Shown: piece after piece, positions 1 to 64,000 of the stretch
How positions within the stretch are numbered: position 1 is the first letter of the stretch
Layout: each line of letters opens with the position of its first letter
Source of the DNA: Lachnospiraceae bacterium
GTDB taxonomy: Bacteria > Bacillota > Clostridia > Lachnospirales > Lachnospiraceae
Direction of reading: 5' to 3'
Assembly (NCBI GenBank): GCA_017958185.1
Contig: JAGDDE010000029.1
Coordinates: forward strand, 29,972-93,971
DNA: 64,000 nt
The notes under the pieces: generated by a model
Told to the model about the DNA's origin: nothing
Seen by the model: only the letters and a program-made list of their open reading frames with translations
Database searches by the model: none
Translations under genes and position numbers: made by a program

Positions 1-418
1 GCTTCAGCGCTTCACGTACGGAAAGCACCAGCTTCTTGCCGGCCTTTTCGGCGGTGATCACAACGGCATCCACGGTCTTGCCCTTGTATTCTTCCAGATT
101 CTCCACATAGCCGTTGGCCAGCTTGGAAGCCGGAATAAACGCTCTCACCTCATCGACGTAAGCGATCACGCCGCCCTTGACGGCGCTGTCGATGGTGACG
201 GAGATGGTTTCCTTCGAGTTCAGCAGCTCTTCGAAACGGGCCCAGACCGGATCATCGGTCGGAGGACCCTGCTTCAGCGAAGCCTCCAGTTCCGCCGCGT
301 AATCCGCCATGCTTTCCGCTGCTGCGGCTGCGGTCTCCTGAGCCGCTTCAACGGTCTCGGCTGCGGCCTGCGCGGCCGTGGTGACTTCTTCTGCTGCTTC
401 CATAATTTCCTGATTCAT
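1..418 (-). CDS. S1 RNA-binding domain protein, N-terminal part (3' end runs off the window)
   Basis: Own minus-strand translation from ATG at 418 (AGGAGG 5 nt upstream): MNQEIMEAAEE...SVTIDSAVKGGVIAYVDEVRAFIPASKLANGYVENLEEYKGKTVDAVVITAEKAGKKLVLSVREALK, an S1 OB-fold pattern. Absent from the ORF track because it is truncated. Confidence 0.7.
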   Translation of the reverse strand, partial: MNQEIMEAAEEVTTAAQAAAETVEAAQETAAAAAESMADYAAELEASLKQGPPTDDPVWARFEELLNSKETISVTIDSAVKGGVIAYVDEVRAFIPASKLANGYVENLEEYKGKTVDAVVITAEKAGKKLVLSVREALK

Positions 419-556
419 AAGAACCTCCTGCTTATCCTCCGGATGCCCTGCATCCGCGATCGTTTCTTACTATAACATTATTTTTTCCGGTATGCAATTG
501 ATTTTTTCGTTTTTCCGGCGAAATTTTCCTTAAAACTACCGGTTTTTCTGTGTTTT

Positions 557-1288
557 TCAATTGGCCGCTTCGATCAGCTGGCGCGTGTAGGGATGCTTCG
601 GGTGCTGAAAAATCTCGTCGATCGCGCCGGTCTCCACGATACGCCCCTCCTGCATGACCATGACCCGGTCGCAGAGCTGATACACCACGTTCATGTCATG
701 GGAAATGAACAGATAACTGAGCCCGTGCCTGCGGCGCATCTCGGCCAGCAGCTTCAGGATCTGTGCCTGGATCGTCACGTCCAGCGCGCTGACAGGCTCA
801 TCCGCCACCACCAGCCGGGGCCGCACGATGAGCGCCGCCGCGATGAGGACCCGCTGTTTCTGTCCGCCGGAAAGCTCCGACGGATGCCGGTCCAGGTATT
901 CTTCGGAAAGGCCCACCTGCTCCAGCATGGCCAGGATGCGCCGGCGCCGTTCCGGAGCGTCGTACTTTCCGTGGATCAGGAGCGGCTCCTCCATGATCCA
1001 GCCCACGGTACGTGCCGGGTTAAGGGCCGAGCTGGGGTCCTGGAAGATCACCTGCGGACGCGGGGTATAGTGCGTGACCGTGCCCTCGTAGCGCGGCAGC
1101 AGACCCAGCACGGCGCGCGCCAGCGTGGTCTTGCCGGAACCGCTCCCGCCCACCAGGCCCAGCGCTTCGCCGGCATACAGATCGAACGAGACGTCTTTCA
1201 GCACCTTCTGGACCTCTTTTTTGCGGAACAGGGTGCCTTCCGTCGTATAGGAGACGTTCAGGTCTCTGACTTCCAGTATCTTGTCCAT
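557..1288 (-). CDS. ABC transporter ATP-binding protein, OppF/DppF-like
   Basis: 243-aa ORF with Walker [10 protein letters not shown], signature LSGGQKQR and Walker B LVVADEP. Last gene of the minus-strand peptide-permease array. Confidence 0.9.
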
Positions 1289-1292
1289 AGCG

Positions 1293-2129
1293 TCACCGGT
1301 TCCTTTGGCGGAGGCCTTCGCCCAGCAGGCTGAAGCCCAGGATCATCAGCACGATCACCAGTCCGACCGTCAGGGCGTACCAGGGCGCCCCGCGGAGGAT
1401 GGTATTCTGCGAATCATACAGCATGCGGCCCAGACTGACCTCGCTGGCGCTCACGCCCACGCCCAGGAAGCTCATGCTCGCCTCCGCCAGCACCGCGTTG
1501 TTGAAGCCGATGGAGACCGCCGGCAGAAGCACCGGCCAGACGTTGGGCAGGATATGGCGCAGCATGATGCGGAAAGGCCCCGCGCCCTGCAGCCGGGCCA
1601 GCTTCACATAGTTCTGGGTGCGGCAGCGGGCAAACTCGGTGCGGACCACGCGGGCAAAGCTCGGCACGAACAAAATGGCCAGGACCCAGACCACGTTTTT
1701 CACGCCCGGCTCCATGATGCGCAGGATGATCAGCGCCAGAAGGATGCTCGGGAATGCGGTGATCAGGTCGCAGATCCGCATGAGCACTTCGTCCACGACG
1801 CCGCCGAAATATCCGGTCAGGCTGCCGATGATCACGCCGGCAATCCCGCCGATCAGTACGACCAGAAACGCGATGAGCAGCGTGGTCCCGGCCCCGTTCA
1901 TGACGCGGGACAGGATGTCCCTTCCGAAACTGTCGGTGCCGAACCAGTGCGCCGGGGAAGGCGCCAGGCTCATGGCGTTCTCGTCGGGCAGAGAGGGATC
2001 GTACGGCGTCCAGATCTGCCCCAGCAGCGTGAAGAGGATCATAAAGACCGTGATCGCGGCGCCGGCTGTCAGAAACCAGTTGCCGGCGAAGGGATTTTTG
2101 TTTTTTACCGGCTGTTTGGCCATGCGCAC
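1293..2129 (-). CDS. ABC transporter permease, OppC/DppC-like
   Basis: 278-aa polytopic ORF. 4-nt gap to the downstream ATPase gene and 3-nt gap to the upstream permease gene. Confidence 0.9.
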
Positions 2130-2132
2130 CTC

Positions 2133-3068
2133 CTACAGACGGACCCGGGGGTCCAGGATCTGGCCGAGGATATCCCCGATCAGATGGATGAGCATGACCC
2201 AGACGGCCAGGATCAGGACGATGGCTTCCACGACGGGGATGTCGCGGGTGCCGATGGAAGAAAGCAGCAGCCGCCCGATGCCGGGCACGGAAAACAGCTG
2301 CTCGATGACGATGCCCCCGGCCAGCATCTCGGCCGCGTTGGCGGCCAGGAAGGTGACGACGGGGAGCATGGCGTTCTTGAGGGCGTGCGCTTTCAGGGCC
2401 GAGCGGCGGCTGTGACCGCGGCTGTAGGCTGTCAGGATATAATCGCGCCCCAGTTCCTCGAGCGCGCTGGCCCGCAGCATCTTGGTGGTCATGGCGATGC
2501 GCGGCAGCGCCACCGAGAGGGCGGGGAAGATCATATAAAACAGAAACAGCGGCCAGGATTCGGTATACGGAACAAAGCGCCCGGGCGTGAAAACGCGCAG
2601 CAGCAGTCCGAATACGACGGTAAGGAGGACCGCGACGAAGAAGGGCGGGACCGCCATGAGGATCTGGTTGAGAACGGTGAACACCTTATCGACGGGCCGG
2701 CCTTCGCGGCGGGCGAGCCAGGCCCCGGCGGGAACGGAAACGGCAACGGTCAGGATGACCGCCATCAGCGTCATGATGAGCGTCACGGCAAGCTTTTCGC
2801 CGATCATCTCCCTTACGGGCAGGCGGTAGATGTACGAAGTGCCCATGTCGCCGCCCATGAAGTGCCAGAGCCATTCGCCGTAGCGCAGCGGCAGCGGGCG
2901 GTCGAGGCCCATGTCGGCGCGCAGCTGCGCGGCGGCCTCCGGGGTGGCGTTGGTGCCGAGGATGGTGGCGACCGGGTCGCCGATCATCTCAAAAGCGGCA
3001 TAGGAAAGGAAGGATACCGCCAGCAGCGTGGCTAAAAGCGTCAGCAGTTTCTTGCCGATATAACGCAT
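2133..3068 (-). CDS. ABC transporter permease, OppB/DppB-like
   Basis: 311-aa polytopic ORF with a binding-protein-dependent transporter loop (AYSRGHSRRSALKAHALKNAMLP). Confidence 0.9.
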   Translation of the reverse strand: MRYIGKKLLTLLATLLAVSFLSYAAFEMIGDPVATILGTNATPEAAAQLRADMGLDRPLPLRYGEWLWHFMGGDMGTSYIYRLPVREMIGEKLAVTLIMTLMAVILTVAVSVPAGAWLARREGRPVDKVFTVLNQILMAVPPFFVAVLLTVVFGLLLRVFTPGRFVPYTESWPLFLFYMIFPALSVALPRIAMTTKMLRASALEELGRDYILTAYSRGHSRRSALKAHALKNAMLPVVTFLAANAAEMLAGGIVIEQLFSVPGIGRLLLSSIGTRDIPVVEAIVLILAVWVMLIHLIGDILGQILDPRVRL

Positions 3069-3096
3069 ATCCCTCTCCTCTCCCTGTGCGGATGAT

Positions 3097-4611
3097 TCAG
3101 TTTTCCCAGCCGACGGTGCTGAGATCCATCACATACAGCGGGTAAAAACGGTACCCGGTCAGTCCGGTGCGGACGGCCACGAAATCGGCCATATCCTGCA
3201 GGAACACGGACGCGCACTCTTCGGCGAGCACCCGTTCCGCTTCGCGGTAAAGCTCCGTGCGGCGGGCGTCGTCATTCAGTGACGCGGCCTGCGCCATCAG
3301 CGCGTCGTATTCGGGGCTGGAAAAACCGCACATGTTCTTGGAAGAATCGGATACATAGCGGTTGAGCATGGCGCCCGCGGTCATCGTCGAGGCATCGAAG
3401 CCGCAGACCGTCGCTTCAAACTGGCGCCCGGCATAGATATCGGAGACCCAGGTGTTCCACTCCACCTCGCGGACGGTGGCGCGCACGCCCACCGCCTTCA
3501 GCTGCTCGGCGAGCACCTGCGCGGTGTCCACATGGGGCGTATAATTGGACGGGGCGATGATGGTCAGGTCAAACCCGTCCGGGTAGCCGGCTTCGGCCAG
3601 CAGCTGTCTGGCCCTGGCCGCATCGGTCTTGTAGAGATCGGTCAGGGAATCGTCGAAATACTTGCCGAAAGCGGGATACATGGCGCTGCCGACCTTGGTG
3701 CCGCGCCCGTCCGCCGTGAGTTTCATCATCTGATCGGTGTCGATGGCGTAGGCCAGCGCGCGGCGCACGCGCACGTCATTCAGCGGCGCCACCCGGTTGT
3801 TGAGGTACAGTCCCTGCACCAGGTTCATCGTGCCTTCCAGTACGGTGTATCTGTCGCTGAGGCCCTTGATCTGCGCGCCGGTGAGGTGCGCGGCCATATC
3901 GATGGTGCCGGCATCCAGCGCCATGACGAGGGCCGTGCCGGATTCGTAGACTTTGAAGGTGACCTGCTTCAGCCGCGCCTTGCTCCCCCAGTAGCTGTCA
4001 TAGCGCGCAAAGACGATCTCTTCCTGGACCTTGCGGCTCACATAGCGGAACGGGCCGGTGCCTACCGGTTCGGTGTCCAGCTTGTCATACCCGCTCGGCA
4101 CGATGTATACGCTGGCCGCATAGGCCAGGAAATCGCCGTCCCGCTGCTTCAGCGTGATGACCACCGTACGGTCATCCGCCGCCCGGACGGACTCCACCGT
4201 GCCGGTCAGGATGCTCTTCACGTTGGCATCGGTGGTCGTGTCGCGGCAGGTCTCGTAGGACCAGACCACGTCGGCGGCGGAAAGCTTCTTGCCGTTGTGG
4301 AAGGTGACGCCGCCGCGCAGCGTGAACGTATAGACCAGTCCGTCGTCAGAGACCGCGACCGTCTCCGCCAGCGCGGGCACCAGGCTCCCGTCGAAAGCCG
4401 GTTTATACAGGCCCTCGTAAACGTTGAACATGACTTCACGGGTCCCCGCCGTGGTCAGCTGGTACGGACTCAGACTGCTATTCAGATCCTGTCCGATGCC
4501 TACGGCTATGACCCCTTCCTCCCGGCGCGGATCCCCGGTCTTCTGACAGCCGGCAAGACAAAGCGCCAGGAGCAGTGCGGACAACAGAAGCGAAACAAGC
4601 GGTTTTTTCAT
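3097..4611 (-). CDS. Peptide/nickel ABC transporter substrate-binding lipoprotein (family 5 SBP)
   Basis: ORF 3097..4647 (TTG) trimmed to ATG 4611, which has an AAAGGAAAGGA RBS. Signal peptide with lipobox LCLAGC; about 500 aa, typical of Opp/Dpp/Nik binding proteins. Confidence 0.9.
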   Translation of the reverse strand: MKKPLVSLLLSALLLALCLAGCQKTGDPRREEGVIAVGIGQDLNSSLSPYQLTTAGTREVMFNVYEGLYKPAFDGSLVPALAETVAVSDDGLVYTFTLRGGVTFHNGKKLSAADVVWSYETCRDTTTDANVKSILTGTVESVRAADDRTVVITLKQRDGDFLAYAASVYIVPSGYDKLDTEPVGTGPFRYVSRKVQEEIVFARYDSYWGSKARLKQVTFKVYESGTALVMALDAGTIDMAAHLTGAQIKGLSDRYTVLEGTMNLVQGLYLNNRVAPLNDVRVRRALAYAIDTDQMMKLTADGRGTKVGSAMYPAFGKYFDDSLTDLYKTDAARARQLLAEAGYPDGFDLTIIAPSNYTPHVDTAQVLAEQLKAVGVRATVREVEWNTWVSDIYAGRQFEATVCGFDASTMTAGAMLNRYVSDSSKNMCGFSSPEYDALMAQAASLNDDARRTELYREAERVLAEECASVFLQDMADFVAVRTGLTGYRFYPLYVMDLSTVGWEN

Positions 4612-4736
4612 GTTATTATCCTTTCCTTTGGGCCTTCGCCCATGCAAAGAACTCCGGCCTTCGCCGGATTGACTGATATTCTACCCTGTTTTCCCGGGGA
4701 TTGCAAGCGAAACCGAAGAGAGATCCGCCATTCCCC

Positions 4737-4765
4737 TTGCCTTCTCCGATAAAATCACTTATACT
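4737..4765 (+). promoter_or_regulatory. Sigma-A-like promoter upstream of the flavoprotein gene
   Basis: TTGCCT - 17 nt - TATACT read directly, about 30 nt upstream of the RBS GAAAGGAG. Confidence 0.5.
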
Positions 4766-4791
4766 AAAGAAAACAGCTGAAAGGAGCCTAA

Positions 4792-5415
4792 GTGGCCATG
4801 AAAGTACTGATCCTGAACGGAAGTCCGCATGCGGCCGGCAATACCGCAGCGGCCCTGGATGAGATGGTGAAGGTTTTTGCGGAAGAAGGTGTGGAGACCG
4901 AGGTCGTCCGGCTCGGAAACCGGGATATCCGCGGATGCATCGCCTGTAATACCTGCGGCGCGCGCGGAAAATGCGTTTTCAACGATATCGTGAATGAGAT
5001 CGCGCCGAAGCTCGAAGCGGCGGACGGTCTGGTCGTTGCTTCTCCGGTGTACTATGCCTCGGCCAACGCCACGCTGATCGCCTGTCTGGACCGTCTCTTC
5101 TACAGCATTCACTTCGATACGACCATGAAGGTCGGCGCCTCCGTGGCCGTAGCCCGGCGCGGCGGGTGTTCGGCGACTTTCGACGAACTGAACAAATACT
5201 TCACCATCAGCGGCATGCCCGTGGCCTCCAGCCAGTACTGGAACAGTGTGCACGGTCTTTCCGCCGGCGATGCGGCGCAGGACGCCGAGGGGCTCCAGAC
5301 CATGCGCACGCTGGCCCGCAACATGACCTTCCTCATGCGGGGCATCGCCCTGGCGAAGGAGACGTACGGACTTCCGGAAAAAGAGGCTCGTCAGTCCACC
5401 CATTTCATCCGCTGA
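4792..5415 (+). CDS. Flavodoxin-like fold NAD(P)H-dependent FMN reductase / iron-sulfur flavoprotein
   Basis: MKVLILNGSPHAAGNT N-terminus and a CIACNTCGARGKC cysteine cluster. GTG 4792 or ATG 4798 are both possible starts. Confidence 0.85.
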   Translation: MAMKVLILNGSPHAAGNTAAALDEMVKVFAEEGVETEVVRLGNRDIRGCIACNTCGARGKCVFNDIVNEIAPKLEAADGLVVASPVYYASANATLIACLDRLFYSIHFDTTMKVGASVAVARRGGCSATFDELNKYFTISGMPVASSQYWNSVHGLSAGDAAQDAEGLQTMRTLARNMTFLMRGIALAKETYGLPEKEARQSTHFIR

Positions 5416-5461
5416 GAGACAAAAACATCCGTGCCTTAAAGGACGGCTGTTGCGTTTTCCG

Positions 5462-5499
5462 CAAAGGGCCGGCCGGGCTTTTGCCCGGCCGGCCCTTTG
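5462..5499. terminator. Bidirectional intrinsic terminator between convergent genes
   Basis: Perfect 17-bp inverted repeat CAAAGGGCCGGCCGGGC-TTTT-GCCCGGCCGGCCCTTTG. Confidence 0.75.
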
Positions 5500-5511
5500 G
5501 CACGGCAGATC

Positions 5512-6159
5512 TCAGTCATCTTTCATCCGGATCTCTGCCGTGACGGCGGGATCCACCAGCTGCAGAAAGCGGCGGGCATCCTCCTGGGTGCCGACGATAT
5601 CGCCGTAATGCGTGGGCACGGCCGCCTTCGGATGCAGGCGGTTGACGAAGTGCGCGGCCTCGTCGGCCGTCATCGTGTATGTCCCGCCGACCGGCACGAT
5701 GGCCACGTCGCATACGACTTTGGCATTGTCTTCGTTCTCATCCGTATCGCCGGCCACATAATAATCCAGGCCGTTCAGCCGGATCACGAAGCCGAGCCAG
5801 CCCCTCTCTTTGGTGTGGAAGGGACGGCTGTTGTTGTAGGCGTTCACCGCCCGGATGCGCACCCCGCGCACCTCCCGGTCTTCGCCGGGCTGCATGGCCA
5901 CCAGCCGGGAGACCGGATAGCCCGCTGCCAGCGCTGCGGGGATCATAGAGAAGGGGATCACCAGCACCGCGTCCGGAGCGGCTGCCTTTTCGATATCCTT
6001 CGGGGAAAAATGATCGTGGTGCTCATGGGTGACGAGTATGATGTCCGCGTCCTGCGGCGACTCCTTCAGATGGAAAGGGTCCACGCAGACCACGTGCTCG
6101 CCGTCGATCCGGACAGCGCTGTGGCCGTACAGGGTTACCGAAGAAAGGTCAAATGACAT
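5512..6159 (-). CDS. MBL-fold metallo-hydrolase
   Basis: 215-aa ORF with the metal motif THEHHDHF (HxHxDH). Confidence 0.85.
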   Translation of the reverse strand: MSFDLSSVTLYGHSAVRIDGEHVVCVDPFHLKESPQDADIILVTHEHHDHFSPKDIEKAAAPDAVLVIPFSMIPAALAAGYPVSRLVAMQPGEDREVRGVRIRAVNAYNNSRPFHTKERGWLGFVIRLNGLDYYVAGDTDENEDNAKVVCDVAIVPVGGTYTMTADEAAHFVNRLHPKAAVPTHYGDIVGTQEDARRFLQLVDPAVTAEIRMKDD

Positions 6160-6170
6160 AGCAGCTCCTT

Positions 6171-6965
6171 TCAGCGCAGATGCTTTTCCCTGGTCGGGAT
6201 GGAATCGATCAGGATCCTGGTGTATTCGTGGGCGGGGTGCCGGAAGATCTCATCGGCCGATCCTTCCTCTACGATGAGGCCGCGGTGCATGACGAGCACG
6301 CGGCTGCACAGTTTCCGGACGACCCGCAGATTATGGGAGATGAACAGAATGGAAGTGCCTTTGGTCTGGTTGATCTTGATGAGCAGATCCAGGATCTGGC
6401 CCTGGATGGTCACGTCGAGCGCCGTCGTTGGCTCGTCGGCGATCAGTAGTTTGGGGTCGTTGATGATCGCGGCGGCGATCATGCAGCGCTGCAGCATGCC
6501 TCCGGAGAGTTCATGCGGATACTTTTCGTAGATGCGTTCCGGTTCCGGCAGTTCCGCCTCCGTCATGGCGGCCAGTGCTCTCTCCCGCCGCTCCTCCGGA
6601 GCCATATCGGGACAGTGCACCGTCAGGCTCTCCTCGACCTGCCGCCCGATCTTCATGACCGGATCAAAGGCGCTCATGGGCTGCTGGAAGATGACACCGA
6701 AATCCTTGCCCTGCATGCCGCGCAGTTCCTGGCGGCTGCAGTGGTAGATGTCCTTGCCGGAAAGCAGGATCTCGCCCGTGTAATCACACTTGCGGCGCGG
6801 AAGCAGTCCGGTCACCGCCATTGCGGTGACGCTCTTTCCGGAGCCGCTTTCCCCCACGAGGCCCAGGATCTCCCCGTCTTCCACGCAAAAGGAGATGCCT
6901 CCGACGGCAAAGCGGTCGGGTGCGGCATCGTGGAAATGGACTTTCAGATCGGTGACTTCCAGCAT
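6171..6965 (-). CDS. ABC transporter ATP-binding protein, OppD/DppD-like
   Basis: Walker A GESGSGKS, signature LSGGMLQR, Walker B LLIADEPT. Confidence 0.9.
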   Translation of the reverse strand: MLEVTDLKVHFHDAAPDRFAVGGISFCVEDGEILGLVGESGSGKSVTAMAVTGLLPRRKCDYTGEILLSGKDIYHCSRQELRGMQGKDFGVIFQQPMSAFDPVMKIGRQVEESLTVHCPDMAPEERRERALAAMTEAELPEPERIYEKYPHELSGGMLQRCMIAAAIINDPKLLIADEPTTALDVTIQGQILDLLIKINQTKGTSILFISHNLRVVRKLCSRVLVMHRGLIVEEGSADEIFRHPAHEYTRILIDSIPTREKHLR

Positions 6966-7116
6966 GGCGGCCTCCCGGTGCGGCGCATTCCGGCCTTCCG
7001 GATGACGGCCGGAAATTTATCATAGCAAACTTTCCCGTTTTCGGCAAGTTCTTTCGTTCATTTGTACGGCTGCCCGTCATAAAAAATGGACCCCGAGGGG
7101 CCCCTTTTCAGTTTGC

Positions 7117-8289
7117 TCAATGCTTTCCGCCCATGCCGCCCTGGCCGCCCATCATCTGATTGGCGATCTGCGTGGTCAGCACGCCGTTTACATAAACGGT
7201 GCCGCCGGTGAAGGTGCAGGTGCCGTCATAATCGAAGGCCGAACGGGCTGTGATATTGACGGTCCCGCCGGTTATGACCAAGTCTCCGTTGGAGTCGACC
7301 GCGTCCGTATCGCCGCTGCCCATCACGATCGTCGTCGTACCGCCGGTGAATTCCACCAGCACGGAAAGGTTTTTCGCTTTCTGCCCGCCGTTGATCCCGT
7401 CATCGGTCGCCGTGATATCGATGGTCCCGCCCTGGATCTTCACCTGCGTGGCCTCGATCCCCTCGGCGCCTTTCAGACTGTATCTGCCGGCGGAGATCAC
7501 AGCTGTCGTCGTGGCATGCAGCGCATCGTCGCCCGCATTCACGGTCCATTCCCCGCCCAGGAGCATCACAGAACCCTGCGAAGCATCGTCCTCGTTTTCC
7601 GCGTGCAGCCCGTCCATGCCGGCCTTGAGCGTCCAGGTGCCGCCGCTGCCGATGATTTCGTCATTGGCGCGGACTGCGCAGGCGTTTGCGCTGATCTCCC
7701 AGGTGCCGCCGGTCAGTTTCACGTCATCGCGGCCGTTCACGCCGTGATCCGTGGAGGAGATGACCGCATTGCCCAGGCCGTTCAGCACCAGATCGTCCCG
7801 GGAATCGATGACCGCATTGCAGGTCACGCCGCCCGACGATGCAAATGTTCCGGTCACCGTCAGGGTATTTTCGCTCCCTTCAGCCAAGGTGACAAATACC
7901 TTATCGGCGTTCAGCACATGGATGACCGGCAGTGATGTGTTCGTCACATTCAGGCCGTTCAACACCAGCTGCACTTTATCGTCGTCGCCGGCGTTTACTT
8001 CGATCATCGTATTCCGGACCGTGCCCGAAAGGACATAAACGCCGGCTTTGGTGACAGTGACGGTCGAACCGCTCGTCAGCGTCACCGTCTCGGCGCCGGT
8101 CAGATCCGCGTTTTGCGCCAGGTCGCGCTCCGTCAGCAGGGATGCCGCGAGTGAGGCGGCCGCCGCCGTATCCTCCGCTGTGGATTTCCCTGTCTGCGCG
8201 GCGCATCCGGCCGCCGCCAGCGCCACCGCCGCTCCCAGCAGCAGCGCAGTTATCATCATTCCGATTTTCTTTCCGCTTGTTTTCTTCAT
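7117..8289 (-). CDS. Secreted lipoprotein with G/T/N-rich beta-helix-like repeats (resembles the Cthe_2159-type carbohydrate-binding family, from memory)
   Basis: ORF 7117..8370 trimmed to ATG 8289 (GAGAGGA RBS). Signal peptide plus lipobox LAAAGC. Repetitive ..V.L.G.T... segments throughout. Confidence 0.7.
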   Translation of the reverse strand: MKKTSGKKIGMMITALLLGAAVALAAAGCAAQTGKSTAEDTAAAASLAASLLTERDLAQNADLTGAETVTLTSGSTVTVTKAGVYVLSGTVRNTMIEVNAGDDDKVQLVLNGLNVTNTSLPVIHVLNADKVFVTLAEGSENTLTVTGTFASSGGVTCNAVIDSRDDLVLNGLGNAVISSTDHGVNGRDDVKLTGGTWEISANACAVRANDEIIGSGGTWTLKAGMDGLHAENEDDASQGSVMLLGGEWTVNAGDDALHATTTAVISAGRYSLKGAEGIEATQVKIQGGTIDITATDDGINGGQKAKNLSVLVEFTGGTTTIVMGSGDTDAVDSNGDLVITGGTVNITARSAFDYDGTCTFTGGTVYVNGVLTTQIANQMMGGQGGMGGKH

Positions 8290-8422
8290 GACTGTATCCT
8301 CTCTTTTCCGGCTCCGGAGAACCTCGCCGGAAGGACCTGCCTGCCTTCTGACACGCAGTATAACGGACAAACCTAAAACGAACTTAAAGCAGGAAAAACT
8401 TTTTCAAAGATTTTGTGCAGCC

Positions 8423-8451
8423 TTGCAAGCCTGCGCGAAACAGTTTATAAT
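8423..8451 (+). promoter_or_regulatory. Sigma-A-like promoter of the DD-carboxypeptidase gene
   Basis: TTGCAA - 17 nt - TATAAT read directly. Confidence 0.6.
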
Positions 8452-8493
8452 CAGTGACAGTACCCGCTTTCTGCGATCCTTCGGAGGGACTTC

Positions 8494-9933
8494 ATGAGAC
8501 GCCGTCTCTTTGCCTGTTTTCTGATCCTGCTGCTTAGCGCGGGCCTTCTGGCCGGCGCCGCGGAGCCCCCTGCGTCCGAGGCCCCCCCTTCGGAGGCTCC
8601 GTCCGGGTCTGCCCCCGCGGAAACAGTCCCGGAGTCGCCGTATGTGCCCATGCCCACACCGGCCGGCATCCTGGCCCTGCCGGATCTGGCAGACGTGGCC
8701 GAGCCGCCCGCCGTCTCCGCGCCGCACGCCGTTTTGTACGATATGAATTCACATACCGTGCTCTATGCCAAGGACGCCTACAGCCGCGCCTATCCGGCCA
8801 GCATCACCAAGGTGATGACCGCCCTGCTGACCGTGGAGCACTGCGACCTCAACGATACGGTCACGTTTTCTTACAACGCCACGCACAATTATGACCGGGA
8901 AAGCAGCTCCATCGCCCGGACCGAAGGCGAGGAAATGAGCGTCATCGACTGCCTGTACGGCATGATGCTCGCCTCCGCCAACGAAGTGGCCCAGGGTCTG
9001 GCGGAGCATGTTTCCGGCTCTATCCGCACTTTTACAGCCCTCATGAACCAGCGGTCCCGCCAGCTGGGCGCCATCAACACCCGTTTTGCCAATCCGCACG
9101 GACTGCACGACGACAGCCACTATACCTGCTGCTACGATATGGCGCTGTTTATGACGGAAGCCATGAAGCATCCCGAACTGCGGGAGATCATGGGCACCTA
9201 CCGCTACGAGATCCCGCCCACGAACAAACACGACGAGATCACCTACGTGCGGATGACCCACCCGCTGCTGACAGGAATTTACGATATGCGTTATGCCGAT
9301 GCGGTAGCCGGGAAGACGGGCTACACACCCAACGCCGGCTACACGCTGGTCACCTACGCCTCCCGCGACGATATGAACCTCGTCTGCGTGATCATGGGCG
9401 CCTCCACGCCGGCCTACTGCGGTCTGGATTCCACCCTGCTCTTTGAGTACGGCTTCAACAACTTCAACACCTTCGACATGAAGAATTACGAGGAAAGCCG
9501 CACCGCCTCGGGCCCTCTCAGCGGCCAGATGCTGGCGCTCTCCTCTCCCGAGCCGGTCTGGGTGACCCTGCCGAAGGGCATGACGCCGGAAGTCCTTGCG
9601 TCGCGCACCGTGTACGGCGGCGGAGAGGACCAGGCAGCCTCCCGGGAATACTACCTGGGCCGGACGCTGCTCGCCCGTATGCCGTTAGTCATCGGCCGGG
9701 TGAAAGAACTGGTCCCGGTCGACAAGACCGTCAGCGTTGCCAAGACCCGGAGAGAGATCCTGCGGACGCCCGTACTGGGGCTTCCCGTCGCCTACTGGGC
9801 CATCGGCGGTATCGGACTGTTATGCGCGGCCGTGCTGGGTCTGCTCATCTGGTTCGCGGTATATACCGTGCGGCGCCTGCGGCGCTCCAAGGAAGACGAA
9901 CTGGCCGCTATCGCCAGAAAGCGGCGGGAATGA
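8494..9933 (+). CDS. D-alanyl-D-alanine carboxypeptidase (serine-type PBP5/6-like) with C-terminal membrane anchor
   Basis: Signal peptide; SxxK (ASITK), SxN (SANE) and KTG (GKTGYT) motifs; C-terminal TM helix. Confidence 0.9.
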   Translation: MRRRLFACFLILLLSAGLLAGAAEPPASEAPPSEAPSGSAPAETVPESPYVPMPTPAGILALPDLADVAEPPAVSAPHAVLYDMNSHTVLYAKDAYSRAYPASITKVMTALLTVEHCDLNDTVTFSYNATHNYDRESSSIARTEGEEMSVIDCLYGMMLASANEVAQGLAEHVSGSIRTFTALMNQRSRQLGAINTRFANPHGLHDDSHYTCCYDMALFMTEAMKHPELREIMGTYRYEIPPTNKHDEITYVRMTHPLLTGIYDMRYADAVAGKTGYTPNAGYTLVTYASRDDMNLVCVIMGASTPAYCGLDSTLLFEYGFNNFNTFDMKNYEESRTASGPLSGQMLALSSPEPVWVTLPKGMTPEVLASRTVYGGGEDQAASREYYLGRTLLARMPLVIGRVKELVPVDKTVSVAKTRREILRTPVLGLPVAYWAIGGIGLLCAAVLGLLIWFAVYTVRRLRRSKEDELAAIARKRRE

Positions 9934-10004
9934 GCGGAGCGAACAAAAGAAGACCGGAGGAAGCGTTTCTTTCGCCTCCCCCGGTCTCTTCTTTTGCTGC
10001 CGTT

Positions 10005-10955
10005 TTACTCTTTTTCCACGGAACTGTTGCCGGACGTTTTGATATCCGGAACAGCACTGCCGCTGTAGCGAATGTCCGAAGAGCCGGATGCCTCGCCGCT
10101 CAGCTTTTCATTGGCCGTGACGGAAAGCTCGCTCGCGCCTGAGAGCGTGACCTTTGCCTCCCGGAGCACCAGATCCTTCAGTTTACCTTCCGAGGCGCCG
10201 CTCAGGCGCAGGACCGCATCCGTGCCTGTTCCGGCCGCTTCCAGCGTCGAGGCGCCTTCGATCTTCCATTCCGCGCTGCCGCTCAGGCGGCAGTCGCTCA
10301 GTTTCGCGCGGCTGGCGCCGCTCAGCGTCAGCTCCGTTTTGCCCGCCTCCAGCCGGTCGGTCGTCAGCTGGGAAGCGCCGCTGAGAACGGCTGTCAGCGT
10401 ATCCGTTTTGATCGCCTCGGTGATCAGCCTTCCCGCTCCGCTCACGCGCACGTCCAGCGTTTTGGATTCGATCCCGTCCGCGACCAGCACCGACGCGCCG
10501 CTCAGCCGGACTTTCATCGCGTCGGCTTTCAGGACCACACCGTTGCCGGCGATCCCTTCGCAGGCGTTTTCCAGAGTGATCGACTCTAGATCGTAATTAT
10601 AAAAACGGATGATCAGCAGATAGTCCGTGTCATACAGAGTACTGCTGCTGCCGCTGATGCGCATCTCGCCGCCGGCGCTGCCTTTTTTCAGAGCCTCCAC
10701 CAGGCTTTGCTGGCCTTCGATCTCGACCCGAGCCTTTCCGCTGTCCTTCAGGAAAAGCACCTGCGGTCCGAAGGTGATCCCGTCCTTCGTCAGCTTGATA
10801 TCCCGTACCAGCACCTTCGTGCCGGAGGCGTCCCAGGTCTCCAAGGTTTTATCCCCGGTCTGTTTCTGAGTGATCCGTGCGAAACAGCCGCCAAGACACA
10901 GGACAGCGGTCAAAAGGCCCCCCAGGACCGCCAGTCTGCGAACTATATGATCCAT
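10005..10955 (-). CDS. DUF2807/GIN-domain-like beta-helix protein, membrane anchored
   Basis: ORF 10005..11207 trimmed to ATG 10955 (GGGAGGAAATAAC upstream). N-terminal TM/lipobox-like LCLGGC; reiterated (L/V)SGAS motifs. Confidence 0.75.
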   Translation of the reverse strand: MDHIVRRLAVLGGLLTAVLCLGGCFARITQKQTGDKTLETWDASGTKVLVRDIKLTKDGITFGPQVLFLKDSGKARVEIEGQQSLVEALKKGSAGGEMRISGSSSTLYDTDYLLIIRFYNYDLESITLENACEGIAGNGVVLKADAMKVRLSGASVLVADGIESKTLDVRVSGAGRLITEAIKTDTLTAVLSGASQLTTDRLEAGKTELTLSGASRAKLSDCRLSGSAEWKIEGASTLEAAGTGTDAVLRLSGASEGKLKDLVLREAKVTLSGASELSVTANEKLSGEASGSSDIRYSGSAVPDIKTSGNSSVEKE

Positions 10956-11130
10956 GTTATTTCCTCCCGGCAGACTTTGTCTACTTGTTCCGACTGCCGG
11001 TTCAAGTATACCTTGTTCCGGCGAAAAAAGCAAGATGGCGTGCTGTAAGAGCACCCTGTTCTGCTCGATTATACTCAAACAGGAGATCCTTGAGAAAGGA
11101 CCTCCTGTTATATACGTTCCTGTGTGAATC

Positions 11131-11910
11131 TTATCTTTGTTCAAGGGGTTTTCCGTCAAGATAATAATTGATTGTATAATCGTATTCTCTGATCTCAGGA
11201 CCAGCACTATTAGGGTGACTAACCGTCACCAATACAGGCTTCATCACCGGATTGTATCCACGATCCAGATACATGTTAATATCGAGAGACACGATTAGTC
11301 GACCTTCTTGTATGACTACTTCGGAGACTGTCAAATCTGATATACCTATATTGTAATAAGGGACCACGAATTGATACCCAACTACGAAAGATTCTTCAAA
11401 AGAATCTTTCTGGAAAACACAGGGCAGTCCTTTTAAGTAAGCCGTCAGACTGTTTTCTTCAAGCTGAGTCAAGCCCGGAGTTTCTGCCATTTCTCCTTCT
11501 GAAAGGTTAATCAATTCCTCGTATGAGTCCACTCTCCAAAGCATCCCCACAAAAGAAGGTTCTCGGATTCTGCCTTCTGTTATCCACGATATAACAGGGA
11601 TGTTGTCATCCGGTGCCAGATCAACATCATCCGCATCAGTGCATGGTTCTGTCTTGATTCCATCAGCATCTGTATCTGCCTTCTCGTCTACTTCATCAGT
11701 CACATTCAGTGATTCGGCGTTTATCATGCTTTCCATGCTGGTCTTGCCGTAATACTCATTCTCCCGTTGATCATCGATCTCAATCTCCTTCAGGTGTTCG
11801 TTAATCTCTTCTAACTTGTGAGTCACATGATCAGATGTTTTTACCACACAGCCTGTTAAAAGAATACTGGCTGTCAACATACACATAGACATTAAAACAA
11901 TCTTCTTCAT
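11131..11910 (-). CDS. Lipoprotein of unknown function (acidic linker plus beta-rich C-terminal domain), partner of the adjacent subtilase
   Basis: Low-GC ORF trimmed to ATG 11910. Signal MKKIVLMSMCMLTASILLTGC; D/E-rich segment. Confidence 0.65.
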   Translation of the reverse strand: MKKIVLMSMCMLTASILLTGCVVKTSDHVTHKLEEINEHLKEIEIDDQRENEYYGKTSMESMINAESLNVTDEVDEKADTDADGIKTEPCTDADDVDLAPDDNIPVISWITEGRIREPSFVGMLWRVDSYEELINLSEGEMAETPGLTQLEENSLTAYLKGLPCVFQKDSFEESFVVGYQFVVPYYNIGISDLTVSEVVIQEGRLIVSLDINMYLDRGYNPVMKPVLVTVSHPNSAGPEIREYDYTINYYLDGKPLEQR

Positions 11911-12016
11911 TTTACGTTTTCCTTTCATTAATAGTGCCCAAAGAACAACTTGCACTTCTTTCAATTTCCTATTACCATCAAAAAAAGATACAGAAAACCA
12001 TGATATGTTGGTCTTA

Positions 12017-13791
12017 TCACCACCAAGCCGCTCCATAATAAGTCGTTTGAGACGTGTCTCCTGCAAGGAACGTGATTTTAATAGTATAGTTCCCTGTAAT
12101 GGTAGGTAGGAAGGAAATGACAGATAGATTCATTTTAGTGGATGATCTTATCTCAACCCCGTTAGGATCCAAAACCGTTAATTTCAGTCCTGACACTGTT
12201 GGATTCGTCCAACCTCCACCCGATTGAATGTTTGTATTTTTAAGCCAACTCAACGCAACCCTGACTGGCAGGTCTGTCGATGACACAGAAAAGGAATAAG
12301 TTGCCGTTGAACCTTGTGCCGTTCCGGCAGGAAAGTTTCCGGAAATCCAATTTCCGTTGGATGCTGTATAGAAAGATGCATAGGCATCGACCATTCCTGC
12401 TCCCATCATCTGAAACTCATTGTCAGAATCTTGTAATGCCAAGGGATGGTGGATGGAGGCAGCCAAAATAGCCTTCATCGTAGCCTGCTTTTCAAGTAAA
12501 CCACTATTTGCCTGACAAGCTTCAGCAACTATGGCAGCTACAATAGGGGCAGATAAACTCGTTCCTGAAACCGACCCAATAGTCGGAATATAGATGTCCT
12601 CTCCTGGGGCGCAAATGTCCGGCTTTGAAAAAACCGTTGTGTTATAAATGCCATCAGCCCAATACTGAGAAAACCAGGAGTGATATCCCGCCAATGTGCC
12701 ATCCGAAGATGTTTCCCTAACAGCTCCGACGGTGATTACATTATATGCAAACGCCGGGCTGATAGCGCCATTACTATTTCCGGCTGAAACGATAATATGA
12801 ACACTGTGATTAATACCGATATGTTCGATCCATCCATCAATAGAGGAATAATAACATCCCGTCAGCCATCCCATACTGAGATTTATAACATTGACCTGCC
12901 GCTCCAATAGAAGCCATTCCATTCGATCAACCCAATTGGCAATAGTCGAAACTGTCGAAGTATGCATTGATGCATTAGGTACGATTCCCTCATATGCTAT
13001 TCCCCCTGATATTACGGCTTGTCCAACAATTGGATATGCCGTCAAAGTGCCATGGGCATCGGTAGCTGAGGCAGCTCCATTCGGATCGCGATAAAAATAA
13101 CTTTCGTTGAAAAGCCCATCCACAGATGATGGATACCCATTGAACATTGTCATGCCTATTTTTATGCCACCGCCCTTATAGTACAGCGAGTCTCTGACAT
13201 AATCCGCACGAACCGTCTCGATACAACTGTTCAAAGGTGATACTGGTTCAGCATCAGGAACAACATCTATCAAAACCAAATTCTCATATTCCAACAATGA
13301 TACGATTTGAGTTTCCGTCAGGGCAACATATATGAAAGGTGCCAATTTGCTGCAATAATAGTTTTCTTCACTATTACTGTTTTGAATTAGGTCTCTAATA
13401 TCAGGGAATGCGTTCAGAAACTCGCAATGCCTTTTCATTTGAAGTTCAGCATATACCTGCCTCTCTGTGATGATATATGTATTGATTTCTTCTGCGGAGT
13501 ATTCTCTTCCAGTTTCGCTTAATAGCGATCTATTGATCCCAGTGCGCTGAAAGACCTCTGCTTCAACTTCTTCTGACGACAAACACTTAAAAACCAAACA
13601 GACCTGATGTACACTTTCGCTCCCGCTATTCTGTAATTGAGAACGAAGCGCCTCTGTAAGGATTGAATTATACCCTTTCTCTGCTCCCGTTTTGACCGTT
13701 TCTTTTCTAGACACTACAGCAATAATGAAAAGCAAGGATACTACTATAAATATTACCGCTTGTTTTTCCTTGAGACCTTATTTCTCACCAT
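12017..13791 (-). CDS. S8 (subtilisin-like) peptidase family protein; N-terminus split by an apparent frameshift
   Basis: His motif DAHGT, oxyanion-region INLSMG, Ser motif SGTSLSAP. The ORF track starts at TTG 13735 inside a hydrophobic segment. ATG 13791 has an AGAGGG RBS and encodes MVRNKVSRKN in another frame. Confidence 0.8.
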
Positions 13792-14189
13792 TTTGAACCC
13801 TCTTGTTTTAAAACACCACTTACAATCTACAGTTACTATCTTATCCTATCACGGAACCATTGAATCTGTCTCCCAATAGTTTCATGGTGGTGATTTATTG
13901 ATTGCATTCTTTCAAACCTTTGACTTCCGGTATCATGCTCTTTCTGCGACAGTAGGTACGTCTTGTTGCGTACACGAGTACGTGTAAACCCGATTGAACT
14001 ATTTGTCAAGTGCATTTCTATCGTATCTCGAATCAGGTATCTGTCATCATAATCTTTAACATACTTTCTCTGGCTTTGCTGCATCGCGATGATTCTCTGT
14101 CATTGGACAACAGAAGAACACGCCTGCATGTCCTGATACGGCGCCCGGCCTAGGTCTCTGCGCCTGTTTATACTTTGCTGAAAGACCTA

Positions 14190-15167
14190 TCACCCTCCGC
14201 TGCCCGGAACGACCCCAGGGAAACTGTTGTTGATAAGCAGATCGCAGCTGATCAGATAGTTGTATACCGCCCGGAACTCCGGCGTGATGCCGCCGACCTG
14301 GGAGACCAGCACGCCCAAACTGCCGTTATACATACCGACATCCACCTGATACGGCACCGGAGGCTCTGTCGCCGCAAGAATGCTCTCCGGAGTCCTGCCG
14401 GAAACGTCAGGATCTACGGAGACCGTTGCGTAAAACTCGGCGACTCCGATCTCATAGCCATTGAAACGTGCCGTAGATAAATTACCGCCCAGAGCCTCCG
14501 CGGGGTAGTAACCCGGTTCTATGACCACACGCACTACCGTGTTGGTATAATCCACGTAAATCAATGCCTGGATGAGATCCCCGTGCTCGTCGTAATAGGC
14601 GTTTCCTGAGACATCCCGGTAGTTTGCTCCCAGATGGTCCGGCTGAAAGTCCGAAAGAACCGTCCGGATATTGGCACCGGTGAGCGGTGTCTGCGACGCA
14701 TAGTTCTCCGCCACGGTGACCCGGGATCCGGCGACCGTGTACAGTTCCTGCAGGATCACGGAATTGCCTGTTCCCTGCGGAGCCGTTCCTTCGACGATCT
14801 TCTTCGGCTCCACGTTTTCGATCTGCGGTGTATTTTCCGGAGAAGGCCTGCGGGCCGGCAGTACCCACGGCAGCAGCACCGCAAGCAGCAGGGCCGCAGC
14901 GGCAGCAACACCGGCCGCCGGCACCCAGATCCTCGGACGGAGGCTCTTCGGCGGCGTCTGTGCCATATACTCTTCTCTCATGCGCAGTCCGCTCTCCAGG
15001 ACATCCTCGTCCAGCTGCGTCAGGATCTCCGCGACCCGCAGGATCTCTCTTTCTTCCTTCATAGGTCCTTCCTTCATCTTTTCTTCACTTTCCGGGCTCT
15101 CCGGGGACCGGCTGCCGGCCATCGCTTCGGCAGCAGACAAAACTTCGGGTTCCGCTTTTCCGTTCAT
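14190..15167 (-). CDS. Putative anti-sigma factor (single-pass membrane protein)
   Basis: The ATG overlaps the sigma-factor stop (ATGA). One TM helix (VPAAGVAAAAALLLAVLLPWVL) separates a short cytoplasmic part from a roughly 220-aa extracytoplasmic part. Confidence 0.6.
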   Translation of the reverse strand: MNGKAEPEVLSAAEAMAGSRSPESPESEEKMKEGPMKEEREILRVAEILTQLDEDVLESGLRMREEYMAQTPPKSLRPRIWVPAAGVAAAAALLLAVLLPWVLPARRPSPENTPQIENVEPKKIVEGTAPQGTGNSVILQELYTVAGSRVTVAENYASQTPLTGANIRTVLSDFQPDHLGANYRDVSGNAYYDEHGDLIQALIYVDYTNTVVRVVIEPGYYPAEALGGNLSTARFNGYEIGVAEFYATVSVDPDVSGRTPESILAATEPPVPYQVDVGMYNGSLGVLVSQVGGITPEFRAVYNYLISCDLLINNSFPGVVPGSGG

Positions 15168-15817
15168 ATGGTGAAGCCCTCCTTCTCCAGGTATTCTTTC
15201 AGATCCTTCCGTATCCGTTCTAACCGCTTATAGACGGCTCGCTGCGACATCTGCATCATCTGCGCGATATCCGGTATGCTGTCTGCGGTATAATATCGGC
15301 TGACGAACAGGAACCGGTCCTCCCGGGATCTGCTCCTGAGAAACGCGCTGATCGCCGCCGCCAGTTCTCTTTCGCGTTCTTCCTCTTCCACGCTCGAGGG
15401 GCCGATCATTTCTTCCGCCTCTTCCAGAGAGACCGTCATTTCCGATCGGATCCGCTTTTTCGTCCGATTCTGCCGTTGGAACAGGTCCAGAGCTTTTCGG
15501 CGGATGATCGTTCCCAAATAGGCTGCGAGACTGTTCGGCCGTTGCGGCGGTATCGTGTTCCACGCCGCCAGATAGGTTTCGTCAAGGCATTCCTCGCTGT
15601 CCTGAGGATCCCGGTCTCCCAGGATGTTCCTGGCCAGAGACAGCAAAAAACGCCGGTACTTGGCATCCGTTTCCCGGATGGCAGCCTCTTCCCTTGCCCA
15701 AAAAAGATCCACGATCTCGCTGTCGGAAAGAGGGCTCTGTTCGTTTTTCAAATCGGGGCCTCCCTTCCTGAAAAGATCCCCGGGGGCGGCCGGCGGAGCG
15801 TCCCCCGCGCTGCGCAT
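15164..15817 (-). CDS. Sigma-70 family (ECF-type) RNA polymerase sigma factor
   Basis: Region 2-like SDSEIVDLFWAREEAAIRETDAKYRRFLLSLARNILGD and region 4 HTH SIPDIAQMMQMSQRAVYKRLERIRKDLK. TTG 15751 (GGGAGG RBS) is an alternative start. Confidence 0.85.
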   Translation of the reverse strand: MRSAGDAPPAAPGDLFRKGGPDLKNEQSPLSDSEIVDLFWAREEAAIRETDAKYRRFLLSLARNILGDRDPQDSEECLDETYLAAWNTIPPQRPNSLAAYLGTIIRRKALDLFQRQNRTKKRIRSEMTVSLEEAEEMIGPSSVEEEERERELAAAISAFLRSRSREDRFLFVSRYYTADSIPDIAQMMQMSQRAVYKRLERIRKDLKEYLEKEGFTI

Positions 15818-16067
15818 TTCCCCTTCACCTATATAGTCTCAAAAATCGGGAAAAATTGAACCTGTACAGACACATTTTCTCAAATAAAAAGAATGGAAAG
15901 TTTTTCTTTGTAATTCTTAATAATCTTAAGTCGCGTCGGGGAAAACAGACCGGTCCCCTCCTCACCGTGAGAAGACCGGCCGGTTTTGGCTCTTTGGTCC
16001 CTCATTTCCCGGCAGTGCGTCCTGCCGGGCAGAGTGATGCAGAGTATCCTTCCGAAGTCACCTGCGC

Positions 16068-16883
16068 TCAGTTCTGCTTGACATGGACATCGATCTGCTG
16101 ATACGGGATCTTGACATTCGCGTCGTTCAGGGCTTCTTTGATCGTCTCCTGAAGCGCAAAGTAGGCGGTCCAGTAGTCGGCGTTTTTGACCCAGGCGCGG
16201 CAGAACAGGTCTACGCTGCTGCCCGAAAGGGCAATGAGTCCGGTGGTCACGGCGGGATCCTGCAGGACCTCCGGGACCTTGGCCGCGGCGGCAAGGATCA
16301 CGTTCTTGGCCTTCTCCACATCGCTCTCATACGAGATAGGGAAAGTCAGATCGACACGGCGCAGTTCCTTTTCCGAATAGTTGATGACAGAACTGGTCGA
16401 CGCGGTGCCGTTGGGCACATAGATCACGCGGTTGTCCACGGTGCGCAGCTTGGTGTTGCACAGGCGGATATCCTCCACCGTACCGGTCTGCCCGGCCACT
16501 TCCACGAAGTCGTCCACGCGGAAGGGACGGGTGATCAGCAGCAGGATGCCGCCGGCGATATTGCCGAGAGCGCCGTTCACGGCCAGGCCGATCGTCACGC
16601 CCAGCGAGGCGATGAGAGCGGTGAATCCGCTCGTATCGATGCCCAGATAGCTGATCAGGCAGATCACGACGAGGACCTTCAGCAGGATCCTGCCGGCATA
16701 GATCAGTGTCCTGGCCAGCGTGGAATCCAGTTTCTTCGTTTCTTCATTCTTCTTCTGGATGAGTTTGCCCAGCCAGTTGATCAGCCGGAAGCTGATGAAC
16801 ATGATCACGGCGGCAATAACGATCTTCAGGCCCGTATTCAGGATCCAGCCCATCACAGTGCTCCAGATTGCTTCCCAATCCAT
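16068..16883 (-). CDS. Mechanosensitive ion channel family protein (MscS-like)
   Basis: ORF trimmed to ATG 16883 (GAAGGAG RBS). Three N-terminal TM helices followed by an MscS beta-domain pattern (RPFRVDDFVEVAGQTGTVEDI). Confidence 0.9.
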   Translation of the reverse strand: MDWEAIWSTVMGWILNTGLKIVIAAVIMFISFRLINWLGKLIQKKNEETKKLDSTLARTLIYAGRILLKVLVVICLISYLGIDTSGFTALIASLGVTIGLAVNGALGNIAGGILLLITRPFRVDDFVEVAGQTGTVEDIRLCNTKLRTVDNRVIYVPNGTASTSSVINYSEKELRRVDLTFPISYESDVEKAKNVILAAAAKVPEVLQDPAVTTGLIALSGSSVDLFCRAWVKNADYWTAYFALQETIKEALNDANVKIPYQQIDVHVKQN

Positions 16884-17009
16884 ATTTCTTGCTCCTTCTC
16901 TTAAAAATCCTCTTTGACCTTTCACGGCCTCACAGTATTATACCACACGAGTCCCGGCCGCGAAAGATAAACTCGAAATAACCTTTCCGCAGGTGCTGCC
17001 GCACCGGCC

Positions 17010-17690
17010 TTATCCGGGCAAACGGCTCGAAAGCAGCGCCAGGTCATACGGCCGGGTCAGTTTTCGGTTTTCCTCCCGCCCGCGCACCAGACGGACCGGA
17101 AGGCCGGCCGCCTCCAGCAGCATGCAGTCATCCGTCATGTCCCGGCGATCCCGGAAACGCTCGTGCAGGCAGCGCAGCGTCTGCGTTTCAAAACACTGCG
17201 GCGTCTGGATGAGCCAGGTATGGGCGCGGTCGGTCGTCTGAAGGACGAGGCCGGCGTCATCTGTGATCTTGACCGTATCCGGCGAAGGCACGGCCAGCGC
17301 AGCGCCCGGCACCGCAGGCATGACGGCCAGCAGCGCGTCGATATCGCTTCGGCTGATCCGGGGCCGCGCGCCGTCGTGGATCATGACCCGTTCTCCCCGG
17401 ACCAGGGCGAGCCCGCGCCGCACCGATCCCTGCCGGGTGTCTCCGCCTGTGATGATCCGGACCGGCTTATCCGAAGGCGAGGCCGAAAGCACCGCCCGGA
17501 TCTCCGCCTCGTCGCCGCTGCGGTATACCAGGATGACCTCGTCCACGGCGGGATGTTCCAGAAAGACCCGCAGGCTGTGCTGCAGCACCGGCTGCCCTTC
17601 CAGCAGCAGGAAGACCTTGTTCTGACCGCAGCCGAAACGCGTGCCGCTCCCGCCTGCCAGCAGGATGACCGAAAGACTTCTTCTTTCCAT
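17010..17690 (-). CDS. ispD: 2-C-methyl-D-erythritol 4-phosphate cytidylyltransferase
   Basis: 226 aa. N-terminal VILLAGGSGTRF nucleotidyltransferase loop and IspD-length fold. Confidence 0.9.
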   Translation of the reverse strand: MERRSLSVILLAGGSGTRFGCGQNKVFLLLEGQPVLQHSLRVFLEHPAVDEVILVYRSGDEAEIRAVLSASPSDKPVRIITGGDTRQGSVRRGLALVRGERVMIHDGARPRISRSDIDALLAVMPAVPGAALAVPSPDTVKITDDAGLVLQTTDRAHTWLIQTPQCFETQTLRCLHERFRDRRDMTDDCMLLEAAGLPVRLVRGREENRKLTRPYDLALLSSRLPG

Positions 17691-17694
17691 GACG

Positions 17695-18552
17695 TCACCT
17701 CACGGGCATATGGTTCAGGAAGTGACAGCGGATGGGCTTAAATCCCTGGCGACGCAGCCGGACCGCCGCCGCTCCCCGCTCCGCCGTATGGCGGAAAAGG
17801 CCGAACACGGCGGAACCGGAGCCCGTCAGACAGGCGGCGCCGGCGCCGGCTTCGCGCAGGGACTGCCGGGCCTCGCCGATCCCGGGGATCGCGGCCACCC
17901 ATTCAAAATCATTGAAGACCGAAGCAAAAACGCCGTCGATGTCGCCGTTTCGCAGCGATTTTTCACAGTAATCCACCCGGCCGTAGTTCCCGTGCAGACC
18001 GCTCCTGTCCAGCGCCGCGTACATGTCCGCCGTCGAAAGGCCCGTCTCCGGCCTGATCAGCAGTACGGGCAGGTCGATCGTATGCGCAATCGGCGTCAGC
18101 TCCGTTCCGATACCGCGCCCGCGGGTCGTTCGGGGAGTCATCAGGGCCGGGACGTCCGCGCCCAGCTGCGCCGCCAGCGACCGCAGCTCCTTTCCGCTGA
18201 GGCCCAGTTCGAACAGCCGGTTCAGACCGCGCAGCATGGCCGCGCCGTCGCTGCTGCCGCCGCCCAGACCCGCCTGCCGGGGGATCCGCTTGGTCAGACG
18301 GGCCCGTACGCCGCAGTCCTGCGGCAGCTGCGCTTCCAGAAGCTTATAGGCCCGGCAGACCAGATTGTCTTCGCCTTCCAGTTCCGGATCCGAACAGGAA
18401 AACTCCAGGCCCGGGGCCTCCGTCTTTTCCAGATCCAGAATGTCCGTCAGCGAAACAGGCTGATAAACGGTGTCGATCTCGTGGTACCCGTCGGGACGCC
18501 TTGCGGGGACCGAAAGACACAGGTTGATCTTAGCAAAAGGATAGATCCTCAT
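17695..18552 (-). CDS. ispE: 4-(cytidine 5'-diphospho)-2-C-methyl-D-erythritol kinase
   Basis: 285 aa. MRIYPFAKINLCL start and GHMP-kinase loop PRQAGLGGGSSDGAA. Confidence 0.9.
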   Translation of the reverse strand: MRIYPFAKINLCLSVPARRPDGYHEIDTVYQPVSLTDILDLEKTEAPGLEFSCSDPELEGEDNLVCRAYKLLEAQLPQDCGVRARLTKRIPRQAGLGGGSSDGAAMLRGLNRLFELGLSGKELRSLAAQLGADVPALMTPRTTRGRGIGTELTPIAHTIDLPVLLIRPETGLSTADMYAALDRSGLHGNYGRVDYCEKSLRNGDIDGVFASVFNDFEWVAAIPGIGEARQSLREAGAGAACLTGSGSAVFGLFRHTAERGAAAVRLRRQGFKPIRCHFLNHMPVR

Positions 18553-18555
18553 CGC

Positions 18556-19023
18556 TTATTCTCCTACTGTCAGAATACAGAATACACTTATGCCTTCTCC
18601 CCGCCCGAAGGCGGTCAGGCCCTCGCCGGTCGTAGCCGTGAGCCCTACGCGGGAAGGATCGATGTTCAAGAGACCGGCTACGGCTGCTTTGATCGCGGGG
18701 ATATGCTCCCAGAGCCTGGGGCGGCTTCCCTCCAGCGTAAAGGAGACGTGCACGATCTTATCCCTCAGGTCGGCCAGCGCCTCCGCCAGATACACCCGGC
18801 TGTCGGTGATCCCCGCCCGGCAGATCCGGTCCGCCGGCGGTCCCAGAATATTCCTTCCGGTGATGCCGGAAACGGCATTCGTGAGCGCGTGCAGCAGCAC
18901 GTCTCCGTCGCTGTTCGCCTCAAACCCCGGCGCGTCGGGGATCACCACGCCGCCGAGCACACATTTTCTGTCCGGATCAGAGGCAAACCGGTGGCTGTCC
19001 TGTCCGATCGAACATCTCGTCAT
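18556..19023 (-). CDS. ispF: 2-C-methyl-D-erythritol 2,4-cyclodiphosphate synthase
   Basis: 155 aa. IGQDSHRF and SDGDVLLHAL motifs. Confidence 0.9.
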   Translation of the reverse strand: MTRCSIGQDSHRFASDPDRKCVLGGVVIPDAPGFEANSDGDVLLHALTNAVSGITGRNILGPPADRICRAGITDSRVYLAEALADLRDKIVHVSFTLEGSRPRLWEHIPAIKAAVAGLLNIDPSRVGLTATTGEGLTAFGRGEGISVFCILTVGE

Positions 19024-19026
19024 ACG

Positions 19027-19836
19027 CTATACCTGATTTCTCCTGTACTCGTTTTTCCAGTTTTCCAGCAGCCGCGCATAGGCGTCGGCCCGCTCTTCCG
19101 GCGGCCGGTCGCGCAGGGCGGCGGCCTCCAGCGCCTTTCCTTCAAACACCGCCTGCCGCTCCCGCTCCGAAAAGCGCCGGCGGAACTTTTCTTCCTGTTC
19201 GGGGGAGATCTCCGCCTTCAGTTCCTCCGGCAGGGTCACGCCCGCCGACAGCTGGCAGAGCGCATAGATCTCTTCCAGGATCTTCTCGTCGTGGAGCAGG
19301 CTGTAGGCGCGGCGGTAACAGCGCATGGCCTCGCGCACCGCCTCCATGCTGGCATAGACGCTGCCCATGTTGTGCCACACCTGCCCGGTGAAGTTGGCAT
19401 CGCCGAGCTTCACGGCGTCCATCGCCAGGATATCCTCATATTCCCGGAGCGCGTAGTGGTACAGCCCCTCTCCGAACAGATAGTCTCCTTTGGCCTTGCG
19501 GCGCTCGGCTTCCGGCATGGCCCGGAGCGTTTCCAGCGTTTTATCGAAGCGGAACAGTTCCGGACTGCTGTAATAGCGGATCTCCTGCAGGATCACGGGC
19601 AGGACTTCGTAGATATCGCCGCCGCGGTATCCGCGCAGACGTTCTTCCAGGCGCGCATAGCCCAGTTCTCCCAGGAACACGAACAGCCGCTCCTCCAGGA
19701 AGTCGTCCGGGATCAGCAGCACATGATTGAAGATGAAATAACTCAGTTCCTCGCCGGTGTAGAGATGGACCCCCAGTTCCGGCACATAATAGGGACTGCG
19801 CACGTTTACTTCCTGACAAAGGATAAGTCCGGCCAT
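19027..19836 (-). CDS. Hypothetical protein, helical/TPR-like
   Basis: 269-aa ORF whose stop lies 3 nt before the ispF start. Helical-repeat composition (..GEGLYHYALREYEDILAM..WHNMGSVYASMEAVREAMRCYRRAY..). Confidence 0.7.
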   Translation of the reverse strand: MAGLILCQEVNVRSPYYVPELGVHLYTGEELSYFIFNHVLLIPDDFLEERLFVFLGELGYARLEERLRGYRGGDIYEVLPVILQEIRYYSSPELFRFDKTLETLRAMPEAERRKAKGDYLFGEGLYHYALREYEDILAMDAVKLGDANFTGQVWHNMGSVYASMEAVREAMRCYRRAYSLLHDEKILEEIYALCQLSAGVTLPEELKAEISPEQEEKFRRRFSERERQAVFEGKALEAAALRDRPPEERADAYARLLENWKNEYRRNQV

Positions 19837-19908
19837 GAAGCCTCCTTTCGGAAAGGCGGGGCCGTCCGGCCCCGGCAGCGATCGGATGCGGGAGAGCGCC
19901 CCGCTCCG

Positions 19909-21255
19909 TCAGGAGATCAGGAAATCTTTGCGGAAACTCAGTCCGCTGGCAGGGAACAGCTCCCCGAAGCCCCGGTCGATGGCGCGCACCGTCACATGGT
20001 TCTCCGACGAGAAGGAAACGATGACCTCGATCCGGGTCGTTTTATTGGGACGGGCGGGCAGTTCGGCCAGAGAAAGACTGATGGTCTCCACCCGCTGCGT
20101 GGCAAACGAGGTGACCAGGATCTCGAGCGTATGCACGTCATCCAGGATGAACAGCGCGGAAGCCTTGGCCTCGTACCAGTTGCTCCCCGCAGAAGCCAGC
20201 GTGAGCGGCTCGTTTTTCCCGCCCCGCACCGCGTAAAGACTGATGGTGGAGGCCAGCCGGCCTTCGCACAGGCAGATGTAGGGGTAATTGGACTGCGGCA
20301 GAGTGCTGTCATAGGCAATGAACGCCGCGCCGTCCGCAAAAAGATGCTGGCCCAGGAAGACCTTGCGCTTATTGCAGAGCTTGCGCACGAACTCCGGCGC
20401 CCAGTCGGCACTCGTGAAGCCTTCGCCGGTCAGATACACCGAGGTGATGACCTTCTTCTGCAGCAGCCGGTCCGCGCAGGCGGACAGGATCGTGTCGGCC
20501 ATTTTTTCGCCCAGCGGCGTATTGAGCAGATCCAGGTCGAAGGCCTCCTCCAGCGCCTCGCGCCGGGCTTCCAGCACCATGGGCCGCCGTCCGCGCAGCA
20601 CCTTCATCTCGTAATAATTCAGCCCGCCGTCGGTCAGATCGAAGGCCGACACCAGGTTCGTGAAGGTGTCCTTGCTCTGGCTGACCGCAAAGTAGGCAAA
20701 ACATTCGGTATGGCTCAAAAACTGCACGCGGCTGCGGGGCAGCCCCAGCCGGTCGCAGACCCGGGTCAGGCGGTCCAGCAGATCGGCATCCAGCTGCTGA
20801 AGGCTGAAGACCACCTCCGCGATCTCGTCCGTCTGGTACTGGCGGCGCGGCAGTTCCAGGACGCGCTCCAGATACAGCGTCAGCAGATCCTCCGCCGAAT
20901 ACAGCACGCCCTCGATCGTGGCCGTGCCGTCGCGCAGCAGCAGCTTGACCAGTTTGTCGACCATGGTCCCCTCGTTCATGAGCGCACGGCGGTAGCCCTC
21001 CGACCCGATCAGCCAGCGGTCGCTTCCGCGCAGTTTGCAGAGCACCGTCGGGATCAGGCAGGAAGTCTCGTCCGCGCCCAGAAGGACCGGCTCCACCGCC
21101 ATTTTTTCTGCAGAAAAACAGCTGACCTGGCTGTACGAATCGCAGATATCCACGCCTAAAATAAGTCCGCTCACCGTTTTTCCTTCCTTCCGTATCGTCA
21201 CGTCAGGGACCGATCCCCCGCGGCTCCTGTGCCGGCTGCGGGCGGTCCCGGTCAT
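19909..21255 (-). CDS. Hsp70/actin-fold ATPase-like protein of unknown function
   Basis: GVDICDSYSQV, FDLTDGGLNYYEM, VYLTGEGFTS and FADGAAFIAY resemble DnaK phosphate-1, phosphate-2 and adenosine motifs. ATG 21255 (AGGAG RBS, 11 nt after the upstream stop); GTG 21174 is an alternative start. Confidence 0.75.
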   Translation of the reverse strand: MTGTARSRHRSRGGSVPDVTIRKEGKTVSGLILGVDICDSYSQVSCFSAEKMAVEPVLLGADETSCLIPTVLCKLRGSDRWLIGSEGYRRALMNEGTMVDKLVKLLLRDGTATIEGVLYSAEDLLTLYLERVLELPRRQYQTDEIAEVVFSLQQLDADLLDRLTRVCDRLGLPRSRVQFLSHTECFAYFAVSQSKDTFTNLVSAFDLTDGGLNYYEMKVLRGRRPMVLEARREALEEAFDLDLLNTPLGEKMADTILSACADRLLQKKVITSVYLTGEGFTSADWAPEFVRKLCNKRKVFLGQHLFADGAAFIAYDSTLPQSNYPYICLCEGRLASTISLYAVRGGKNEPLTLASAGSNWYEAKASALFILDDVHTLEILVTSFATQRVETISLSLAELPARPNKTTRIEVIVSFSSENHVTVRAIDRGFGELFPASGLSFRKDFLIS

Positions 21256-21266
21256 GCCCGCTCCTG

Positions 21267-24200
21267 TCAGAGCAGGTCGAAATAATTCTTCAGTATCACA
21301 TCTTCCCGGCCGTAGGCCAGGACTTTTTCCTGCCAGGCCGGATCGTCGAAACCGCCCGCCTCCGCGATGAGTTCATTCAGTTTGCGGAAACGGTTGCGGT
21401 GGGCTGCCGGCTGCCGGTCCGGGACTGCCGTGCCTTCTGCCAGCGTCCGGCGGGTCTCTCCTTCGCCGGTAAAGATCTCATATTCCGCCCGCTCGCCCGC
21501 AAACAGCAGCAGGGAGCGCACATACACGCCGCGGTAGATCTGCGGCATTTCCGTGCGGACCGGCTCTTTGTCCTCTTGTTCGGGCAGGATGCGCAGATCG
21601 ATCTGCACACCTCCTTCTTCGCTGCCGCGGTATTCGATCAGCGTGCGGTCGGCCAGCTCGGCCGGCAGCTGGATGAAGCGGCCCAGCTTCAGCTGATACG
21701 CAAAGCGGAGCCCCTGCCGGCAAAGGCAGTCCACCATGGCCTGCGCCAGGGCATGCTCCTGCTCGTTGAGTTCGCTCTGTTCCGAAAATACGCTCGTCAG
21801 GGCCATCTGGCCGACCAGCGGCAGGTTTTCCGGCTTCCTTTCGGTCAGCGCCCAGGTCTTCAGATAATCCACGTCCCGGGCCGTCAGGGCGATCTCCCCG
21901 CGGAAATACCGGTCGCTCTGGACGATCTCATAGGCATCCTGCAGCAGTTTGTCCGGCCGTTCGGTGTTTTCCAGATACAGGCGGCAGACCCATTCCAGGT
22001 CTTTCGTATCTCCGCTGAAGAGCATCTGGCCCAGCAGCCGCTCCGGCATATCGTAGACCAGGCCGCGCCGCTCGCTGCAGCGCCGCAGGACGGCGCGCAT
22101 CTCCTCCGAACTGCCGTTGAAGAAGCGGCAGAGCTCCGTGAGCGTGACCGCGTTGTCCCAGCCCTGCCGGTACAGATACAGCGCGGCCGTAAAGATCCGC
22201 TCCTCGTATTCGTAATGCATGGTCCGGATGCTGCGGGTCACGAAGGTGCCGAGCAGTTCCGGGTCCACGCGGCGCAGATCGCAGGCGCGCAGCATCTTCA
22301 GGGCGCTTTCCCGGTCATCCAGGCGCACCGCGCCGGAAAACAGCACGCCGGCGGCCGTCTCGTCGCGTTCATCGGTCATGCACCGGCGCAGCAGCACCGT
22401 GGCCGAGGGGTCGCCGCTTTCCATGACCGCCACCGCCTTCTGCAGCAGCGCGTTGCGGCAGCCGCTCTCCAGGCGGTCCCAGCCCAGGCAGCGGCCCAGA
22501 GCCGGATAATCCTGCGGTCCGACCTGCTTTTCGCTCAGCCGGCGCACTTCGCGCAGGCGCACGCCTTCTTTGTCCGGGCAATAGCGGACGCAGGCATCGG
22601 CCAGCGCTTCGGTCTGCCGCATGAGCGGCGCATGTTTCTCGCGCACCCGGCTCCAGCGCAAACCGCGGGCGTCCTCAAAGAGCACGCGGCAGTCCTTCGT
22701 GTAGCAGGGGACCATCGCCCGGCCGTTTTCCACCGGATACAGTTCCTCCGCTTTCAGCTCCGGATACAGGACCGCCACCCGGCGGATATCCGAACCCTCA
22801 AAGCGGTACTGCTGCATATACAGCATATCGTACAGAAGGCCGGCCGTTTTTTCCTCCAGCACTTCGGGGATGAACATGCGCTCATAAAGGCCGGCCATCT
22901 CTTCGCCGGCCTCGCCGGCCAGCAGCTGCTCCAGCGCATAGCTCTGCATCTGCTTCTCATACAGCCGGTATACATGGCTCTCCGGCGGGAAGAAGCGGAG
23001 GATGTTCGCGTAGAGCGCGCGCCTGGCCTCGGGAAGTTCCGGACTGTTGTAGGAAAAATACAGCAGCACGAACTTGGGCAGCGGTTTTTCCTGCTCCTTC
23101 GGGAGCGTGCAGAGATAGTATTCGTACAGTCTGGTCAGCCGGATATCCTCGTCCAGGCCTTCGGCGTACCAGTGATGATATTCGGGACGGAGTTTTTCGC
23201 TGCCGATGAGGAGCCGCAGGATCGCCTCCAGGATACGCCGGTCCGGATACGACGCATACAGGCCCGCCAGGATCCGGTAATAGCTCGGATGCCAGCCCTC
23301 CCGGTTCTCCACCCAGTGGGCGGCCGTCCGGGCCATTTCCTGCGTCCAGGCGCCGAAGCGCGCGCCGAACAGCAGGATCCGCCGCTCAAAGGCATCGCCT
23401 TCCCGCAGCAGTTCGGGATGCTCGTTGTAAATATGGCAGGCTTCCAGCTTGAGCATGGGGTCCATCAGGCCCTCCGCCTCGAAGGCGCGGATCTTCCGGA
23501 TGGCCTCCGCGGGCGAGGGCTGTTCCAGCTCGTCCATGCGCAGCCCCAGCAGGAAGGACATGGGATCGTCCAGCCCTTCCTCGCGGAAGCGCGCCAGCAG
23601 CCGGCCGACGCCGGCCACGCTGTCCCGGCTGGTCCCCAGAAGCGCCTCCAGATACAGATACCACAGATAAACGGAAGGCTCCCTGCTGCGGCTGCGCTGG
23701 GCTTCCACGCGCAGTTCGGCCAGCAGCGCCCGCTCCTCCGCACGGCGTTCCATACGGGCCAGGAGCACCGCTTTCAAGACCTTCATGGACAGATTCGGCT
23801 CACCGAAGGCAGTGCAGGCATCCCAGGCATCAGCCAACTCCTGCGCAAGGGCGGCGGGACGGTCCGAGGTAAAGACCCGGATCACGGTCCTGTCAAAATG
23901 CAGCAGGGCCGCGCGGGCGTTGCGGGCCTCTTCGCGTTCTTTCTGCTCATCGCCCGCTTCCGGCCACACTTCCAGCGGCACGGTATACCGCGCGAAGCCG
24001 GCATCCAGGATGACCGCGCCCAGGTTCTTTCCGGCATGCAGCCGCCGGCGCGAGAAGAGGACCGGCAGCCGGCATTCATCGCCGATAAAATCGGCATCGG
24101 AAAGACTGTCGGCCGGCACCCGCAGGAAGTCGCCCTCCGTGGCCAGCTGAATGCTCAGAAAACCGGGACGGTCGCGGCGGATCACGATCTCCGCACGGTC

Positions 24201-24824
24201 CTCGCCCGCTTTCAGGCGGTAACGGTGCACCGTCTCGTCCACCGTGAGCCGTACGCGCTTTTGCAGTCCGGCAGCGGTCATGAATTCGTCCAGACCCTGC
24301 CGGCTGCTGCGGGAACGGCGCAGACCGTCCGCGAGCAGGCGCAGTCTGGCATCGCCTGCCACCGGCGCCAGATTGCGGAACAGCGGCGAATCAAAGCAGC
24401 GCGCCAGCGCCTCGGGATCTTTCTGATACAGGGCCAGCAGTTCCCCGCGGTCGGCGGGCATCTCTTCGCGGGCCAGCACGGCCTGCCGCACGGAAAAGCG
24501 GTACGGGACCGTGAATTCTCCGCCGGTGGTCACAAAGGAAAACGCGCCGGAAAGCTCCGCCGGTTCGCGCAGGCGCTCGCTGTGGACGATATAAATGACC
24601 TCCGTCTCGAGCCCGCCGAACTGGCTGTCGGCGATCTCGATCCGCTCGTCGTCCGCGTACCAGACCCCCCGGAAAGACAGCCGGTTCCGGCTCTCCAGAC
24701 GGAAACTGCCGCGGTAGATCTGCCCGCAGGTGACCGTATCGCGGACTTCTGCGGGGGTTATCTCTATATGGGGCTGTGTCTGATCGACAAAGCCTTTGGC
24801 CAGTCTGGCAACCTTCTTCTTCAC
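21267..24824 (-). CDS. Very large (1185 aa) helical-repeat protein of unknown function
   Basis: Uninterrupted ORF with GTG start 10 nt after the rarA stop (AAGAGGTG RBS). Beta-rich roughly 110-aa N-terminus, then more than 1000 aa of L/R/E-rich helical repeats. No catalytic motif recognised. Confidence 0.8.
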   Translation of the reverse strand: MKKKVARLAKGFVDQTQPHIEITPAEVRDTVTCGQIYRGSFRLESRNRLSFRGVWYADDERIEIADSQFGGLETEVIYIVHSERLREPAELSGAFSFVTTGGEFTVPYRFSVRQAVLAREEMPADRGELLALYQKDPEALARCFDSPLFRNLAPVAGDARLRLLADGLRRSRSSRQGLDEFMTAAGLQKRVRLTVDETVHRYRLKAGEDRAEIVIRRDRPGFLSIQLATEGDFLRVPADSLSDADFIGDECRLPVLFSRRRLHAGKNLGAVILDAGFARYTVPLEVWPEAGDEQKEREEARNARAALLHFDRTVIRVFTSDRPAALAQELADAWDACTAFGEPNLSMKVLKAVLLARMERRAEERALLAELRVEAQRSRSREPSVYLWYLYLEALLGTSRDSVAGVGRLLARFREEGLDDPMSFLLGLRMDELEQPSPAEAIRKIRAFEAEGLMDPMLKLEACHIYNEHPELLREGDAFERRILLFGARFGAWTQEMARTAAHWVENREGWHPSYYRILAGLYASYPDRRILEAILRLLIGSEKLRPEYHHWYAEGLDEDIRLTRLYEYYLCTLPKEQEKPLPKFVLLYFSYNSPELPEARRALYANILRFFPPESHVYRLYEKQMQSYALEQLLAGEAGEEMAGLYERMFIPEVLEEKTAGLLYDMLYMQQYRFEGSDIRRVAVLYPELKAEELYPVENGRAMVPCYTKDCRVLFEDARGLRWSRVREKHAPLMRQTEALADACVRYCPDKEGVRLREVRRLSEKQVGPQDYPALGRCLGWDRLESGCRNALLQKAVAVMESGDPSATVLLRRCMTDERDETAAGVLFSGAVRLDDRESALKMLRACDLRRVDPELLGTFVTRSIRTMHYEYEERIFTAALYLYRQGWDNAVTLTELCRFFNGSSEEMRAVLRRCSERRGLVYDMPERLLGQMLFSGDTKDLEWVCRLYLENTERPDKLLQDAYEIVQSDRYFRGEIALTARDVDYLKTWALTERKPENLPLVGQMALTSVFSEQSELNEQEHALAQAMVDCLCRQGLRFAYQLKLGRFIQLPAELADRTLIEYRGSEEGGVQIDLRILPEQEDKEPVRTEMPQIYRGVYVRSLLLFAGERAEYEIFTGEGETRRTLAEGTAVPDRQPAAHRNRFRKLNELIAEAGGFDDPAWQEKVLAYGREDVILKNYFDLL

Positions 24825-24834
24825 GGGACACCTC

Positions 24835-26154
24835 TTACTCCAGCGTTTTCAGCCAATCCAGATAACGTTTGATGTCTTTCTCATATCCGTTGTCTCCCGG
24901 TTCAAAGAACCGGGCGTCTTTCACTTCGTTCGGCAGGTACTGCTGCTTCACGTAATGTCCCGGGAAATCGTGCGCATACCGGTACGCCGGTTTTTCGCCT
25001 TCTCCCGCCGACATGGCGTGAATGTTCATCAGATGCAGCGGCACCGTCTCCACTTCCACGTTCTCCACAGCGGATGCGGCCCGTTCCAGCGCCATATACG
25101 AAGCGTTGCTTTTGGGCGCGGTCGCGATGTAGACGGCGGCCTCCGCGAGCGGGATGCGTCCTTCCGGCATGCCCACACGTTCCACGGTCTCCGCCGCTGC
25201 CACGGCCACAAGGAGCGCCCGGGGGTCGGCCATGCCCACGTCCTCCGCCGCGCAGATCATGATGCGCCGCGCGATGAATCTGGGATCCTCTCCGGCGCGG
25301 ATCATGCGGGCCAGATAGTAGACGGCCGCGTCCGGATCGGAGCCGCGCATGCTCTTGATGAAGGCGGAGATCACGTCATAATGCCCGTCGCCGCCCTTAT
25401 CGTAGCGGATGCTCCGCTTCTGGATGCACTCCTCCGCCACGGCCAGGGTGAGGTGAATCTTCCCGTCGGCCGAGGGTTCCGTAGTCAGAAGGCCCAGTTC
25501 CACGGCATTGAGGGCGCGGCGGGCATCGCCGCCGGCCATATCGGCCAGAAAAGCGGCTGCTTCGTCCGTGATCACGCCCCCGTAGATCCCCATGCCGCGT
25601 TCCTTATCTTCCACCGCCCGGTGGATGAGTTTCAGCACGTCGCCCCTGCCTAGCGGCTTCAGTTCAAAAATATTTGACCGTGAAAGCAGCGCTTTGTTCA
25701 CTTCAAAATACGGATTCTCCGTCGTGGCGCCGATCAGCACCACCGTTCCGTCTTCCACAAAGGGGAGCAAATAATCCTGCTGGGCTTTATTGAAACGGTG
25801 GATCTCGTCGATGAACAAAATGGTGCGCCGTCCGTACGCCGCCCGCAGGCGCTTTGCCTCCTCTACGACGGTTTCCATTTCCTTCTTGCCGGAGGTGGTC
25901 GCGTTGATCTGGCAGAACGCCGCCTTCGTGGTCGCGGCGATCACCGAGGCCAGCGTGGTCTTCCCCGTGCCGGGCGGCCCGTAAAAGATCAGCGAGGACA
26001 GCCGGTCCGCCCGGATCGCCCGGTAGAGCAGTTTGTCCTGCGAAAGGATATGCTCCTGCCCCACGATCTCTTCCAGCGATCGCGGACGCATGCGCAGCGC
26101 CAGCGGCGCCTCCTTCTCCTTTGCCTGTTCATTCATGTATTCAAAAAGATCCAT
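24835..26154 (-). CDS. rarA: Replication-associated recombination protein A (AAA+ ATPase)
   Basis: Trimmed to ATG 26154. Walker A GPPGTGKTT, Walker B LFIDEIHRF, and a MgsA C-terminal region (..HLMNIHA..YRYAHDFPGHYV). Confidence 0.9.
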   Translation of the reverse strand: MDLFEYMNEQAKEKEAPLALRMRPRSLEEIVGQEHILSQDKLLYRAIRADRLSSLIFYGPPGTGKTTLASVIAATTKAAFCQINATTSGKKEMETVVEEAKRLRAAYGRRTILFIDEIHRFNKAQQDYLLPFVEDGTVVLIGATTENPYFEVNKALLSRSNIFELKPLGRGDVLKLIHRAVEDKERGMGIYGGVITDEAAAFLADMAGGDARRALNAVELGLLTTEPSADGKIHLTLAVAEECIQKRSIRYDKGGDGHYDVISAFIKSMRGSDPDAAVYYLARMIRAGEDPRFIARRIMICAAEDVGMADPRALLVAVAAAETVERVGMPEGRIPLAEAAVYIATAPKSNASYMALERAASAVENVEVETVPLHLMNIHAMSAGEGEKPAYRYAHDFPGHYVKQQYLPNEVKDARFFEPGDNGYEKDIKRYLDWLKTLE

Positions 26155-26552
26155 GACTGATCCCAACCTTCTGATCCCGCAGAGCTCGAAAAGCCGTGCG
26201 ACATTTTTCCTCTTAACACTATAGCACAAAAACCGCGCCGGGGGAAGAGCGAAAGAGGAAAAAGCACGCACTGGCGGAGGCGCAGGGAAAGCGGGCCTTA
26301 AGAATCGAAAGCAAAAACATCCAACTACAAAATTTTCGAAGTTTTTACAAAAACCTGTCCAAAATCCATCTTATTTACGACTATATACTCGGAGTTTCCG
26401 ATTACACGTTTGCTCAAAACTATGTCAAGCAGTATCTGCGCTGAGAAATCGCCATAAGCTGACCTGAAGGGCTTGTTTGAGGCTGTTCTTTGACAGTTTC
26501 CTGCCCGATAAGTCATGAACGGTCCTTTTAGTTTTCTCCTCCCATACCTTAC

Positions 26553-26595
26553 GAGCGGAGAGGCGTCAGAACGACGTCCCCTCCGCTCTTTTTCT
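26553..26595 (+). terminator. Intrinsic terminator-like hairpin with no obvious upstream plus-strand gene
   Basis: GAGCGGAGAGG..CCCCTCCGCTC stem followed by TTTTTCT. Confidence 0.5.
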
Positions 26596-26596
26596 C

Positions 26597-26625
26597 TTGT
26601 GAAGCCTCGTTTTTTCTGTTATAAT
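26597..26625 (+). promoter_or_regulatory. Sigma-A-like promoter of trkA-trkH
   Basis: TTGTGA - 17 nt - TATAAT, about 120 nt upstream of the trkA ATG. Confidence 0.6.
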
Positions 26626-26744
26626 ACGGTATTAGGAAGAGGAGGCCGTCTGCGGATCTGCCGGACGCAAGTCCCGGCGACGGCTGCTGATTCCATATGA
26701 CTGCTGCAAAGCCGGGCACACAGGGCCCGGTCCGGGGAGAGAGC

Positions 26745-28100
26745 ATGAAAATACTGATTGCGGGAGCCGGCAAGGTCGGCGCGACCATGGTCCGCCAACT
26801 GTCCGATTCCGATCTTGAGATCGTACTGATCGACAACGACAAAGAGGCTCTGGAGGCAAACTGCGAGCGCTATGACGTGATGGGGCTCCTCGGCAATTGC
26901 GCCTCGGTGCCGGTCCTTGAGGAAGCCGGTGTGGCGCAGGCCGATCTGCTGATCGCTGCCACCAGCCTGGACGAGGTCAATCTGCTCTGCTGCGCCACGG
27001 CGCATCACCTGAATCCCCGGCTCCATACCATTGCCCGGGTACGCGATCCGGAATACTCCGACGAAATCTTTACGCTGAAGGAATTCTTCGGCCTGTCCAT
27101 GACCATCAATCCGGAACAGACAGCCGCCGAAGAGATCGCCTCTCTGATCCGGTATCCCGCCTTCCTCCAGCGCGACCGCTTCGCCAAAGGCAAGGTGGAG
27201 ATCGTCGAACTGCAGGTCGAAGAAAACAGCCCCATGTGCCACGTGGCCCTGAAGGATCTCAGCCGCGTGGCGGGTTGCCGCGTGCTGGTGTGCGCGGTCA
27301 TCCGGGACGGCAAGTCCGTTTCGCCCGGCGGCTCCTTCGTGCTGGAGGCCGGCGACCGCATCGAGGTCACCGCTCCGGCCAGCAACCTCAACAAAATGCT
27401 TCGTCACCTGGGTTTCATCACCGTCAAACCTCGCCGCGTCATCCTCTGCGGAGGCGGCAAGGTGAGTTATTATCTTTCCCGCCGTCTGATCACGAACGGG
27501 ATCGAGGTGCAGATCATCGACTCCGACCCCGAACGCTGCCGCACGCTGGCGGAAAGCCTGCCGGAGGTCTCCGTGATCTGCGGCGATGCCACGGACAAGG
27601 AACTTCTGGAAAAAGAAGGCCTTTCCTCCTGCGACGCGCTGGTGACCCTGACCGGCCGCGACGAGATCAACGTGCTCATTTCCCTCTATGCCCGCAGCCG
27701 CGGGGTCCCTCAGGTCATCACCAAACAGAGCGACACCGGCCGCTTCGCGATCCTGGGCGAACTTCCGCTGGGGGCCGTCATTTCGCCTAAGGAACTGTGT
27801 TCCAACGCGATCGTCCAGTATGTGCGCACCTTCCGTGACCAGAGCGGCGATACACCCGTCTCTGTGCAGCCCATCGCGGACGGCGCGGCTCAGGCCTGCG
27901 AATTCCTGATCCGGGACGATGAGCCTCACCAGAACATCCCGTTAAAGGATCTGAAACTAAAGCCCGGCATTCTGATCGCCGCTGTCACGCGCGGCCGCTC
28001 CACCATGATCGCCGACGGCGCCTCCTCCTTCAAGGGAGGGGATTCCGTGATCGTCGTAGCCGGCAGCGAACTGCTGCATTTCCGGGATATTTTCGCCTGA
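26745..28100 (+). CDS. trkA: Trk system potassium uptake protein TrkA
   Basis: Trimmed to ATG 26745 (GGGGAGAGAGC upstream). Two Rossmann repeats (IAGAGKVGATMV; CGGGKVSYYL) plus RCK_C-like segments. Confidence 0.9.
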   Translation: MKILIAGAGKVGATMVRQLSDSDLEIVLIDNDKEALEANCERYDVMGLLGNCASVPVLEEAGVAQADLLIAATSLDEVNLLCCATAHHLNPRLHTIARVRDPEYSDEIFTLKEFFGLSMTINPEQTAAEEIASLIRYPAFLQRDRFAKGKVEIVELQVEENSPMCHVALKDLSRVAGCRVLVCAVIRDGKSVSPGGSFVLEAGDRIEVTAPASNLNKMLRHLGFITVKPRRVILCGGGKVSYYLSRRLITNGIEVQIIDSDPERCRTLAESLPEVSVICGDATDKELLEKEGLSSCDALVTLTGRDEINVLISLYARSRGVPQVITKQSDTGRFAILGELPLGAVISPKELCSNAIVQYVRTFRDQSGDTPVSVQPIADGAAQACEFLIRDDEPHQNIPLKDLKLKPGILIAAVTRGRSTMIADGASSFKGGDSVIVVAGSELLHFRDIFA

Positions 28101-28115
28101 TGCGGGGAGTCTGTC

Positions 28116-29564
28116 ATGAACTATAAATCCATCGGTCATTTCGTTGCCCTGATCGCCGCCATCGAGGCGGTCTTCCTGCTTCCGGCGTTGCTCCTGGCGC
28201 TGGCCTTCGGCGAGCCGCAGGCGGTCTTCCCGCTGCTGTGGACCATCGGCATCGCACTGGCGCTGAGCGGTCTGCTGTTCCTGCTCACGCGCGGCGCACG
28301 CCGGGAATTCCACGAGAAGGAAGGCCTGGCCTGTGTGAGCCTCGGATGGATCGTCATGAGTCTCATCGGCTGCCTGCCTTTCTTCTTTTCCGGCAAGATC
28401 CCGAGCTTCGTGGACGCGCTCTTCGAGTCGGTCTCCGGTTTTACGACGACCGGTTCCACCATCCTGAGCGAAGTGGCCTCCTGGCCGCGCAGCCTGCTCT
28501 ACTGGCGCAGCTTTACGCACTGGGTAGGCGGCATGGGTGTGCTGGTGCTGCTGCTGGCCCTCGCCCCTACCGGCGGACAGGGTTTTACCATGCACCTGAT
28601 GCGGGCGGAAAGCCCCGGGCCCAGCGTCGGCAAGCTGGTCCCGCAGATCCGCAAGACGGCCCGGATCCTGTATCTGATCTATTTTGCTCTGACGCTTCTG
28701 GAGACCGTTTTGCTGCTGATCGCACGGATGCCGCTGTTCGATGCGGTCTGCATCGCGTTCGGCACGGCCGGCACCGGCGGCTTCGGCGTGACCAACGGCG
28801 GTCTGGCAGACTACTCTCCCGCCATCCAGACCATCGTGGGCGTTTTTATGTTTATTTTCGGCGTGAACTTCAGCTGCTACTACCTGATCCTCATCGGAAA
28901 GATCAAAAACGTGCTGAAGGACGAAGAGATGCGCTGGTATATGGCGTTTTCGGCTATCGGGATCGCGGTGATCACCTTCAATATCCGCGCGCAGTACGGA
29001 ACGCTTGGCGAATCGCTCCGCCACGCCTTCTTCCAGGTGGGCTCCATCATCTCCACGACCGGTTTTGCCACGACAGACTTCAACCAGTGGCCGCTGCTCT
29101 CGCAGGCGATTCTGGTCTTCTTTATGTTCACCGGCGCCAGTGCCGGCTCTACCTGCGGCGGCATGAAGATGAGCCGCGTGATCATGGTCCTCAAAAACCT
29201 GCGTCGCAATCTGCGCCAGATCATCCGGCCCAACCGCGTGAGCGTCGTGCGGGTCAACAAAGCAGCTGTGGACGAGGGGATCCTTTCCAATGTGAACACC
29301 TACCTGGCCTGCTACGTGATCATCCTGATTGTCAGTTTCCTGCTGCTCGCACCGGATATGCCGGATATGACCTCCGGTTTTACCGCGATCGTGGCCTGCT
29401 TCAATAATATCGGTCCCGGCCTGAACGTGGTCGGTCCCATGGGCAACTTCTCCGGCTTCAGCGATTTCTCCAAGATCGTCCTGATCTTTGACATGCTGGC
29501 CGGGCGCCTGGAGATCTTCCCCATGCTGGCGCTCTTCTCTACGGCCACCTGGAGCCACCGCTGA
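28116..29564 (+). CDS. trkH: TrkH-family potassium transporter
   Basis: 482-aa polytopic ORF 15 nt after trkA. Repeated pore-loop-like GFTTTG/STTGFAT segments. Confidence 0.9.
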   Translation: MNYKSIGHFVALIAAIEAVFLLPALLLALAFGEPQAVFPLLWTIGIALALSGLLFLLTRGARREFHEKEGLACVSLGWIVMSLIGCLPFFFSGKIPSFVDALFESVSGFTTTGSTILSEVASWPRSLLYWRSFTHWVGGMGVLVLLLALAPTGGQGFTMHLMRAESPGPSVGKLVPQIRKTARILYLIYFALTLLETVLLLIARMPLFDAVCIAFGTAGTGGFGVTNGGLADYSPAIQTIVGVFMFIFGVNFSCYYLILIGKIKNVLKDEEMRWYMAFSAIGIAVITFNIRAQYGTLGESLRHAFFQVGSIISTTGFATTDFNQWPLLSQAILVFFMFTGASAGSTCGGMKMSRVIMVLKNLRRNLRQIIRPNRVSVVRVNKAAVDEGILSNVNTYLACYVIILIVSFLLLAPDMPDMTSGFTAIVACFNNIGPGLNVVGPMGNFSGFSDFSKIVLIFDMLAGRLEIFPMLALFSTATWSHR

Positions 29565-29637
29565 TCCGGGCGTTTGTGGTTTCTTCTCCCGCCGGCTTCC
29601 TATGCGCAGCGGTCTTCTTCCGGTTTCGGCTTCTTTT

Positions 29638-29662
29638 CCGCAGATCCTTCTGCGGATTTTTC
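29638..29662 (+). terminator. Intrinsic terminator after trkH
   Basis: CCGCAGA-TCCT-TCTGCGG followed by ATTTTT. Confidence 0.7.
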
Positions 29663-29699
29663 ATTCTCAAAAATGATTTTTGAAAAAAGTGAAAATAGT

Positions 29700-29751
29700 G
29701 CTTGACATTCGTTCGGTACCGAAGTATAATGCAGACAGTTCGGTACCGAAC
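29700..29751 (+). promoter_or_regulatory. Promoter-operator copy 1: TTGACA-17-TATAAT with two TTCGGTACCGAA palindromes
   Basis: -35 at 29702-29707 and -10 at 29725-29730. 12-bp palindromes at 29712-29723 (in the spacer) and 29739-29750 (just downstream). Confidence 0.7.
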
Positions 29752-29874
29752 CATCAGGGCCGGTTCCCGGTGGACCCACAGACCGCAGGAGCCGGCCCGC
29801 CGAACGAAACTGCTGTCCGTCTTCCGGAACTCCCGGATCGTTCCCAAAAAGAATTTTCAGAAATTGAAAAAACT

Positions 29875-29925
29875 GCTTGACATTCGTTCGGTACCGAAGT
29901 ATAATGCAGACAGTTCGGTACCAAA
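29875..29925 (+). promoter_or_regulatory. Promoter-operator copy 2 (identical 48-bp core), proximal to the MarR gene
   Basis: 48/48 identity with 29700-29747. Palindromes at 29887-29898 and 29914-29925 (TTCGGTACCAAA, one mismatch). Confidence 0.7.
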
Positions 29926-30133
29926 CCAATCAGCACAGCTGCTCGTGCCGCTTCCGGCCGAAACACCCCGCCTCCGCGACAAACAGAATACCGCCTGCCC
30001 CGGGCAGGACCTGCCGGAAGCCCCTTTGCCCTATTTGGACCGTCATCCAATGACGCACTTCACAGAAAAACAAACCGCCTGATCATGATCGCTCCCTTTG
30101 CGGAGCAGCTTACGAAAGAAAGGAGAAACCACT

Positions 30134-31324
30134 ATGACTGACGAGATCAAAACCACCAATTCCCTGTATGCCGACGATGTGACCGAAAACACTGCTGCGG
30201 ACCGTACCGCAGATCCCGCTGAAACTGCTGACGCCGCTTCCGCTGCGAGCGGAGAATCCCGTGTAATTTGGGCGGCCCTCAAGATTGCCCGCGCCATGCG
30301 GCGCAGCGCTCCCCGCAAAAATGCCCCGGCCTTCCCGCCTGCGGTCGGACGTGCCCTGCATGTGATTGCCCGGAATGAGAACATCAGCTCCCGCGAACTG
30401 TGCGAGAAGCTGGACGTGCGCCCCTCTTCCCTCTCCGAACTGCTGGCCCGTATGGAGGCCCGCGGCCTGATCGTCCGCACGCCGGATGAGAACGACCGCC
30501 GGATCGTTCGGATCGCCCTGAGCGAGACCGCCAAAACGGATCTGGCTGCCCGCAGGGCCGACCGCAAGGCTGAAGTGGAGAAGCTCACTGCCTGCTTCAC
30601 CGCCGAGGAAGCTGCCGCGTTCGTCGCGCTGGCTGACAAACTGAGCGCCCATCTGGAAGCGCTGGCCGGCGAAGACGGTGACGGCAATGACAACGGTCCG
30701 CGCGGCGGGCACGGCTACAGAGGCGGCCACGGCAGGGGTCCCATCGGCGGCGGACGCGGCAGAGCGCCGTTCGAGGGCCGCAAGGCTCCGTTCGAAGGCC
30801 GCTGCAAGGCCCCCTTTGAGGGCAGAAAGCCCGGCTTTAGCTGCAAGAGCGGTTTCGAAGGCCGCAAGGCTCCGTTCGAAGGCCGCTGCAAGGCCCCCTT
30901 TGAGGGCAGAAAGCCCGGCTTTGGCTGCAAGAGCGGTTTCGAAGGCCGCAAGGCTCCGTTCGAAGGCTGTTGCAAGGCTTCCTTTGAGGGCAGAAAGCCC
31001 GGCTTCAGCTGCAAGGCTCACGGCAACTGGCACCGCGGCCCTGTCCACAGTGGCTGCCGCAGAGGCCCGGCCCGTTTTGCGCACAGAGCTCCCGGTTTCG
31101 GCCCGAAAGCGCTCCGCTTCGGCGGCATGCGCCCCGGCTTTGATCCCCGCTGCGCGGGGATGACGGCCCCCTGGGCTGCGGCTGCTCCCGTGTATGGCGC
31201 GTATCCCGTACTTCCCTTCGCTCCCGCTTTCCCCGGCCGTCCGTTCTATGCCGGTGTCCGGACTCCGGTCCGTCCCGTGTATCCGGCCGCTCCGTACGGC
31301 TTTGCCGGCCGGACCCGGATCTGA
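30134..31324 (+). CDS. MarR-family transcriptional regulator fused to an RGG-rich, Cys-containing tandem-repeat C-terminal tail
   Basis: ATG 30134 with AAAGGAG RBS. wHTH ISSRELCEKLDVRPSSLSELLARMEARGLIVRTPDENDRRIVRIALSE. About 200 extra residues follow (GPRGGHGYRGGHGRGP.., 3 x 28-aa FEGRKAPFEGRCKAPFEGRKPGFSCKSG, then a P/Y/F/A-rich end). Confidence 0.8.
   Translation: MTDEIKTTNSLYADDVTENTAADRTADPAETADAASAASGESRVIWAALKIARAMRRSAPRKNAPAFPPAVGRALHVIARNENISSRELCEKLDVRPSSLSELLARMEARGLIVRTPDENDRRIVRIALSETAKTDLAARRADRKAEVEKLTACFTAEEAAAFVALADKLSAHLEALAGEDGDGNDNGPRGGHGYRGGHGRGPIGGGRGRAPFEGRKAPFEGRCKAPFEGRKPGFSCKSGFEGRKAPFEGRCKAPFEGRKPGFGCKSGFEGRKAPFEGCCKASFEGRKPGFSCKAHGNWHRGPVHSGCRRGPARFAHRAPGFGPKALRFGGMRPGFDPRCAGMTAPWAAAAPVYGAYPVLPFAPAFPGRPFYAGVRTPVRPVYPAAPYGFAGRTRI
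30770..31021 (+). repeat. Three tandem 84-bp (28-codon) in-frame repeats inside the MarR-family gene
   Basis: Units start at 30770, 30854 and 30938, nearly identical at the DNA level. Confidence 0.9.
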
Positions 31325-31379
31325 AACAGGGAAGGCGGCTGCCGGACCGCTGAGGAACGCGCTTCCGGATCCTGACTGC

Positions 31380-31425
31380 AACGAAAACACGGCCCGGGGC
31401 TGATGCCCCGGGCCGTGTTTTCGTT
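31380..31425. terminator. Bidirectional terminator between convergent genes
   Basis: 21-bp perfect inverted repeat AACGAAAACACGGCCCGGGGC-TGAT-GCCCCGGGCCGTGTTTTCGTT. Confidence 0.8.
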
Positions 31426-31442
31426 GTATCGGGCGCTGCCGC

Positions 31443-32186
31443 TCATCGGCGCGCTTCTGCCTCTCCCAGCCGTACCACGGCGTGAATCACCGTCCGGCTT
31501 TCATCCAGAAGGTAGACCGTCTCGCAGGTCTCTTCGTGCACATACACCAGATGCACCAGTTCGTGCGGCTTGATCTCATGCCGGTAGCTGATCTCCACAC
31601 GGGAAAAATGCCGGCGGTCCAGGCCTTCCGGCAGCACCTCCGCCGCCAGATCCAGATAGGAGGGGTTGTGCACATGATGATTGCAGTCGATCATGCACTT
31701 GGGGATCCGGAAGTCCAGTTCCGCATCTGCCGGCGGGATCTGACGTTCCTTTTTGGGAAAACGGTAATCCGGGAACAGCCGGTGTTCCGGTTCCGGCTCG
31801 TAGCAGTCGATGATCTCCGGTGTGATGCGCAGCATCTGCCAGGTATCGGTATTCATGACGACCCAGACCGAAGTGGCCGCTGCCAGCCGCTCTCCGTCCG
31901 CGTTCAGCATCTCCACGTCACGGAAGCCCTGCAGCAGGGTATTGTCGCGGGCCCAGGTGCGCATGCGCACGGTATCGCCGCTCCTTGGGCGCCGATAGAC
32001 TTCCAGCATCCATCCGAGGACCACCCAGCCCCGGCGGATTCGGGGCCGGTCGAGCAGCCCCTCGCCCACCAGGGAGGCATGGTGATTGACCATGTTGGTC
32101 ATAGCCTCCAGAATGGCCCGGTCCGTCATAAGATCGTCCGCGCCGATGTCCTGGAGCCCCACGTAAAACTCATGTTCCGCCTGCAT
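31443..32186 (-). CDS. Acyl-ACP thioesterase
   Basis: 247-aa ORF whose double hot-dog pattern (..GWVVLGWMLEVYRRPRSGDTVRMRTWA..) matches my memory of the FatA/B-like bacterial family. Confidence 0.8.
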   Translation of the reverse strand: MQAEHEFYVGLQDIGADDLMTDRAILEAMTNMVNHHASLVGEGLLDRPRIRRGWVVLGWMLEVYRRPRSGDTVRMRTWARDNTLLQGFRDVEMLNADGERLAAATSVWVVMNTDTWQMLRITPEIIDCYEPEPEHRLFPDYRFPKKERQIPPADAELDFRIPKCMIDCNHHVHNPSYLDLAAEVLPEGLDRRHFSRVEISYRHEIKPHELVHLVYVHEETCETVYLLDESRTVIHAVVRLGEAEARR

Positions 32187-32220
32187 AACTCATCCTTTCC
32201 GGCCGCGCCGGCCGAAAGGT

Positions 32221-33480
32221 TCAGCGCGCAGCCAGCACTTCTTTTTCGTAGCGTTCCACTTCTTCAAACCAGCAGCCGTCCGCCGGTTTGCCCTGCCGGC
32301 AGCAGAACTCTTCCCAGACTTCGCCGAACGGAAGGACTTTCAGTTCTTCCTGACGGACCATGAGTTCCGTGAACCGGCCTTTATCCTGCAGGGTCTTAAA
32401 ACAGTCGCAGGGGTTGAGCAGCGCGGAAAGCAGCGCCTTCTGCGTATTCCGTACGCCCACGGTCCATGCCGCGATGCGGTTGATGGAAGCGTCAAAATAA
32501 TCGAGCGCGATATTCACACGGCCGTCCAGGCCGCCGCAGCGGACGATCTCGCGGCAGATCTCGCGGGTCTCGTCATCGTACAGCACCACGTGGTCGCTGT
32601 CCCAGCGGATGGGGCGGGTGACGTGCAGAGCGATCTCCGGGAAGAAGGCCAGCAGCGCGGGGATCTTGTCGGAGACGACCTCCGTGGGATGATAATGGCC
32701 GTTATCCATGAGCGGGATGCATTTGTCACGGTTCATGGCGGCATAGCTGAGGGCGAACTCCGCGGAGCCGACCGTATAGGCTTCCACACCGATGCCGAAG
32801 ACCTTGCTCTCGATGCAGGGCTTGACCAGCGCGAAATCGTAGGGTTCGGAAAGGATCTCGTCGATGGATTCGCGGTACCGAACGCGCGGCCCCAGACGGT
32901 CGCCGGGGATATCCTTGAGACCGTCGCCCGTCCAGATGTTCATGGTGCAGGGCTGGCCCAACTCTCTGGCCAGATATTCGGAAATGCGGATGCAGGCCTT
33001 GCCGTGACGGATCCAGAAATCGCGAGTCTCTTTCTTGGGGGAAGACAGCGTGAGCGGATCGCACATGGGATGCGAGAAGAATGTGGGGTTGAAGTCCGCT
33101 CCGAGGCCGCGGGCCCTGCAGAAGTCGACCCAGGGCTTGAAATGCTTGGGCTCCAGGCAGTCGCGGTCTACCCAGCCGCCGTTTTCGTCGTTCATGATCG
33201 CGTAACTGGCGTGAAGGTTGAGCTTCAGCCTGCCGGGAACCAGTTTCAGGACTTCGTCGATGTCGGCCATCAGCTCTTCCGGCGTCCTGGCACGGCCGGG
33301 ATAATTGCCTGTCGTCTGAATGCCGCCGGTCAGCGGCTTGCTCGGGTCGGTATCGAACCCGCGTACGTCATCTCCCTGCCAGCAATGCAGCGAAATGACC
33401 GCCTGGCCCAGTTTCTTAAGCGCCGCCTCAGTATCCACACCGATCGCGGCATATCGTTTCTTAGCATCCTGATAACTCAT
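32221..33480 (-). CDS. rhaA: L-rhamnose isomerase
   Basis: 419 aa. MSYQDAKKRYAAIGVDTEAALKKL...SLHCWQGDDV N-terminus typical of RhaA. Confidence 0.9.
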   Translation of the reverse strand: MSYQDAKKRYAAIGVDTEAALKKLGQAVISLHCWQGDDVRGFDTDPSKPLTGGIQTTGNYPGRARTPEELMADIDEVLKLVPGRLKLNLHASYAIMNDENGGWVDRDCLEPKHFKPWVDFCRARGLGADFNPTFFSHPMCDPLTLSSPKKETRDFWIRHGKACIRISEYLARELGQPCTMNIWTGDGLKDIPGDRLGPRVRYRESIDEILSEPYDFALVKPCIESKVFGIGVEAYTVGSAEFALSYAAMNRDKCIPLMDNGHYHPTEVVSDKIPALLAFFPEIALHVTRPIRWDSDHVVLYDDETREICREIVRCGGLDGRVNIALDYFDASINRIAAWTVGVRNTQKALLSALLNPCDCFKTLQDKGRFTELMVRQEELKVLPFGEVWEEFCCRQGKPADGCWFEEVERYEKEVLAAR

Positions 33481-33580
33481 AGCACAGTCTCCTTACGAAG
33501 CAGTTTATACTGATATTTTACCGAAAAAGCGGCGGGAAAACAAGCCGCCGCGCAGAGAAATCCGACAGCTTTTCGACCGT

Positions 33581-34009
33581 TCACGGACGGCCTTCGTCCC
33601 GTACATCCATATGCCGGCTCATGCGTGCCAGTCCCTCCCGCGAAAAGCCCTCCCCGGCAAACGGCCGCAGGGCCAGCGCCATAAGTTTCATGGGATGATC
33701 ATCGGCCGCGATCCGGTTGGACGAGAGTTTTCCGCAGATCCGGCAGCGGTGGATGAGCGCCCATTCATTGTTTTTGCGCACCCATACGGCAATGGGATCC
33801 ATCACGCCGTGGCACTTCGAACGCCGGTCGCCCGGGGTCTCGTCCACGTGAAGGCTGCTCAGACAGTACGGACAGTGGTTGCGGTGGTCGGTGCCGGCGC
33901 CTTCCGGAACGACGCTGCGCCCGCAGACGCGGCAGGTGAAAGGATCCAGACAGGGATGCTTCTGAAAATACCCTTTGTCGAACTTTTTCTTTTTATTCTC
34001 ACGGCTCAT
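33581..34009 (-). CDS. RNHCP domain-containing zinc-ribbon protein
   Basis: Literal motif DHRNHCPYCLSSLH plus CxxC pairs (CRVCG, CRICG). GGAGGG RBS. Confidence 0.85.
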   Translation of the reverse strand: MSRENKKKKFDKGYFQKHPCLDPFTCRVCGRSVVPEGAGTDHRNHCPYCLSSLHVDETPGDRRSKCHGVMDPIAVWVRKNNEWALIHRCRICGKLSSNRIAADDHPMKLMALALRPFAGEGFSREGLARMSRHMDVRDEGRP

Positions 34010-34367
34010 CGTAGTAGCCCTCCGTGCTTCCGCTGCCGCCCATCAGCCGCGTCATTTCCCCGATCCTCTCCAGCGGGAAAGGCGGGTCAGCCAGCGGCCG
34101 GGCCGCCAGCTGCAGCAGTTTCAGGGGATTGTCCCGGGGCGCCCGGGGCGTGGCGGCCAGTTCGCCGCAAAGACTGCATTTCTGCAGGATCTCCCAGCTT
34201 CCGTCATCCTTCACCCACAGACTGATCGGCTGCAGGATGCCGCCACACTCCCACTCCTCCTGTGTCTCTTCATGCAGGCTGCAAAGACAGTTCGGGCAAT
34301 GGGCGTCTTCCTCTGCCATCTCAAAGCCGCACGAAAAGCAGCGGCGCGTTCCGGTTTCCAGGTCCAT
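33999..34367 (-). CDS. RNHCP-like zinc-ribbon paralogue (motif degenerated to DAHCPNC)
   Basis: Same Cys/His spacing (CFSCG..DAHCPNCLCSLH..CSLCG). Overlaps the downstream paralogue by 11 nt. Confidence 0.7.
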   Translation of the reverse strand: MDLETGTRRCFSCGFEMAEEDAHCPNCLCSLHEETQEEWECGGILQPISLWVKDDGSWEILQKCSLCGELAATPRAPRDNPLKLLQLAARPLADPPFPLERIGEMTRLMGGSGSTEGYYDEP

Positions 34368-34467
34368 GATCAGTTTCCTCTTTACTTTTTCCTTGAAAAA
34401 TGCTATGGTTAAGAGCAGGGTCGCATGGCCCGGCCGGAGGGAGATTTCCCCCTCGGAACATGATCCC

Positions 34468-34567
34468 GCTCTCGTAGTCTAATGGATAGAACGGTAGCCT
34501 CCTAAGGTAGACGCGGACCTTTCGCCTCGGGTCCAAAGGCGAGAGGTCAGGAGTTCGAATGAGCTCC
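34468..34567 (+). pseudogene. Disrupted tRNA-Arg(CCT)-derived element
   Basis: First 39 nt match the downstream tRNA at 38/39 positions. The 3' half is replaced by an 11-bp hairpin (34516-34548) and a TTCGAAT-containing segment. No cloverleaf can be drawn. Confidence 0.5.
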
Positions 34568-34627
34568 GTTGTAACACCAAAATATGACACCGATTTTTAG
34601 GGCATAATTGCCTTGAAAATATGAAAT

Positions 34628-34699
34628 GCTCCCGTAGTCTAATGGATAGAACGGTAGCCTCCTAAGCCACTAATCCGGGTCCGATTCCCGGCGGGAGCA
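34628..34699 (+). tRNA. tRNA-Arg (anticodon CCT) with non-canonical positions
   Basis: Hand-folded cloverleaf: acceptor GCTCCCG/CGGGAGC, anticodon loop CTCCTAA, T arm CCGGG-TCCGATT-CCCGG. Deviations are a C12-A23 mismatch, an A29-C41 mismatch and C instead of U at position 55. No encoded CCA. Confidence 0.75.
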
Positions 34700-34708
34700 T
34701 TTTCGAAA

Positions 34709-34752
34709 AGCCTGTAATACCAACGTTTTTGGCTATTACGGGCTCTTTTTTT
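34709..34752 (+). terminator. Intrinsic terminator after the tRNA
   Basis: AGCCTGTAATA...TATTACGGGCT stem followed by CTTTTTTT. Confidence 0.7.
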
Positions 34753-34878
34753 GCCCTCGTCCAGACCTTCAGTTTTCACACAACCGGCAGCCACGTCAGG
34801 CTCGCCGGTTTCTTCTATTCTTCTCCTTTTTTAGACGTCATATTCGGCATTTCGAATCGCACATTTGATGACCTCTTC

Positions 34879-34980
34879 CAGCTAACCGATTAGCAGAGGA
34901 ACCCCCCTTTCAGCTAACAGAAACGCCTCTCCAGCTAACAATAATTTTTCTCCTCATTTCGGAGCATCTTCTGCTAACAG
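34879..34980 (+). repeat. Left cluster of four C(A/T)GCTAAC(A)(G) motifs
   Basis: Motifs at 34879, 34911, 34932 and 34971. The last one sits at the tip of a roughly 37-nt hairpin (34959-34995). Confidence 0.8.
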
Positions 34981-35667
34981 AAGCGAGTGCTCCGATAATC
35001 GGCTGAACTCCCCTGAATCCCGCTAAAGAAAATTTTACAAATAGGCAGATTTTTGGAATATTTTGGCCATTTTCGAAGGCTAGTTATTGAGAGGACATTT
35101 CAATCCACGGACTTCAAACCGCCCTTCGGAATCCCTCTCACTACCTTGACAACTGAATAGCCATTCAGCAGATACGTTCCCTGCGCCGGGGTGAGGAGCC
35201 CCAAGCCAGGCTGACGGTGCGCAAAGACTCCGCTTCGGCGGACGAGCGATTGTTCCGAGCAGCAAAAACCGGATTGCTTCCGGCGGCGGCCATGACAGAC
35301 ACAGGGGATAATGATACTTCCGTCCAGTCACAGCCCCGAAAGGGATCGCGCAATGAGGGCGGTGGGCAGAGATCCTGCCCAAGGTGAGAGTCCTATGGAG
35401 CTGGCAGCAACCAGCCGTCTGATGATTTCCCGCAAGCGGGGTTCGAGGAAAAATAGCTTGCAGTAAATGAACTACAACGACAAAGGGGAAACCCTATCCT
35501 ATTTTCGGGGAGGATCCGGCAGCCAATGGCCTTCCACAAACAAGAAGACAAATGAAAAAGGGCCCGGGCCCGGATCCTTCTGTCAAGAATAACGTACCAA
35601 AAGATTCCCTGACTGTCAATACGAACAGAAGAAAGTCAGGGGATCCAGGAACGGGAAAGGAGTTTAT

Positions 35668-36099
35668 TTGACCAACAGCAAAGTAATCGCCGTCATTAAT
35701 CAGAAAGGCGGCGTTGGAAAAACAACCACAGTCATCAATCTCGGCGTGGCACTCAGCCGTGAAGGAAAGAAAGTCCTTCTCGTTGACGGTGACCCGCAAG
35801 GGAGCCTGAGCATAGGGCTCGGCAGACAGGACCCGGACAGCCTGGATGTGACCATCGCATCTTTATTGAAAGAAATTATTGAAGAAGGCACAGTATCGCC
35901 TGATGCGGGAATCCTTCATAATGAGGAAGGCGTCGATCTTCTTCCGGCCAACATCGAGCTGTCGGGTCTGGAGACCGGTCTTGTAAACGTTATGAGCCGG
36001 GAATTCGTGCTTCGGGAGCTCTTATGCCAGGTAAAAGATCGATACGACTATGTTCTGATTCTTCACTTCTCTGTTCGCTGGATCGGATTTTCGATGTAG
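35668..36099 (+). pseudogene. parA: parA (deviant Walker ATPase) truncated after about 130 codons
   Basis: TTG start with [22 protein letters not shown] Walker A. Homology ends at ..YDYVLI, where DCPPS is expected, and continues as unrelated [12 protein letters not shown] before the stop. Confidence 0.75.
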
Positions 36100-36291
36100 C
36101 TACAGTATATGTTATCAAGGGAAACAGCTATCGCGGCAAGCAGTGCGAGACGATCGCATTATCTGCCGGAGTGCCGTTATCTCTGGCGAAATCACCAGTC
36201 TAAGAAAGGAACGATTGTTGCATTGGCTGTTTCTTTTTGACTGAGTTTTGGCGAATTCCGCCCGACTCTTTTTGGCTGATTTCACCCGACT

Positions 36292-37734
36292 CTAACAACG
36301 GTACATGTCATCAAGAGAAATGAGCGTTACATAGCCCTTTCTGGAGGCTTCCTGAAGCCCTTCCGTAAAGCCGCCCTTAGAGAAGATATAATAAAAGCAC
36401 TGATCATTTGCGGAAGTAAAAGCGGATGCATATTCCCGGATCAGATTCAGTTCATCGATACCGATCTTTTCATTGCGATATTTACAGGAGCCTATGAGAT
36501 ATTGTCTCCCTGGGTCGCTCTGATGCGACTTTGGAGAGACAGCAACAATATCCAGTTGCGCTTCTTTCTTCAGAATCGGGTGAGAGCCCCACCATTCGCC
36601 GATATCACTGATCATAAAGGGCAATGTATCCATATGGTCGATCAGCCAGGAGCGGCACATGTACTCGAAGGTCTGGCCCATGTAATCGTGAAGAAAGCTT
36701 TCCACAACAGAGCTATACAGATACTCCATTCTTCCGGATGTGATAGCCATCATATTCCCCGGAACAAATCGGTACCAAAAGCGGAAAAACTGGTCGGTGA
36801 TCCGGTATATTATCTTCTTTTTGGATCGGTCAATAACAGGTTCTACCTTCTGAAGAATTCCCAGTTCACAGAGAACTTTCAGGTACTTGGCACAGGAAGC
36901 CGTATCAAGCTGCACTTTGGAAGCAATATCGCTCGGTCTGCTGGCGCCATCTGCAATTGCTGTGATGATTGAGTTGTATACAGCCGGCTCCCGCAGTTCC
37001 TGCCGAAGCAGATTGTCAGGTTCCTCAAACAGGTATGCCGAACGATCGAAAAAGTTCTCAAGAAGGGCGTCCCGAACACTGTCTCTGACCTGCAGCTTAT
37101 TAATGTAGTGTGGAATTCCGCTGGTAATTCCATAGATTAAAGCGTTATCTTCCGGTGACAGGTCCGGATGAAACCTGGCTGCATCAGAAAAGGATAACGG
37201 TTCAAGCTTCAGCTGAGCGGTGCGCCTCCCGAACAGCGGGCTTTCCTCACTGAGAACTTCTTTCTCCATAAAACTCATTGAAGATCCACATAGGATCAGG
37301 AAAAGGCCGGAATCCTTCCAGTCATGGTCCAACAGGTGTTGGAGGCGGGACGGTATCGACTTATCTGCATCACAGAGATAAGGAAATTCGTCCATCACAA
37401 AAATGACCCTGTCTGTTTTCACAATAGAAGTGATGGCGGAGAAGGCGTCGTCGAATGAGCGGTACACTGGGGAAGAAGCGGCTTCCGGATGAAGATACTG
37501 TGTAATGGATTTCGAAAGGGCTTCGAGGTTGTCAGCTGCATTTGCCTTTAATGCCGGAAAGAAAATGACCTTCTTGTCTTTGATAAATTCATTGATCAGG
37601 GCAGTCTTACCAACGCGTCTTCTTCCATAAATGACTATGCACTCGGTGCTTTCCTTGTGATAGTGGCGCTCCAATAAATGGAGTTCATGATCTCTGCATA
37701 AAAACATAGCAACCAAGTCCTTTCGGGGAAACAT
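36292..37734 (-). CDS. AAA+ ATP-binding protein (archaeal-ATPase/DUF234-type architecture, from memory)
   Basis: Walker A GRRRVGKTAL and Walker B VIFVMDEFPYL, with a C-terminal wHTH/nuclease-like region. ATG 37707 is an alternative start. Confidence 0.8.
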   Translation of the reverse strand: MFPRKDLVAMFLCRDHELHLLERHYHKESTECIVIYGRRRVGKTALINEFIKDKKVIFFPALKANAADNLEALSKSITQYLHPEAASSPVYRSFDDAFSAITSIVKTDRVIFVMDEFPYLCDADKSIPSRLQHLLDHDWKDSGLFLILCGSSMSFMEKEVLSEESPLFGRRTAQLKLEPLSFSDAARFHPDLSPEDNALIYGITSGIPHYINKLQVRDSVRDALLENFFDRSAYLFEEPDNLLRQELREPAVYNSIITAIADGASRPSDIASKVQLDTASCAKYLKVLCELGILQKVEPVIDRSKKKIIYRITDQFFRFWYRFVPGNMMAITSGRMEYLYSSVVESFLHDYMGQTFEYMCRSWLIDHMDTLPFMISDIGEWWGSHPILKKEAQLDIVAVSPKSHQSDPGRQYLIGSCKYRNEKIGIDELNLIREYASAFTSANDQCFYYIFSKGGFTEGLQEASRKGYVTLISLDDMYRC

Positions 37735-37920
37735 GCGTTAGGGTATCACACTTCAGTAAAACGTAATGCCCTTTTGGAGACATCATATACGAGATGATAT
37801 GATCTGTCAAGAGACTTATTCATGAAAAAGTGGAATGACATAGCCTTTTCGGAAAACCAAGTGGTCGTAACGAGCAGTCAAACGTCGAACTATATACGCA
37901 AGATAGCTTGCGTAAATTGA

Positions 37921-38105
37921 GAAAATATGGCTGCTGAAGAAACCGCAGACAGTGCTCGCCAGATTTAACGTTACATCCGTCTCACAGAGATCATTCCGGA
38001 GCTTCTTCAGATGGTGGATGACGTTAAGATGTCTATGCTGCCGGCAGTAGAGATTTCCTATCTCTCAAAGAAGGGACAGCAGATGCTGGCGGAGGCGATC
38101 GAGTA
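37921..38105 (+). pseudogene. parB: parB/Spo0J-like fragment with an in-frame stop
   Basis: Own translation ..ETADSARQI*RYIRLTEIIPELLQMVDDVKMSMLPAVEISYLSKKGQQMLAEAIE. TAA sits where conjugative-element ParB proteins have Q. Both the N- and C-terminal parts are missing. Confidence 0.6.
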
Positions 38106-38107
38106 AA

Positions 38108-38224
38108 ATACTATATCCTGTTGGATGAAATCCAGCATGTGAGAGACTTTGAAAAGGCATTATCCTCATTCCGCGCAACATTAAATGTATCTTTGTTTAT
38201 TACGGGGGCAATTCAACGCTATTA
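38108..38224 (+). pseudogene. Internal fragment of an AAA_14/DUF4143-type ATPase gene
   Basis: Own translation YYILLDEIQHVRDFEKALSSFRATLNVSLFITGAIQRY* (Walker B region only). Confidence 0.5.
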
Positions 38225-38422
38225 AAATCATCATGAGAGCAGTTGATCCCCGTGTTCATTCCTGACCACTGGGATCATTGCTTCTGGGGCTGCCATACAC
38301 ATCTTCGATGATCTTGAAGAAACCATAGAAAACGGGGGCAATAGTTTTGAAGAAATCGTATTTTGCTCTTGATTTATCCGTGAAGGAACTGTACAATCGA
38401 GCTTGCGAAGGAGGGTATTCTG

Positions 38423-39781
38423 ATGTACTTTAAGAGAAAAGCCTATGATCGCCTGTTGGAGTGGAAAAAACAACATGCCGGCAAATACAGCATTTTGCTA
38501 GACGGGGCAAGGCGTGTGGGAAAATCGACGATAGCCGAAGAGTTTGCGCGTCGGGAATACAGGTCCTATATCCTGATCGATTTTGCCAATGCGTCAGCAG
38601 CCGTTATGGCCTGCTTCAGCGATATCCAGGATCCTGATATGTTCTTTCTCCGCCTTCAGGCAGTAACTGGAGTGCAGTTATTCGAGAATGAGTCGGCGAT
38701 CATTTTTGATGAGATCCAGTTATTTCCACCCGCACGGCAGGCGATAAAGTATCTTGTTAAGGACGGCCGATATCACTACATAGAGACAGGCTCGTTGATC
38801 TCAATCAAGAAAAATGTGAAAGACATTTTGATTCCCTCCGAGGAAATGAAGCTTTCGGTTTATCCGATGGATTATGAAGAGTTTCTATGGGCATGCGGAA
38901 AGAACACTTACGGTATTATCAGGAGTTTATACGAAAAAGGCCGCAGCGTTGGACAACAGATCAATCGGACACTCATGCGGGATTTCAGGATCTATATGGC
39001 TGTCGGAGGCATGCCGCAGGCGGTGGAAGCCTATGTAAATGGAAAGTCCTTCGCTGAGATCGATACGGTAAAACGGTCGATTATTGCATTGTATGAAGAT
39101 GATTTTAAGAGAATTGATCCTTCGGGAAGGATATCTGCCATGTATCGAAGCGTTCCGGCTCAGCTTGCGCGAGGATTGAGGCGCTATCGGGTGAGCGGCG
39201 CAACAGGGAAACAGAAGACAAATCTGGATGATGAGCGTCTTTATGACCTGGCAGACTCAAAGACAGTTCTGCTGTCTTATAACAGCACAGATCCGCAGGT
39301 AATGCTATCTGCTTCCAAGGATTTTGACAGTTATAAGATGTATCTTGCAGATACCGGCCTCTTTGTTACGTTGCTGTTTATTGACAGACCGGAAACCGAG
39401 AACGATATTTATGCCAAGATGCTTTCTGACAAGCTTCCCGCCAATTTGGGCTATCTGTACGAGAATGCCATGGCGCAAATGATTGCAGCATCCGACAGGG
39501 AACTCTACTATCACACTTGGGAAAAAGAAAACAGTACGCATTATTATGAAATTGATTTCCTGCTCACCGATCATGCCAAGATAAAAGCGGTTGAAGTAAA
39601 ATCCTCCGGAGTCGGAAAACATGAATCATTGACCCGCTTTAAAGAAAAGTATTCAGGTTTTGTAAGAGACTGCTTTGTTTTTTCACAGAAAGACATACAA
39701 AAATCAGGCGGATTGATTTATCTTCCCATCTATATGGCACCGGCTTTTCTGGAAAAGCAGGAAAACTCTGGTACAGAATGA
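38423..39781 (+). CDS. AAA+ ATP-binding protein (AAA_14 + DUF4143-type architecture, from memory)
   Basis: Walker A GARRVGKST, Walker B IIFDEIQLFP, C-terminal ..YYHTWEKENSTHYYEIDFLL..VEVKS (PD-(D/E)xK-like). GAAGGAGGG RBS. Confidence 0.85.
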   Translation: MYFKRKAYDRLLEWKKQHAGKYSILLDGARRVGKSTIAEEFARREYRSYILIDFANASAAVMACFSDIQDPDMFFLRLQAVTGVQLFENESAIIFDEIQLFPPARQAIKYLVKDGRYHYIETGSLISIKKNVKDILIPSEEMKLSVYPMDYEEFLWACGKNTYGIIRSLYEKGRSVGQQINRTLMRDFRIYMAVGGMPQAVEAYVNGKSFAEIDTVKRSIIALYEDDFKRIDPSGRISAMYRSVPAQLARGLRRYRVSGATGKQKTNLDDERLYDLADSKTVLLSYNSTDPQVMLSASKDFDSYKMYLADTGLFVTLLFIDRPETENDIYAKMLSDKLPANLGYLYENAMAQMIAASDRELYYHTWEKENSTHYYEIDFLLTDHAKIKAVEVKSSGVGKHESLTRFKEKYSGFVRDCFVFSQKDIQKSGGLIYLPIYMAPAFLEKQENSGTE

Positions 39782-39947
39782 TTTGGAACACATGTCATTG
39801 AAAACATCCTGAATGAAAAACACAACCAGATCGAGAGGCTTCGAATCAAGTATAAGGAAACCTGGAAGTACATTCCGTCAATGAAGATGTGCGACCCCGG
39901 TAGCCAGTAATTCGAGCTGACTGCCGGGGCTTTTCTTTGTATTGCAG

Positions 39948-40029
39948 CTGCTAACACAGGGCTCTGTCAGAGCAGATTGGGATTCGCACATCTGCCCCCT
40001 GTTAGCAAATCTAACCGTTCTGCTAACAG
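39948..40029 (+). repeat. Right cluster of GCTAACAG-type motifs (two direct, one inverted)
   Basis: CTGCTAACACAG at 39948, CTGTTAGCA at 39999 (inverted), CTGCTAACAG at 40020. Confidence 0.8.
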
Positions 40030-40063
40030 CCAGCTGGCTTTCCTGCGGCAGAAATAGGATAGG

Positions 40064-41002
40064 ATGCTCCGAAAAACAAAACGAAAGAAGGCGTGTCATA
40101 TGACAGATCTGTTCCCGAATGAAAAAAGGATGTCCCCGTATACCTTTCTCCTCCTTCTGGCGCTGTGCGTCTGCGTCTCCCTCTGCGGGTGCGGACAGAA
40201 ACCGGAAGGCTCCTCCGATCCCGGCCGGGCCGAAAAGATCGTCGAAGAGATCGCGGTCGACCACGGCACATACGGCGCGCAGGCCACGGACAGGATCGAC
40301 GTTCTGCTTCGGGAGCTTTCCTCGCTCGACGCCGATACCGGCGCCCGCTGGAAAGCGATCCTGGAGCTCTGGACGTCTCCGCAGCTAGGACAGCCGCTTC
40401 ATTACGACGTGCTTCCCGACGGTCTTCCCGATACGGACGAGCTGTGCATCGTCGTCCTGGGGTTCCAGCTGAATCCCGACGGGACGATGCGGGAAGAATT
40501 GATCTCGCGCCTGACGGTCGCTCTGAACAGCCTCAAAAAGTACCCGAAAGCCTACGTGCTCTGCACCGGAGGCGGGACCGCGGCAGAAAACCCCGCTGCT
40601 TCCGAGGCCGGCGAGATGGCCCGGTGGCTCGAAGCGCAGGGCGTAGAGAAAGGGCGCATCATCGTTGAGGACAATTCCGTCACGACGGCGCAGAACGCTC
40701 TCTTCTCCTACGATATCCTGACCTCCCTCTATCCCTCGGTCAAAAAGCTGGCGATCGTCTCCAGCGACTATCACATCGCTACCGGTGAGCTCCTGTTCAA
40801 GGCCGAAGCGATCCTGCGGGCGAACGCCTTCGGCAACGAAAAGCTGGAAGTCGTCTCTAACGCCGCGTGGAAAGCTCCCTCCGGTTCTCTCTCGGCCATG
40901 TTCCAGGCGGGCGCCCTGATCGAGCTCTTCGGCGACGTGGAGACCGCCTTCTCGATCTATTACGACAACTACGATATCCACGAACTGCCTCCTCTGCACT
41001 GA
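40064..41002 (+). CDS. YdcF/DUF218-family lipoprotein
   Basis: Lipobox SLCGC. DUF218-like core YVLCTGGGTA..EAGEMARWLEAQGV..IIVEDNSVTTAQNALFS..IVSSDYH. ATG 40100 or 40130 are alternative starts. Confidence 0.8.
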   Translation: MLRKTKRKKACHMTDLFPNEKRMSPYTFLLLLALCVCVSLCGCGQKPEGSSDPGRAEKIVEEIAVDHGTYGAQATDRIDVLLRELSSLDADTGARWKAILELWTSPQLGQPLHYDVLPDGLPDTDELCIVVLGFQLNPDGTMREELISRLTVALNSLKKYPKAYVLCTGGGTAAENPAASEAGEMARWLEAQGVEKGRIIVEDNSVTTAQNALFSYDILTSLYPSVKKLAIVSSDYHIATGELLFKAEAILRANAFGNEKLEVVSNAAWKAPSGSLSAMFQAGALIELFGDVETAFSIYYDNYDIHELPPLH

Positions 41003-41127
41003 GCCGTCACCGGCCGCAGGGGGGCTGTCTGCCCCTGCCCGGTCCGGGTCCGGTGCGCTTTTCAGGCACCTGCCGCAACGCGGCCCGCGCCGGGCCCGAA
41101 GATTCGGAAAACCCGGTCTGAACGCAA

Positions 41128-41154
41128 AAACATCCGGCCCCCGGCCGGATGTTT
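41128..41154. terminator. Bidirectional terminator
   Basis: AAACATCCGGCC-CCC-GGCCGGATGTTT perfect 12-bp stem. Confidence 0.7.
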
Positions 41155-41180
41155 CGTTTATAGGAGACCGTCGTTGACGA

Positions 41181-42092
41181 TCAGAAGAACAGGTCTGTCA
41201 GCAGGCCCGTCAGGACCGAAAAAGCCATTACGAACACCAGATACAGGATAAAACGTCCCAGCCCCAGAACGATCTTCAGTGCGCCCAGATTGGTGATCTT
41301 GGTCGCCGGTCCCGTGATCATGAAGGCTGCCGCGCTGCCCAGGCTCATACCGCTCTGCAGCCACTCCTGCAGCAGCGGGATCGTTCCTCCGCCGCAGGCA
41401 TAGAGCGGGACGCCGATCGTAGCGGCCATCAGGATCCCCCACGCCCGGTCGCCTCCGAACAGACGAACCATCAGATCCTGGGGCACATAACGCTGGAACA
41501 GAGCCGACAGCAGGATGCCCGCCAGAAAATACAGTCCTGTGGCCTTCAGATTGCGCCAGAAATTTAACAGGTAGCGGATCAAAGGATCGGGGTGGGTGTC
41601 ATGGCTCTCCCTCTCCTCAAACCCGGTGAAATCAAAGAACTCTTTCCGGGAGCAGAACAGACGGACCAGCACGCCGGCTGTGATCCCGCACAGGAAACAG
41701 CTCACGATACGCACCGCAAGGGCCGCCGGCCCCAGAGCGGCACTGTAGATGATCAGCTGCGGATTCAGAAGGATCGAAGCCATCATAAAGGCGGCGATCC
41801 AGTCCTCCCTCATGCCGTTCCGGCGGAACGACGCCGCGATCGGAATGGTCCCGTACATGCAAAGCGGCGAGGCGATCCCCAGCAGGCACGCCGGAACGAT
41901 CCCGAAAACGCCCCATTTTGTCTCGTTCATCCCCGCCAGCAGCCGGTGGATGCGGTCTTTGGCAAATACGGAGATCAGCGATCCGATCGCCATGCCGATC
42001 ACCCAGTACCAGAAGATCTGCCGGAACTGGAGATCGAAATAGTACCACAGATAGACGAATTCCCGGTGCAGGACTTCCCAGAACTCAGCCAT
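41181..42092 (-). CDS. Permease (UPF0718/ArsP_1-type predicted permease, from memory)
   Basis: 303-aa polytopic ORF. Overlaps the upstream DUF362-like gene by 8 nt. Confidence 0.8.
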   Translation of the reverse strand: MAEFWEVLHREFVYLWYYFDLQFRQIFWYWVIGMAIGSLISVFAKDRIHRLLAGMNETKWGVFGIVPACLLGIASPLCMYGTIPIAASFRRNGMREDWIAAFMMASILLNPQLIIYSAALGPAALAVRIVSCFLCGITAGVLVRLFCSRKEFFDFTGFEERESHDTHPDPLIRYLLNFWRNLKATGLYFLAGILLSALFQRYVPQDLMVRLFGGDRAWGILMAATIGVPLYACGGGTIPLLQEWLQSGMSLGSAAAFMITGPATKITNLGALKIVLGLGRFILYLVFVMAFSVLTGLLTDLFF

Positions 42093-43125
42093 CGATCGTT
42101 ACCAGCCGGTAGGAGCGTTTCCCCAGACCGATCGCTTCCGCATGCTCCAGCGTATGCAGCCCGTGCTGATTTTCGATCCGCTGCATCAGAGTGCGGCTGC
42201 CCTGCGCCTGGCGGACAAGGTCGACACAGGCCTGATCCAGCGCCACCGGATCAAACGACGCAGCGATCCCGATGTCATGGATGTCCGGCTCGGCAGGCCT
42301 TCCGTTGCAGTCACAGTCGACGGACAGACGGTTCAGTACATTGATATAGACGATATGCTGCGCTCCCACATGGTCGCGGAAGCCCTTGACCATCTCCGCG
42401 AGAGCTTCGAGCCAGGCGTTCTGGTTACTGTAGTTGATGCTGCCGCTCGTTCTGGTGCCGGCCGTATGGACCAGGACCTTTCCGCTCGGCGAGGAGATCC
42501 CGATGCCCACGTTCTTGATCGCGCCTCCGAATCCGGCCATCGCATGTCCTTTGAAATGCGAGAGGATGACCCAGTCCTGATACCGTTCAGCATGACTGCC
42601 CACGATGATCCGGTTCAGCCGCGTGCCGCCCGTCATCGGCCAGGACACCTCTCCGTCTTCGTCCATAAGATCAAACTCCGCGATCGCCGTAAAGCCGTGA
42701 TCCGCCGCCACCTGCTTATGCAGGGCCGAACTGGCGCGCGATCCTCCGTAAGCGGTATTGCATTCCACGATCGTCCCCTTCAGCGACTGCACCAGGGTGC
42801 CGATAAGTTCCGGGCGGAGATAATTGCTGGCCGGAGGCTCTCCGGTGGATACTTTTACCGCCACACGGCCGTTTGGCTTCCAGCCCAGCGCTTCGTAGAT
42901 CTTCACCAGTCCCCGGGCGGAAATATCGGAAGTGAAGTAGACGACGGAGCCGTCCTCCGAAACAAAGGTTTCCACTGTCCCCGCTTCACTGCCGGCGGCG
43001 CTTTCCGGGTCAGGGCCGCTCCCGGACGGCAAACTGCTCTCCCGTCCGTCCGGGGCCGGTGAACAGGCACAAAAAGCAGCCATGACTGCGAGGCAGAGCA
43101 TCATGGCTGCGATCTTTTTCTTCAT
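42085..43125 (-). CDS. DUF362-like protein with lipoprotein signal peptide
   Basis: MKKKIAAMMLCLAVMAAFCAC lipobox. Core ..VAVKVSTGE..ECNTAYGG..LSHFKGHAMAGFGGAIKNVGIG.. matches my memory of DUF362. Confidence 0.75.
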   Translation of the reverse strand: MKKKIAAMMLCLAVMAAFCACSPAPDGRESSLPSGSGPDPESAAGSEAGTVETFVSEDGSVVYFTSDISARGLVKIYEALGWKPNGRVAVKVSTGEPPASNYLRPELIGTLVQSLKGTIVECNTAYGGSRASSALHKQVAADHGFTAIAEFDLMDEDGEVSWPMTGGTRLNRIIVGSHAERYQDWVILSHFKGHAMAGFGGAIKNVGIGISSPSGKVLVHTAGTRTSGSINYSNQNAWLEALAEMVKGFRDHVGAQHIVYINVLNRLSVDCDCNGRPAEPDIHDIGIAASFDPVALDQACVDLVRQAQGSRTLMQRIENQHGLHTLEHAEAIGLGKRSYRLVTIDG

Positions 43126-43350
43126 ACCTTTTCCCTCTCTGACTTTTCTCTTCAGGGGACTGGGTCCGTCCTCCGCAGAAACTCTCCGAAAGTGTCCGTC
43201 TTTCTTCTCGGAGATCCCGCTTTCCCTACTGTAACATCATACAGGAGACCGCGGGAAAGTCAAGGGGCAAGCTGTTTTTTGTCGTTTCTTTTCACGGCAC
43301 TGCTTTCCCGCTCCGGACAGTGTTCGGCCGGCGATCCCCTCCGGGGAGGC

Positions 43351-44154
43351 TCACTCCGCGGAAGGATCCTGCCGAAAGCGCGCAGGGAGCAGTCGGCCCG
43401 CTGCCCGGCAGATCGCGACGACGAGCGCCGCGAGCGGCAGGTTCGTCAGCAGCATGATCAGGGTGTAGACCGGGCGCAGTCCCCTCTCCGCCAGGAACGC
43501 CGCCAGATCCTCATAGAGCGGGACACCGGAGCCGCTGTAAAGCTGCATATAATCCGCCCCGAGAAGGTAATCCACCGGTGCCGCGATCAGTGCCAGAAGT
43601 ACGATCGGGACAAAGGAAAGACCGACGTTTTTCCACTCCGGCTGCGCATACCCGCTTGCCAGAAGGAGCACGCCCGTAAGCAGCATGGACGAGTGGAAAT
43701 ACAGGGAATAGAAAGCGCCGAACGTCCAGAACGGGTAGTAGTTCAGTCCGTTGCAGTAAATTACGCCGATGGCCCCGGAGAGCATGCCGACCGTGGTCAG
43801 AAAGGCCAGCGCGCAGTCTTTGGCCCGGCCCTTTCCCCAGGCCGCAAGCGGCAGCAGGTAGATCAGCAGCGAACAGGTGTAGAGCGGCAGCAGCCCGCCC
43901 GTGTTGAAACCCTGGCCGGTCGTGATGTCGTAATAACTCTCCCAGACGATCTTGACCACTTCCAGAACGGCCGTGAACACCGCCTGGATCTTCAGCCAGG
44001 CGGTGATCCTCTGTCTGTCCGCCTGTCTGAACAGGGGGACGGCCGCCAGGGAAAACAAAAACACGAGCACGATGAAGACCAGATGCGGCACGGAAAACAG
44101 GTCGCTCTGAAATCCGCTGATGTTGTGTTTGTAATCAAAAAAACGGTAGTGCAT
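43351..44154 (-). CDS. YwaF/TIGR02206-type integral membrane protein
   Basis: 267-aa polytopic ORF with GGAGGA RBS. The motif ..LLPLYTCSL.. is as remembered for this family. Confidence 0.75.
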   Translation of the reverse strand: MHYRFFDYKHNISGFQSDLFSVPHLVFIVLVFLFSLAAVPLFRQADRQRITAWLKIQAVFTAVLEVVKIVWESYYDITTGQGFNTGGLLPLYTCSLLIYLLPLAAWGKGRAKDCALAFLTTVGMLSGAIGVIYCNGLNYYPFWTFGAFYSLYFHSSMLLTGVLLLASGYAQPEWKNVGLSFVPIVLLALIAAPVDYLLGADYMQLYSGSGVPLYEDLAAFLAERGLRPVYTLIMLLTNLPLAALVVAICRAAGRLLPARFRQDPSAE

Positions 44155-44181
44155 GAAAATTATCCTCCGGTCCCGGGACTG

Positions 44182-44946
44182 TCACGGCGCCTTCAGCCCT
44201 GCCAGCTCGGCGATGGCCTCCGCTGTCCGCTCCCACTGCTCCTCCCGGGCGATGGTGGGCTCGCCGTCGCCCTTCTGGGCGCCGTAAGCGCCGAAGAAGG
44301 CGTGGCAGCCGCCCTCGATCACGATCTCCGTGAGATCTTCCGGGAGGTTCAGGCGGTACTTTTCATATTTTTTCCGGTTCAGGACGCCGTCCTGCGTTCC
44401 GAAGATGCTCAGGACCTTCAGCCCACTGCCGGAAAGATCCGCGGTCGAGTAGGCCGCCAGCAGGACCAGCGCCTGCCAGCCGTCCGTGTGTCCCGCCGCG
44501 TACGAAGCCGCCATTGCCCCGCCCAGCGAATGACCGCCGATCATCCAGAAGCCGACGAACGGATACTGCGCCGGGATGCCTTCCGCCGTTCCCGGCGCCA
44601 GAACGGCCAGATTGAGGGGCATCTTCGGCAGCACGCAGAGGATCCCCCGCTGCGCCAGCCGCAGCATCAGCGGCACATACGCCGTGAATTCCACCTTGCC
44701 GCCCGGATAAAAGACCAGCCCGGCCCGGGCATCCTCCGGGAGGAAGACCAGCCGTTTGGCGCTTTCCTCCACTCTGACGCCGGGAGTCCCGGCCTCCAGC
44801 AGTTCCCGCACCAGAGGCTCTGCCCGGGAATAATCCGCCGCGTAGATCGCTGTTGCGGCCGCTGCGACGGCGATCACGGCCAGCAGGATCCATAAAAGGA
44901 GGAGGCGCCGACGACGCGGCGCCCCGTTGTTCTGCGCTTCTTTCAT
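44182..44946 (-). CDS. Membrane-anchored alpha/beta hydrolase
   Basis: Trimmed to ATG 44946, since the longer ORF would overlap the upstream gene by about 150 nt. N-terminal TM helix and nucleophile elbow GGHSLGG. Confidence 0.8.
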   Translation of the reverse strand: MKEAQNNGAPRRRRLLLLWILLAVIAVAAAATAIYAADYSRAEPLVRELLEAGTPGVRVEESAKRLVFLPEDARAGLVFYPGGKVEFTAYVPLMLRLAQRGILCVLPKMPLNLAVLAPGTAEGIPAQYPFVGFWMIGGHSLGGAMAASYAAGHTDGWQALVLLAAYSTADLSGSGLKVLSIFGTQDGVLNRKKYEKYRLNLPEDLTEIVIEGGCHAFFGAYGAQKGDGEPTIAREEQWERTAEAIAELAGLKAP

Positions 44947-44950
44947 ACAG

Positions 44951-45604
44951 TCACCGGCACGCGAAGATATACTTTTCAAACAGTTCACGCGCCGTTTCCT
45001 CTCCGAAGAGTTTTTTGAACTGGTTGACCGCCGGTCCGCCGTTTCGGAACAGGCCGTCCACATACACGCGGGTCCGCGCTTTCTTTTCGGCCGGATCGGC
45101 ATCGTCTGCCCGCGCGGCCGCTTCGCGGTAAGCCTCCCAGTACTCCGCCGTGATCGTCTCTTTGAGCGTCTTCAGACTTTTATCCGAGGCGCCCAGCGTA
45201 AAATCGTAGCGGATACTGTCGTACCAGCGGGGCTCCGTCTTGAACGGCGGCAGATCCGCGTATCTCGCCTTCACGCGGCGGAAGCCCTCGGCCGAAGCCT
45301 CCGGCAGCGGCGCGATCATCGTATCGTAAAACTCCTCCAGTAGCGTGCAGCGGCCCGCGGCCCGGATAAAGTCGCCGCTGAACAGCGGCAGGTCCTTCGT
45401 TTCGGCTGTCAGGATGAAGCTCTCCATCTTCATGAGGCCCAGCATGGCCGACATCTCGATGACGCTCATCGAGCCAAAACCCCGGATCTCATACGAAGAG
45501 ATCACGAACTTCATGCCGTTCTTTTTCATGACGGCGAATCGTCCGGTATCGCGCGCAGCGACCGTATAGTCCGCGCGCAGCTTTTGAAGGATCAGGTCTT
45601 TCAT
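44951..45604 (-). CDS. Hypothetical soluble protein; possible ferredoxin-dependent bilin reductase-like fold (tentative)
   Basis: 217-aa ORF whose start overlaps the upstream stop by 4 nt. ..KDLPLFSGDFIRAAG.. and C-terminal ..FKKLFGEETARELFEKYIF resemble remembered PcyA motifs. The CDS call is firm; the function is not. Confidence 0.7.
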   Translation of the reverse strand: MKDLILQKLRADYTVAARDTGRFAVMKKNGMKFVISSYEIRGFGSMSVIEMSAMLGLMKMESFILTAETKDLPLFSGDFIRAAGRCTLLEEFYDTMIAPLPEASAEGFRRVKARYADLPPFKTEPRWYDSIRYDFTLGASDKSLKTLKETITAEYWEAYREAAARADDADPAEKKARTRVYVDGLFRNGGPAVNQFKKLFGEETARELFEKYIFACR

Positions 45605-46191
45605 TTCGCGGCGATCTCCTTTGCGGCGATCAGCAGGGCGGTCTGTCCCAGGATATTCACGCCCTCGCCGACCCAGTTCATATACGCCTGGCTGAAGTCT
45701 CTGGAAGAAAGGTAGCCCATCACCAGCATGAAGATGAAAGCGACCCAGAACAGCACAGCCGCCCGCGTCTTTTTCTGACGGGCCGCCCAGATGCCCAGAC
45801 CACCGCAGAAGCCGAGGCAGCCGAGCACCATAAGGACGACGAAGATCATCGTGCCGGAAAAGACCGCCGGGACCGCGGCCGCCCTCAGCGTCTCGCGGTC
45901 CTGCCGGAAATAGAGCAGCGCTGCCACCGCGATCCCGGCCAGCAGGAATCCGACGGACTGCATGGGGAAGAAACTCTGGTTGAGCCGCTCAAAATCGCAG
46001 ATGCCCGCGCCGTAGAGCAGCTTCCAGGTGGCTTTCATGAGACCGGCGGCAATGATCATGACCGTGCCGGCGGACAGCAGGGCAAAGGCGCCCTTGCTCA
46101 TCTTCTCGTACAGGGTCCGCTGGATCAGCACGGCCGAAACGGCAAACAGGATGACGGGGATATAATCCACCAGAGCCATGGGGACGGACAT
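45601..46191 (-). CDS. Integral membrane protein of unknown function
   Basis: 196-aa ORF with 5-6 hydrophobic segments. Its start lies 1 nt after the upstream stop. Confidence 0.7.
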   Translation of the reverse strand: MSVPMALVDYIPVILFAVSAVLIQRTLYEKMSKGAFALLSAGTVMIIAAGLMKATWKLLYGAGICDFERLNQSFFPMQSVGFLLAGIAVAALLYFRQDRETLRAAAVPAVFSGTMIFVVLMVLGCLGFCGGLGIWAARQKKTRAAVLFWVAFIFMLVMGYLSSRDFSQAYMNWVGEGVNILGQTALLIAAKEIAAK

Positions 46192-46192
46192 C

Positions 46193-46996
46193 TTATTTTC
46201 CTGCCTTTTCTTCCTTCACCAGATGGTACACCGGGATGAACGGGAACAGGATGGGCGTCTTTTCCACATAGGCGCGGTATTCCGGAAGATCCCCGTAGTT
46301 TTTGTTCTGGCGTTTTTCCAGACGCTGGGCACCGCTCACCATGATAAAGAAGATGGTGATGTAGCCCAGGACGGCAATGAGCCACTGCCAGCCCTGCAGG
46401 ATGCCCGTGCCCGAAACGAATACGCCGGTCCAGAAAGTGATCTCGCCGAAATAATTGGGGCAGCGGCTGAACTTGTACAGTCCTTCCATCGCCGGACGGC
46501 CGGGATCTTTCTTTTTGGCGTCGCTCTTCTGCTTGTCGGCCAGCGCCTCGAGGAAGATGCCGGCCGCCATGATCACCGCGCCGATCCAGGCCGTGATCTG
46601 GCCGCCGTCCGGAGCCGTCGCTTCGCGGTACCATACCGGCGAGGTCTGCACCACATACAGGACAGCCATGAAGATCCACATGACGAGCATCACCGGGAAC
46701 GGCACGGGCTTGCCGGTCTGCGCCTGCAGCGTTTTGCGGTAGGCCGCGCTCCTGATCTCGCGGATCAGCAGGAAGCCACCCAGACGGATGCCGTAGAGGA
46801 GCAGCAGCAGGCAGAGGACAGCCATGACGACGGTCAGGTCTCCGCGCACCAGGCCGATCACGGCGATGGTCACGCCGATGCCGGCCACAGCCAGTCCGTA
46901 ACCGACGGACATGAAGTAGACGAACTTATAGAAGCCGATCGCGCACAGAGCGGCGGAAACGATCAGCAGCACCCAGGTAAGGGGAGGAAATACCAT
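46193..46996 (-). CDS. DUF1295-type membrane protein (steroid 5-alpha-reductase / ICMT-like superfamily)
   Basis: Polytopic, with ..KFSRCPNYFGEITFWTGVF.. matching the remembered RHPNYxGE signature. Confidence 0.8.
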   Translation of the reverse strand: MVFPPLTWVLLIVSAALCAIGFYKFVYFMSVGYGLAVAGIGVTIAVIGLVRGDLTVVMAVLCLLLLLYGIRLGGFLLIREIRSAAYRKTLQAQTGKPVPFPVMLVMWIFMAVLYVVQTSPVWYREATAPDGGQITAWIGAVIMAAGIFLEALADKQKSDAKKKDPGRPAMEGLYKFSRCPNYFGEITFWTGVFVSGTGILQGWQWLIAVLGYITIFFIMVSGAQRLEKRQNKNYGDLPEYRAYVEKTPILFPFIPVYHLVKEEKAGK

Positions 46997-47012
46997 GACC
47001 GATCACCTCTCT

Positions 47013-47858
47013 TTATTTTTTATAGCAGTTCTTGATGTACTCGGCAAAACTGTGATCGCCTACGATCGTATCGCCCACCATCTCCTCGGTCAGCGTCCAC
47101 TTGGAGAACTTGATGATGGCTTCCTTGCCGTTCTTTTTCAGCTTGTTGACCCAGGCCAGCACGTCGAAGAGCCAGGTCGGCGCATAGCTGATATTCGGCT
47201 CTTTGCCGGCTGCCGCAAAGAACATCTTCGCCAGTTCTTCATAGGAGTAGGTCTCCTTGCCGCCCACGTCGTACATCTTGTTGTCGTCGCACATGTGCTC
47301 CACGATGAAATCGGCAAAGTCGGGCGTATCCACCACGTTCGCGTGCACGGGCTTCTTGCCCAGCAGCGTGACTTTTCCCTTCTCGACCATGGGCATGAAC
47401 ACCTTGGCGATGTCGTAGAAATAGCCGGTCGGTCGGAAAATGACCCACTTCATGCCGCTTTCCTTCAGATATGCCTCCAGTTTGGCCTTGGCGTCCAGCA
47501 TGGGCACGTCAGGGGCTTTGTCGGCCTTCAGCACAGACACGTACGCAAAATGCTTCACGCCTGCCGACACCGCTTCGTCGACCAGGTTTTTGTTGGCGCC
47601 CCAGTCGATATCATAGTTGGTCAGGGTGGCGCTGGTACGGGTCAGGCCCACCGTGGTGATCACGACGTCGGCACCGTCGCAGAGGCCTTTTAAGGCTTCG
47701 CGGTCGGTCATGTCGATCTTGACCGGCGTAAAGCCCGTGCAGCCCTCCAGCTCACGGATGACCATATCGCCGGCGATCACATTGTGTCCGGCGCGGACCA
47801 GACTGCGAAGGATGTCTTCTCCCAGATGCCCGAAGGCACCCGCCAGTACTACTTTCAT
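47013..47858 (-). CDS. NmrA-like / atypical SDR NAD(P)-binding protein
   Basis: MKVVLAGAFGHLGEDIL Rossmann motif; 281 aa. Confidence 0.85.
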   Translation of the reverse strand: MKVVLAGAFGHLGEDILRSLVRAGHNVIAGDMVIRELEGCTGFTPVKIDMTDREALKGLCDGADVVITTVGLTRTSATLTNYDIDWGANKNLVDEAVSAGVKHFAYVSVLKADKAPDVPMLDAKAKLEAYLKESGMKWVIFRPTGYFYDIAKVFMPMVEKGKVTLLGKKPVHANVVDTPDFADFIVEHMCDDNKMYDVGGKETYSYEELAKMFFAAAGKEPNISYAPTWLFDVLAWVNKLKKNGKEAIIKFSKWTLTEEMVGDTIVGDHSFAEYIKNCYKK

Positions 47859-47923
47859 GTCAGCTCCTTTCGAGGGAGGCCCTGCAGGCCTTCCTCTCTC
47901 CTTATGATAGTTTTTTGGTGCTC

Positions 47924-48859
47924 TTATTTATTTTTTTCCTTGGCTCTCTTGTCGTTGATGATATCCATGTGCTCGGCCGTGATCAGGGTCACGCCGTGCT
48001 CTTTCGCCCAGGATACGCAGCCCTTGAGTGCTACCGGCAGGAAAATGCGCGGCACGTTGACCAGCTTGGCGCAGGCCTCTTCCGTAAACTTGATGTCCGG
48101 GTCGATGCGGTCGGCCGCATACTGAACGCTGCTGACGGTCGTCGCACGGACAGGCAGCAGTTCGGGGATCGCACCCGAGAAGTTTCCGAAGCCCGGGAAG
48201 CGGGTGTACCAGAAATTCTTGGAATCACGGTAGCCGTAATCGACCGGCACTTTGGGGAAGTCCGCGGCCGTCACACCGTTGATGATGGCATTGTAGTATT
48301 TTTCTTTCATGAGGATCTTGTCGACCCGCAGGATAAAGGCCGCGCCGAACTTGGAAATGATCCCGTTGAAATCATGGTACGGCGGCTCATAGCCCTCCAG
48401 ATGGCCGGGCTCGTCGCGGTCTGCCCCGTCCAGATGGCGCATCCAGGTGCACTCGATGACCTGGAAGGCTTCCCGAACCACCAGCGGGCGCTTCTCCTCG
48501 CCGCCGGCCAGTCCCTCTTCCAGGGTGAACTTGCAGTTCTTCATCTTTTCCGCCGGGGTATCGCCCGGCCAGCCCAGACGCACAGCTTCCTTGAAATACT
48601 TCCGGTCGTCGGGGATGAAGTTGATGGCGCATTTGCCCGTCCGCAGGATATGCTGGGCCGTATTGGACGAGTTGCGGCAGTTGAGGAGCATGGCATAATA
48701 CTCTTTGCCGGCCACGTAATACGGCTGGACGAGGCTGTAAGGCCCCAGGCTCGTGCTGCCGTCCGGCGCCAGGGTGCTGATCAGCACTGTGGGCATGGGA
48801 AAGAACAGGGACGTCTGATAAAAGTTGTCCACGATCCGCAGATCTTTGAAGCTACTCAT
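47924..48859 (-). CDS. Flavin-reductase-like split-barrel protein with an extra C-terminal domain
   Basis: Trimmed to ATG 48859 (AAAGGAGGAAAT RBS). ..FPMPTVLISTLAPDGSTSLGPYS.. resembles the Flavin_Reduct N-terminus. About 150 further residues are of unknown fold. Confidence 0.7.
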   Translation of the reverse strand: MSSFKDLRIVDNFYQTSLFFPMPTVLISTLAPDGSTSLGPYSLVQPYYVAGKEYYAMLLNCRNSSNTAQHILRTGKCAINFIPDDRKYFKEAVRLGWPGDTPAEKMKNCKFTLEEGLAGGEEKRPLVVREAFQVIECTWMRHLDGADRDEPGHLEGYEPPYHDFNGIISKFGAAFILRVDKILMKEKYYNAIINGVTAADFPKVPVDYGYRDSKNFWYTRFPGFGNFSGAIPELLPVRATTVSSVQYAADRIDPDIKFTEEACAKLVNVPRIFLPVALKGCVSWAKEHGVTLITAEHMDIINDKRAKEKNK

Positions 48860-48903
48860 ATTTCCTCCTTTGACGGCAGGCCCGCCTGCCGGTTGATTCG
48901 TTT

Positions 48904-49431
48904 TCACGAAAGCAGTTTTTCCACCGCTTCCTTCAGATCTTCATAGCGGCTGTGCCCGTCGGAGCCGAAGCGAAGCAGCAGTTCGGCCAAAAACGGCGCG
49001 AGCCAGGGCTCAGTCTGGGTATTTTCCGCCTGAAACGCCTGGGTCAGATACCCGGCAAACTGTTTCACCAGTACGTCATGGTACCGTACCCGCATGGACT
49101 CGGCCGTTTTGTGATCCTCATACTGGGCCCAGGACAGGGAATAGCGCTCTGTAAAGGTACGGACCATTTCAAATAACGCTGCCAGCTTGCTGCGGACGTC
49201 CATCCCCTCCGAGCGCGCCTCAAACCCGCGGGACAGTTCCTGCCAGTCTTCGAGCATGACTCCCGCCGCCAGATACTCTTTGGAGGGAAAATAATTGTAG
49301 ACCGTCCCCAGCGCGATGCCCAGCGCCCCGGCCACACGCCGCAGCGTCATGCCGCGGTATCCGTCCGCCAGTAATTCCTTTCGGGCTTCCGCCAGCGCAT
49401 TTTCCCGTATGTTTTCAATGATTTTCGGCAT
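48904..49431 (-). CDS. TetR/AcrR-family transcriptional regulator
   Basis: Trimmed to ATG 49431 (AGAGGAAC RBS). HTH MTLRRVAGALGIALGTVYNYFPSKEYL. Confidence 0.85.
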   Translation of the reverse strand: MPKIIENIRENALAEARKELLADGYRGMTLRRVAGALGIALGTVYNYFPSKEYLAAGVMLEDWQELSRGFEARSEGMDVRSKLAALFEMVRTFTERYSLSWAQYEDHKTAESMRVRYHDVLVKQFAGYLTQAFQAENTQTEPWLAPFLAELLLRFGSDGHSRYEDLKEAVEKLLS

Positions 49432-49599
49432 AAGCGTTCCTCTTTTCGTTCTTCCTGTTCGCCGGAAAAGGCGTTCTGTCCCGGCAGCCGTCTGTATCAT
49501 CTTTTCTAAATGAACGCGTTCATATAAACAGTATACGCGGCCGTTAACTTTTTGTCAACTGTTTTCGGTGAAAAAGCGGCTCCTGTAAGAAAATGCCAA

Positions 49600-49632
49600 G
49601 AGGGCGGCACTTCGTAAGGAAGTACCGCCCTC
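49600..49632 (-). terminator. GC-clamped hairpin / terminator after the 171-aa gene
   Basis: GAGGGCGGCACTTC-GTAA-GGAAGTACCGCCCTC. On the minus strand it is followed by TTGGCATTTTCTT. Confidence 0.6.
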
Positions 49633-49686
49633 GGATTATTTGTCAGCCGGAGTGATCAACATGCAGGCGCGCTCAAATCACTTGAT

Positions 49687-50202
49687 TCAGAATGATTCAG
49701 GCCATTCTATCGTCACCGGAACAACGAATTCCGTATCCGAAAAAGAGAATGTCAATGTATACTCTCCGTTAGGGATCGGGGCATCGTAAACATACAGATA
49801 TGTAAAGACTTCGTCTTTTTTCATAATATAGGCATATGGATCGTGCGAATTGCGATCCCTGGCGTCACCTTTTTCCCCTTTGACCTCATGCTGTCTGTAG
49901 ATATTCCCCTGGCTGTCTTTAAGAACGGCCGTAATTCCCATAGGATAACCTGCTTCCTCCCAATTATAATCTCCGCCTGTGTTCTTTACACTTACGTGAA
50001 TAAAAACTACGGAGCCGCTATCGCCAAATTGATAGTTGTCTGCAGGATACGACCTATAAGAAACACTACATGAATCAAATTCAAACTTTGGCGGCTCAGT
50101 GCTCCGACCTGTTTTCGAAATCAGAAACCATGTAAGCAGAACAGCCAGAATCGTCAGGATCGTTCCTGCTGTGATCAAAGATGTTTTAGTCGTAGTAGTC
50201 AT
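49687..50202 (-). CDS. Membrane-anchored beta-sandwich-like protein (DUF4352-like, tentative)
   Basis: Low-GC ORF trimmed to ATG 50202 (AAAGGGGAGAG RBS). N-terminal TM helix followed by a beta-rich domain. Confidence 0.7.
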   Translation of the reverse strand: MTTTTKTSLITAGTILTILAVLLTWFLISKTGRSTEPPKFEFDSCSVSYRSYPADNYQFGDSGSVVFIHVSVKNTGGDYNWEEAGYPMGITAVLKDSQGNIYRQHEVKGEKGDARDRNSHDPYAYIMKKDEVFTYLYVYDAPIPNGEYTLTFSFSDTEFVVPVTIEWPESF

Positions 50203-50275
50203 CTTATTCTCTCCCCTTTTGTCATTGTTTTTTGGGGTTTTGTTGCTTACGCATTGTACAAATAGGAACACTTTA

Positions 50276-50304
50276 AGTATAAAGGATTACCTGCTAATTG
50301 TCAA
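50276..50304 (-). promoter_or_regulatory. Sigma-A-like promoter of the 171-aa gene
   Basis: Minus strand reads TTGACA - 17 nt - TATACT. Confidence 0.65.
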
Positions 50305-50692
50305 CGGTAACGTCTTATAATGGTGAAAAATAGAATTGAGCCAAGTGCCCGCCTCAGGTGCACTGGTCAACCAAAAGTAGACACTGTTTTCCTCCAGTTA
50401 CGCACTTCATCTCAACTGAAATACTCTTTATACTGCTTGGGCGTCAGGTAGACATCTATTACAGCGGTGTCGGCATCATCTGGATTCTTACACCAGAGGA
50501 CATGGAGAAAGAGTTCCGTGAGAGCCTGACGGCTAAGGTCAGTAACAAAGATGGATCGGTGTAACCGTTACGATCACACTGAGATCTGAGAAACACCAAT
50601 AATTTCACATACAAAATCAGCTCGGGGCAACTTCCTTACGAAGGATGCCCCTAGGGCGGCCCATTTCAGTAAAGCCTTCCGTCCCGGCAGGT

Positions 50693-50718
50693 ATGAAAAA
50701 ACCGGCCTGAAGGCCGGT
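50693..50718 (-). terminator. Intrinsic terminator after larE
   Basis: Minus strand ACCGGCC-TTCA-GGCCGGT followed by TTTTTTC. Confidence 0.7.
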
Positions 50719-50725
50719 CAAAAGA

Positions 50726-51658
50726 TCACGGTTCCGGCAGCTGCCGGTTGTTCTCTCCGCGGATCGTTTCGTTCATGCTTCCGAGGCGGTACCCCCGCAG
50801 ATCCAGTGTGATGAACGCAAAGCCTATCCGGCGGAATTCTTCCCACAGGACTTCCCGGAATCCGCCCGCCGCGATCCGTGGGATATCGCCGGCCGGCACT
50901 TCGATCCGGGCCAGTTTCCCGTGCATCCGGACCCGTTCTTCCAAAAAGCCGTGATCGATCAGGAACTGCTCCGCCCGCTCGACCATACGGAGCTTTTCTT
51001 CCGTGATCTCCTCCCCGTATACGAAGCGGGACGCCAGACAGGCGTAGGATGGCTTGTTCCAGGTGGGCAGGCCCATGGCTCTCGACAGCTGCCGGATCTC
51101 GTCTTTATACAGTCCCGCTTCCCGCAGGGGACTGGTCACGGACAACTCTTCCACGGCACGCAGACCGGGACGGTAATCGCCCAGATCATCCATATTGGAG
51201 CCTTCCGCCACGTATTCGATCCCGTACTCGCGGGCGGTCTTCCTGATCTCGGCAAAGATCGCCTTTTTACAGTAGTAGCAGCGCTCGGGGAGATTTTTGC
51301 GGAACGCTTCGATCCTGAGCGGGTCGATGCGGCAGATGACCTGCCGGATGCCCCGGCTGCGGCAGAATTCTTCCGCTTCCTTCAGTTCCCGTGCGGGAAC
51401 GGCGGAAACGGCCGCCGTAATCGCCAGCGCCCGGCTGCCCAGTACTTCCTGTGCCGCCGCAAGCAGAAACGTGGAGTCCACGCCGCCGGAAAACCCGACC
51501 GCCAGCGACCCGAGCGAGCGCAGGTACGCTTTCAGACGTTCCATTTTCTCCTCGGCAACGGGAGAAACGACTGCCCCCTGCCCGGATGCAGCGGCATCGG
51601 ATGCCGGCATGCAAGATGCTGCCGGCTGTCTGTTTTTCCTGTAGTTCCTGTCTTCCAT
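50726..51658 (-). CDS. larE: ATP-dependent sacrificial sulfur transferase LarE-like (PP-loop ATP pyrophosphatase)
   Basis: PP-loop VGFSGGVDS. ..YACLASRF.. and the C-terminal ..ITLDLRGYR.. are as remembered for LarE. ATG 51658 (AGGAGG RBS); ATG 51544 is an alternative start. Confidence 0.8.
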   Translation of the reverse strand: MEDRNYRKNRQPAASCMPASDAAASGQGAVVSPVAEEKMERLKAYLRSLGSLAVGFSGGVDSTFLLAAAQEVLGSRALAITAAVSAVPARELKEAEEFCRSRGIRQVICRIDPLRIEAFRKNLPERCYYCKKAIFAEIRKTAREYGIEYVAEGSNMDDLGDYRPGLRAVEELSVTSPLREAGLYKDEIRQLSRAMGLPTWNKPSYACLASRFVYGEEITEEKLRMVERAEQFLIDHGFLEERVRMHGKLARIEVPAGDIPRIAAGGFREVLWEEFRRIGFAFITLDLRGYRLGSMNETIRGENNRQLPEP

Positions 51659-51820
51659 GCGGTCTCTCCTCCTCTGCACGCGCGGCGGTACACTGTTACT
51701 ATAGCCCGCGGGCACCGTTTGTCAAGCATTTTCCCTACTGAAATACTGGGCATTCAGGAGGAAACAGGGCCGAAACCTCTCTTTTTCCCCTCATCCGGCC
51801 TTTTTTTGGCAAATTTCCTC

Positions 51821-51865
51821 TTTACAATCCTTGTTTTTTCAGTATAATTGCATACATGTATACAT
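51821..51865 (+). promoter_or_regulatory. Promoter (TTTACA-16-TATAAT) plus overlapping palindromes ATACATGTATACAT
   Basis: -35 at 51821-51826 and -10 at 51843-51848. ATACATGTAT (51852-51861) and ATGTATACAT (51856-51865) are both perfect palindromes near the predicted start site, making them a candidate operator for the GntR encoded in the operon. Confidence 0.55.
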
Positions 51866-51965
51866 TGTCGACCGGTGTTGGCGGAACACGCTTTCTGCAA
51901 GGCCCCGCAAGTCCCCGTCCTGCTCCTCTCTTTGGGAGGAGCGCGCCTTTTCGAGAGGTTCCTAT

Positions 51966-53344
51966 ATGTTAGAGATTTCCAAGAAAACCAATCTGCTGGA
52001 AGAAAACCAGTACAAATACTCGCTGCAGGACATCCCGGATCCCAATCTCTTCCGGGACGTTTACAGCTACGAGGAAGTGCCCAAATCGCCTTCAACCACC
52101 GCCGCGTGCCCATGAATATGCCCGAAGAGGTCTGGATCACCGATACCACCTTCCGCGACGGACAGCAGTCCATCAACCCCTATACCGTACAGCAGATCGT
52201 CGATCTCTACAAACTCATGTCCCGGCTGGGCGGCCCTTACGGGATCATCCGCCAGACGGAGTTCTTCGTCTACAGCGAACGCGATCGCGAGGCCATCCGC
52301 CGCTGTCAGGATCTGGGACTGCGCTTCCCGGAGATCACTTCCTGGATCCGCGCCTCCCGCGAGGATTTCAAGCTCGTCAGGGATCTGGGCATCCGCGAGA
52401 CCGGCATCCTGGTCTCCTGTTCGGACTATCATATCTTCAAGAAACTCAAGATGACCCGCAAACAGGCCATGGATCAGTATCTGGCCACCGTTGCCGACGC
52501 CTTTGACGCGGGCGTCATGCCGCGCTGCCACCTGGAAGACATCACCCGCGCCGACTTTTACGGATTCGTCGTTCCTTTCGTCAACGAGCTCATGCGCATG
52601 TCGCGGGAGGCCGGCATCCCGGTCCGCATCCGCGCCTGCGATACCATGGGCTACGGCGTCCCGTATGCCGAAGTCGCGCTGCCCCGCTCGGTGCCGGGCA
52701 TCATCTACGGCCTGCAGCAGTTCTCCGACGTGGAGAGCGAGATGCTGGAGTGGCACGGCCACAACGACTTCTACAAGGCCGTAGCCAACGCCGCGACCGC
52801 CTGGCTGTACGGCGCCTGCGCCGTCAACTGCACGCTGCTGGGCATCGGCGAGCGCACCGGCAACGTGCCGCTGGAGGCCATGGTCTTTGAATATGCCTCG
52901 CTGCGCGGTTCGCTGGACGGCATGGATCCGACCGTGATCACGGAGATCGGCGAATACTACCGCCGCGAGATCGGATATAAGATCCCGCCCATGACGCCCT
53001 TCGTCGGCAAAAGTTTCAACATGACCCGTGCCGGGATCCATGCGGACGGCCTGCTGAAGGACGAAGAGATCTACAACATCTTCGACACGGACAAGCTGCT
53101 GAACCGCCCCGCCCGTGTCATGGTCAATAAGAATTCCGGTCTGGCCGGCATCGCCTACTGGATCAATCAGAACTATCGCCTGAAGGGGGAGGAGCAGATC
53201 GACAAAAAAGATCCGCTGGTCCTGAAGATCAAGGCCTGGGTCGACAGGGAATACGAAGCCGGCCGCACCGCCACCCTTTCTTCGGAGGAACTCGAAGAAA
53301 AAGTCGAGGAATACTCCGAAGGCAAATACCAACGGCAGTCATAA
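51966..53344 (+). CDS. Re-citrate synthase-like enzyme (homocitrate/isopropylmalate synthase family), apparent -1 frameshift near codon 40
   Basis: ATG 51966 (GAGAGG RBS) gives MLEISKKTNLLEENQYKYSLQDIPDPNLFRDVYSYEEVPK. At AAA 52083-52085 the reading continues in another frame as IAFNHRRVPMNMPEEVWITDTTFRDGQQ... The HMGL-like barrel is intact. Context is aconitase plus IDH. Confidence 0.8.
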
Positions 53345-53359
53345 CGCAGGAGAAGAACC

Positions 53360-54031
53360 ATGGCAGTACTCAGAGATCACCGAACCGTATCGATCGCCGA
53401 TCAGATATTCGAACAGCTGGAAAAAGACATCCTCTCCGGCCGCCACGCCCGGGGCGAGATCATCAGCGAGGCCAAGCTCTCCGCCGAGCTGGGCGTGAGC
53501 CGCACGCCCGTCCGCGAGGCCATCACCCGGCTGGTCCAGGAGCATATCCTTATCGAGAGCGGCCGCGGCCTCGAGGTCGTCGGCATCAGCCGCGAAGACA
53601 TGCTGGACATGTATGAGATCCGTATCCAGCTGGAAGGCGCCTGCGCCGCCCGCGCCGCCCGCAACGTGAGCGACGCGCAGCTCAAGGAAATGGAAGAAGT
53701 GCTGGAACTCCAGCGGTATTACATCGGGAAAGCCGGAGCGCCGGGCGCGTTTTCGGACGACATCAAGGACCTGGACTCCCGCTTCCACGGGCTCCTGTAC
53801 GAGGCCTGCGGGAGCATGGCCTACCGCGACACCCTGCTGCCCATGCACCGCAAGATGACCAAGTTCCGCAAGGCTTCCGTCAGTGTAAAGAGCCGCGCGC
53901 TCCAGTCCTTCCAGGAGCACGCCGCGATCCTGGAGGCGCTGAAGGCCCATGAGCCCGAACTGGCCCGCGTGCGGACCGTGCAGCACATCATCAACGCCCG
54001 CGACAACATCAAAAACATGCCGGAATTCTGA
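53360..54031 (+). CDS. GntR-family (FadR/FCD-type) transcriptional regulator
   Basis: wHTH ..ISEAKLSAELGVSRTPVREAITRLVQEHIL.. plus a helical FCD-like C-terminal domain. Confidence 0.9.
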   Translation: MAVLRDHRTVSIADQIFEQLEKDILSGRHARGEIISEAKLSAELGVSRTPVREAITRLVQEHILIESGRGLEVVGISREDMLDMYEIRIQLEGACAARAARNVSDAQLKEMEEVLELQRYYIGKAGAPGAFSDDIKDLDSRFHGLLYEACGSMAYRDTLLPMHRKMTKFRKASVSVKSRALQSFQEHAAILEALKAHEPELARVRTVQHIINARDNIKNMPEF

Positions 54032-54071
54032 CCCCGGTCCGCGATCATCCCGGAAAGACGAGGAAAATCAC

Positions 54072-55238
54072 ATGAACACTACGTATACTGAACAGATCGA
54101 CGCGGCGGTGCGCCATTTCCGCACCCTGCTGGAGGGCCAGCTGGCCCGCGAAGACCGCATGGAGCAGGCCGCTCCGGCCAAGGACTTCCTGCATCTGGAT
54201 ACGATCACCGTCGGCATCTGCGGCGGCGACGGAATCGGCCCCATCATCGTGGACAGCGCGCAGACCGTGCTGGAGCATCTGCTGAAGGAGCCGATCGAAC
54301 GCGGCCGCGTGATCCTGAAGCGGATCGAGGGCCTCACGCTCGAGAACCGTCTGGCGCACGGCCAGGCCGTTCCGGACGACGTGATGGCCGAGATCAAGAC
54401 CTGCGACGTGCTGCTCAAAGGTCCTACGACCACGCCTCAGGGCGCGAACACGCTCGGCAGCGCCAATGTGAAGATCCGCCGCGAGCTCGACCTCTACGCC
54501 AACGTCCGCCCGGTCCGGGTGCCGGAACTCGGCATCGACTGGTGCTTCTTCCGCGAGAATACCGAGGGCGAATACGCGCTCGGCGGCGACGGGATCGAGA
54601 TCCCGGACAAGCTGGCCATGGATTTTAAAGTGACCACCGACGCCGGCACCCGTCGCATCGCCCGGGCCGCCTTTGAATATGCCCGCGCCAACGGCAAGAC
54701 CAAGGTGGCCATCGTCACCAAAAACAACGTGATCAAAAAAACGGACGGGCGCTTCTCCCGCCTGTGCCACGAGGTGGCTGCGGACTATCCGGAGATCACC
54801 GCCGCCGATTATATCGCGGATATCGTGACCGCCAGCCTGATCGACCCCTACCGCCAGAAGGACTACGAAGTCTTCGTACTGCCCAATCTCTACGGCGACA
54901 TCATCACCGATGAGGCGGCCCAGCTGCAGGGCGGCGTGGGCACGGCCGGCAGTTCCAACCTGGGCGATCAGTACGCCATGTTCGAGGCGATCCACGGCTC
55001 GGCGCCGCGCAAGATCGAACGCGGCGAAGGCGCCTACGCGAACCCGACCAGCATCCTGCGGGCGGCGGAGTTCCTGCTGCGCCACGTGGGTCTCTTTGAC
55101 GAAGCCGACCGCCTGGGCAAAGCGCTCTCCGTCTGCTGCGAGACCGAAAAGGCCGTCGTCATCACCGGCCACCGCGACGGCGCGACCTGCGCCGAGTTCA
55201 CGGATTATCTGCTGAGAACACTGGAAAACGAGGGATGA
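54072..55238 (+). CDS. icd: Isocitrate dehydrogenase (isocitrate/isopropylmalate dehydrogenase family)
   Basis: Trimmed to ATG 54072 (GAGGAAAATCAC upstream). ..GGDGIGPI.., ..LKGPTTTP.., ..LYANVRPV.., ..FRENTEGEY.., ..NLYGDIITDEAAQLQGG.. motifs. Confidence 0.85.
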   Translation: MNTTYTEQIDAAVRHFRTLLEGQLAREDRMEQAAPAKDFLHLDTITVGICGGDGIGPIIVDSAQTVLEHLLKEPIERGRVILKRIEGLTLENRLAHGQAVPDDVMAEIKTCDVLLKGPTTTPQGANTLGSANVKIRRELDLYANVRPVRVPELGIDWCFFRENTEGEYALGGDGIEIPDKLAMDFKVTTDAGTRRIARAAFEYARANGKTKVAIVTKNNVIKKTDGRFSRLCHEVAADYPEITAADYIADIVTASLIDPYRQKDYEVFVLPNLYGDIITDEAAQLQGGVGTAGSSNLGDQYAMFEAIHGSAPRKIERGEGAYANPTSILRAAEFLLRHVGLFDEADRLGKALSVCCETEKAVVITGHRDGATCAEFTDYLLRTLENEG

Positions 55239-55242
55239 ACCC

Positions 55243-57549
55243 ATGATCAGACTGCATGACGGCGGGGTATATCTTGCCCGCGGGACCACGATCTGCGAAA
55301 CGACGGAAGAACTGTACGCCCGTACCGGCCTGACGGTAAGGGATGCCGCCGGCCGCGTACTCAGCGGCCGGGAAGCCCGGGTGCAGGCCGCACAGGGCAC
55401 CATGGCCCGGCGCATCCTGAATGCGCACGATCAAAGCGGCGACTCAGACCGTCTCGCGCTGACCTTTGACAGCCTGACCAGCCACGATATCACCTACGTG
55501 GGCATCATCCAGACGGCCCGCGCTTCGGGCCTGACCGAATTCCCCGTGCCCTACCTGCTCACCAACTGTCACAACAGTCTCTGCGCGGTGGGCGGGACTA
55601 TCAACGAGGACGACCATAAATTCGCGCTTTCCGCCGCTCACCGCTACGGCGGCATCTACGTGCCCGCGCATCTGGGCAACATCCACAGCGTCAACCGCGA
55701 GCTGATGGCCGCCTGCGGCAAAATGATCCTGGGCTCCGACTCCCACACCCGCTACGGGGCGCTGGGCTGCATGGGCGTGGGCGAAGGCGGCGGCGAACTG
55801 GCCAAGCAGCTCCTGCGGCGCACCTATGACTTTGCCCATCCGCCGGTCGTGGCGGTCTATCTGAGCGGGAAGCCCCGCCCCGGCGTGGGCCCGCACGACG
55901 TGGCGCTCTCGCTGGTCGGCGCGGTCTACAAAAACGGCTATGTGAAGAACAAGGTCATGGAATTCGTGGGGCCCGGCATCGCTTCGCTCTCCGCGGAATA
56001 CCGCAACGCGATCGACGTGATGACCACCGAGACCACCTGCTGGAGTTCCGTCTGGGAGACTGACGAAGAGATCCGCCGCTACTATACGGTCCACGGCCGC
56101 CCGGAAGCCTTTGCCGAACTGCATCCGGACGAAGTCGCCTGGTACGACGGCTGCATCTTTGTGGATCTGGACACCGTCGAATGCACGATCGCGCTGCCCA
56201 TGCACCCTTCCAACACCTACACGATCCGCGAACTGCAGGAGAACGCGGCCGATATCCTGAACGAGACGCAAAAGGCCATGAACGCGCAGATCCGGGGCGC
56301 TTCCTTCGATCTTATGAGCAAGCTGGGGAGCGACGGGCGCATCCGCGCCGATCAGGGCGAGATCGCCGGCTGCGCCGGCGGCACCTTTGACGGGATCCTG
56401 GCGGCGGCGGATATCCTGCGCGGCCGCTCGATCGGCAACGGCGCTTTCTCGCTGAGCATCTATCCCGGCAGCCTGCCCGCCTGCGCGGCACTGGTGAAAA
56501 ACGGCGCCGTCTCCGACCTGATCGCCGCCGGGGTCATCCTCCGCGAATGCTTCTGCGGACCGTGCTTCGGCGCGGGCGACTGCCCGGCCAATGGCGAGCT
56601 TTCCCTGCGGCACACCACGCGCAACTTCCCCAACCGCGAAGGATCCAAGCCCGACGAAGGCCAGATGGCCGCCGCCGCGCTCATGGACAGCCGTTCCATC
56701 GCCGCTACGGCGGCAAACGGCGGCGTCCTTACCGCCGCGACCGATCTGGATATCGACTATACCGTGCCGGAATACGTTTTCGACGCGGGCATTTACGAAA
56801 AGCGGATCTACAACGGCTGGGGCCGGCCGGAGCCGGAGCATGAACTGCGCCTGGGACCGAATATCAAGGACTGGCCCGCCATGCCGGCGCTCTCCGAGGA
56901 CATGCTGGTGAAGATCTGCAGCTATATCGACGATCCGGTGACCACGACGGACGAGCTCATCCCTTCCGGCGAGACCTCCAGTTACCGCTCCAATCCGGAG
57001 CGTCTGTCCGAATTTGCCCTGTTCAAGCGCGATCCGGGCTACGCCGGGCGCAGCAAGGTACTGCGTAGCTGGGACCGTGAACGCCTTGCCACGGGCCGTG
57101 TCCCGGAAGAAGCGGCCGCCGTATACGCGGCGCTTTCCGCCGCCGGCATCGCCTGCGATCCCGCCGCCACCAACCTCGGCTCCGCGATCTTTGCCAATAT
57201 GCCCGGTGACGGTTCCGCCCGCGAACAGGCGGCTTCCTGCCAGCGCGTGCTGGGCGCCGGCGCAAACTTTGCCCGCCAGTACGCCACCAAGCGCTACCGC
57301 TCCAACTGCATCAACTGGGGCATGGTGCCCTTTTTGGTCGACGATCCCTCGCTTCTTTCTCTCGGCGATTACGTTTTCGTCCCGCAGATCCGCGAGGCGG
57401 TCCTGGAAAACCGCGCGACGATTCGCGCCTACTGCGTAAAACCGGACGGCCGGGTGATCCCCTTCGATACCTCCACCGGGCCCCTGACCGGTCCCGAGCG
57501 GCAGATCATCGCGGACGGCTGCCTGATCAACTACTATAAAGAACACTGA
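55243..57549 (+). CDS. Aconitate hydratase (aconitase-family hydratase)
   Basis: Fe-S ligand regions GSDSHTRYG and CFCGPCFG, plus a swivel-domain-like C-terminus. ATG is 4 nt after the IDH stop (GAGGGA RBS). Confidence 0.85.
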   Translation: MIRLHDGGVYLARGTTICETTEELYARTGLTVRDAAGRVLSGREARVQAAQGTMARRILNAHDQSGDSDRLALTFDSLTSHDITYVGIIQTARASGLTEFPVPYLLTNCHNSLCAVGGTINEDDHKFALSAAHRYGGIYVPAHLGNIHSVNRELMAACGKMILGSDSHTRYGALGCMGVGEGGGELAKQLLRRTYDFAHPPVVAVYLSGKPRPGVGPHDVALSLVGAVYKNGYVKNKVMEFVGPGIASLSAEYRNAIDVMTTETTCWSSVWETDEEIRRYYTVHGRPEAFAELHPDEVAWYDGCIFVDLDTVECTIALPMHPSNTYTIRELQENAADILNETQKAMNAQIRGASFDLMSKLGSDGRIRADQGEIAGCAGGTFDGILAAADILRGRSIGNGAFSLSIYPGSLPACAALVKNGAVSDLIAAGVILRECFCGPCFGAGDCPANGELSLRHTTRNFPNREGSKPDEGQMAAAALMDSRSIAATAANGGVLTAATDLDIDYTVPEYVFDAGIYEKRIYNGWGRPEPEHELRLGPNIKDWPAMPALSEDMLVKICSYIDDPVTTTDELIPSGETSSYRSNPERLSEFALFKRDPGYAGRSKVLRSWDRERLATGRVPEEAAAVYAALSAAGIACDPAATNLGSAIFANMPGDGSAREQAASCQRVLGAGANFARQYATKRYRSNCINWGMVPFLVDDPSLLSLGDYVFVPQIREAVLENRATIRAYCVKPDGRVIPFDTSTGPLTGPERQIIADGCLINYYKEH

Positions 57550-57554
57550 CGGCT

Positions 57555-59156
57555 ATGAAGACCCTCTACTATAACGGTACAGTCTATCCGGGCGCTCTCC
57601 CTGCGGTGAGCGCCTTTGCGGTTGAAAACGGACGCTTCTGTTTTGCCGGCTCCGATGCGGACGGCTTTTCTCTCGGCTGCGAGGAGCGGATCGATCTGCG
57701 CGGACGCTTCGTCTGCGCGGGCTTCAACGACAGCCATATGCATCTTCTGGGCTTCGGCATGGCCCTGTCCCAGGCGGATCTGGCTTCGCACAGCGGCAGC
57801 CTGCAGGAAATGCTCGCCTTTCTGAAGGAGTTTGCCGCCGCTGCGCCCCCCGGGGCGTGGATCCGCGGGCGCGGCTGGAACCAGGATTATTTTACCGACG
57901 TTTGCCGCATGCCGGACCGCCGTGATCTGGATGCGGTCTTCCCGGACCGCCCCGTCGTGCTGATCCGTGCCTGCGGGCACTGTCTGGTCGCCAACAGCAA
58001 AGCGCTTTCGCTCTGCGGCATCACCGCGGATACGGTCTTTTCCGGCAGCGGCCGCATCGGCCGGGAGGAAAGCGGCGAGCCAAGCGGCCTGTTCTTTGAG
58101 GATGCGATGCTCCTGGTGACCGGCAGGATCCCCGTGCCGGACAAGGCCTCCGTCAAGGAGATGCTCCGCCGCGCCTGCCGCGCCCTCAACGGCTTCGGCA
58201 TCACCGCTGTCCAGTCGGACGACTTTTCCGCGCTCCGCAGTCTCTCCAGGCAGACCGTCATCGAGGCCTTCCGGGAACTGGAAGCGGAGGGCGGCCTCAC
58301 CGTCAGAGTCTATGAGCAGAGCAACATCCCGGACCTGGAGGAGCTGAAGCGCTTCCTGGCAGAAGGCGGGATGACCGGGAACGGGAGCGGCCTGTTTCGG
58401 TTCGGACCGCTCAAACTGATCGCCGACGGCTCGCTGGGAGCCCGGACGGCCTATCTGAGCGCCCCGTATGCGGACGATCCCTCCTCCCGCGGCACCCCGG
58501 TCTTCACGCAGGAAGCCCTGGAGGAGCTCATCGGCTTTGCCCACGCGCAGGGCATGCAGATTGCCGTTCACGCCATCGGCGACGCGGCGCTCGATCAGGT
58601 CCTGGATGCCGTCGAAAAGGCTCAGAGGGCCTTCCCGCGCGCGGACTGCCGCCACGGCGTGGTGCACTGCCAGGTCTCGCGGCCGGATCAGCTGCGACGT
58701 CTGGCCGCCCTCGGCATGCATATCTACGCTCAGAGCATCTTTCTGGACTACGATATCCGCATCGTCCCGCGTCTTCTCGGTCCCGAACGCGCCGCCTCCT
58801 CGTACTCCTGGAAAACGCTGTCCGATCTCGGCTGCAGCGTCTCGAACGGAAGCGACGCGCCGGTGGAGCTGCCGGACGTGATGGCCGGTATCCAGTGCGC
58901 GGTCACCCGCTGCACCCTGAAGGACGATCTGGGCCCGTATCTGCCCGATCAGGCCTTTTCCGTGCGAGAGGCGATCGATTCCTATACCCTTGCCGGCGCT
59001 TATGCCGCTTTCGAAGATCCGGTCCGGGGCCGCATCCGGCCCGGGCATTACGCGGATTTCACCGTTCTCTCCCGGGATCCCTTTGAGACCGCCCCCTTCT
59101 CGTTGAAGGACATCCGCGCGGAGGCAACGTATCTGGCGGGGGAAAGAGTGTTCTGA
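57555..59156 (+). CDS. Amidohydrolase (Amidohydro_3-type metal-dependent hydrolase)
   Basis: 533 aa. GFNDSHMHL metal-binding HxH and ..AVHAIGD.., ..GSDAPVE.. motifs. Confidence 0.85.
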   Translation: MKTLYYNGTVYPGALPAVSAFAVENGRFCFAGSDADGFSLGCEERIDLRGRFVCAGFNDSHMHLLGFGMALSQADLASHSGSLQEMLAFLKEFAAAAPPGAWIRGRGWNQDYFTDVCRMPDRRDLDAVFPDRPVVLIRACGHCLVANSKALSLCGITADTVFSGSGRIGREESGEPSGLFFEDAMLLVTGRIPVPDKASVKEMLRRACRALNGFGITAVQSDDFSALRSLSRQTVIEAFRELEAEGGLTVRVYEQSNIPDLEELKRFLAEGGMTGNGSGLFRFGPLKLIADGSLGARTAYLSAPYADDPSSRGTPVFTQEALEELIGFAHAQGMQIAVHAIGDAALDQVLDAVEKAQRAFPRADCRHGVVHCQVSRPDQLRRLAALGMHIYAQSIFLDYDIRIVPRLLGPERAASSYSWKTLSDLGCSVSNGSDAPVELPDVMAGIQCAVTRCTLKDDLGPYLPDQAFSVREAIDSYTLAGAYAAFEDPVRGRIRPGHYADFTVLSRDPFETAPFSLKDIRAEATYLAGERVF

Positions 59157-59249
59157 CGCGGCGCAGGCGGGGCCGGGGCGGCTCCTTTTCCGTCCGGACT
59201 GCCGGCTTTGCCGGAGAAGCCAATCTGTTGATATTTTACTATATTTCAG

Positions 59250-59278
59250 TTGCTTTCCGTCACGTTTTCGTTTATACT
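59250..59278 (+). promoter_or_regulatory. Sigma-A-like promoter upstream of the lipid-kinase gene
   Basis: TTGCTT - 17 nt - TATACT. Confidence 0.5.
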
Positions 59279-59312
59279 GAGGATATCAGCGGTCGAAAGC
59301 ATCATCGGCGAC

Positions 59313-59336
59313 CCGGGGCAGGAGCCCCGGTTTTTT
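59313..59336 (+). terminator. Intrinsic terminator hairpin lying between the predicted promoter and the lipid-kinase RBS
   Basis: CCGGGGC-AGGA-GCCCCGG followed by TTTTTT. Confidence 0.6.
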
Positions 59337-59374
59337 GTATGTGTTTCGGCCGGGAACGAAAAGGAGACTTTGTT

Positions 59375-60253
59375 ATGGCATCTGTTTGCATACTGTACAA
59401 TCCGGCCTGCTGCAGCGGGAAGGGCGAAGAAGCCGCCCGGGGGACCGCCCGCTTCTTTCCCGGAGACGAACTGATCTTTCGGGACATCCGCGGGATCCGC
59501 GACTATCCGGCCTTTTTTTCCGCGCTCGATCCCGGGATGCGCGTGATCCTCTGCGGCGGAGACGGCACACTCAACCGCTTTATCAACGACACCGACGGCC
59601 TTAGGGTCGCGCAGCCGCTCTTTTACCAGGCCTGCGGCACCGGCAACGACTTTCTGCGCGATATCGGACGCACGCCGGATGACGGGCCCGTGGAACTGGC
59701 GCCGTATCTGAAAGATCTGCCCTATGTGACGGTCGGCGGCAGGACCCTGCGTTTCCTCACTACCGTCGGTTTCGGCATCGACGGCTACTGCACCGAGGAA
59801 GGCGACCGTCTGCGCGCGGCCGGCAAAACAAACATCAATTACGCCGGAATCGCCATCAAGGGACTGCTCGGCGCGTTCAAGCCGGTGACCGCCACGGTCA
59901 CCGTCGACGGAAAGACCGAGACTTTCCGCAAAGCCTGGCTGGCGCCGACCATGAAGGGACGGTTCTACGGCGGCGGGATGATGGCTGCGCCCGCACAGGA
60001 CCGCCTGGACCCTCGGGAGACGCTCTCCGTCGTCCTCTTCTACGGCAAAGGCAAACTGAAGACCCTGATGGCCTTCCCTTCCATTTTCCAGGGGGAACAT
60101 ATCAAACACAGCGACATGGTCAGGATCCTGACCGGCCGGGAGATCACCGTGCGATTCGACCGTCCCTGCCCGCTGCAGATCGACGGCGAGACGGTCTCCG
60201 GCGTGACCGAATATCACGTGTGCACCGCCTCCCTCCGCTGCGCGCGCCGCTGA
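59375..60253 (+). CDS. Diacylglycerol kinase-family lipid kinase (YegS/DagK-like)
   Basis: Trimmed to ATG 59375 (AAAGGAG RBS). GGDGTLN motif (LCGGDGTLNRF). Confidence 0.85.
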   Translation: MASVCILYNPACCSGKGEEAARGTARFFPGDELIFRDIRGIRDYPAFFSALDPGMRVILCGGDGTLNRFINDTDGLRVAQPLFYQACGTGNDFLRDIGRTPDDGPVELAPYLKDLPYVTVGGRTLRFLTTVGFGIDGYCTEEGDRLRAAGKTNINYAGIAIKGLLGAFKPVTATVTVDGKTETFRKAWLAPTMKGRFYGGGMMAAPAQDRLDPRETLSVVLFYGKGKLKTLMAFPSIFQGEHIKHSDMVRILTGREITVRFDRPCPLQIDGETVSGVTEYHVCTASLRCARR

Positions 60254-60339
60254 GACAACAAGAGCCTGTACAGACAGTTTTCTTTTCCGCAGAGCCGTGG
60301 TACAATGGAACCCGGAAACTGTCTTTCCGGGGAGGAACT

Positions 60340-60888
60340 ATGACCGAGATCTCCTTTTTCCAGGGCGAGCTGCTCCTAACGGCTGTTTGGATCGCCGTAC
60401 GCGCCTGCGTCTGGCTCAGACAAAAACATATCGACGGAAAGCGGGAACTGGCCCTGCTGCTGATGTATGTCAACCTGTTCGTGCTGATCCGCATCACGTT
60501 CTTTCCCGCCGCTCTGTCGGACGGGCGGGTCCAGCCGCTCATCTTTGATCCGGAGAAAGTCTTTCCGCTGCGTGTCAACTTCGTCCCGTTCGTCCGGCTG
60601 CTGGACTTCCGCTACCGGTGGATGATGCTGCTCAACGTGCTGGGCAATGTGGCCCTGTTCATCCCCACCGGGATCCTTATGCCGCTGCTGTGGCCAAGGC
60701 TCGACCGCTTCCCGCGCACCGTGGCAGCAGGCCTCGGGCTGTCCCTGTGCATCGAGCTGCTGCAGCTGCCCTTCTACGCGCGGGTCTCGGACATCGACGA
60801 TCTCATCATGAATACCCTCGGCGCCGCTGCCGGCTACGGGATCCTGGTCCTGGCGCGGCGGCTGCTGAAAAAGAAAACGGACCGATAA
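60340..60888 (+). CDS. VanZ-family membrane protein
   Basis: Trimmed to ATG 60340 (GGGGAGG RBS). Four TM segments with ..ELLQL.....SDIDDLIMNTLGAAAGY.. typical of VanZ. Confidence 0.85.
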   Translation: MTEISFFQGELLLTAVWIAVRACVWLRQKHIDGKRELALLLMYVNLFVLIRITFFPAALSDGRVQPLIFDPEKVFPLRVNFVPFVRLLDFRYRWMMLLNVLGNVALFIPTGILMPLLWPRLDRFPRTVAAGLGLSLCIELLQLPFYARVSDIDDLIMNTLGAAAGYGILVLARRLLKKKTDR

Positions 60889-60960
60889 CCGGCTTCGGGA
60901 CCGGGGAGGCGCTTCGCTGCGAAGCCGCCTCCTTTTTTTGAAAAAAATCGAAAAACTATG

Positions 60961-60998
60961 TTGACAGGCGACATATATCGTGGTACGATATAGTCGCC
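60961..60998 (+). promoter_or_regulatory. Promoter (TTGACA-17-TACGAT) overlapped by inverted repeat GGCGACATATATCG / CGATATAGTCGCC
   Basis: Read directly. Further CGACA(T/C)AT copies at 61001 and 61016. Likely a PadR autoregulatory operator. Confidence 0.55.
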
Positions 60999-61038
60999 GG
61001 TCGACATATCGGCCGGCGACACATGAAAGGAGGCGCTT

Positions 61039-61350
61039 ATGAAGAGACGCGAACCACTCTCGGAAAGTTATTTCTACATTCTGCTGTGTCTGGCGCGGGG
61101 CGACAATCACGGCTACGGGATCATGCAGATGACGGAGAAACTCTCCGGGGGCGAAGTGACCATCGGCTCCGGCACCATGTACGGCGCCACAGACAATATG
61201 ATGAAGAAGGGCTGGATCCGCGAGATCCTCTCCGGCGGTCCCGGTCAGGACCGGCGAAGACTGTACCATCTGACAGACGAGGGCTGCGAAGCGCTGCAGG
61301 CCGAGATCGCACGGCTGCGCCGGATGCTGAACAACGCAGAGGAGGAATGA
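61039..61350 (+). CDS. PadR-family transcriptional regulator
   Basis: 103 aa. ..FYILLCLARGDNHGYGIMQ..GTMYGATDNMMKKGWI.. wHTH pattern. Confidence 0.9.
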   Translation: MKRREPLSESYFYILLCLARGDNHGYGIMQMTEKLSGGEVTIGSGTMYGATDNMMKKGWIREILSGGPGQDRRRLYHLTDEGCEALQAEIARLRRMLNNAEEE

Positions 61351-61352
61351 CC

Positions 61353-62258
61353 ATGTCCAAAGAGACCAAACGCACTTTCACCTTCTATTCCGCCTGGGAC
61401 TACGAACGGGAAGAAAAAGATCTGGACCGCGCGTCCGAGCAGGGCTGGCAGCTGCTCAAGGCAGGGCTCTTTTCCAGCAAATTCGTAAAAAATCCCGATC
61501 TCCGCTACCGCTACCAACTGGACTACCGGGAGATCGAAGACAAAGCCCGCTACCTGGAGACCTTCCGGGAGCAGGGCTGGGAATATGTGGATTCCACCTT
61601 CAACGGCTGGCATTACTTCCGCAAAGTTTACGATCCCGATCTGCCCGAAGAGGCCTACCGGATCTTCACGGACGAAGAATCCCTTCGGGAGATGAACGGA
61701 CGCTGGATCCGTCTGGCGCTGGGCATGGGAGCGGTCATCGGCGCTTTTCTGCTCGCTTATCTGGTCTGGATGATCCTCCGGCCGAAACTGCCGACCCTCT
61801 TCTTCCTTCTCTCATTCCTCCTGCTGTCGGTCATGCTGGTCCGGGGCGCGCTCGTCATGAAAAGATCGGAAACGCGGCGTGCCCGGTCCCATGAGGGCGC
61901 CATATTCCTGACATTCATAGCAGCCATCCTTCTGTGTCTGATCACCGGCACCGTGCTGGCGGCCCTCCGTCCCTCCATGAACAGCGATATGCAGGCCGGC
62001 TCGGTCGATCGGCCGATCGTCGACGAACGCTGGAACGAATTCTCCGCGCCCTATACGGACTTCTACTATCTGGATCTGGAGTTCGAGGCTCCTGTCCCCA
62101 TGACCTTCCGGGTCCTCGACAAACAGGGCGGCGTCGTTTACTCGGCCTCCGGCGTCAGTTTCTGCGAAAAAGGCATCCGCCTGCGGCTCCCCCGCGGCAC
62201 CTACGAATTCTCCATGGACGTAAGCTCCGGCTACCGTCTGGACTTAAAGATCCGCTGA
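61353..62258 (+). CDS. DUF2812-like membrane protein (usual PadR partner)
   Basis: Starts 2 nt after the PadR stop, or ATG 61347 overlapping it. ..YEREEKDLDRASEQGWQL.. N-domain followed by TM helices. Confidence 0.8.
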   Translation: MSKETKRTFTFYSAWDYEREEKDLDRASEQGWQLLKAGLFSSKFVKNPDLRYRYQLDYREIEDKARYLETFREQGWEYVDSTFNGWHYFRKVYDPDLPEEAYRIFTDEESLREMNGRWIRLALGMGAVIGAFLLAYLVWMILRPKLPTLFFLLSFLLLSVMLVRGALVMKRSETRRARSHEGAIFLTFIAAILLCLITGTVLAALRPSMNSDMQAGSVDRPIVDERWNEFSAPYTDFYYLDLEFEAPVPMTFRVLDKQGGVVYSASGVSFCEKGIRLRLPRGTYEFSMDVSSGYRLDLKIR

Positions 62259-62275
62259 TCCTTCGATCAAAATAA

Positions 62276-62299
62276 GGCCCGGCAGTTTCCTGCCGGGCC
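62276..62299. terminator. Bidirectional terminator
   Basis: GGCCCGGCAG-TTTC-CTGCCGGGCC perfect 10-bp stem. Confidence 0.7.
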
Positions 62300-62319
62300 G
62301 TTCTGGTTTTTGCGGACCG

Positions 62320-62718
62320 TTAAGACAGAAGATCCTCGCCGGGTCCCATCACGGCGATCTCCACCGCCGCAGCATTTTCCAGCCGGAACATCATCAGGCG
62401 GTGTCCGGTCTGCTCGTTGTAGATGCTCCGAAGAGCGGGCGAAGCCTCCAGGGCCGCCTCGGCGTATTTCGGGTCGTCCTCAAAGACCGCCGTCCCGGTG
62501 TAGCGCAGCCAGTGCCCATTAGGCTTCACCGCCGCGATCTCGCAGCGGGGATCGGCCTTCAGCTGCCGGGTGACGTCCTTGAAATCGCCGATGCCGAAAA
62601 GCAGTTTTCCGTCGATCTCCAGATGCAGGCCGAGCGGACGAAGCTTCGGCTGCCCGCCGTCCTTCGTCGCCAGGAAAAAGACGCCCGCTTCGGTCAGAAA
62701 ATCATTGACCTTGCTCAT
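62320..62718 (-). CDS. Pyridoxamine 5'-phosphate oxidase-like FMN-binding split-barrel protein
   Basis: 132 aa. ..VFFLATKDGGQPKLRPLG.. pattern. Confidence 0.8.
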   Translation of the reverse strand: MSKVNDFLTEAGVFFLATKDGGQPKLRPLGLHLEIDGKLLFGIGDFKDVTRQLKADPRCEIAAVKPNGHWLRYTGTAVFEDDPKYAEAALEASPALRSIYNEQTGHRLMMFRLENAAAVEIAVMGPGEDLLS

Positions 62719-62739
62719 AAAAACTCCTTCCGGGGCGTT

Positions 62740-64000
62740 TCAGGCCAGATGGCCCCGGGCCTTGATCACGTCGATCACACCGTCCACATATTTCTCGCAG
62801 AGTTCCTTCGTCTCGGCTTCCACCATGACGCGGATCACGGGCTCCGTGCCGCTCTCGCGCACCAGGATGCGGCCGGTATCGCCCAGCGCGGCAGACACCT
62901 CGGCCACGGCCTTCTGGACTTCCGGATCGTTCTGCGCGGCGGGTTTGCTCTTCACGCGCACGTTCTTCAGCACCTGAGGATAGAACACCACCGGCGCGGC
63001 CAGTTCGCTGATCGGCTTGCCCTTGGCCAGCATGGCCTCCATCATCTTCAGGCTCGTGAGGATGCCGTCGCCCGTCGTTTCGTACTTCAGGAAGATGATA
63101 TGGCCTGACTGCTCGCCGCCGATGCGGTTGCCCGTCTGGACCATATTCTCATACACGTACTTGTCGCCGACCTTGGTCTTCTCGTATTCGATACCGGCCT
63201 TGTCGAGCGCCTTGTACAGCCCGAAATTGGACATGACCGTGGTCACGACCTTGTTGTTGAGCAGTTTGCCGCGCTCCTTCATGTAGACCGCGTAAATGTA
63301 CATGATATGGTCGCCGGTGATCACGTTGCCGTGTTCGTCCACACAGAGGCAGCGGTCTGCGTCGCCGTCATAGGCGAAGCCGATGTCCAGTCCCTTCTCG
63401 ACCACGAACTGCTGCAGATGCTCGATATGCGTGCTGCCGCATTCAGTGTTGATGTTGTAGCCGTCCGGCGCATCGTTCATGACGTAGGTCTTGGCGCCCA
63501 GCGCGTCAAAGACCGCTTTTGCGATCTGCCAGGCTGCGCCGTTGGCCACGTCCAGACCGACCTTCACGTTCTTGAAGCTGTACTTCGACATGGAGATCAG
63601 GTGGCCGATGTAGCGGTTGCGGCCCGCCACATAGTCGACCGTGCGTCCGATCTGGTCGCGCTCCGCGACCGGGATCTCGCACTTGCCGTCGATGTAATCC
63701 TCGACCAGCAGCAGGGTCTCCTCTTCCATCTTCTCGCCCTGGCCGTTCAGCAGCTTGATGCCGTTGTCAGAGTAGGGGTTGTGCGAGGCGGAGATCATGA
63801 TCCCGCAGTCGAAGTCGTCCACACGGGTGATGTACGCTACGGACGGGGTGGTCGTCACGTGCATGATGTACGCGTCCGCGCCGCTGGCCATAAGGCCCGT
63901 GCAGAGCGCGTATTCGAACATGTACGAGGAACGCCGGGTGTCCTTGCCGATCACGATCTTGGCTTTTTTTCCCTGGCGGGCGCCGAAGTACCAGCCCAGG
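62740..64000 (-). CDS. glmM: Phosphoglucosamine mutase (5' end beyond the window)
   Basis: Active-site loop SASHNPYSDNGIK. The reading frame stays open to the window edge (..LGWYFGARQGKKAKIVIGKDTR..). Confidence 0.9.
   Translation of the reverse strand, partial: LGWYFGARQGKKAKIVIGKDTRRSSYMFEYALCTGLMASGADAYIMHVTTTPSVAYITRVDDFDCGIMISASHNPYSDNGIKLLNGQGEKMEEETLLLVEDYIDGKCEIPVAERDQIGRTVDYVAGRNRYIGHLISMSKYSFKNVKVGLDVANGAAWQIAKAVFDALGAKTYVMNDAPDGYNINTECGSTHIEHLQQFVVEKGLDIGFAYDGDADRCLCVDEHGNVITGDHIMYIYAVYMKERGKLLNNKVVTTVMSNFGLYKALDKAGIEYEKTKVGDKYVYENMVQTGNRIGGEQSGHIIFLKYETTGDGILTSLKMMEAMLAKGKPISELAAPVVFYPQVLKNVRVKSKPAAQNDPEVQKAVAEVSAALGDTGRILVRESGTEPVIRVMVEAETKELCEKYVDGVIDVIKARGHLA

Follow-up and report, generated by a model that had tools for sequence, protein, structure and literature searches.

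Organization of the locus

The window (the whole stretch of DNA analyzed, 64,000 nucleotides) carries on its minus strand a co-directional array of ~9.3 kb (17010-26271) that runs from rarA to ispD and includes three genes that we call A, B and C (Table 1). The rarA stop codon (24835-24837) is followed 10 nt later by the GTG start codon of gene A at 24824, and the gene A TGA stop codon is followed 11 nt later by ATG 21255, which has AGGAG ahead of it and opens the 448-aa ORF of gene B. Genes B and C are spaced 72 nt apart, an interval containing a AAAGGAGG RBS, and the gaps between gene C and ispF, ispF and ispE, and ispE and ispD are 3, 3 and 4 nt, respectively. The three ORFs and spacing given in a preliminary description of this DNA were thus reproduced, and the four peptide motifs that it quoted were all found in the 448-aa protein. 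The sole strong terminator-like hairpin on the minus strand lies at 15948-15981, and the GC content of the trio equals that of its flanks.

Because gene B homologs are 420-421 aa long and lack the first 27 residues of the 448-aa ORF, and because a GTG at 21174 with GGAAGGAAGG ahead of it yields exactly 421 aa, the true start of gene B is probably GTG 21174, in which case the A-B gap is 92 nt. Homologs of rarA align from residue ~36-40, and its true start is probably near residue 39.

Table 1. Genes and predicted domains of the array and its surroundings, in the direction of transcription
Feature	Coordinates	Strand	Basis or remark
rarA/mgsA AAA+ gene (context)	24835..26271	minus	directly upstream; Pfam MgsA_C E 1.9e-68
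Gene A (DUF5717 protein)	21267..24824	minus	1185-aa ORF, GTG start
A, res. 20-113, first ASH/PapD-like beta-sandwich	24486..24767	minus	DSSP strands, Foldseek
A, res. 193-288, second ASH/PapD-like beta-sandwich	23961..24248	minus	DSSP, Foldseek
A, res. 292-668, first TPR-like alpha-solenoid	22821..23951	minus	~20 helices in DSSP
A, res. 670-733, inserted beta domain	22626..22817	minus	DSSP
A, res. 739-1049, second alpha-solenoid	21678..22610	minus	DSSP
A, res. 1061-1181, C-terminal beta-sandwich (1061-1133), two helices and tail	21282..21644	minus	DSSP
Gene B (DUF5716 protein)	19909..21255	minus	448-aa ORF from ATG 21255
B, res. 1-295 (421-aa numbering), reduced Hsp70-type NBD	20290..21174	minus	profile alignment, Foldseek, secondary-structure order, motifs
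B, res. 299-421, SBD-beta-like nine-strand domain	19912..20280	minus	Foldseek, DSSP; no alpha-helical lid after it
Gene C (p269)	19027..19836	minus	269-aa ORF, own AAAGGAGG RBS
C, res. 1-100, most conserved part	19537..19836	minus	invariant columns
C, res. ~105-215, TPR domain, ~three repeats	19192..19524	minus	family profile vs PDB
ispF-ispE-ispD, MEP pathway (context)	17010..19023	minus	directly downstream; NCBIfam TIGR00151, TIGR00154, TIGR00453 above cut-off
ispF	18556-19023	minus	
ispE	17695-18552	minus	
ispD	17010-17690	minus	
MscS	16068-16925		follows the array

A, B and C travel together

All 87 sampled loci (80 plus 7 more distant) had A, B and C adjacent and in one order, each with a gene C ortholog directly after gene B, so that the neighborhood survey called for earlier found the trio together without exception in related genomes of Lachnospiraceae, gut bacteria. 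Among the 80 loci the A-B gap had a median of 21.5 nt, and the B stop and C start codons overlapped by 4 nt in the ATGA manner in 46; the three genes are often translationally coupled. One MAG has A and B joined as a single 1626-aa ORF. The preliminary description regarded the trio as wired to rarA and the isp genes, but the flanks vary by lineage: rarA was directly upstream and co-directional in only ~22/80 loci and ispF/ispE downstream in only ~17/80, whereas in more distant lineages the trio adjoins DUF4364, valS, purB/purA or infC-rpmI-rplT. To judge from gene order, the rarA and isp neighbors represent lineage-specific synteny rather than functional partners. The lineage-specific flanks (clpP-clpX-lon-engB/valS-folC, purBA, infC-rpmI-rplT) are housekeeping genes, and in some lineages a fourth gene encodes a coiled-coil/two-TM membrane protein.

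At least 454 species genomes contain the trio, uniform in length and gene order, a pattern that in these genomes is vertical and core-like. Five records labeled "Bacteriophage sp." contain a homolog, but we take these matches to be bacterial DNA and not genuine phage; the best of them, an UNVERIFIED entry, has rarA and valS along with the trio, at 72% identity, and is therefore bacterial chromosome.

The DUF5716 and DUF5717 labels suggested in the preliminary description were recovered by Pfam search, with gene A matching DUF5717_N (PF18984, E 2.5e-171) and DUF5717 (PF18983, E 1.1e-49) and gene B matching DUF5716_C (PF18980, E 3.3e-90). No characterized family claimed A, B or C in profile searches, and a literature search found no paper discussing the DUF5716/DUF5717 trio. 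The trio appears to be unstudied.

Gene B has a predicted Hsp70 fold

The AF2 model of gene B (pLDDT 92.6, pTM 0.89) gave Foldseek matches of which the best 50 were all Hsp70s with NBD and SBD (E 1.4e-19 to 6e-15), including DnaK, BiP and Hsc70 (E ~1e-19), the Hsp110 Sse1 (2qxl, 3d2e, 3c7n) and the ribosome-associated complex (RAC) protein Ssz1 with bound pseudo-substrate (6sr6, 7x3k). The alignments covered entire 500-540-residue NBD plus SBD-beta targets, as in the 511 columns shared by the 421-aa query and the 509-aa target 4ani_C. By its predicted structure, gene B is a true Hsp70-fold protein, as had been proposed, with an NBD and a substrate-binding beta-domain and without the helical lid. 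The preliminary description had denied it a DnaK-type substrate-binding domain, but its C-terminal beta module aligns with Hsp70 SBD-beta, and the lid alone is absent. This module carries a LPARPNKTTRIEV...DKGFG signature and a conserved tail, IR[KR]DF[LY]I; residues 366-404 gave a sub-threshold profile alignment to "IPPAPRGIPQIEVTFDID...DKGTG" (DnaK 430-468), and the domain searched alone by sequence had no significant match to SBD-beta. In the NBD, residues 6-124 align by profile to Mycobacterium tuberculosis DnaK 5-117. Compared with DnaK, gene B lacks the lid and ~90 NBD residues, probably those of subdomain IIB, while keeping the SBD-beta-like module. Sequence similarity is slight: identity to DnaK is 11-16%, hhalign gave a 5.5% probability with an approximate DnaK query sequence, and there was no Pfam HSP70 match at E<=10.

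The family alignment showed conservation of D9, H155, E157, L-T-G-x-G-F and G-A-A. The phosphate-1 loop reads G-x-D-x-C-D-[DS], and that of phosphate-2 is D-L-[TS]-[ED]-x-G; both depart from all canonical Hsp70s, with conserved C-D-D and T-E-x-G standing where those have Gly/Thr phosphate-binding loops. The column aligned to DnaK K70 is hydrophobic, although K74 is K/R in 134/138 sequences. Nucleotide binding is uncertain from the sequence because the phosphate loops deviate and the K70 column is hydrophobic. The T-G-x-G adenosine loop and the acidic positions D9, E157 and D179 are retained, but the phosphate loops are altered, and the ATPase activity proposed earlier is unproven because those loops are noncanonical.

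Gene A resembles a scaffold and gene C carries a TPR domain

Clustering at 50% identity divides the gene A family into 2467 clusters, and its members are ~1175-1200 aa long. Whereas a beta-rich N terminus of ~110 aa followed by >1000 aa of helical repeats had been described, its AF2 model (pLDDT 90.0, pTM 0.70) has, by DSSP, four beta domains interleaved with two alpha-solenoids; the Pfam DUF5717 C-terminal model spans residues 875-1182. Foldseek found no global structural relative. At the N terminus, tandem ASH/Ig domains (7sqc, 9ijj, CEP192 SPD-2 9fh8, 2qsv; E 6e-6 to 1e-3) were matched locally over ~280-300 columns, and TMt was 0.71 to HYDIN PapD-like 2e6j and 0.57 to OCRL1 ASH 3qbt. The first solenoid weakly matched (E ~3e-3) TPR/HAT scaffold subunits, namely, SKI complex 7qdr_B, Naa15 5nnp, Paf1C 7xn7_q and spliceosome 8ro2_I. 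Within the second beta-sandwich lie a conserved HxGxNxG motif (263-269) and the invariant residues G221, F246, G265 and N267. Like B and C, A ends in a conserved tail, ...[ED]ELFP-L, in which F1182 is invariant. On the model, gene A looks like a scaffold-like mosaic of two ASH/PapD-like sandwiches, two TPR-like solenoids and two further beta domains, and its earlier reading as a scaffold gains support from this architecture and the Foldseek matches.

The TPR-like character noted earlier for gene C was confirmed by three comparisons. The family profile matched consensus TPR proteins in PDB at E 7e-18 and SPINDLY, TOM70, HOP/STI1, CHIP and FKBP51 at E 1e-8 to 1e-5; Pfam TPR_2 was matched by 33/50 orthologs, the window's own protein falling below the Pfam TPR cut-off; and hhalign to the CHIP TPR gave a probability of 81%. 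The TPR clamp is conserved only in part: the second clamp Asn is Asp, and the fourth position is E in the window protein. All invariant columns (P15, E30, L31, Y33, F46, L51, F54) fall within residues 1-100, a region with no Pfam match at E<=10 and no detectable relatives. These comparisons identify gene C as a three-repeat TPR protein of the Hsp70/Hsp90 co-chaperone type with a unique N-terminal domain.

A candidate complex and its alternatives

We propose, with what we judge to be a roughly even chance of being right, that A-B-C is the three-gene operon core for one cytosolic, housekeeping, Lachnospiraceae-specific complex, dedicated to handling protein, around a highly divergent minimal Hsp70. 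A would be the platform on which the three proteins come together in fixed stoichiometry, and B may be held in the complex, or act on it, by clasping a linear stretch of a partner in its SBD-beta groove, much as the lidless RAC Hsp70 Ssz1 binds its zuotin pseudo-substrate. The TPR groove of C may capture a conserved tail, either ...IRKDFLIS of B or ...ELFPL of A, neither of which resembles EEVD. Given its retained acidic residues and adenosine loop, B would probably still bind nucleotide, and because of its altered phosphate loops and likely missing subdomain IIB it would hydrolyze slowly or not at all and be free of GrpE-type regulation. B would then work as a clamp that senses nucleotide, not as a rapidly cycling foldase. 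Counting against the proposal are the nonsignificant sequence match of the SBD-beta-like domain, the deviating phosphate loops, the incomplete TPR clamp, the dissimilarity of both tails to EEVD and the absence of J-domain and NEF genes from the operon. More speculatively, the complex could be an assembly or quality-control platform for a client, tethered to the membrane in some lineages by the fourth protein.

It is unlikely, if worth weighing, that the trio is instead a dedicated, actively cycling chaperone, in which B is an ATP-driven Hsp70 with A or A-borne cargo as client and C as co-chaperone or specificity factor, on the model of HscA-HscB-IscU, where the Hsp70 paralog is dedicated to one client. 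B's Hsp70 fold (AF2, Foldseek and profile alignment), its catalytic acidic positions D9, E157 and D179 and basic K74, an SBD-beta-like domain that implies peptide binding, and strict co-occurrence with the very large A, which may need folding help, all fit this reading. However, no lineage has a J-domain protein in or beside the module, B lacks the lid that slows substrate release and ~90 NBD residues and has acidic residues where canonical phosphate loops have Gly/Thr, and B-C translational coupling suggests a fixed stoichiometry rather than a catalytic chaperone:client ratio.

It is improbable that B is an Hsp110-like DnaK accessory for nucleotide exchange or disaggregation, pairing NBD to NBD and targeted by A and C: Hsp110-Hsp70 pairing depends heavily on subdomain IIB contacts, and that subdomain appears to be deleted in B. 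The Sse1 fold matches favor such a role, as does a 2026 review (PMC13580251) in which shortened or missing lids are documented for many DnaK derivatives of bacteria and an Hsp110-like mode of action, NBD to NBD with DnaK, is proposed for them; B, however, is far more divergent from DnaK than those paralogs, and its obligate synteny partners are A and C, with dnaK, dnaJ and grpE never adjacent.

Defense islands commonly hold multigene cassettes of NTPase, TPR and large repeat proteins, and the trio, which relocates between lineages as a unit and has homologs in the five "phage" records, could be read as such a conflict system or as mobile-element cargo. This is very improbable: no PADLOC model matched A, B or C, none of 72,556 plasmids carried the trio, the best "phage" record is chromosomal, and the housekeeping flanks in every lineage, the matching GC content and the core-like distribution all argue against it.

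Equally remote is the cytoskeleton-like machine once suggested, with B as an actin-like filament former of the ParM/MreB/FtsA type and A and C as regulators or anchors, since the ASKHA fold common to actins, the membrane coiled-coil fourth gene and a phmmer match of B 52-120 to the ParM hybrid protein 4xhp (E 0.0024), which spans only ~70 residues and is gone with the family profile, are set against 50 best fold matches that are all Hsp70-family chaperones and include no ParM, MreB, FtsA or actin and an SBD-beta-like domain specific to Hsp70s.

Conservation of the trio and variation of its neighbors

The genes encoding a 1185-aa DUF5717 protein (gene A), a DUF5716 protein (gene B), and a 269-aa protein termed p269 (gene C), together called the trio, lie on the minus strand of the window. 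When the junctions were read directly, the gaps from rarA through A, B, C, ispF, and ispE to ispD were found to be 10, 11, 72, 3, 3, and 4 nt, in agreement with the spacings (10 nt, 11 nt, and 3 to 4 nt) in the preliminary description, and the AGGAG ribosome-binding site reported ahead of the ATG at 21255, which opens a 448-aa form of gene B, is present. Gene C is preceded by AAAGGAGG. About 150 homologs of gene B are 420 to 421 aa long and lack the Arg-rich first 27 residues of the 448-aa ORF; a GTG at 21174, with GGAAGGAAGG ahead of it, yields a protein of exactly 421 aa, and gene B residues are numbered here by that form. A scan for promoters and terminators found a promoter-like site upstream of rarA, a sole strong terminator-like hairpin on the minus strand, 3' of an MscS-type channel gene, and no convincing internal promoter or terminator; as sequence features, the positions of the hairpin and the promoter-like site are compatible with one long transcript. 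No RNA elements were found in or near the trio in an Rfam scan, and the GC content of the trio (0.62 to 0.65) equals that of its flanks. As listed, the rarA ORF encodes 478 aa from a GTG start and has an N-terminal extension; because homologs and NCBIfam models begin to align only at about residues 36 to 40, translation probably starts at the Met of "MDLFEYM" (~26157).

Locations of the trio, its neighbors, the predicted domains of the gene A product, the fourth gene of distant loci, and other features of the window
Feature	Location	Strand	Basis
rarA	24835-26271	-	ORF
Gene A, 1185-aa ORF, GTG start	21267-24824	-	ORF and Pfam
Gene B, 448-aa ORF	19909-21255	-	ORF and Pfam
Gene C, 269-aa ORF	19027-19836	-	ORF
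ispF	18556-19023	-	ORF and profile match
ispE	17695-18552	-	ORF and profile match
ispD	17010-17690	-	ORF and profile match
MscS-type channel gene	16068-16925	-	ORF
Terminator-like hairpin	15948-15981	-	Promoter/terminator scan
Gene A, N-terminal helix	before residue 20		Model
Gene A, beta-sandwich	residues 20-113		Model
Gene A, helical linker	residues 126-184		Model
Gene A, beta-sandwich	residues 193-288		Model
Gene A, alpha-solenoid	residues 292-668		Model
Gene A, beta domain	residues 670-733		Model
Gene A, alpha-solenoid	residues 739-1049		Model
Gene A, beta-sandwich	residues 1061-1133		Model
Gene A, two C-terminal helices	after residue 1133		Model
Fourth gene, distant locus L081	L081:11578-12747		
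Fourth gene, distant locus L084	L084:11495-12586		
Fourth gene, distant locus L085	L085:11002-12180		
Fourth gene, distant locus L088	L088:8454-9626		
tRNA-Arg(CCT)	34627-34700		
pemK RNA motif	35308-35398		Rfam RF02913, 62 bits
ATPase_2/DUF234 gene	36292-37734		
AAA_14/DUF4143 gene	38423-39781		
Subtilase-family S8 peptidase gene	12017-13735		
DUF2807 "adhesin head GIN domain" gene	10005-11207		
ECF-type sigma factor gene	15164-15817		Sigma70_r2

When one genome per species was scanned, relatives of gene B turned up in at least 454 genomes, nearly all of them Lachnospiraceae and including Enterocloster, Hungatella, Clostridium porci, and Fusibacillus; the named members of more distant clusters also belong to Lachnospiraceae or Clostridiales. 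By tblastn, the order and strand of A-B-C were identical in all 80 relative loci that we fetched (L001 to L080), and the arrangement is also kept in seven more distant loci, reached via DUF5717 representatives or a mislabeled virome contig, where the third gene belongs to the p269 family (E values of 1e-41 to 1e-94). Thus, the co-occurrence survey suggested in the preliminary description found the three genes together at every one of these 80 and seven loci. The stop codon of B and the start codon of C overlap by 4 nt in 46 of the 80 loci, and the median A-B gap is 21.5 nt; on this evidence, the overlap and the short gap indicate that the genes would be translationally coupled, as for subunits of one complex. 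In one metagenome-assembled genome (MAG) (JAJQDL010000070.1; L011:6386-11266), a single in-frame ORF of 1626 aa runs across DUF5717 and DUF5716. This ORF, found in a single MAG, may be a natural fusion, which would favor a physical A-B interaction, or it may reflect a lost stop codon or an assembly error.

The surroundings of the trio are far from constant. rarA lies directly upstream and co-directional in only ~22 of the 80 loci, and ispF/ispE lies downstream in only ~17. Both are missing from Enterocloster/Hungatella-type loci, which have other housekeeping genes instead (in Enterocloster-type loci, clpP-clpX-lon-engB-DUF4364 upstream and GNAT-valS-folC downstream), and purB/purA, aroK, and infC-rpmI-rplT are found beside the trio elsewhere; every sampled context places it next to housekeeping genes. 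Because the neighbors vary among lineages, we attribute the adjacency to rarA and the MEP-pathway genes, earlier read as "wiring," to lineage synteny and reject a functional link. The unit conserved over hundreds of gut species is the trio and not its rarA/isp context, which had not been recognized. Neither a J-domain gene nor a GrpE gene was found in or beside the trio in any sampled lineage, and no dnaK was found in the window or the loci.

Of the loci L032 to L080, 41 have a DUF4364 gene directly upstream of the trio (e.g., L054:5634-6179, minus strand); the gene is absent from the 64-kb window. It encodes a protein of ~175 aa with 67 to 100% identity across species, which could be a regulator, and is usually divergent from the trio (co-directional in L065, L069, L070, L075, and L076).

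Directly 3' of gene C, half of the distant loci sampled (4/8) carry a fourth co-directional gene. Its products (363 to 392 aa, 28 to 37% identical to each other, with a family hidden Markov model [HMM] E value of 2e-80 for the L088 copy) match no Pfam family and have coiled coils flanking two hydrophobic, transmembrane-like segments. Neither the window nor L001 to L080 shows a detectable copy of the gene, even by HMM; its product may anchor the trio module to the membrane in particular lineages.

Five INPHARED records labeled "Bacteriophage sp." (MT835486.1 and four others), all UNVERIFIED human-faecal virome contigs, carry a homolog. Because the best of them, 72% identical to Lachnospiraceae, contains rarA, the trio, and valS, we read these records, by their gene content, as bacterial chromosomal DNA and not phage genomes, and caution is warranted in taking them as phage references.

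Family assignment

Gene A matches Pfam DUF5717_N and DUF5717 (PF18984 and PF18983) with end-to-end coverage of both models, at E values of 2.5e-171 and 1.1e-49 (572 and 169.8 bits, with a gathering cutoff of 25 for each), and gene B matches the full DUF5716_C model (PF18980) at an E value of 3.3e-90 (302.5 bits against a cutoff of 34.7). The labels DUF5716 and DUF5717 given in the preliminary description are therefore correct. The window copy of gene C gave only subthreshold TPR matches in Pfam (21.7 bits against a 27-bit cutoff), and no NCBIfam model exists for A, B, or C. A protein 100% identical to the source MAG's gene product is annotated as hypothetical. A name search found no literature discussing DUF5716 or DUF5717, and the families themselves are already cataloged as domains of unknown function.

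Gene B is predicted to be a lidless Hsp70

The AlphaFold2 model of gene B, built from a 70-sequence alignment, has a pLDDT of 92.6 and a pTM of 0.89. When it was compared with the PDB by Foldseek, the best 50 matches were all Hsp70-family structures (E values of 1.4e-19 to 6e-15, 11 to 16% identity, TMq up to 0.65), including DnaK, BiP, Hsc70, mortalin, Ssb, the Hsp110 protein Sse1, and Ssz1 of the eukaryotic ribosome-associated complex (RAC), so the Hsp70 fold first proposed from motifs is upheld. Furthermore, each of these 50 targets is a construct in which the nucleotide-binding domain (NBD) is accompanied by the substrate-binding beta-domain (SBD-beta), and the alignments run over 503 to 551 columns. 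Against the 509-residue Geobacillus DnaK 4ani_C, the 421 residues of gene B align over 511 columns, the whole query spanning nearly the whole NBD-plus-SBD-beta target with ~90 target-only positions. When the family profile was searched against PDB sequences, residues 6 to 124 aligned with residues 5 to 117 of Mycobacterium tuberculosis DnaK (E value of 0.035), and residues 366 to 404 (LPARPNKTTRIEVIVSF...VRVxDKGFG) aligned below threshold with DnaK residues 430 to 468 (IPPAPRGIPQIEVTFDID...VTAKDKGTG), a stretch that we take to be the classic SBD-beta signature; the shared pattern is P-A-R-P-x-x-x-x-x-I-E-V...D-K-G-x-G. In the model, the last helix ends by residue 289, nine beta-strands follow past residue 299, and the protein stops at residue 421, right after the last strand (413 to 419). 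From the span of the Foldseek alignments, the profile alignments, and the helix-free, nine-strand C terminus, we conclude that gene B is modeled as an Hsp70 NBD followed by an SBD-beta, with no alpha-helical lid. The earlier statement that it has no DnaK-type substrate-binding domain was mistaken, as SBD-beta is seen at the fold level.

The C-terminal module searched alone gave no Hsp70 match among PDB sequences, and we therefore do not claim SBD-beta homology from sequence alone. Pfam reported only DUF5716_C for gene B, with no match to HSP70 (PF00012), actin, MreB, or FtsA even at an E value of ≤10, and hhalign of the DUF5716 profile against a provisional Escherichia coli DnaK sequence, run as a consistency check, aligned only the N-terminal 130 residues, with a probability of 5.5%. 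Because these searches returned little or nothing, the kinship of gene B with Hsp70, as modeled, is visible essentially at the fold level only. Its NBD is also short, at ~295 residues versus ~380, and a single long helix (220 to 238) lies between the IIA strands; from this order of secondary-structure elements, we infer that subdomain IIB, on which nucleotide-exchange factors act, is probably missing for the most part.

The nucleotide site was compared across 70 and then 138 family members. Gene B retains, as in DnaK, the strand-1 Asp (D9), H155 and E157 at the position of the N-E-P-T-A-A helix (the E-x-x-A motif), D179-L180 at phosphate-2, the L-T-G-x-G-F adenosine loop with its shared T-G-x-G, and F-x-x-G-A-A with its shared G-A-A. 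The Gly/Thr phosphate loops that define Hsp70 have given way to conserved, acidic, noncanonical sequences: phosphate-1 reads G-[IV]-D-[LI]-C-D-[DS]-Y-S-Q in place of G-I-D-L-G-T-T-N-S, and phosphate-2 reads F-D-L-[TS]-[ED]-x-G-L in place of D-L-G-G-G-T-F-D, so that C-D-D and T-E-x-G stand against the canonical G-T-T and G-G-G. The catalytic K70 of DnaK aligns with a hydrophobic column (V76), whose neighbors are K74 (K in 121 and R in 13 of 138, i.e., K/R in 134) and K77 (K in 89 of 138). To judge from these residues, ATP binding is plausible, but hydrolysis and GrpE-type regulation are doubtful, and gene B is at most a putative ATPase.

Four cysteines of gene B (C46, C233, C267, and C303) are at least 97% conserved among 138 distinct family members; they could form a Zn or Fe-S site, act as a redox switch, or simply serve packing. 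A fifth cysteine, C11, lies in the phosphate-1 loop and is present in 84% of the 138.

Compared with a canonical Hsp70, then, gene B resembles it in the succession of an ASKHA NBD and a beta-sandwich SBD (Foldseek E value of 1e-19) but has 421 aa instead of ~610 to 640, no lid, ~90 fewer NBD residues (probably IIB), four near-invariant cysteines, and no dnaJ or grpE partner in its operon. On the model, it belongs to the Hsp70 superfamily at the fold level and departs from canonical Hsp70s in the lid, the phosphate loops, the HSP70 sequence match, and J/NEF partners. Recognition of DUF5716 as a two-domain, lidless, probably IIB-less Hsp70, as modeled here, is new.

A close likeness is Ssz1/HspA14 of RAC (6sr6 and 7x3k), a lidless, atypical Hsp70 that is a permanent complex subunit and whose SBD-beta holds a "pseudosubstrate" segment of its partner zuotin; Ssz1 structures stand at ranks 31, 39, and 44 of the gene B fold matches. 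Zuotin is a J-domain protein, whereas Pfam detects no J-domain in A or C, and the NBD of Ssz1 is full-size, unlike that of gene B. We regard the resemblance as functional analogy, not orthology. The absence of a lid from Ssz1 is documented, and bacterial DnaK derivatives with short or missing lids or SBDs are a recognized, largely uncharacterized class (PMC13580251). DnaK paralogs of bacteria (HscA, HscC, YegD, and the Myxococcus "derivates") are recognizable as HSP70 by sequence, whereas DUF5716 is not; YegD lacks any SBD, whereas DUF5716 has SBD-beta; and none of these paralogs is known to have an obligatory TPR partner together with an ASH/solenoid partner of 1185 aa.

Gene C encodes a TPR protein with a putative, partial carboxylate clamp

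A profile of 50 gene C orthologs matched consensus TPR proteins in the PDB over residues ~105 to 215 (E value of 7e-18) and, among natural proteins, HOP/STI1, CHIP, FKBP51, TOM70, and SPINDLY (E values of 1e-8 to 1e-5). Pfam TPR_2 is matched by 33 of the 50 orthologs (best E value of 7e-10), and the family profile thus confirms the TPR-like character first suspected from the single sequence. Gene C shares with the TPR cochaperones of Hsp70/Hsp90 (CHIP, HOP/STI1, FKBP51, and TOM70) a three-repeat TPR, here encoded beside an Hsp70-like gene. Aligned with the CHIP TPR (residues 22 to 104 of a provisional CHIP sequence; hhalign probability of 81%, E value of 1.2e-5), it agrees with the CHIP-type clamp at K114, for clamp K30 (K/R in 47 of 50, 94%), and at N156, for N65 (N in 34 of 50, 68%). 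It differs at N34, which is replaced by the near-invariant D118 (D in 47 of 50), and clamp K95 corresponds to position 188, which is K/R in 35 of 50 and E in the window protein. As aligned, the clamp is partial; the TPR matches are generic, and clamp-type binding is putative. Conserved C-terminal tails occur in all three proteins (IRKDFLIS in B, ELFPL.. in A, and WK.EYR.M in C), and those of the potential partners A and B are not EEVD. Unlike TPR cochaperones, gene C has its own, more conserved N-terminal domain of 100 residues, which holds most of the invariant columns and for which no relatives were detectable in Pfam at an E value of ≤10.

Gene A has the look of a mosaic interaction platform

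An exhaustive representative search placed 2467 clusters (at 50% identity) in the DUF5717 family at an E value of ≤1e-3, 1000 of them at ≤1e-30, with uniform lengths of ~1175 to 1200 aa. The model of gene A, from 96 diverse sequences, has a pLDDT of 90.0 and a pTM of 0.70. The preliminary description, in which a beta-rich N terminus precedes helical repeats of >1000 aa, was only roughly right; in the model, beta domains interleave two solenoids (see the table). No global structural relative was found by Foldseek in the PDB (TMq ≤ 0.14), and the order beta-beta-solenoid-beta-solenoid-beta occurs in no entry returned. Locally, the tandem N-terminal sandwiches match ASH/PapD-like immunoglobulin domains (E values of 6e-6 to 5e-3), including those of ciliary central-apparatus proteins, CEP192 SPD-2, and Porphyromonas gingivalis 2qsv; against single-domain targets, TMt reaches 0.57 for the OCRL1 ASH domain and 0.71 for a HYDIN PapD-like domain. 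The solenoids weakly match TPR/HAT scaffolds (Ski3-type 7qdr_B, Naa15, Ctr9, and spliceosomal HAT proteins such as SYF1; E values of ~3e-3). Because Pfam finds no sequence-level ASH, PapD, or DUF1573 match in gene A, ASH/PapD-like membership of the modeled N terminus is asserted at the fold level only. A search against PDB sequences returned nothing significant, and no catalytic motif or sequence-level domain was detectable. Gene A, a bacterial and predicted cytosolic product with no evident signal peptide, looks on its model like a protein-protein interaction platform. TRAPP subunits combine TPR and ASH domains.

In the ciliary C1 central-pair apparatus of Chlamydomonas, the Hsp70 chain (7sqc_Z0) is also matched by the gene B model, and the gene A model finds its best matches in ASH-domain chains from these same assemblies (7sqc, 7n6g, and 9ijj). 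Because ASH domains abound in the ciliary central pair, this is probably a coincidence and only a loose analogy. It nevertheless supplies a precedent for Hsp70 as a structural subunit beside ASH-domain scaffolds, since HSP70A belongs stably to the CPC1/C1b complex (bioRxiv 10.1101/2021.06.16.448709).

A proposed A-B-C complex and its alternatives

We propose, with the chances for and against about equal in our judgment, that A, B, and C assemble into one cytosolic complex, with A as the platform that bears the mini-Hsp70 (B) and the TPR adaptor (C). B would be fixed to the complex, or act on it, through its SBD-beta gripping a linear segment of a partner, as in the Ssz1-zuotin pair of RAC, and would work as a slow, nucleotide-sensing clamp and not as a fast foldase, while the TPR groove of C would read one of the conserved C-terminal tails. 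Such a complex might serve to assemble, or to control the quality of, some structure specific to Lachnospiraceae, perhaps at the membrane in lineages that have the fourth protein.

Gene B might instead be an actively cycling chaperone dedicated to protein A, in the manner of HscA, an Hsp70 paralog dedicated to one client system; we consider this reading possible, though unlikely. An Hsp110-like helper of DnaK, a role proposed for DnaK derivatives in a 2026 review (PMC13580251), is improbable, since IIB seems to have been lost and dnaK is not linked to the trio. That gene B forms actin-like filaments, in line with the cytoskeleton-like option first entertained, seems very improbable: a 70-residue phmmer match to ParM (E value of 0.0024) disappeared with the family profile, and neither ParM nor MreB nor FtsA is among the 50 best fold matches. 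Just as improbable is a defense or mobile system, which we rejected since A, B, and C match no PADLOC-DB v2 model, no plasmid copy of the trio was found, and the "phage" contigs, on inspection of the best, are bacterial.

The single A-B-C complex admits a bolder version that we put forward tentatively and think rather doubtful, namely, a self-contained bacterial Hsp70-TPR-scaffold machine with a tail-reading TPR and a lidless, IIB-less Hsp70 as a nucleotide- or redox-gated clamp on the platform. The TPR groove would bind the conserved C-terminal tail of the minimal Hsp70 or of the platform, the four near-invariant cysteines of B may bind metal or sense redox, and the ASH/solenoid platform would organize a cytoplasmic or membrane-associated structure in Lachnospiraceae. 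To our knowledge, TPR-tail coupling has until now been seen as characteristic of eukaryotes (HOP/CHIP with EEVD).

The family Lachnospiraceae ranks with the most abundant in the human and animal gut, and the trio, present in at least 454 Lachnospiraceae species genomes at a cost of ~1,900 codons, encodes proteins without a name, structure, or phenotype. That DUF5716 is obligatorily coupled to both a TPR protein and an ASH/solenoid platform with no structural relative is likewise new. Gene B would rank among the smallest natural proteins with both Hsp70 domains, a natural experiment in which parts of Hsp70 allostery are dispensable. Its obligate pairing with a TPR protein in bacteria bears on the origin of TPR-Hsp70 cochaperone partnerships, and gene A extends to bacteria a set of domain types familiar chiefly from the cilia, centrosomes, and trafficking complexes of eukaryotes. 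The confident models and strict synteny open the trio to direct tests in hosts that can be cultivated, among them Enterocloster, Hungatella hathewayi, and Clostridium porci.

Other features of the window

Two low-GC stretches lie elsewhere in the window. In the region from 34000 to 40000, the GC content falls to 0.45 to 0.53 (versus ~0.61) after a tRNA-Arg(CCT) gene; this stretch contains a pemK RNA motif and two AAA-type genes and looks, from these features, like an element integrated at the tRNA gene. The stretch from 10005 to 13735 (GC content of 0.43 to 0.51) may be of horizontal origin and codes for an S8 peptidase of the subtilase family, a DUF2807 protein, and a 311-aa ORF without a Pfam match. 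Finally, an ECF-type sigma factor gene and a Pfam-less 325-aa ORF with a central hydrophobic segment share a 4-nt overlap (14190 to 15817); the two genes, just downstream of the array's terminator, are a probable sigma/anti-sigma pair.

Follow-up and report, generated by a model that had tools for sequence, protein, structure and literature searches.

A TetR-headed operon from a bovine-gut Lachnospiraceae strain that encodes a remote homologue of ferredoxin-dependent bilin reductases

The window, a stretch of 64,000 nucleotides from a Lachnospiraceae strain found in bovine gut metagenomes, contains eight open reading frames at positions 43351-49431, all co-directional on the minus strand. ORF coordinates and family searches agreed with the order and the families assigned to them in the sequence-only reading, and the motifs quoted there (PLFSGD, a C-terminal FG.E....F, FSRCPNYFGEITFW and GGHSLGG) were all found in the translations. 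Two gene starts were corrected: g2, the second gene, begins at 48859 (MSSFKDL), as indicated by its homologues and by gene calls on near-identical contigs, and the hydrolase gene begins at 44946, 4 nt past the stop of the gene preceding it. As a result, the TetR-g2 gap is +44 nt and not -4 as first given, while the other gaps are as described; from g2 onwards they are 65, 16, 1 and -4 nt, followed by 27 nt between the hydrolase gene and the last, co-directional gene.

The first gene (48904..49431) encodes a TetR-family repressor of 175 aa, with a PF00440 (TetR_N) score of 38 bits and the same gene call in near-identical contigs. Regarding g2 (47924..48859, 311 aa), it is a flavin-reductase/flavoredoxin-like protein with an FMN split barrel and a C-terminal helical extension; its Flavin_Reduct (PF01613) score of 22.4 bits is under the cut-off of 27, and the split-barrel fold was confirmed with Foldseek by matches to NbaA, 1eje, flavoredoxins and others (E about 1e-9), which cover the N-terminal ~185 aa only. 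The extra domain noticed earlier does follow the barrel, with about 125 residues rather than roughly 150; it is mostly helical and modelled with lower confidence. Judged from sequence, g2 is extremely conserved: it has at least 7907 homologues, and the 120 listed share 75-91% identity.

The third gene (47013..47858) encodes an NmrA-like NAD(P)H-binding oxidoreductase of 281 aa (PF05368, 80.9 bits; PF13460, 70.8 bits), whose relatives in the PDB include YtfG/QOR2, NDUFA9 and SimC7. It is followed by a DUF1295 protein of 267 aa (46193..46996; PF06966, 111.6 bits; PF02544, Steroid_dh, 23.7 bits), a putative membrane ene-reductase of the steroid-reductase superfamily; the fungal UsgR, which has a similar domain, is an ene-reductase that reduces the C=C bond of a chromenone (PMC8597850). 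TM196 (45601..46191), a conserved polytopic membrane protein of 196 aa, matched no known family in domain and profile searches; it has 2633 homologues, contains no histidine, and keeps the motifs CDFERLN and MGYLSSRDF in the alignment. The soluble 217-aa protein discussed below (44951..45604) comes next, and then a carboxylesterase-type alpha/beta hydrolase of 254 aa (44182..44946; PF12695, Abhydrolase_5, 165.7 bits; PDB 9eh6, E 5.9e-40), with GHSLG as its nucleophile elbow and an N-terminal anchor made of RRRR and a hydrophobic helix. The last gene (43351..44154) encodes a TMEM164/YwaF-type integral membrane protein of 267 aa (PF14808, 61.4 bits), with a TIGR02206 score of 47.9 bits, under the cut-off of 75.

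Upstream of the TetR gene, a sigma-A-type promoter was predicted on the minus strand at 49530..49558 (TTGACA at 49558-49553, a 17-nt spacer, TATACT at 49535-49530); it had 11 of 12 consensus matches, the top score across a 9-kb scan, and its architecture recurred in related loci. Six nucleotides downstream of the -10 box, at 49510..49523, lies ATGAACGCGTTCAT, a 14-bp palindrome without mismatches that is probably the operator of TetR. The motif TGAACNNGTTCA occurred once in the 64 kb, against 0.04 expected, and had 29 matches among 89 loci; 27 of them were directly downstream of a -10-like box, preceding TetR or g2, and the other two (in MAGs L033 and L036) were likewise placed, 37 nt upstream of a stand-alone gene for the 217-aa protein. 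The core operon, TetR-g2-NmrA-DUF1295-TM196, sits behind this conserved predicted promoter and candidate operator TGAACNNGTTCA. As for the 5' boundary, it is probably set by a hairpin read directly from the minus strand at 49600..49632, with the 14-bp stem GAGGGCGGTACTTC-CTTAC-GAAGTGCCGCCCTC and a U-rich tail, which probably terminates the 194-aa gene lying upstream. At precisely this point contigs from metagenomes end or fork, which suggests a repeated palindromic element.

The 217-aa protein had been likened to ferredoxin-dependent bilin reductases (FDBRs), PcyA in particular, and a structure and profile comparison had been proposed; that comparison found the similarity. At default thresholds the protein had no family match, and against Pfam FDBR (PF05996) it scored 15.5 bits, with a cut-off of 31. 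Its AF2 model had a pLDDT of 97.1, and the best 34 Foldseek matches in the PDB were all FDBRs (E down to 1.2e-8, TM 0.57-0.78), at 12-16% identity to the solved structures. Profile-profile alignment with cyanophage PcyA plus GtPEBB gave 93.6% probability (hhalign, E 2.1e-7, residues 16-216), the family profile matched 6qwq (E 0.0065), and 16 of 32 family members matched PF05996 (best E 4.7e-8). Model and profiles together show that the 217-aa protein adopts the fold of FDBRs and is distantly homologous to them, as a deep outlier.

Compared with FDBRs (PcyA, PebA, PebB, PebS and HY2), this FDBR-like protein shares the alpha/beta/alpha sandwich along its entire length with TM 0.7-0.78, the homology by profile, the conserved C-terminal FG.E....F helix, a likeness already pointed out from the sequence, and the invariant Asp of the PLFxxD strand at the catalytic position. 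This residue, D78, is invariant in the family and aligns with the central catalytic Asp (LFxxD) of FDBRs; the catalytic His, which had not been obvious at first reading, is indeed missing, because the protein contains no histidine at all. The position of PcyA His88 is taken by E61, mostly conserved, and the distal Asp motif is replaced by G189-G190-P191, with G190 at the position of the distal Asp, so that the protein lacks the second proton donor that all FDBR classes characterised so far possess. A Met-rich surface of the sheet is conserved, M51, M54, M58 and M60 being invariant or nearly so. Unlike FDBRs, the protein is shorter and below the Pfam gathering score, its gene stands inside an operon headed by TetR, together with genes for NmrA and DUF1295 proteins, and its family occurs in non-photosynthetic gut bacteria of anaerobic lineages, where neither a heme oxygenase nor a bilin-binding partner is encoded close by. 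An FDBR in the canonical sense, converting biliverdin into a phycobilin or phytochromobilin for a bilin-binding photoreceptor or biliprotein, would agree with the fold and the central Asp; it is very improbable, given the sub-threshold Pfam score, the loss of the distal Asp and of His, the dark-living gut hosts of anaerobic lineages, and neighbourhoods devoid of heme oxygenase, phytochrome, cyanobacteriochrome and globin genes.

The pre-PcyA proteins of heterotrophic bacteria are likewise FDBR relatives from outside photosynthetic organisms (Rockwell et al. 2023, PMC10151467; PMC13446030). They reduce biliverdin; those studied from the pre-1 and pre-3 lineages have a heme oxygenase gene beside their own, all three lineages are globin-associated, and pre-2 and pre-3 are mainly from Myxococcales (PMC10151467; PMC13446030). 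The gut family has neither of these partners, and neither Firmicutes nor Clostridia turned up in a term search of both papers. The fold superfamily also includes RCCR and HemF (coproporphyrinogen oxidase), whose substrates are tetrapyrroles; that of RCCR is a linear tetrapyrrole derived from chlorophyll, and this class of substrate is the one favoured here. No RCCR structure was among the top 50 Foldseek matches of the 217-aa protein, and HemF matched with E 0.02 or worse and TM about 0.55; by its model, the family is structurally nearer to FDBRs proper.

Gene neighbourhoods revealed a modular history, and the eight genes did not hold together as one array when their co-occurrence was checked. 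The core operon is a separate and much more widespread unit in gut Clostridia and relatives, found also without the FDBR-like gene, and the TetR-g2 pair occurs by itself as well; the FDBR-like and hydrolase genes are an accessory 3' module added to this core. The TMEM164 gene was absent from all 66 GTDB loci and present in the near-identical strains L073-L076, its linkage being restricted to the lineage of the window strain. Within 6 kb of the FDBR-like gene, DUF1295 was found in 24 and NmrA in 23 of 67 loci (the window and 66 loci from GTDB), which belong to four or more deep clades of the FDBR-like family. The FDBR-like gene was alone among unrelated housekeeping genes in about 33 of 65 loci; PAP2, acyl-ACP thioesterase and acyltransferase genes adjoin some of these loci, without recurring. 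In four loci, each of a different taxon, the FDBR-like gene directly adjoins a gene for a fusion of flavodoxin and 2x[4Fe-4S], the ferredoxin-type adjacency occasionally shared with FDBRs. No gene for a bilin-binding protein or for other tetrapyrrole functions recurred in the neighbourhoods scanned, and none of them contained a heme oxygenase, phytochrome, cyanobacteriochrome or globin gene.

That the FDBR-like and hydrolase genes merely landed beside an unrelated TetR operon would fit the many solitary copies and the strictly local TMEM164 linkage. Such chance is nonetheless quite improbable, and largely refuted for the FDBR-like, NmrA and DUF1295 genes: NmrA and/or DUF1295 adjacency, with the genes always on one strand and closely spaced, recurs over four or more of these deep clades and several bacterial families, L033 and L036 share the operator, and contigs from RNA libraries cross the DUF1295-TM196, TM196-FDBR-like and FDBR-like-hydrolase junctions of one homologue (L016), although carried-over DNA is possible there. 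The region 43351-49431 is one transcription unit of modular history, controlled by the promoter and candidate operator. The sequence-only reading was right about the FDBR homology and about an array matching no known operon, no description of an operon with the FDBR-like gene being found in the literature searched; its eight-gene co-inheritance was not upheld.

Pairs of a polytopic steroid-reductase-superfamily protein and a Rossmann-fold dehydrogenase/reductase, acting on lipophilic enones or allylic alcohols, are known as the 5-alpha-reductase and 3-beta-HSDH gene pairs of gut bacteria and as eukaryotic SRD5A3 with DHRSX. The operon resembles them, with some differences: its membrane protein is DUF1295 and not PF02544 proper, its dehydrogenase is NmrA-type, and the FMN split-barrel protein, TM196 and the FDBR-like protein are additional. 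Since the core operon works in the absence of the FDBR-like gene, the partners of that gene are not tetrapyrrole-specific. It is possible, if doubtful, that the whole operon acts on a lipophile of plant or host origin other than a tetrapyrrole and that the fold was recruited as a new kind of ene-reductase or isomerase. Such a lipophile might be an isoprenoid alcohol or aldehyde (phytol, reduced to dihydrophytol, is one example), an enone of the sterol or bile-acid type, a fatty acid with several double bonds, a quinone or a chromenone. The chromenone reduction by a DUF1295-like domain (PMC8597850), the quinone oxidoreductase YtfG among the NmrA relatives, the generic carboxylesterase, the independent core, the lipid genes beside stand-alone loci and the loss of half of the usual FDBR catalytic residues all agree with it. 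However, those lipid neighbours do not recur, nothing separates the candidate lipids, and every protein of this fold characterised so far, whether FDBR, RCCR or CPO, has a tetrapyrrole as its substrate (PMC10151467).

A non-enzymatic role for the FDBR-like protein, as a cytoplasmic protein that binds, sequesters or hands over a pigment or lipophile with toxic effects, so that the core reductases receive it or the cell is shielded while they act, is unlikely. The loss of the second proton donor and of all histidines, the frequently solitary gene and the Met-rich surface speak for it, as do the heme-responsive detoxification operons that exist in Clostridia; an invariant D78 at the catalytic position, the mostly kept E61 and the four adjoining flavodoxin-ferredoxin fusions, which point to electron transfer, speak against it.

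The preferred explanation, with a probability of about 0.4, is a regulated reductase operon in which the FDBR-like protein reduces a dietary compound, probably of tetrapyrrole type. The fold, the recurring NmrA, DUF1295 and fusion-gene neighbours, the shared operator, the RNA-derived contigs and the herbivore-gut habitat speak for it; the sub-threshold Pfam score, the low identity to solved FDBRs, the lost second proton donor, the lack of recurring tetrapyrrole genes nearby, the solitary gene in about half of the loci and a core operon that works on its own speak against it. A lipophilic plant-derived compound would free TetR from its candidate operator, and the esterase, with its catalytic domain probably facing outwards, would liberate the substrate from an ester. 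The FDBR-like protein would then hold a conjugated, most probably tetrapyrrole-type molecule in the cytoplasm, between its beta-sheet and C-terminal helices, and reduce one of its C=C bonds through proton-coupled electron transfer, with protons from D78, perhaps also E61, and electrons from ferredoxin, flavodoxin or g2; the NmrA and DUF1295 proteins may use NAD(P)H for hydride reductions of this compound or of another released together with it.

As for the substrate, the carriers of the 66 genome loci all belong to anaerobic lineages, and at least 47 of the loci carry a source label of rumen, ruminant GI tract or horse. Host bile pigment was considered and is unlikely, since the carriers live mostly in the rumen. 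The best guess is a breakdown product of chlorophyll from the diet, such as a phyllobilin, pheophorbide or pheophytin, which is likelier than bile pigment or self-made biliverdin because no heme oxygenase gene lies close by and the hosts, of anaerobic lineages, are mainly rumen bacteria.

In conclusion, an uncharacterised FDBR-like family occurs almost only in herbivore-gut bacteria, and in herbivore-gut lineages, that of the window included, the 3' end of the core operon carries this FDBR-fold protein and a membrane-anchored esterase, which may serve the reduction of a pigment from the diet of the animal.

The 217-aa protein encoded at positions 44951-45604 of the minus strand is a genuine, yet very remote, relative of the ferredoxin-dependent bilin reductases (FDBRs), and the relationship is visible to profile and fold methods only: no family was assigned at default thresholds, and a direct PDB sequence search returned no match. 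In a permissive Pfam scan the protein scored 15.5 bits (E 0.014) against PF05996 (Fe_bilin_red), which misses the cut-off of 31, with an alignment that covers almost the entire model; 16 of 32 diverse homologues matched PF05996 at E ≤ 0.1, the best with E 4.7e-8. The profile of the family matched the Guillardia PEBB structure 6qwq (residues 63-215), and hhalign, with three cyanophage pcyA genes and the GtPEBB fragment as the partner set, gave 93.6% probability (E 2.1e-7) over residues 16-216. The AlphaFold model, built on the family alignment, has a pLDDT of 97.1 and shows the alpha/beta/alpha sandwich of PcyA, PebS and HY2; its best 34 PDB matches in Foldseek are FDBRs only (PebA, HY2, PcyA, PebB, PebS), the lowest E being 1.2e-8 and the highest TM 0.78. 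HemF ranks below them in the same list, at E 0.02 or worse, and RCCR was ruled out as the closest structural relative, since no RCCR structure occurs among the 50 best PDB matches. The motif matches to bilin reductases that the sequence-only reading had pointed out were correct, and the comparison with FDBR structures that it proposed did find the similarity.

As for the catalytic residues, D78 of the PLFxxD motif is invariant in 32 sequences; in two independent alignments it pairs with the Asp of GCD or LGLD, the position of the central-strand catalytic Asp (PcyA D105, PebS D105, GtPEBB D99). Known FDBRs have a second proton donor, either His88/Glu76 (PcyA type) or a distal Asp (PebA, PebB, PebS and HY2 type), and the alignments place neither type in the 217-aa protein: it contains no histidine, E61 takes the place of PcyA His88, and I49/E50 that of Glu76, while the distal Asp position is occupied by G189-G190 of the invariant NGGPA motif. 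The catalytic picture suggested by the alignments is mixed: the protein shares the fold and the central Asp with the FDBRs, but it lacks the second donor and scores below the PF05996 cut-off, and on these two counts it falls outside the curated family. A non-catalytic binding role, for which the missing donor speaks and against which the invariant D78 does, is judged improbable.

Regarding the size of the FDBR-like family, a word-indexed search gave 208 clusters at 90% identity, the named ones being all "hypothetical protein", and an exhaustive profile search gave 683 representatives at 50% identity with E ≤ 0.001, 498 of them with E ≤ 1e-10. A search of GTDB with one genome per species gave 66 loci, from Oscillospiraceae, Lachnospiraceae, Erysipelotrichaceae, other Clostridia and a few Coriobacteriia. 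MAGs labelled as ruminant gastrointestinal tract, rumen or horse faeces account for at least 47 of the 66, and the strain of the window was found again in ruminant and bovine gut metagenomes. The family is largely confined to herbivore guts.

In the window, all eight co-directional minus-strand ORFs described by the sequence-only reading are present and its family labels are backed by Pfam and NCBIfam scans; the ORFs stand as described, apart from two starts that were moved to agree with aligned homologues and with the gene calls of near-identical contigs. The first gene encodes a TetR regulator (48904-49431; N-terminal TetR helix-turn-helix PF00440, 38 bits). It is followed, after a gap of +44 nt with the start revised to 48859, by g2 (47924-48859), a flavin-reductase-like protein that scores 22.4 bits against PF01613, below the threshold of 27. 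In the g2 model, which has a pLDDT of only 68, the match to flavin reductases and flavoredoxins (E about 1e-9, e.g., NbaA and 1eje) is limited to the N-terminal ~185 aa. Given these ordinary structural neighbours, a HugZ-type heme oxygenase or an F420 biliverdin reductase was rejected. The gut flavone ene-reductase FLR, of similar length and widespread, was rejected too, because FLR is WrbA-like (FLR paper) and no FLR entry appeared in the PDB searches. At least 7907 g2 homologues exist; the 120 listed (P0121-P0240, from Lachnospiraceae, Oscillospiraceae and Solobacterium MAGs) are 75-91% identical, against only 55-70% for the FDBR-like proteins of the same loci, and g2, quite apart from this operon, appears to be an important uncharacterised protein.

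The NmrA-like protein (47013-47858; PF05368, 80.9 bits, above threshold) carries the Rossmann GxxGxxG motif as GAFGHLG near its N-terminus, and its solved relatives include the quinone oxidoreductase YtfG, NDUFA9 and the ketoreductase SimC7. Two allele classes of this gene share the same operon slot: compared with the loci L001-L063, the window protein is about 80-90% identical in L002, L004, L014 and L028, 72-74% in L038-L063, and only 58-60% in L001 and L006-L016; allele identity does not follow that of the FDBR-like protein, which suggests module shuffling. The next protein (46193-46996) belongs to the steroid-reductase/ICMT/PEMT superfamily, with 111.6 bits for DUF1295 (PF06966, cut-off 20.4), a marginal 23.7 for Steroid_dh (PF02544, cut-off 22.6) and an E value of only 0.09 for the SRD5A homologue 7c83 in the PDB. 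UsgR, a fungal protein with a conserved domain similar to DUF1295, is a proven ene-reductase (PMC8597850), and we infer a reductase activity for the window protein. In one contig of a near-identical strain (L073, 4539-5353) the gene call is split into two ORFs (105 and 165 aa), either by a frameshift or by faulty assembly; in the other strains the gene is intact. TM196 (45601-46191), with 2633 homologues, is strongly conserved, with charged motifs, no His and no known family.

Downstream of the FDBR-like gene, 4 nt past its stop, is the revised start (44946) of the hydrolase (44182-44946; PF12695, 165.7 bits, above threshold), which has the GxSxG nucleophile elbow as GHSLG and closely resembles the fold-5 carboxylesterase 9eh6 (E 5.9e-40); its RRRR stretch, with a hydrophobic helix after it, points to an enzyme that is anchored and faces outward. 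The last gene (43351-44154) encodes a TMEM164/YwaF-type protein, which reaches the Pfam threshold (PF14808, 61.4 vs 25 bits) and misses that of NCBIfam TIGR02206 (47.9 vs 75). Beyond it, at 41181-43263, are genes for a DUF362 protein and an ArsP-type permease that overlap by 8 nt and have their own promoter-like site at 43263-43236; they are a separate unit, outside the finding. The window also contains two low-GC islands (about 10000-14000 and 34000-40000; 0.43-0.53 vs about 0.61 elsewhere), the latter with AAA_14/DUF4143 and ATPase_2/DUF234 ATPase genes, and possibly mobile or defence-related DNA.

Within 6 kb of the FDBR-like gene in 67 loci (the 66 from GTDB and the window), the partners are DUF1295 in 24, NmrA in 23, TM196 in 17, g2 in 13, the hydrolase in 11 and TetR in 9, while TMEM164 occurs in the window alone and otherwise accompanies the cluster only in near-identical strains, with no such synteny outside this lineage. 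In some loci a sole NmrA or a sole DUF1295 gene adjoins the FDBR-like gene, and in a neighbour-joining tree the partnerships occur in at least four deep clades; this repeated adjacency links NmrA and DUF1295 with the FDBR-like gene. In about 33 of 65 loci the FDBR-like gene is alone amid unrelated genes (UvrA-like, LuxS, RmuC, M19 and similar proteins, where checked individually), with no enriched partner family, none being present in more than 2 of 53 neighbours. An accidental linkage of the FDBR-like gene to its partners, for which the stand-alone copies speak and against which the recurrence across clades does, is considered quite improbable. In several loci an extra 221-aa polytopic protein of no family, lacking in the window, lies between the FDBR-like gene and the hydrolase (L001 5558-6223; L003 2196-2861; L010 5348-6013; L012 8724-9389; L077-L081); it was ruled out as a TM196 paralogue (BLASTP E 8.2). 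In L077-L081, from one rumen lineage, a 684-aa eCIS_core-domain protein is encoded directly downstream of the cluster (12842-14896).

The core operon, TetR-g2-NmrA-DUF1295-TM196, is a more widespread unit than the FDBR-like gene. When contexts were reached through g2 and TM196 homologues outside the FDBR-like clusters, the core set, with or without TetR, was found in four of four sampled long contigs, and none of the four had the FDBR-like gene or the hydrolase; for this reason the two are taken as a 3' accessory module on the core. The eight genes, then, are not the single array first proposed: the array is modular, and the TetR operon has gained an FDBR-fold gene and an esterase. That the core works without the FDBR-like gene, and that the reductases conserved as its partners are of a typical lipid or enone kind, both speak for the main rival explanation, a non-tetrapyrrole substrate (isoprenoid, sterol, fatty acid or quinone) with the fold re-purposed; with only tetrapyrrole-active members of the fold characterised, it is on the unlikely side, though a serious contender.

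As for electron supply and pigment precursors, a gene for a fusion of a flavodoxin-like domain with a 2x[4Fe-4S] ferredoxin domain directly adjoins the FDBR-like gene in four loci (L038 8666-9418; L049 7184-7951; L056 8653-9426; L059 691-1482), which belong to Oscillospiraceae, Lachnospiraceae and Coriobacteriia/Actinobacteria. The fusion protein is a candidate electron donor, and its gene position gives an indirect hint of ferredoxin-dependent reduction. Heme oxygenase and bilin-binding families were absent from Pfam scans of the flanking genes, which covered the immediate neighbours in 39 loci without partner genes and 20 selected neighbours. Canonical bilin biosynthesis, for which the fold would speak, is very improbable; this reading, the accidental linkage and the binding role are all less likely than the favoured reading and its main rival.

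The control of the operon is suggested by a near-consensus promoter upstream of TetR (TTGACA, 17 nt, TATACT; 49558-49530, minus strand) and, six nt past the -10 box, by the perfect palindrome ATGAACGCGTTCAT (49523-49510), a putative operator. Its form TGAACNNGTTCA occurs once in the 64-kb window, against 0.04 expected, and 29 times in 89 loci; 27 of the 29 sites lie just 3' of a -10-like box, in front of TetR or, in loci lacking TetR, of g2, and a bare TetR-g2 pair also exists behind the same operator. With its PF00440 helix-turn-helix and a predicted palindromic operator at its own promoter, conserved in position across loci, TetR has the features of a repressor, and with the candidate operator overlapping that promoter the operon is predicted to be autoregulated. 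In L033 and L036, two loci from Christensenella-labelled MAGs, the operator TGAACACGTTCA (at 2893-2904 and 2353-2364, respectively) and a matching -10 box lie 37 nt ahead of an FDBR-like gene that stands alone, in a promoter-operator layout like that of the other loci. The shared site places the gene in the same regulon without recourse to adjacency, and implies that a TetR encoded elsewhere probably controls it in trans; the other stand-alone copies have no further sites upstream, even with up to 1 mismatch.

At the 3' end, no intrinsic terminator was found after the TMEM164 gene (z-score 0.79). GC-rich intergenic palindromic hairpins mark operon boundaries (window 49600-49632; L016 5566-5620); about 30 nt of them are common to many metagenome and metatranscriptome contigs with different flanks, assemblies break there, and they look like repeated, REP-like elements. 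Assembled contigs of RNA libraries made from sheep and other gut samples cover the homologous operon of L016, single ones bridging the DUF1295-TM196, TM196-FDBR-like and FDBR-like-hydrolase junctions, which is consistent with co-transcription, DNA carry-over in such libraries being possible; for the window's own sequence there are only low-depth runs of unknown type.

Regarding function, the operon would encode a reductive pathway whose substrate is a lipophilic compound of plant origin, with the FDBR-like protein acting as a ferredoxin- or flavodoxin-dependent reductase through D78. Most carriers live in the rumen, ahead of the bile duct, which makes host bile pigments unlikely substrates. 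Chlorophyll derivatives abound in the rumen, which precedes bile entry. Every characterised member of the FDBR fold has a tetrapyrrole substrate (PMC10151467). For these two reasons a dietary chlorophyll catabolite is tentatively favoured, at somewhat less than even odds. The pigments may be phyllobilins ring-opened beforehand by the plant, so that an oxygen-dependent ring opening by the bacterium would be unneeded, or pheophorbide-type chlorins. The complete reading, to which we give roughly one chance in six, is that of an FDBR-superfamily lineage, the first one native to gut bacteria that are anaerobic, whose ferredoxin/flavodoxin-driven reductase of dietary chlorophyll-breakdown pigments would work alongside NAD(P)H reductases and an exported esterase.

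FDBRs have been seen as enzymes of photosynthetic organisms and phages and, lately, also of mostly aerobic heterotrophs carrying heme oxygenase; the non-photosynthetic pre-PcyA proteins have heme oxygenase and/or globin partners, every known structural relative of FDBRs is explicitly argued to depend on oxygen-derived substrates, and the existence of earlier "archae-FDBR" lineages has been raised as a question (PMC10151467; PMC13446030). A term search found no mention of Firmicutes or Clostridia in these two papers, and literature searches on DUF1295 function, the gene combination and bilin reductases in gut Firmicutes gave no description of the family or the operon, in agreement with the initial view that the array matches no known operon. 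The FDBR-like family is rated as a new deep FDBR-superfamily lineage in a new genomic context, and the core TetR operon is itself uncharacterised.

In conclusion, a well-populated family from fermentative gut bacteria of anaerobic lineages, with differing catalytic make-up and partners, widens the FDBR superfamily and bears on its origin, and two further uncharacterised units are flagged, the TetR-controlled reductase operon, which is very widespread in gut Clostridia, and its extremely conserved FMN protein g2. Microbial conversion of chlorophyll in herbivore guts, which includes the route to the photosensitiser phylloerythrin, has long been known, and to our knowledge no genes have been assigned to it. 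If true, the chlorophyll-pigment reading would provide a genetic handle on this conversion, phylloerythrin route included, and would run counter to the view that oxygen-dependent chemistry in the same organism is required by all FDBR, RCCR and CPO relatives; were the substrate a chlorophyll catabolite, rumen chlorophyll metabolism and hepatogenous photosensitisation would become testable at the gene level.
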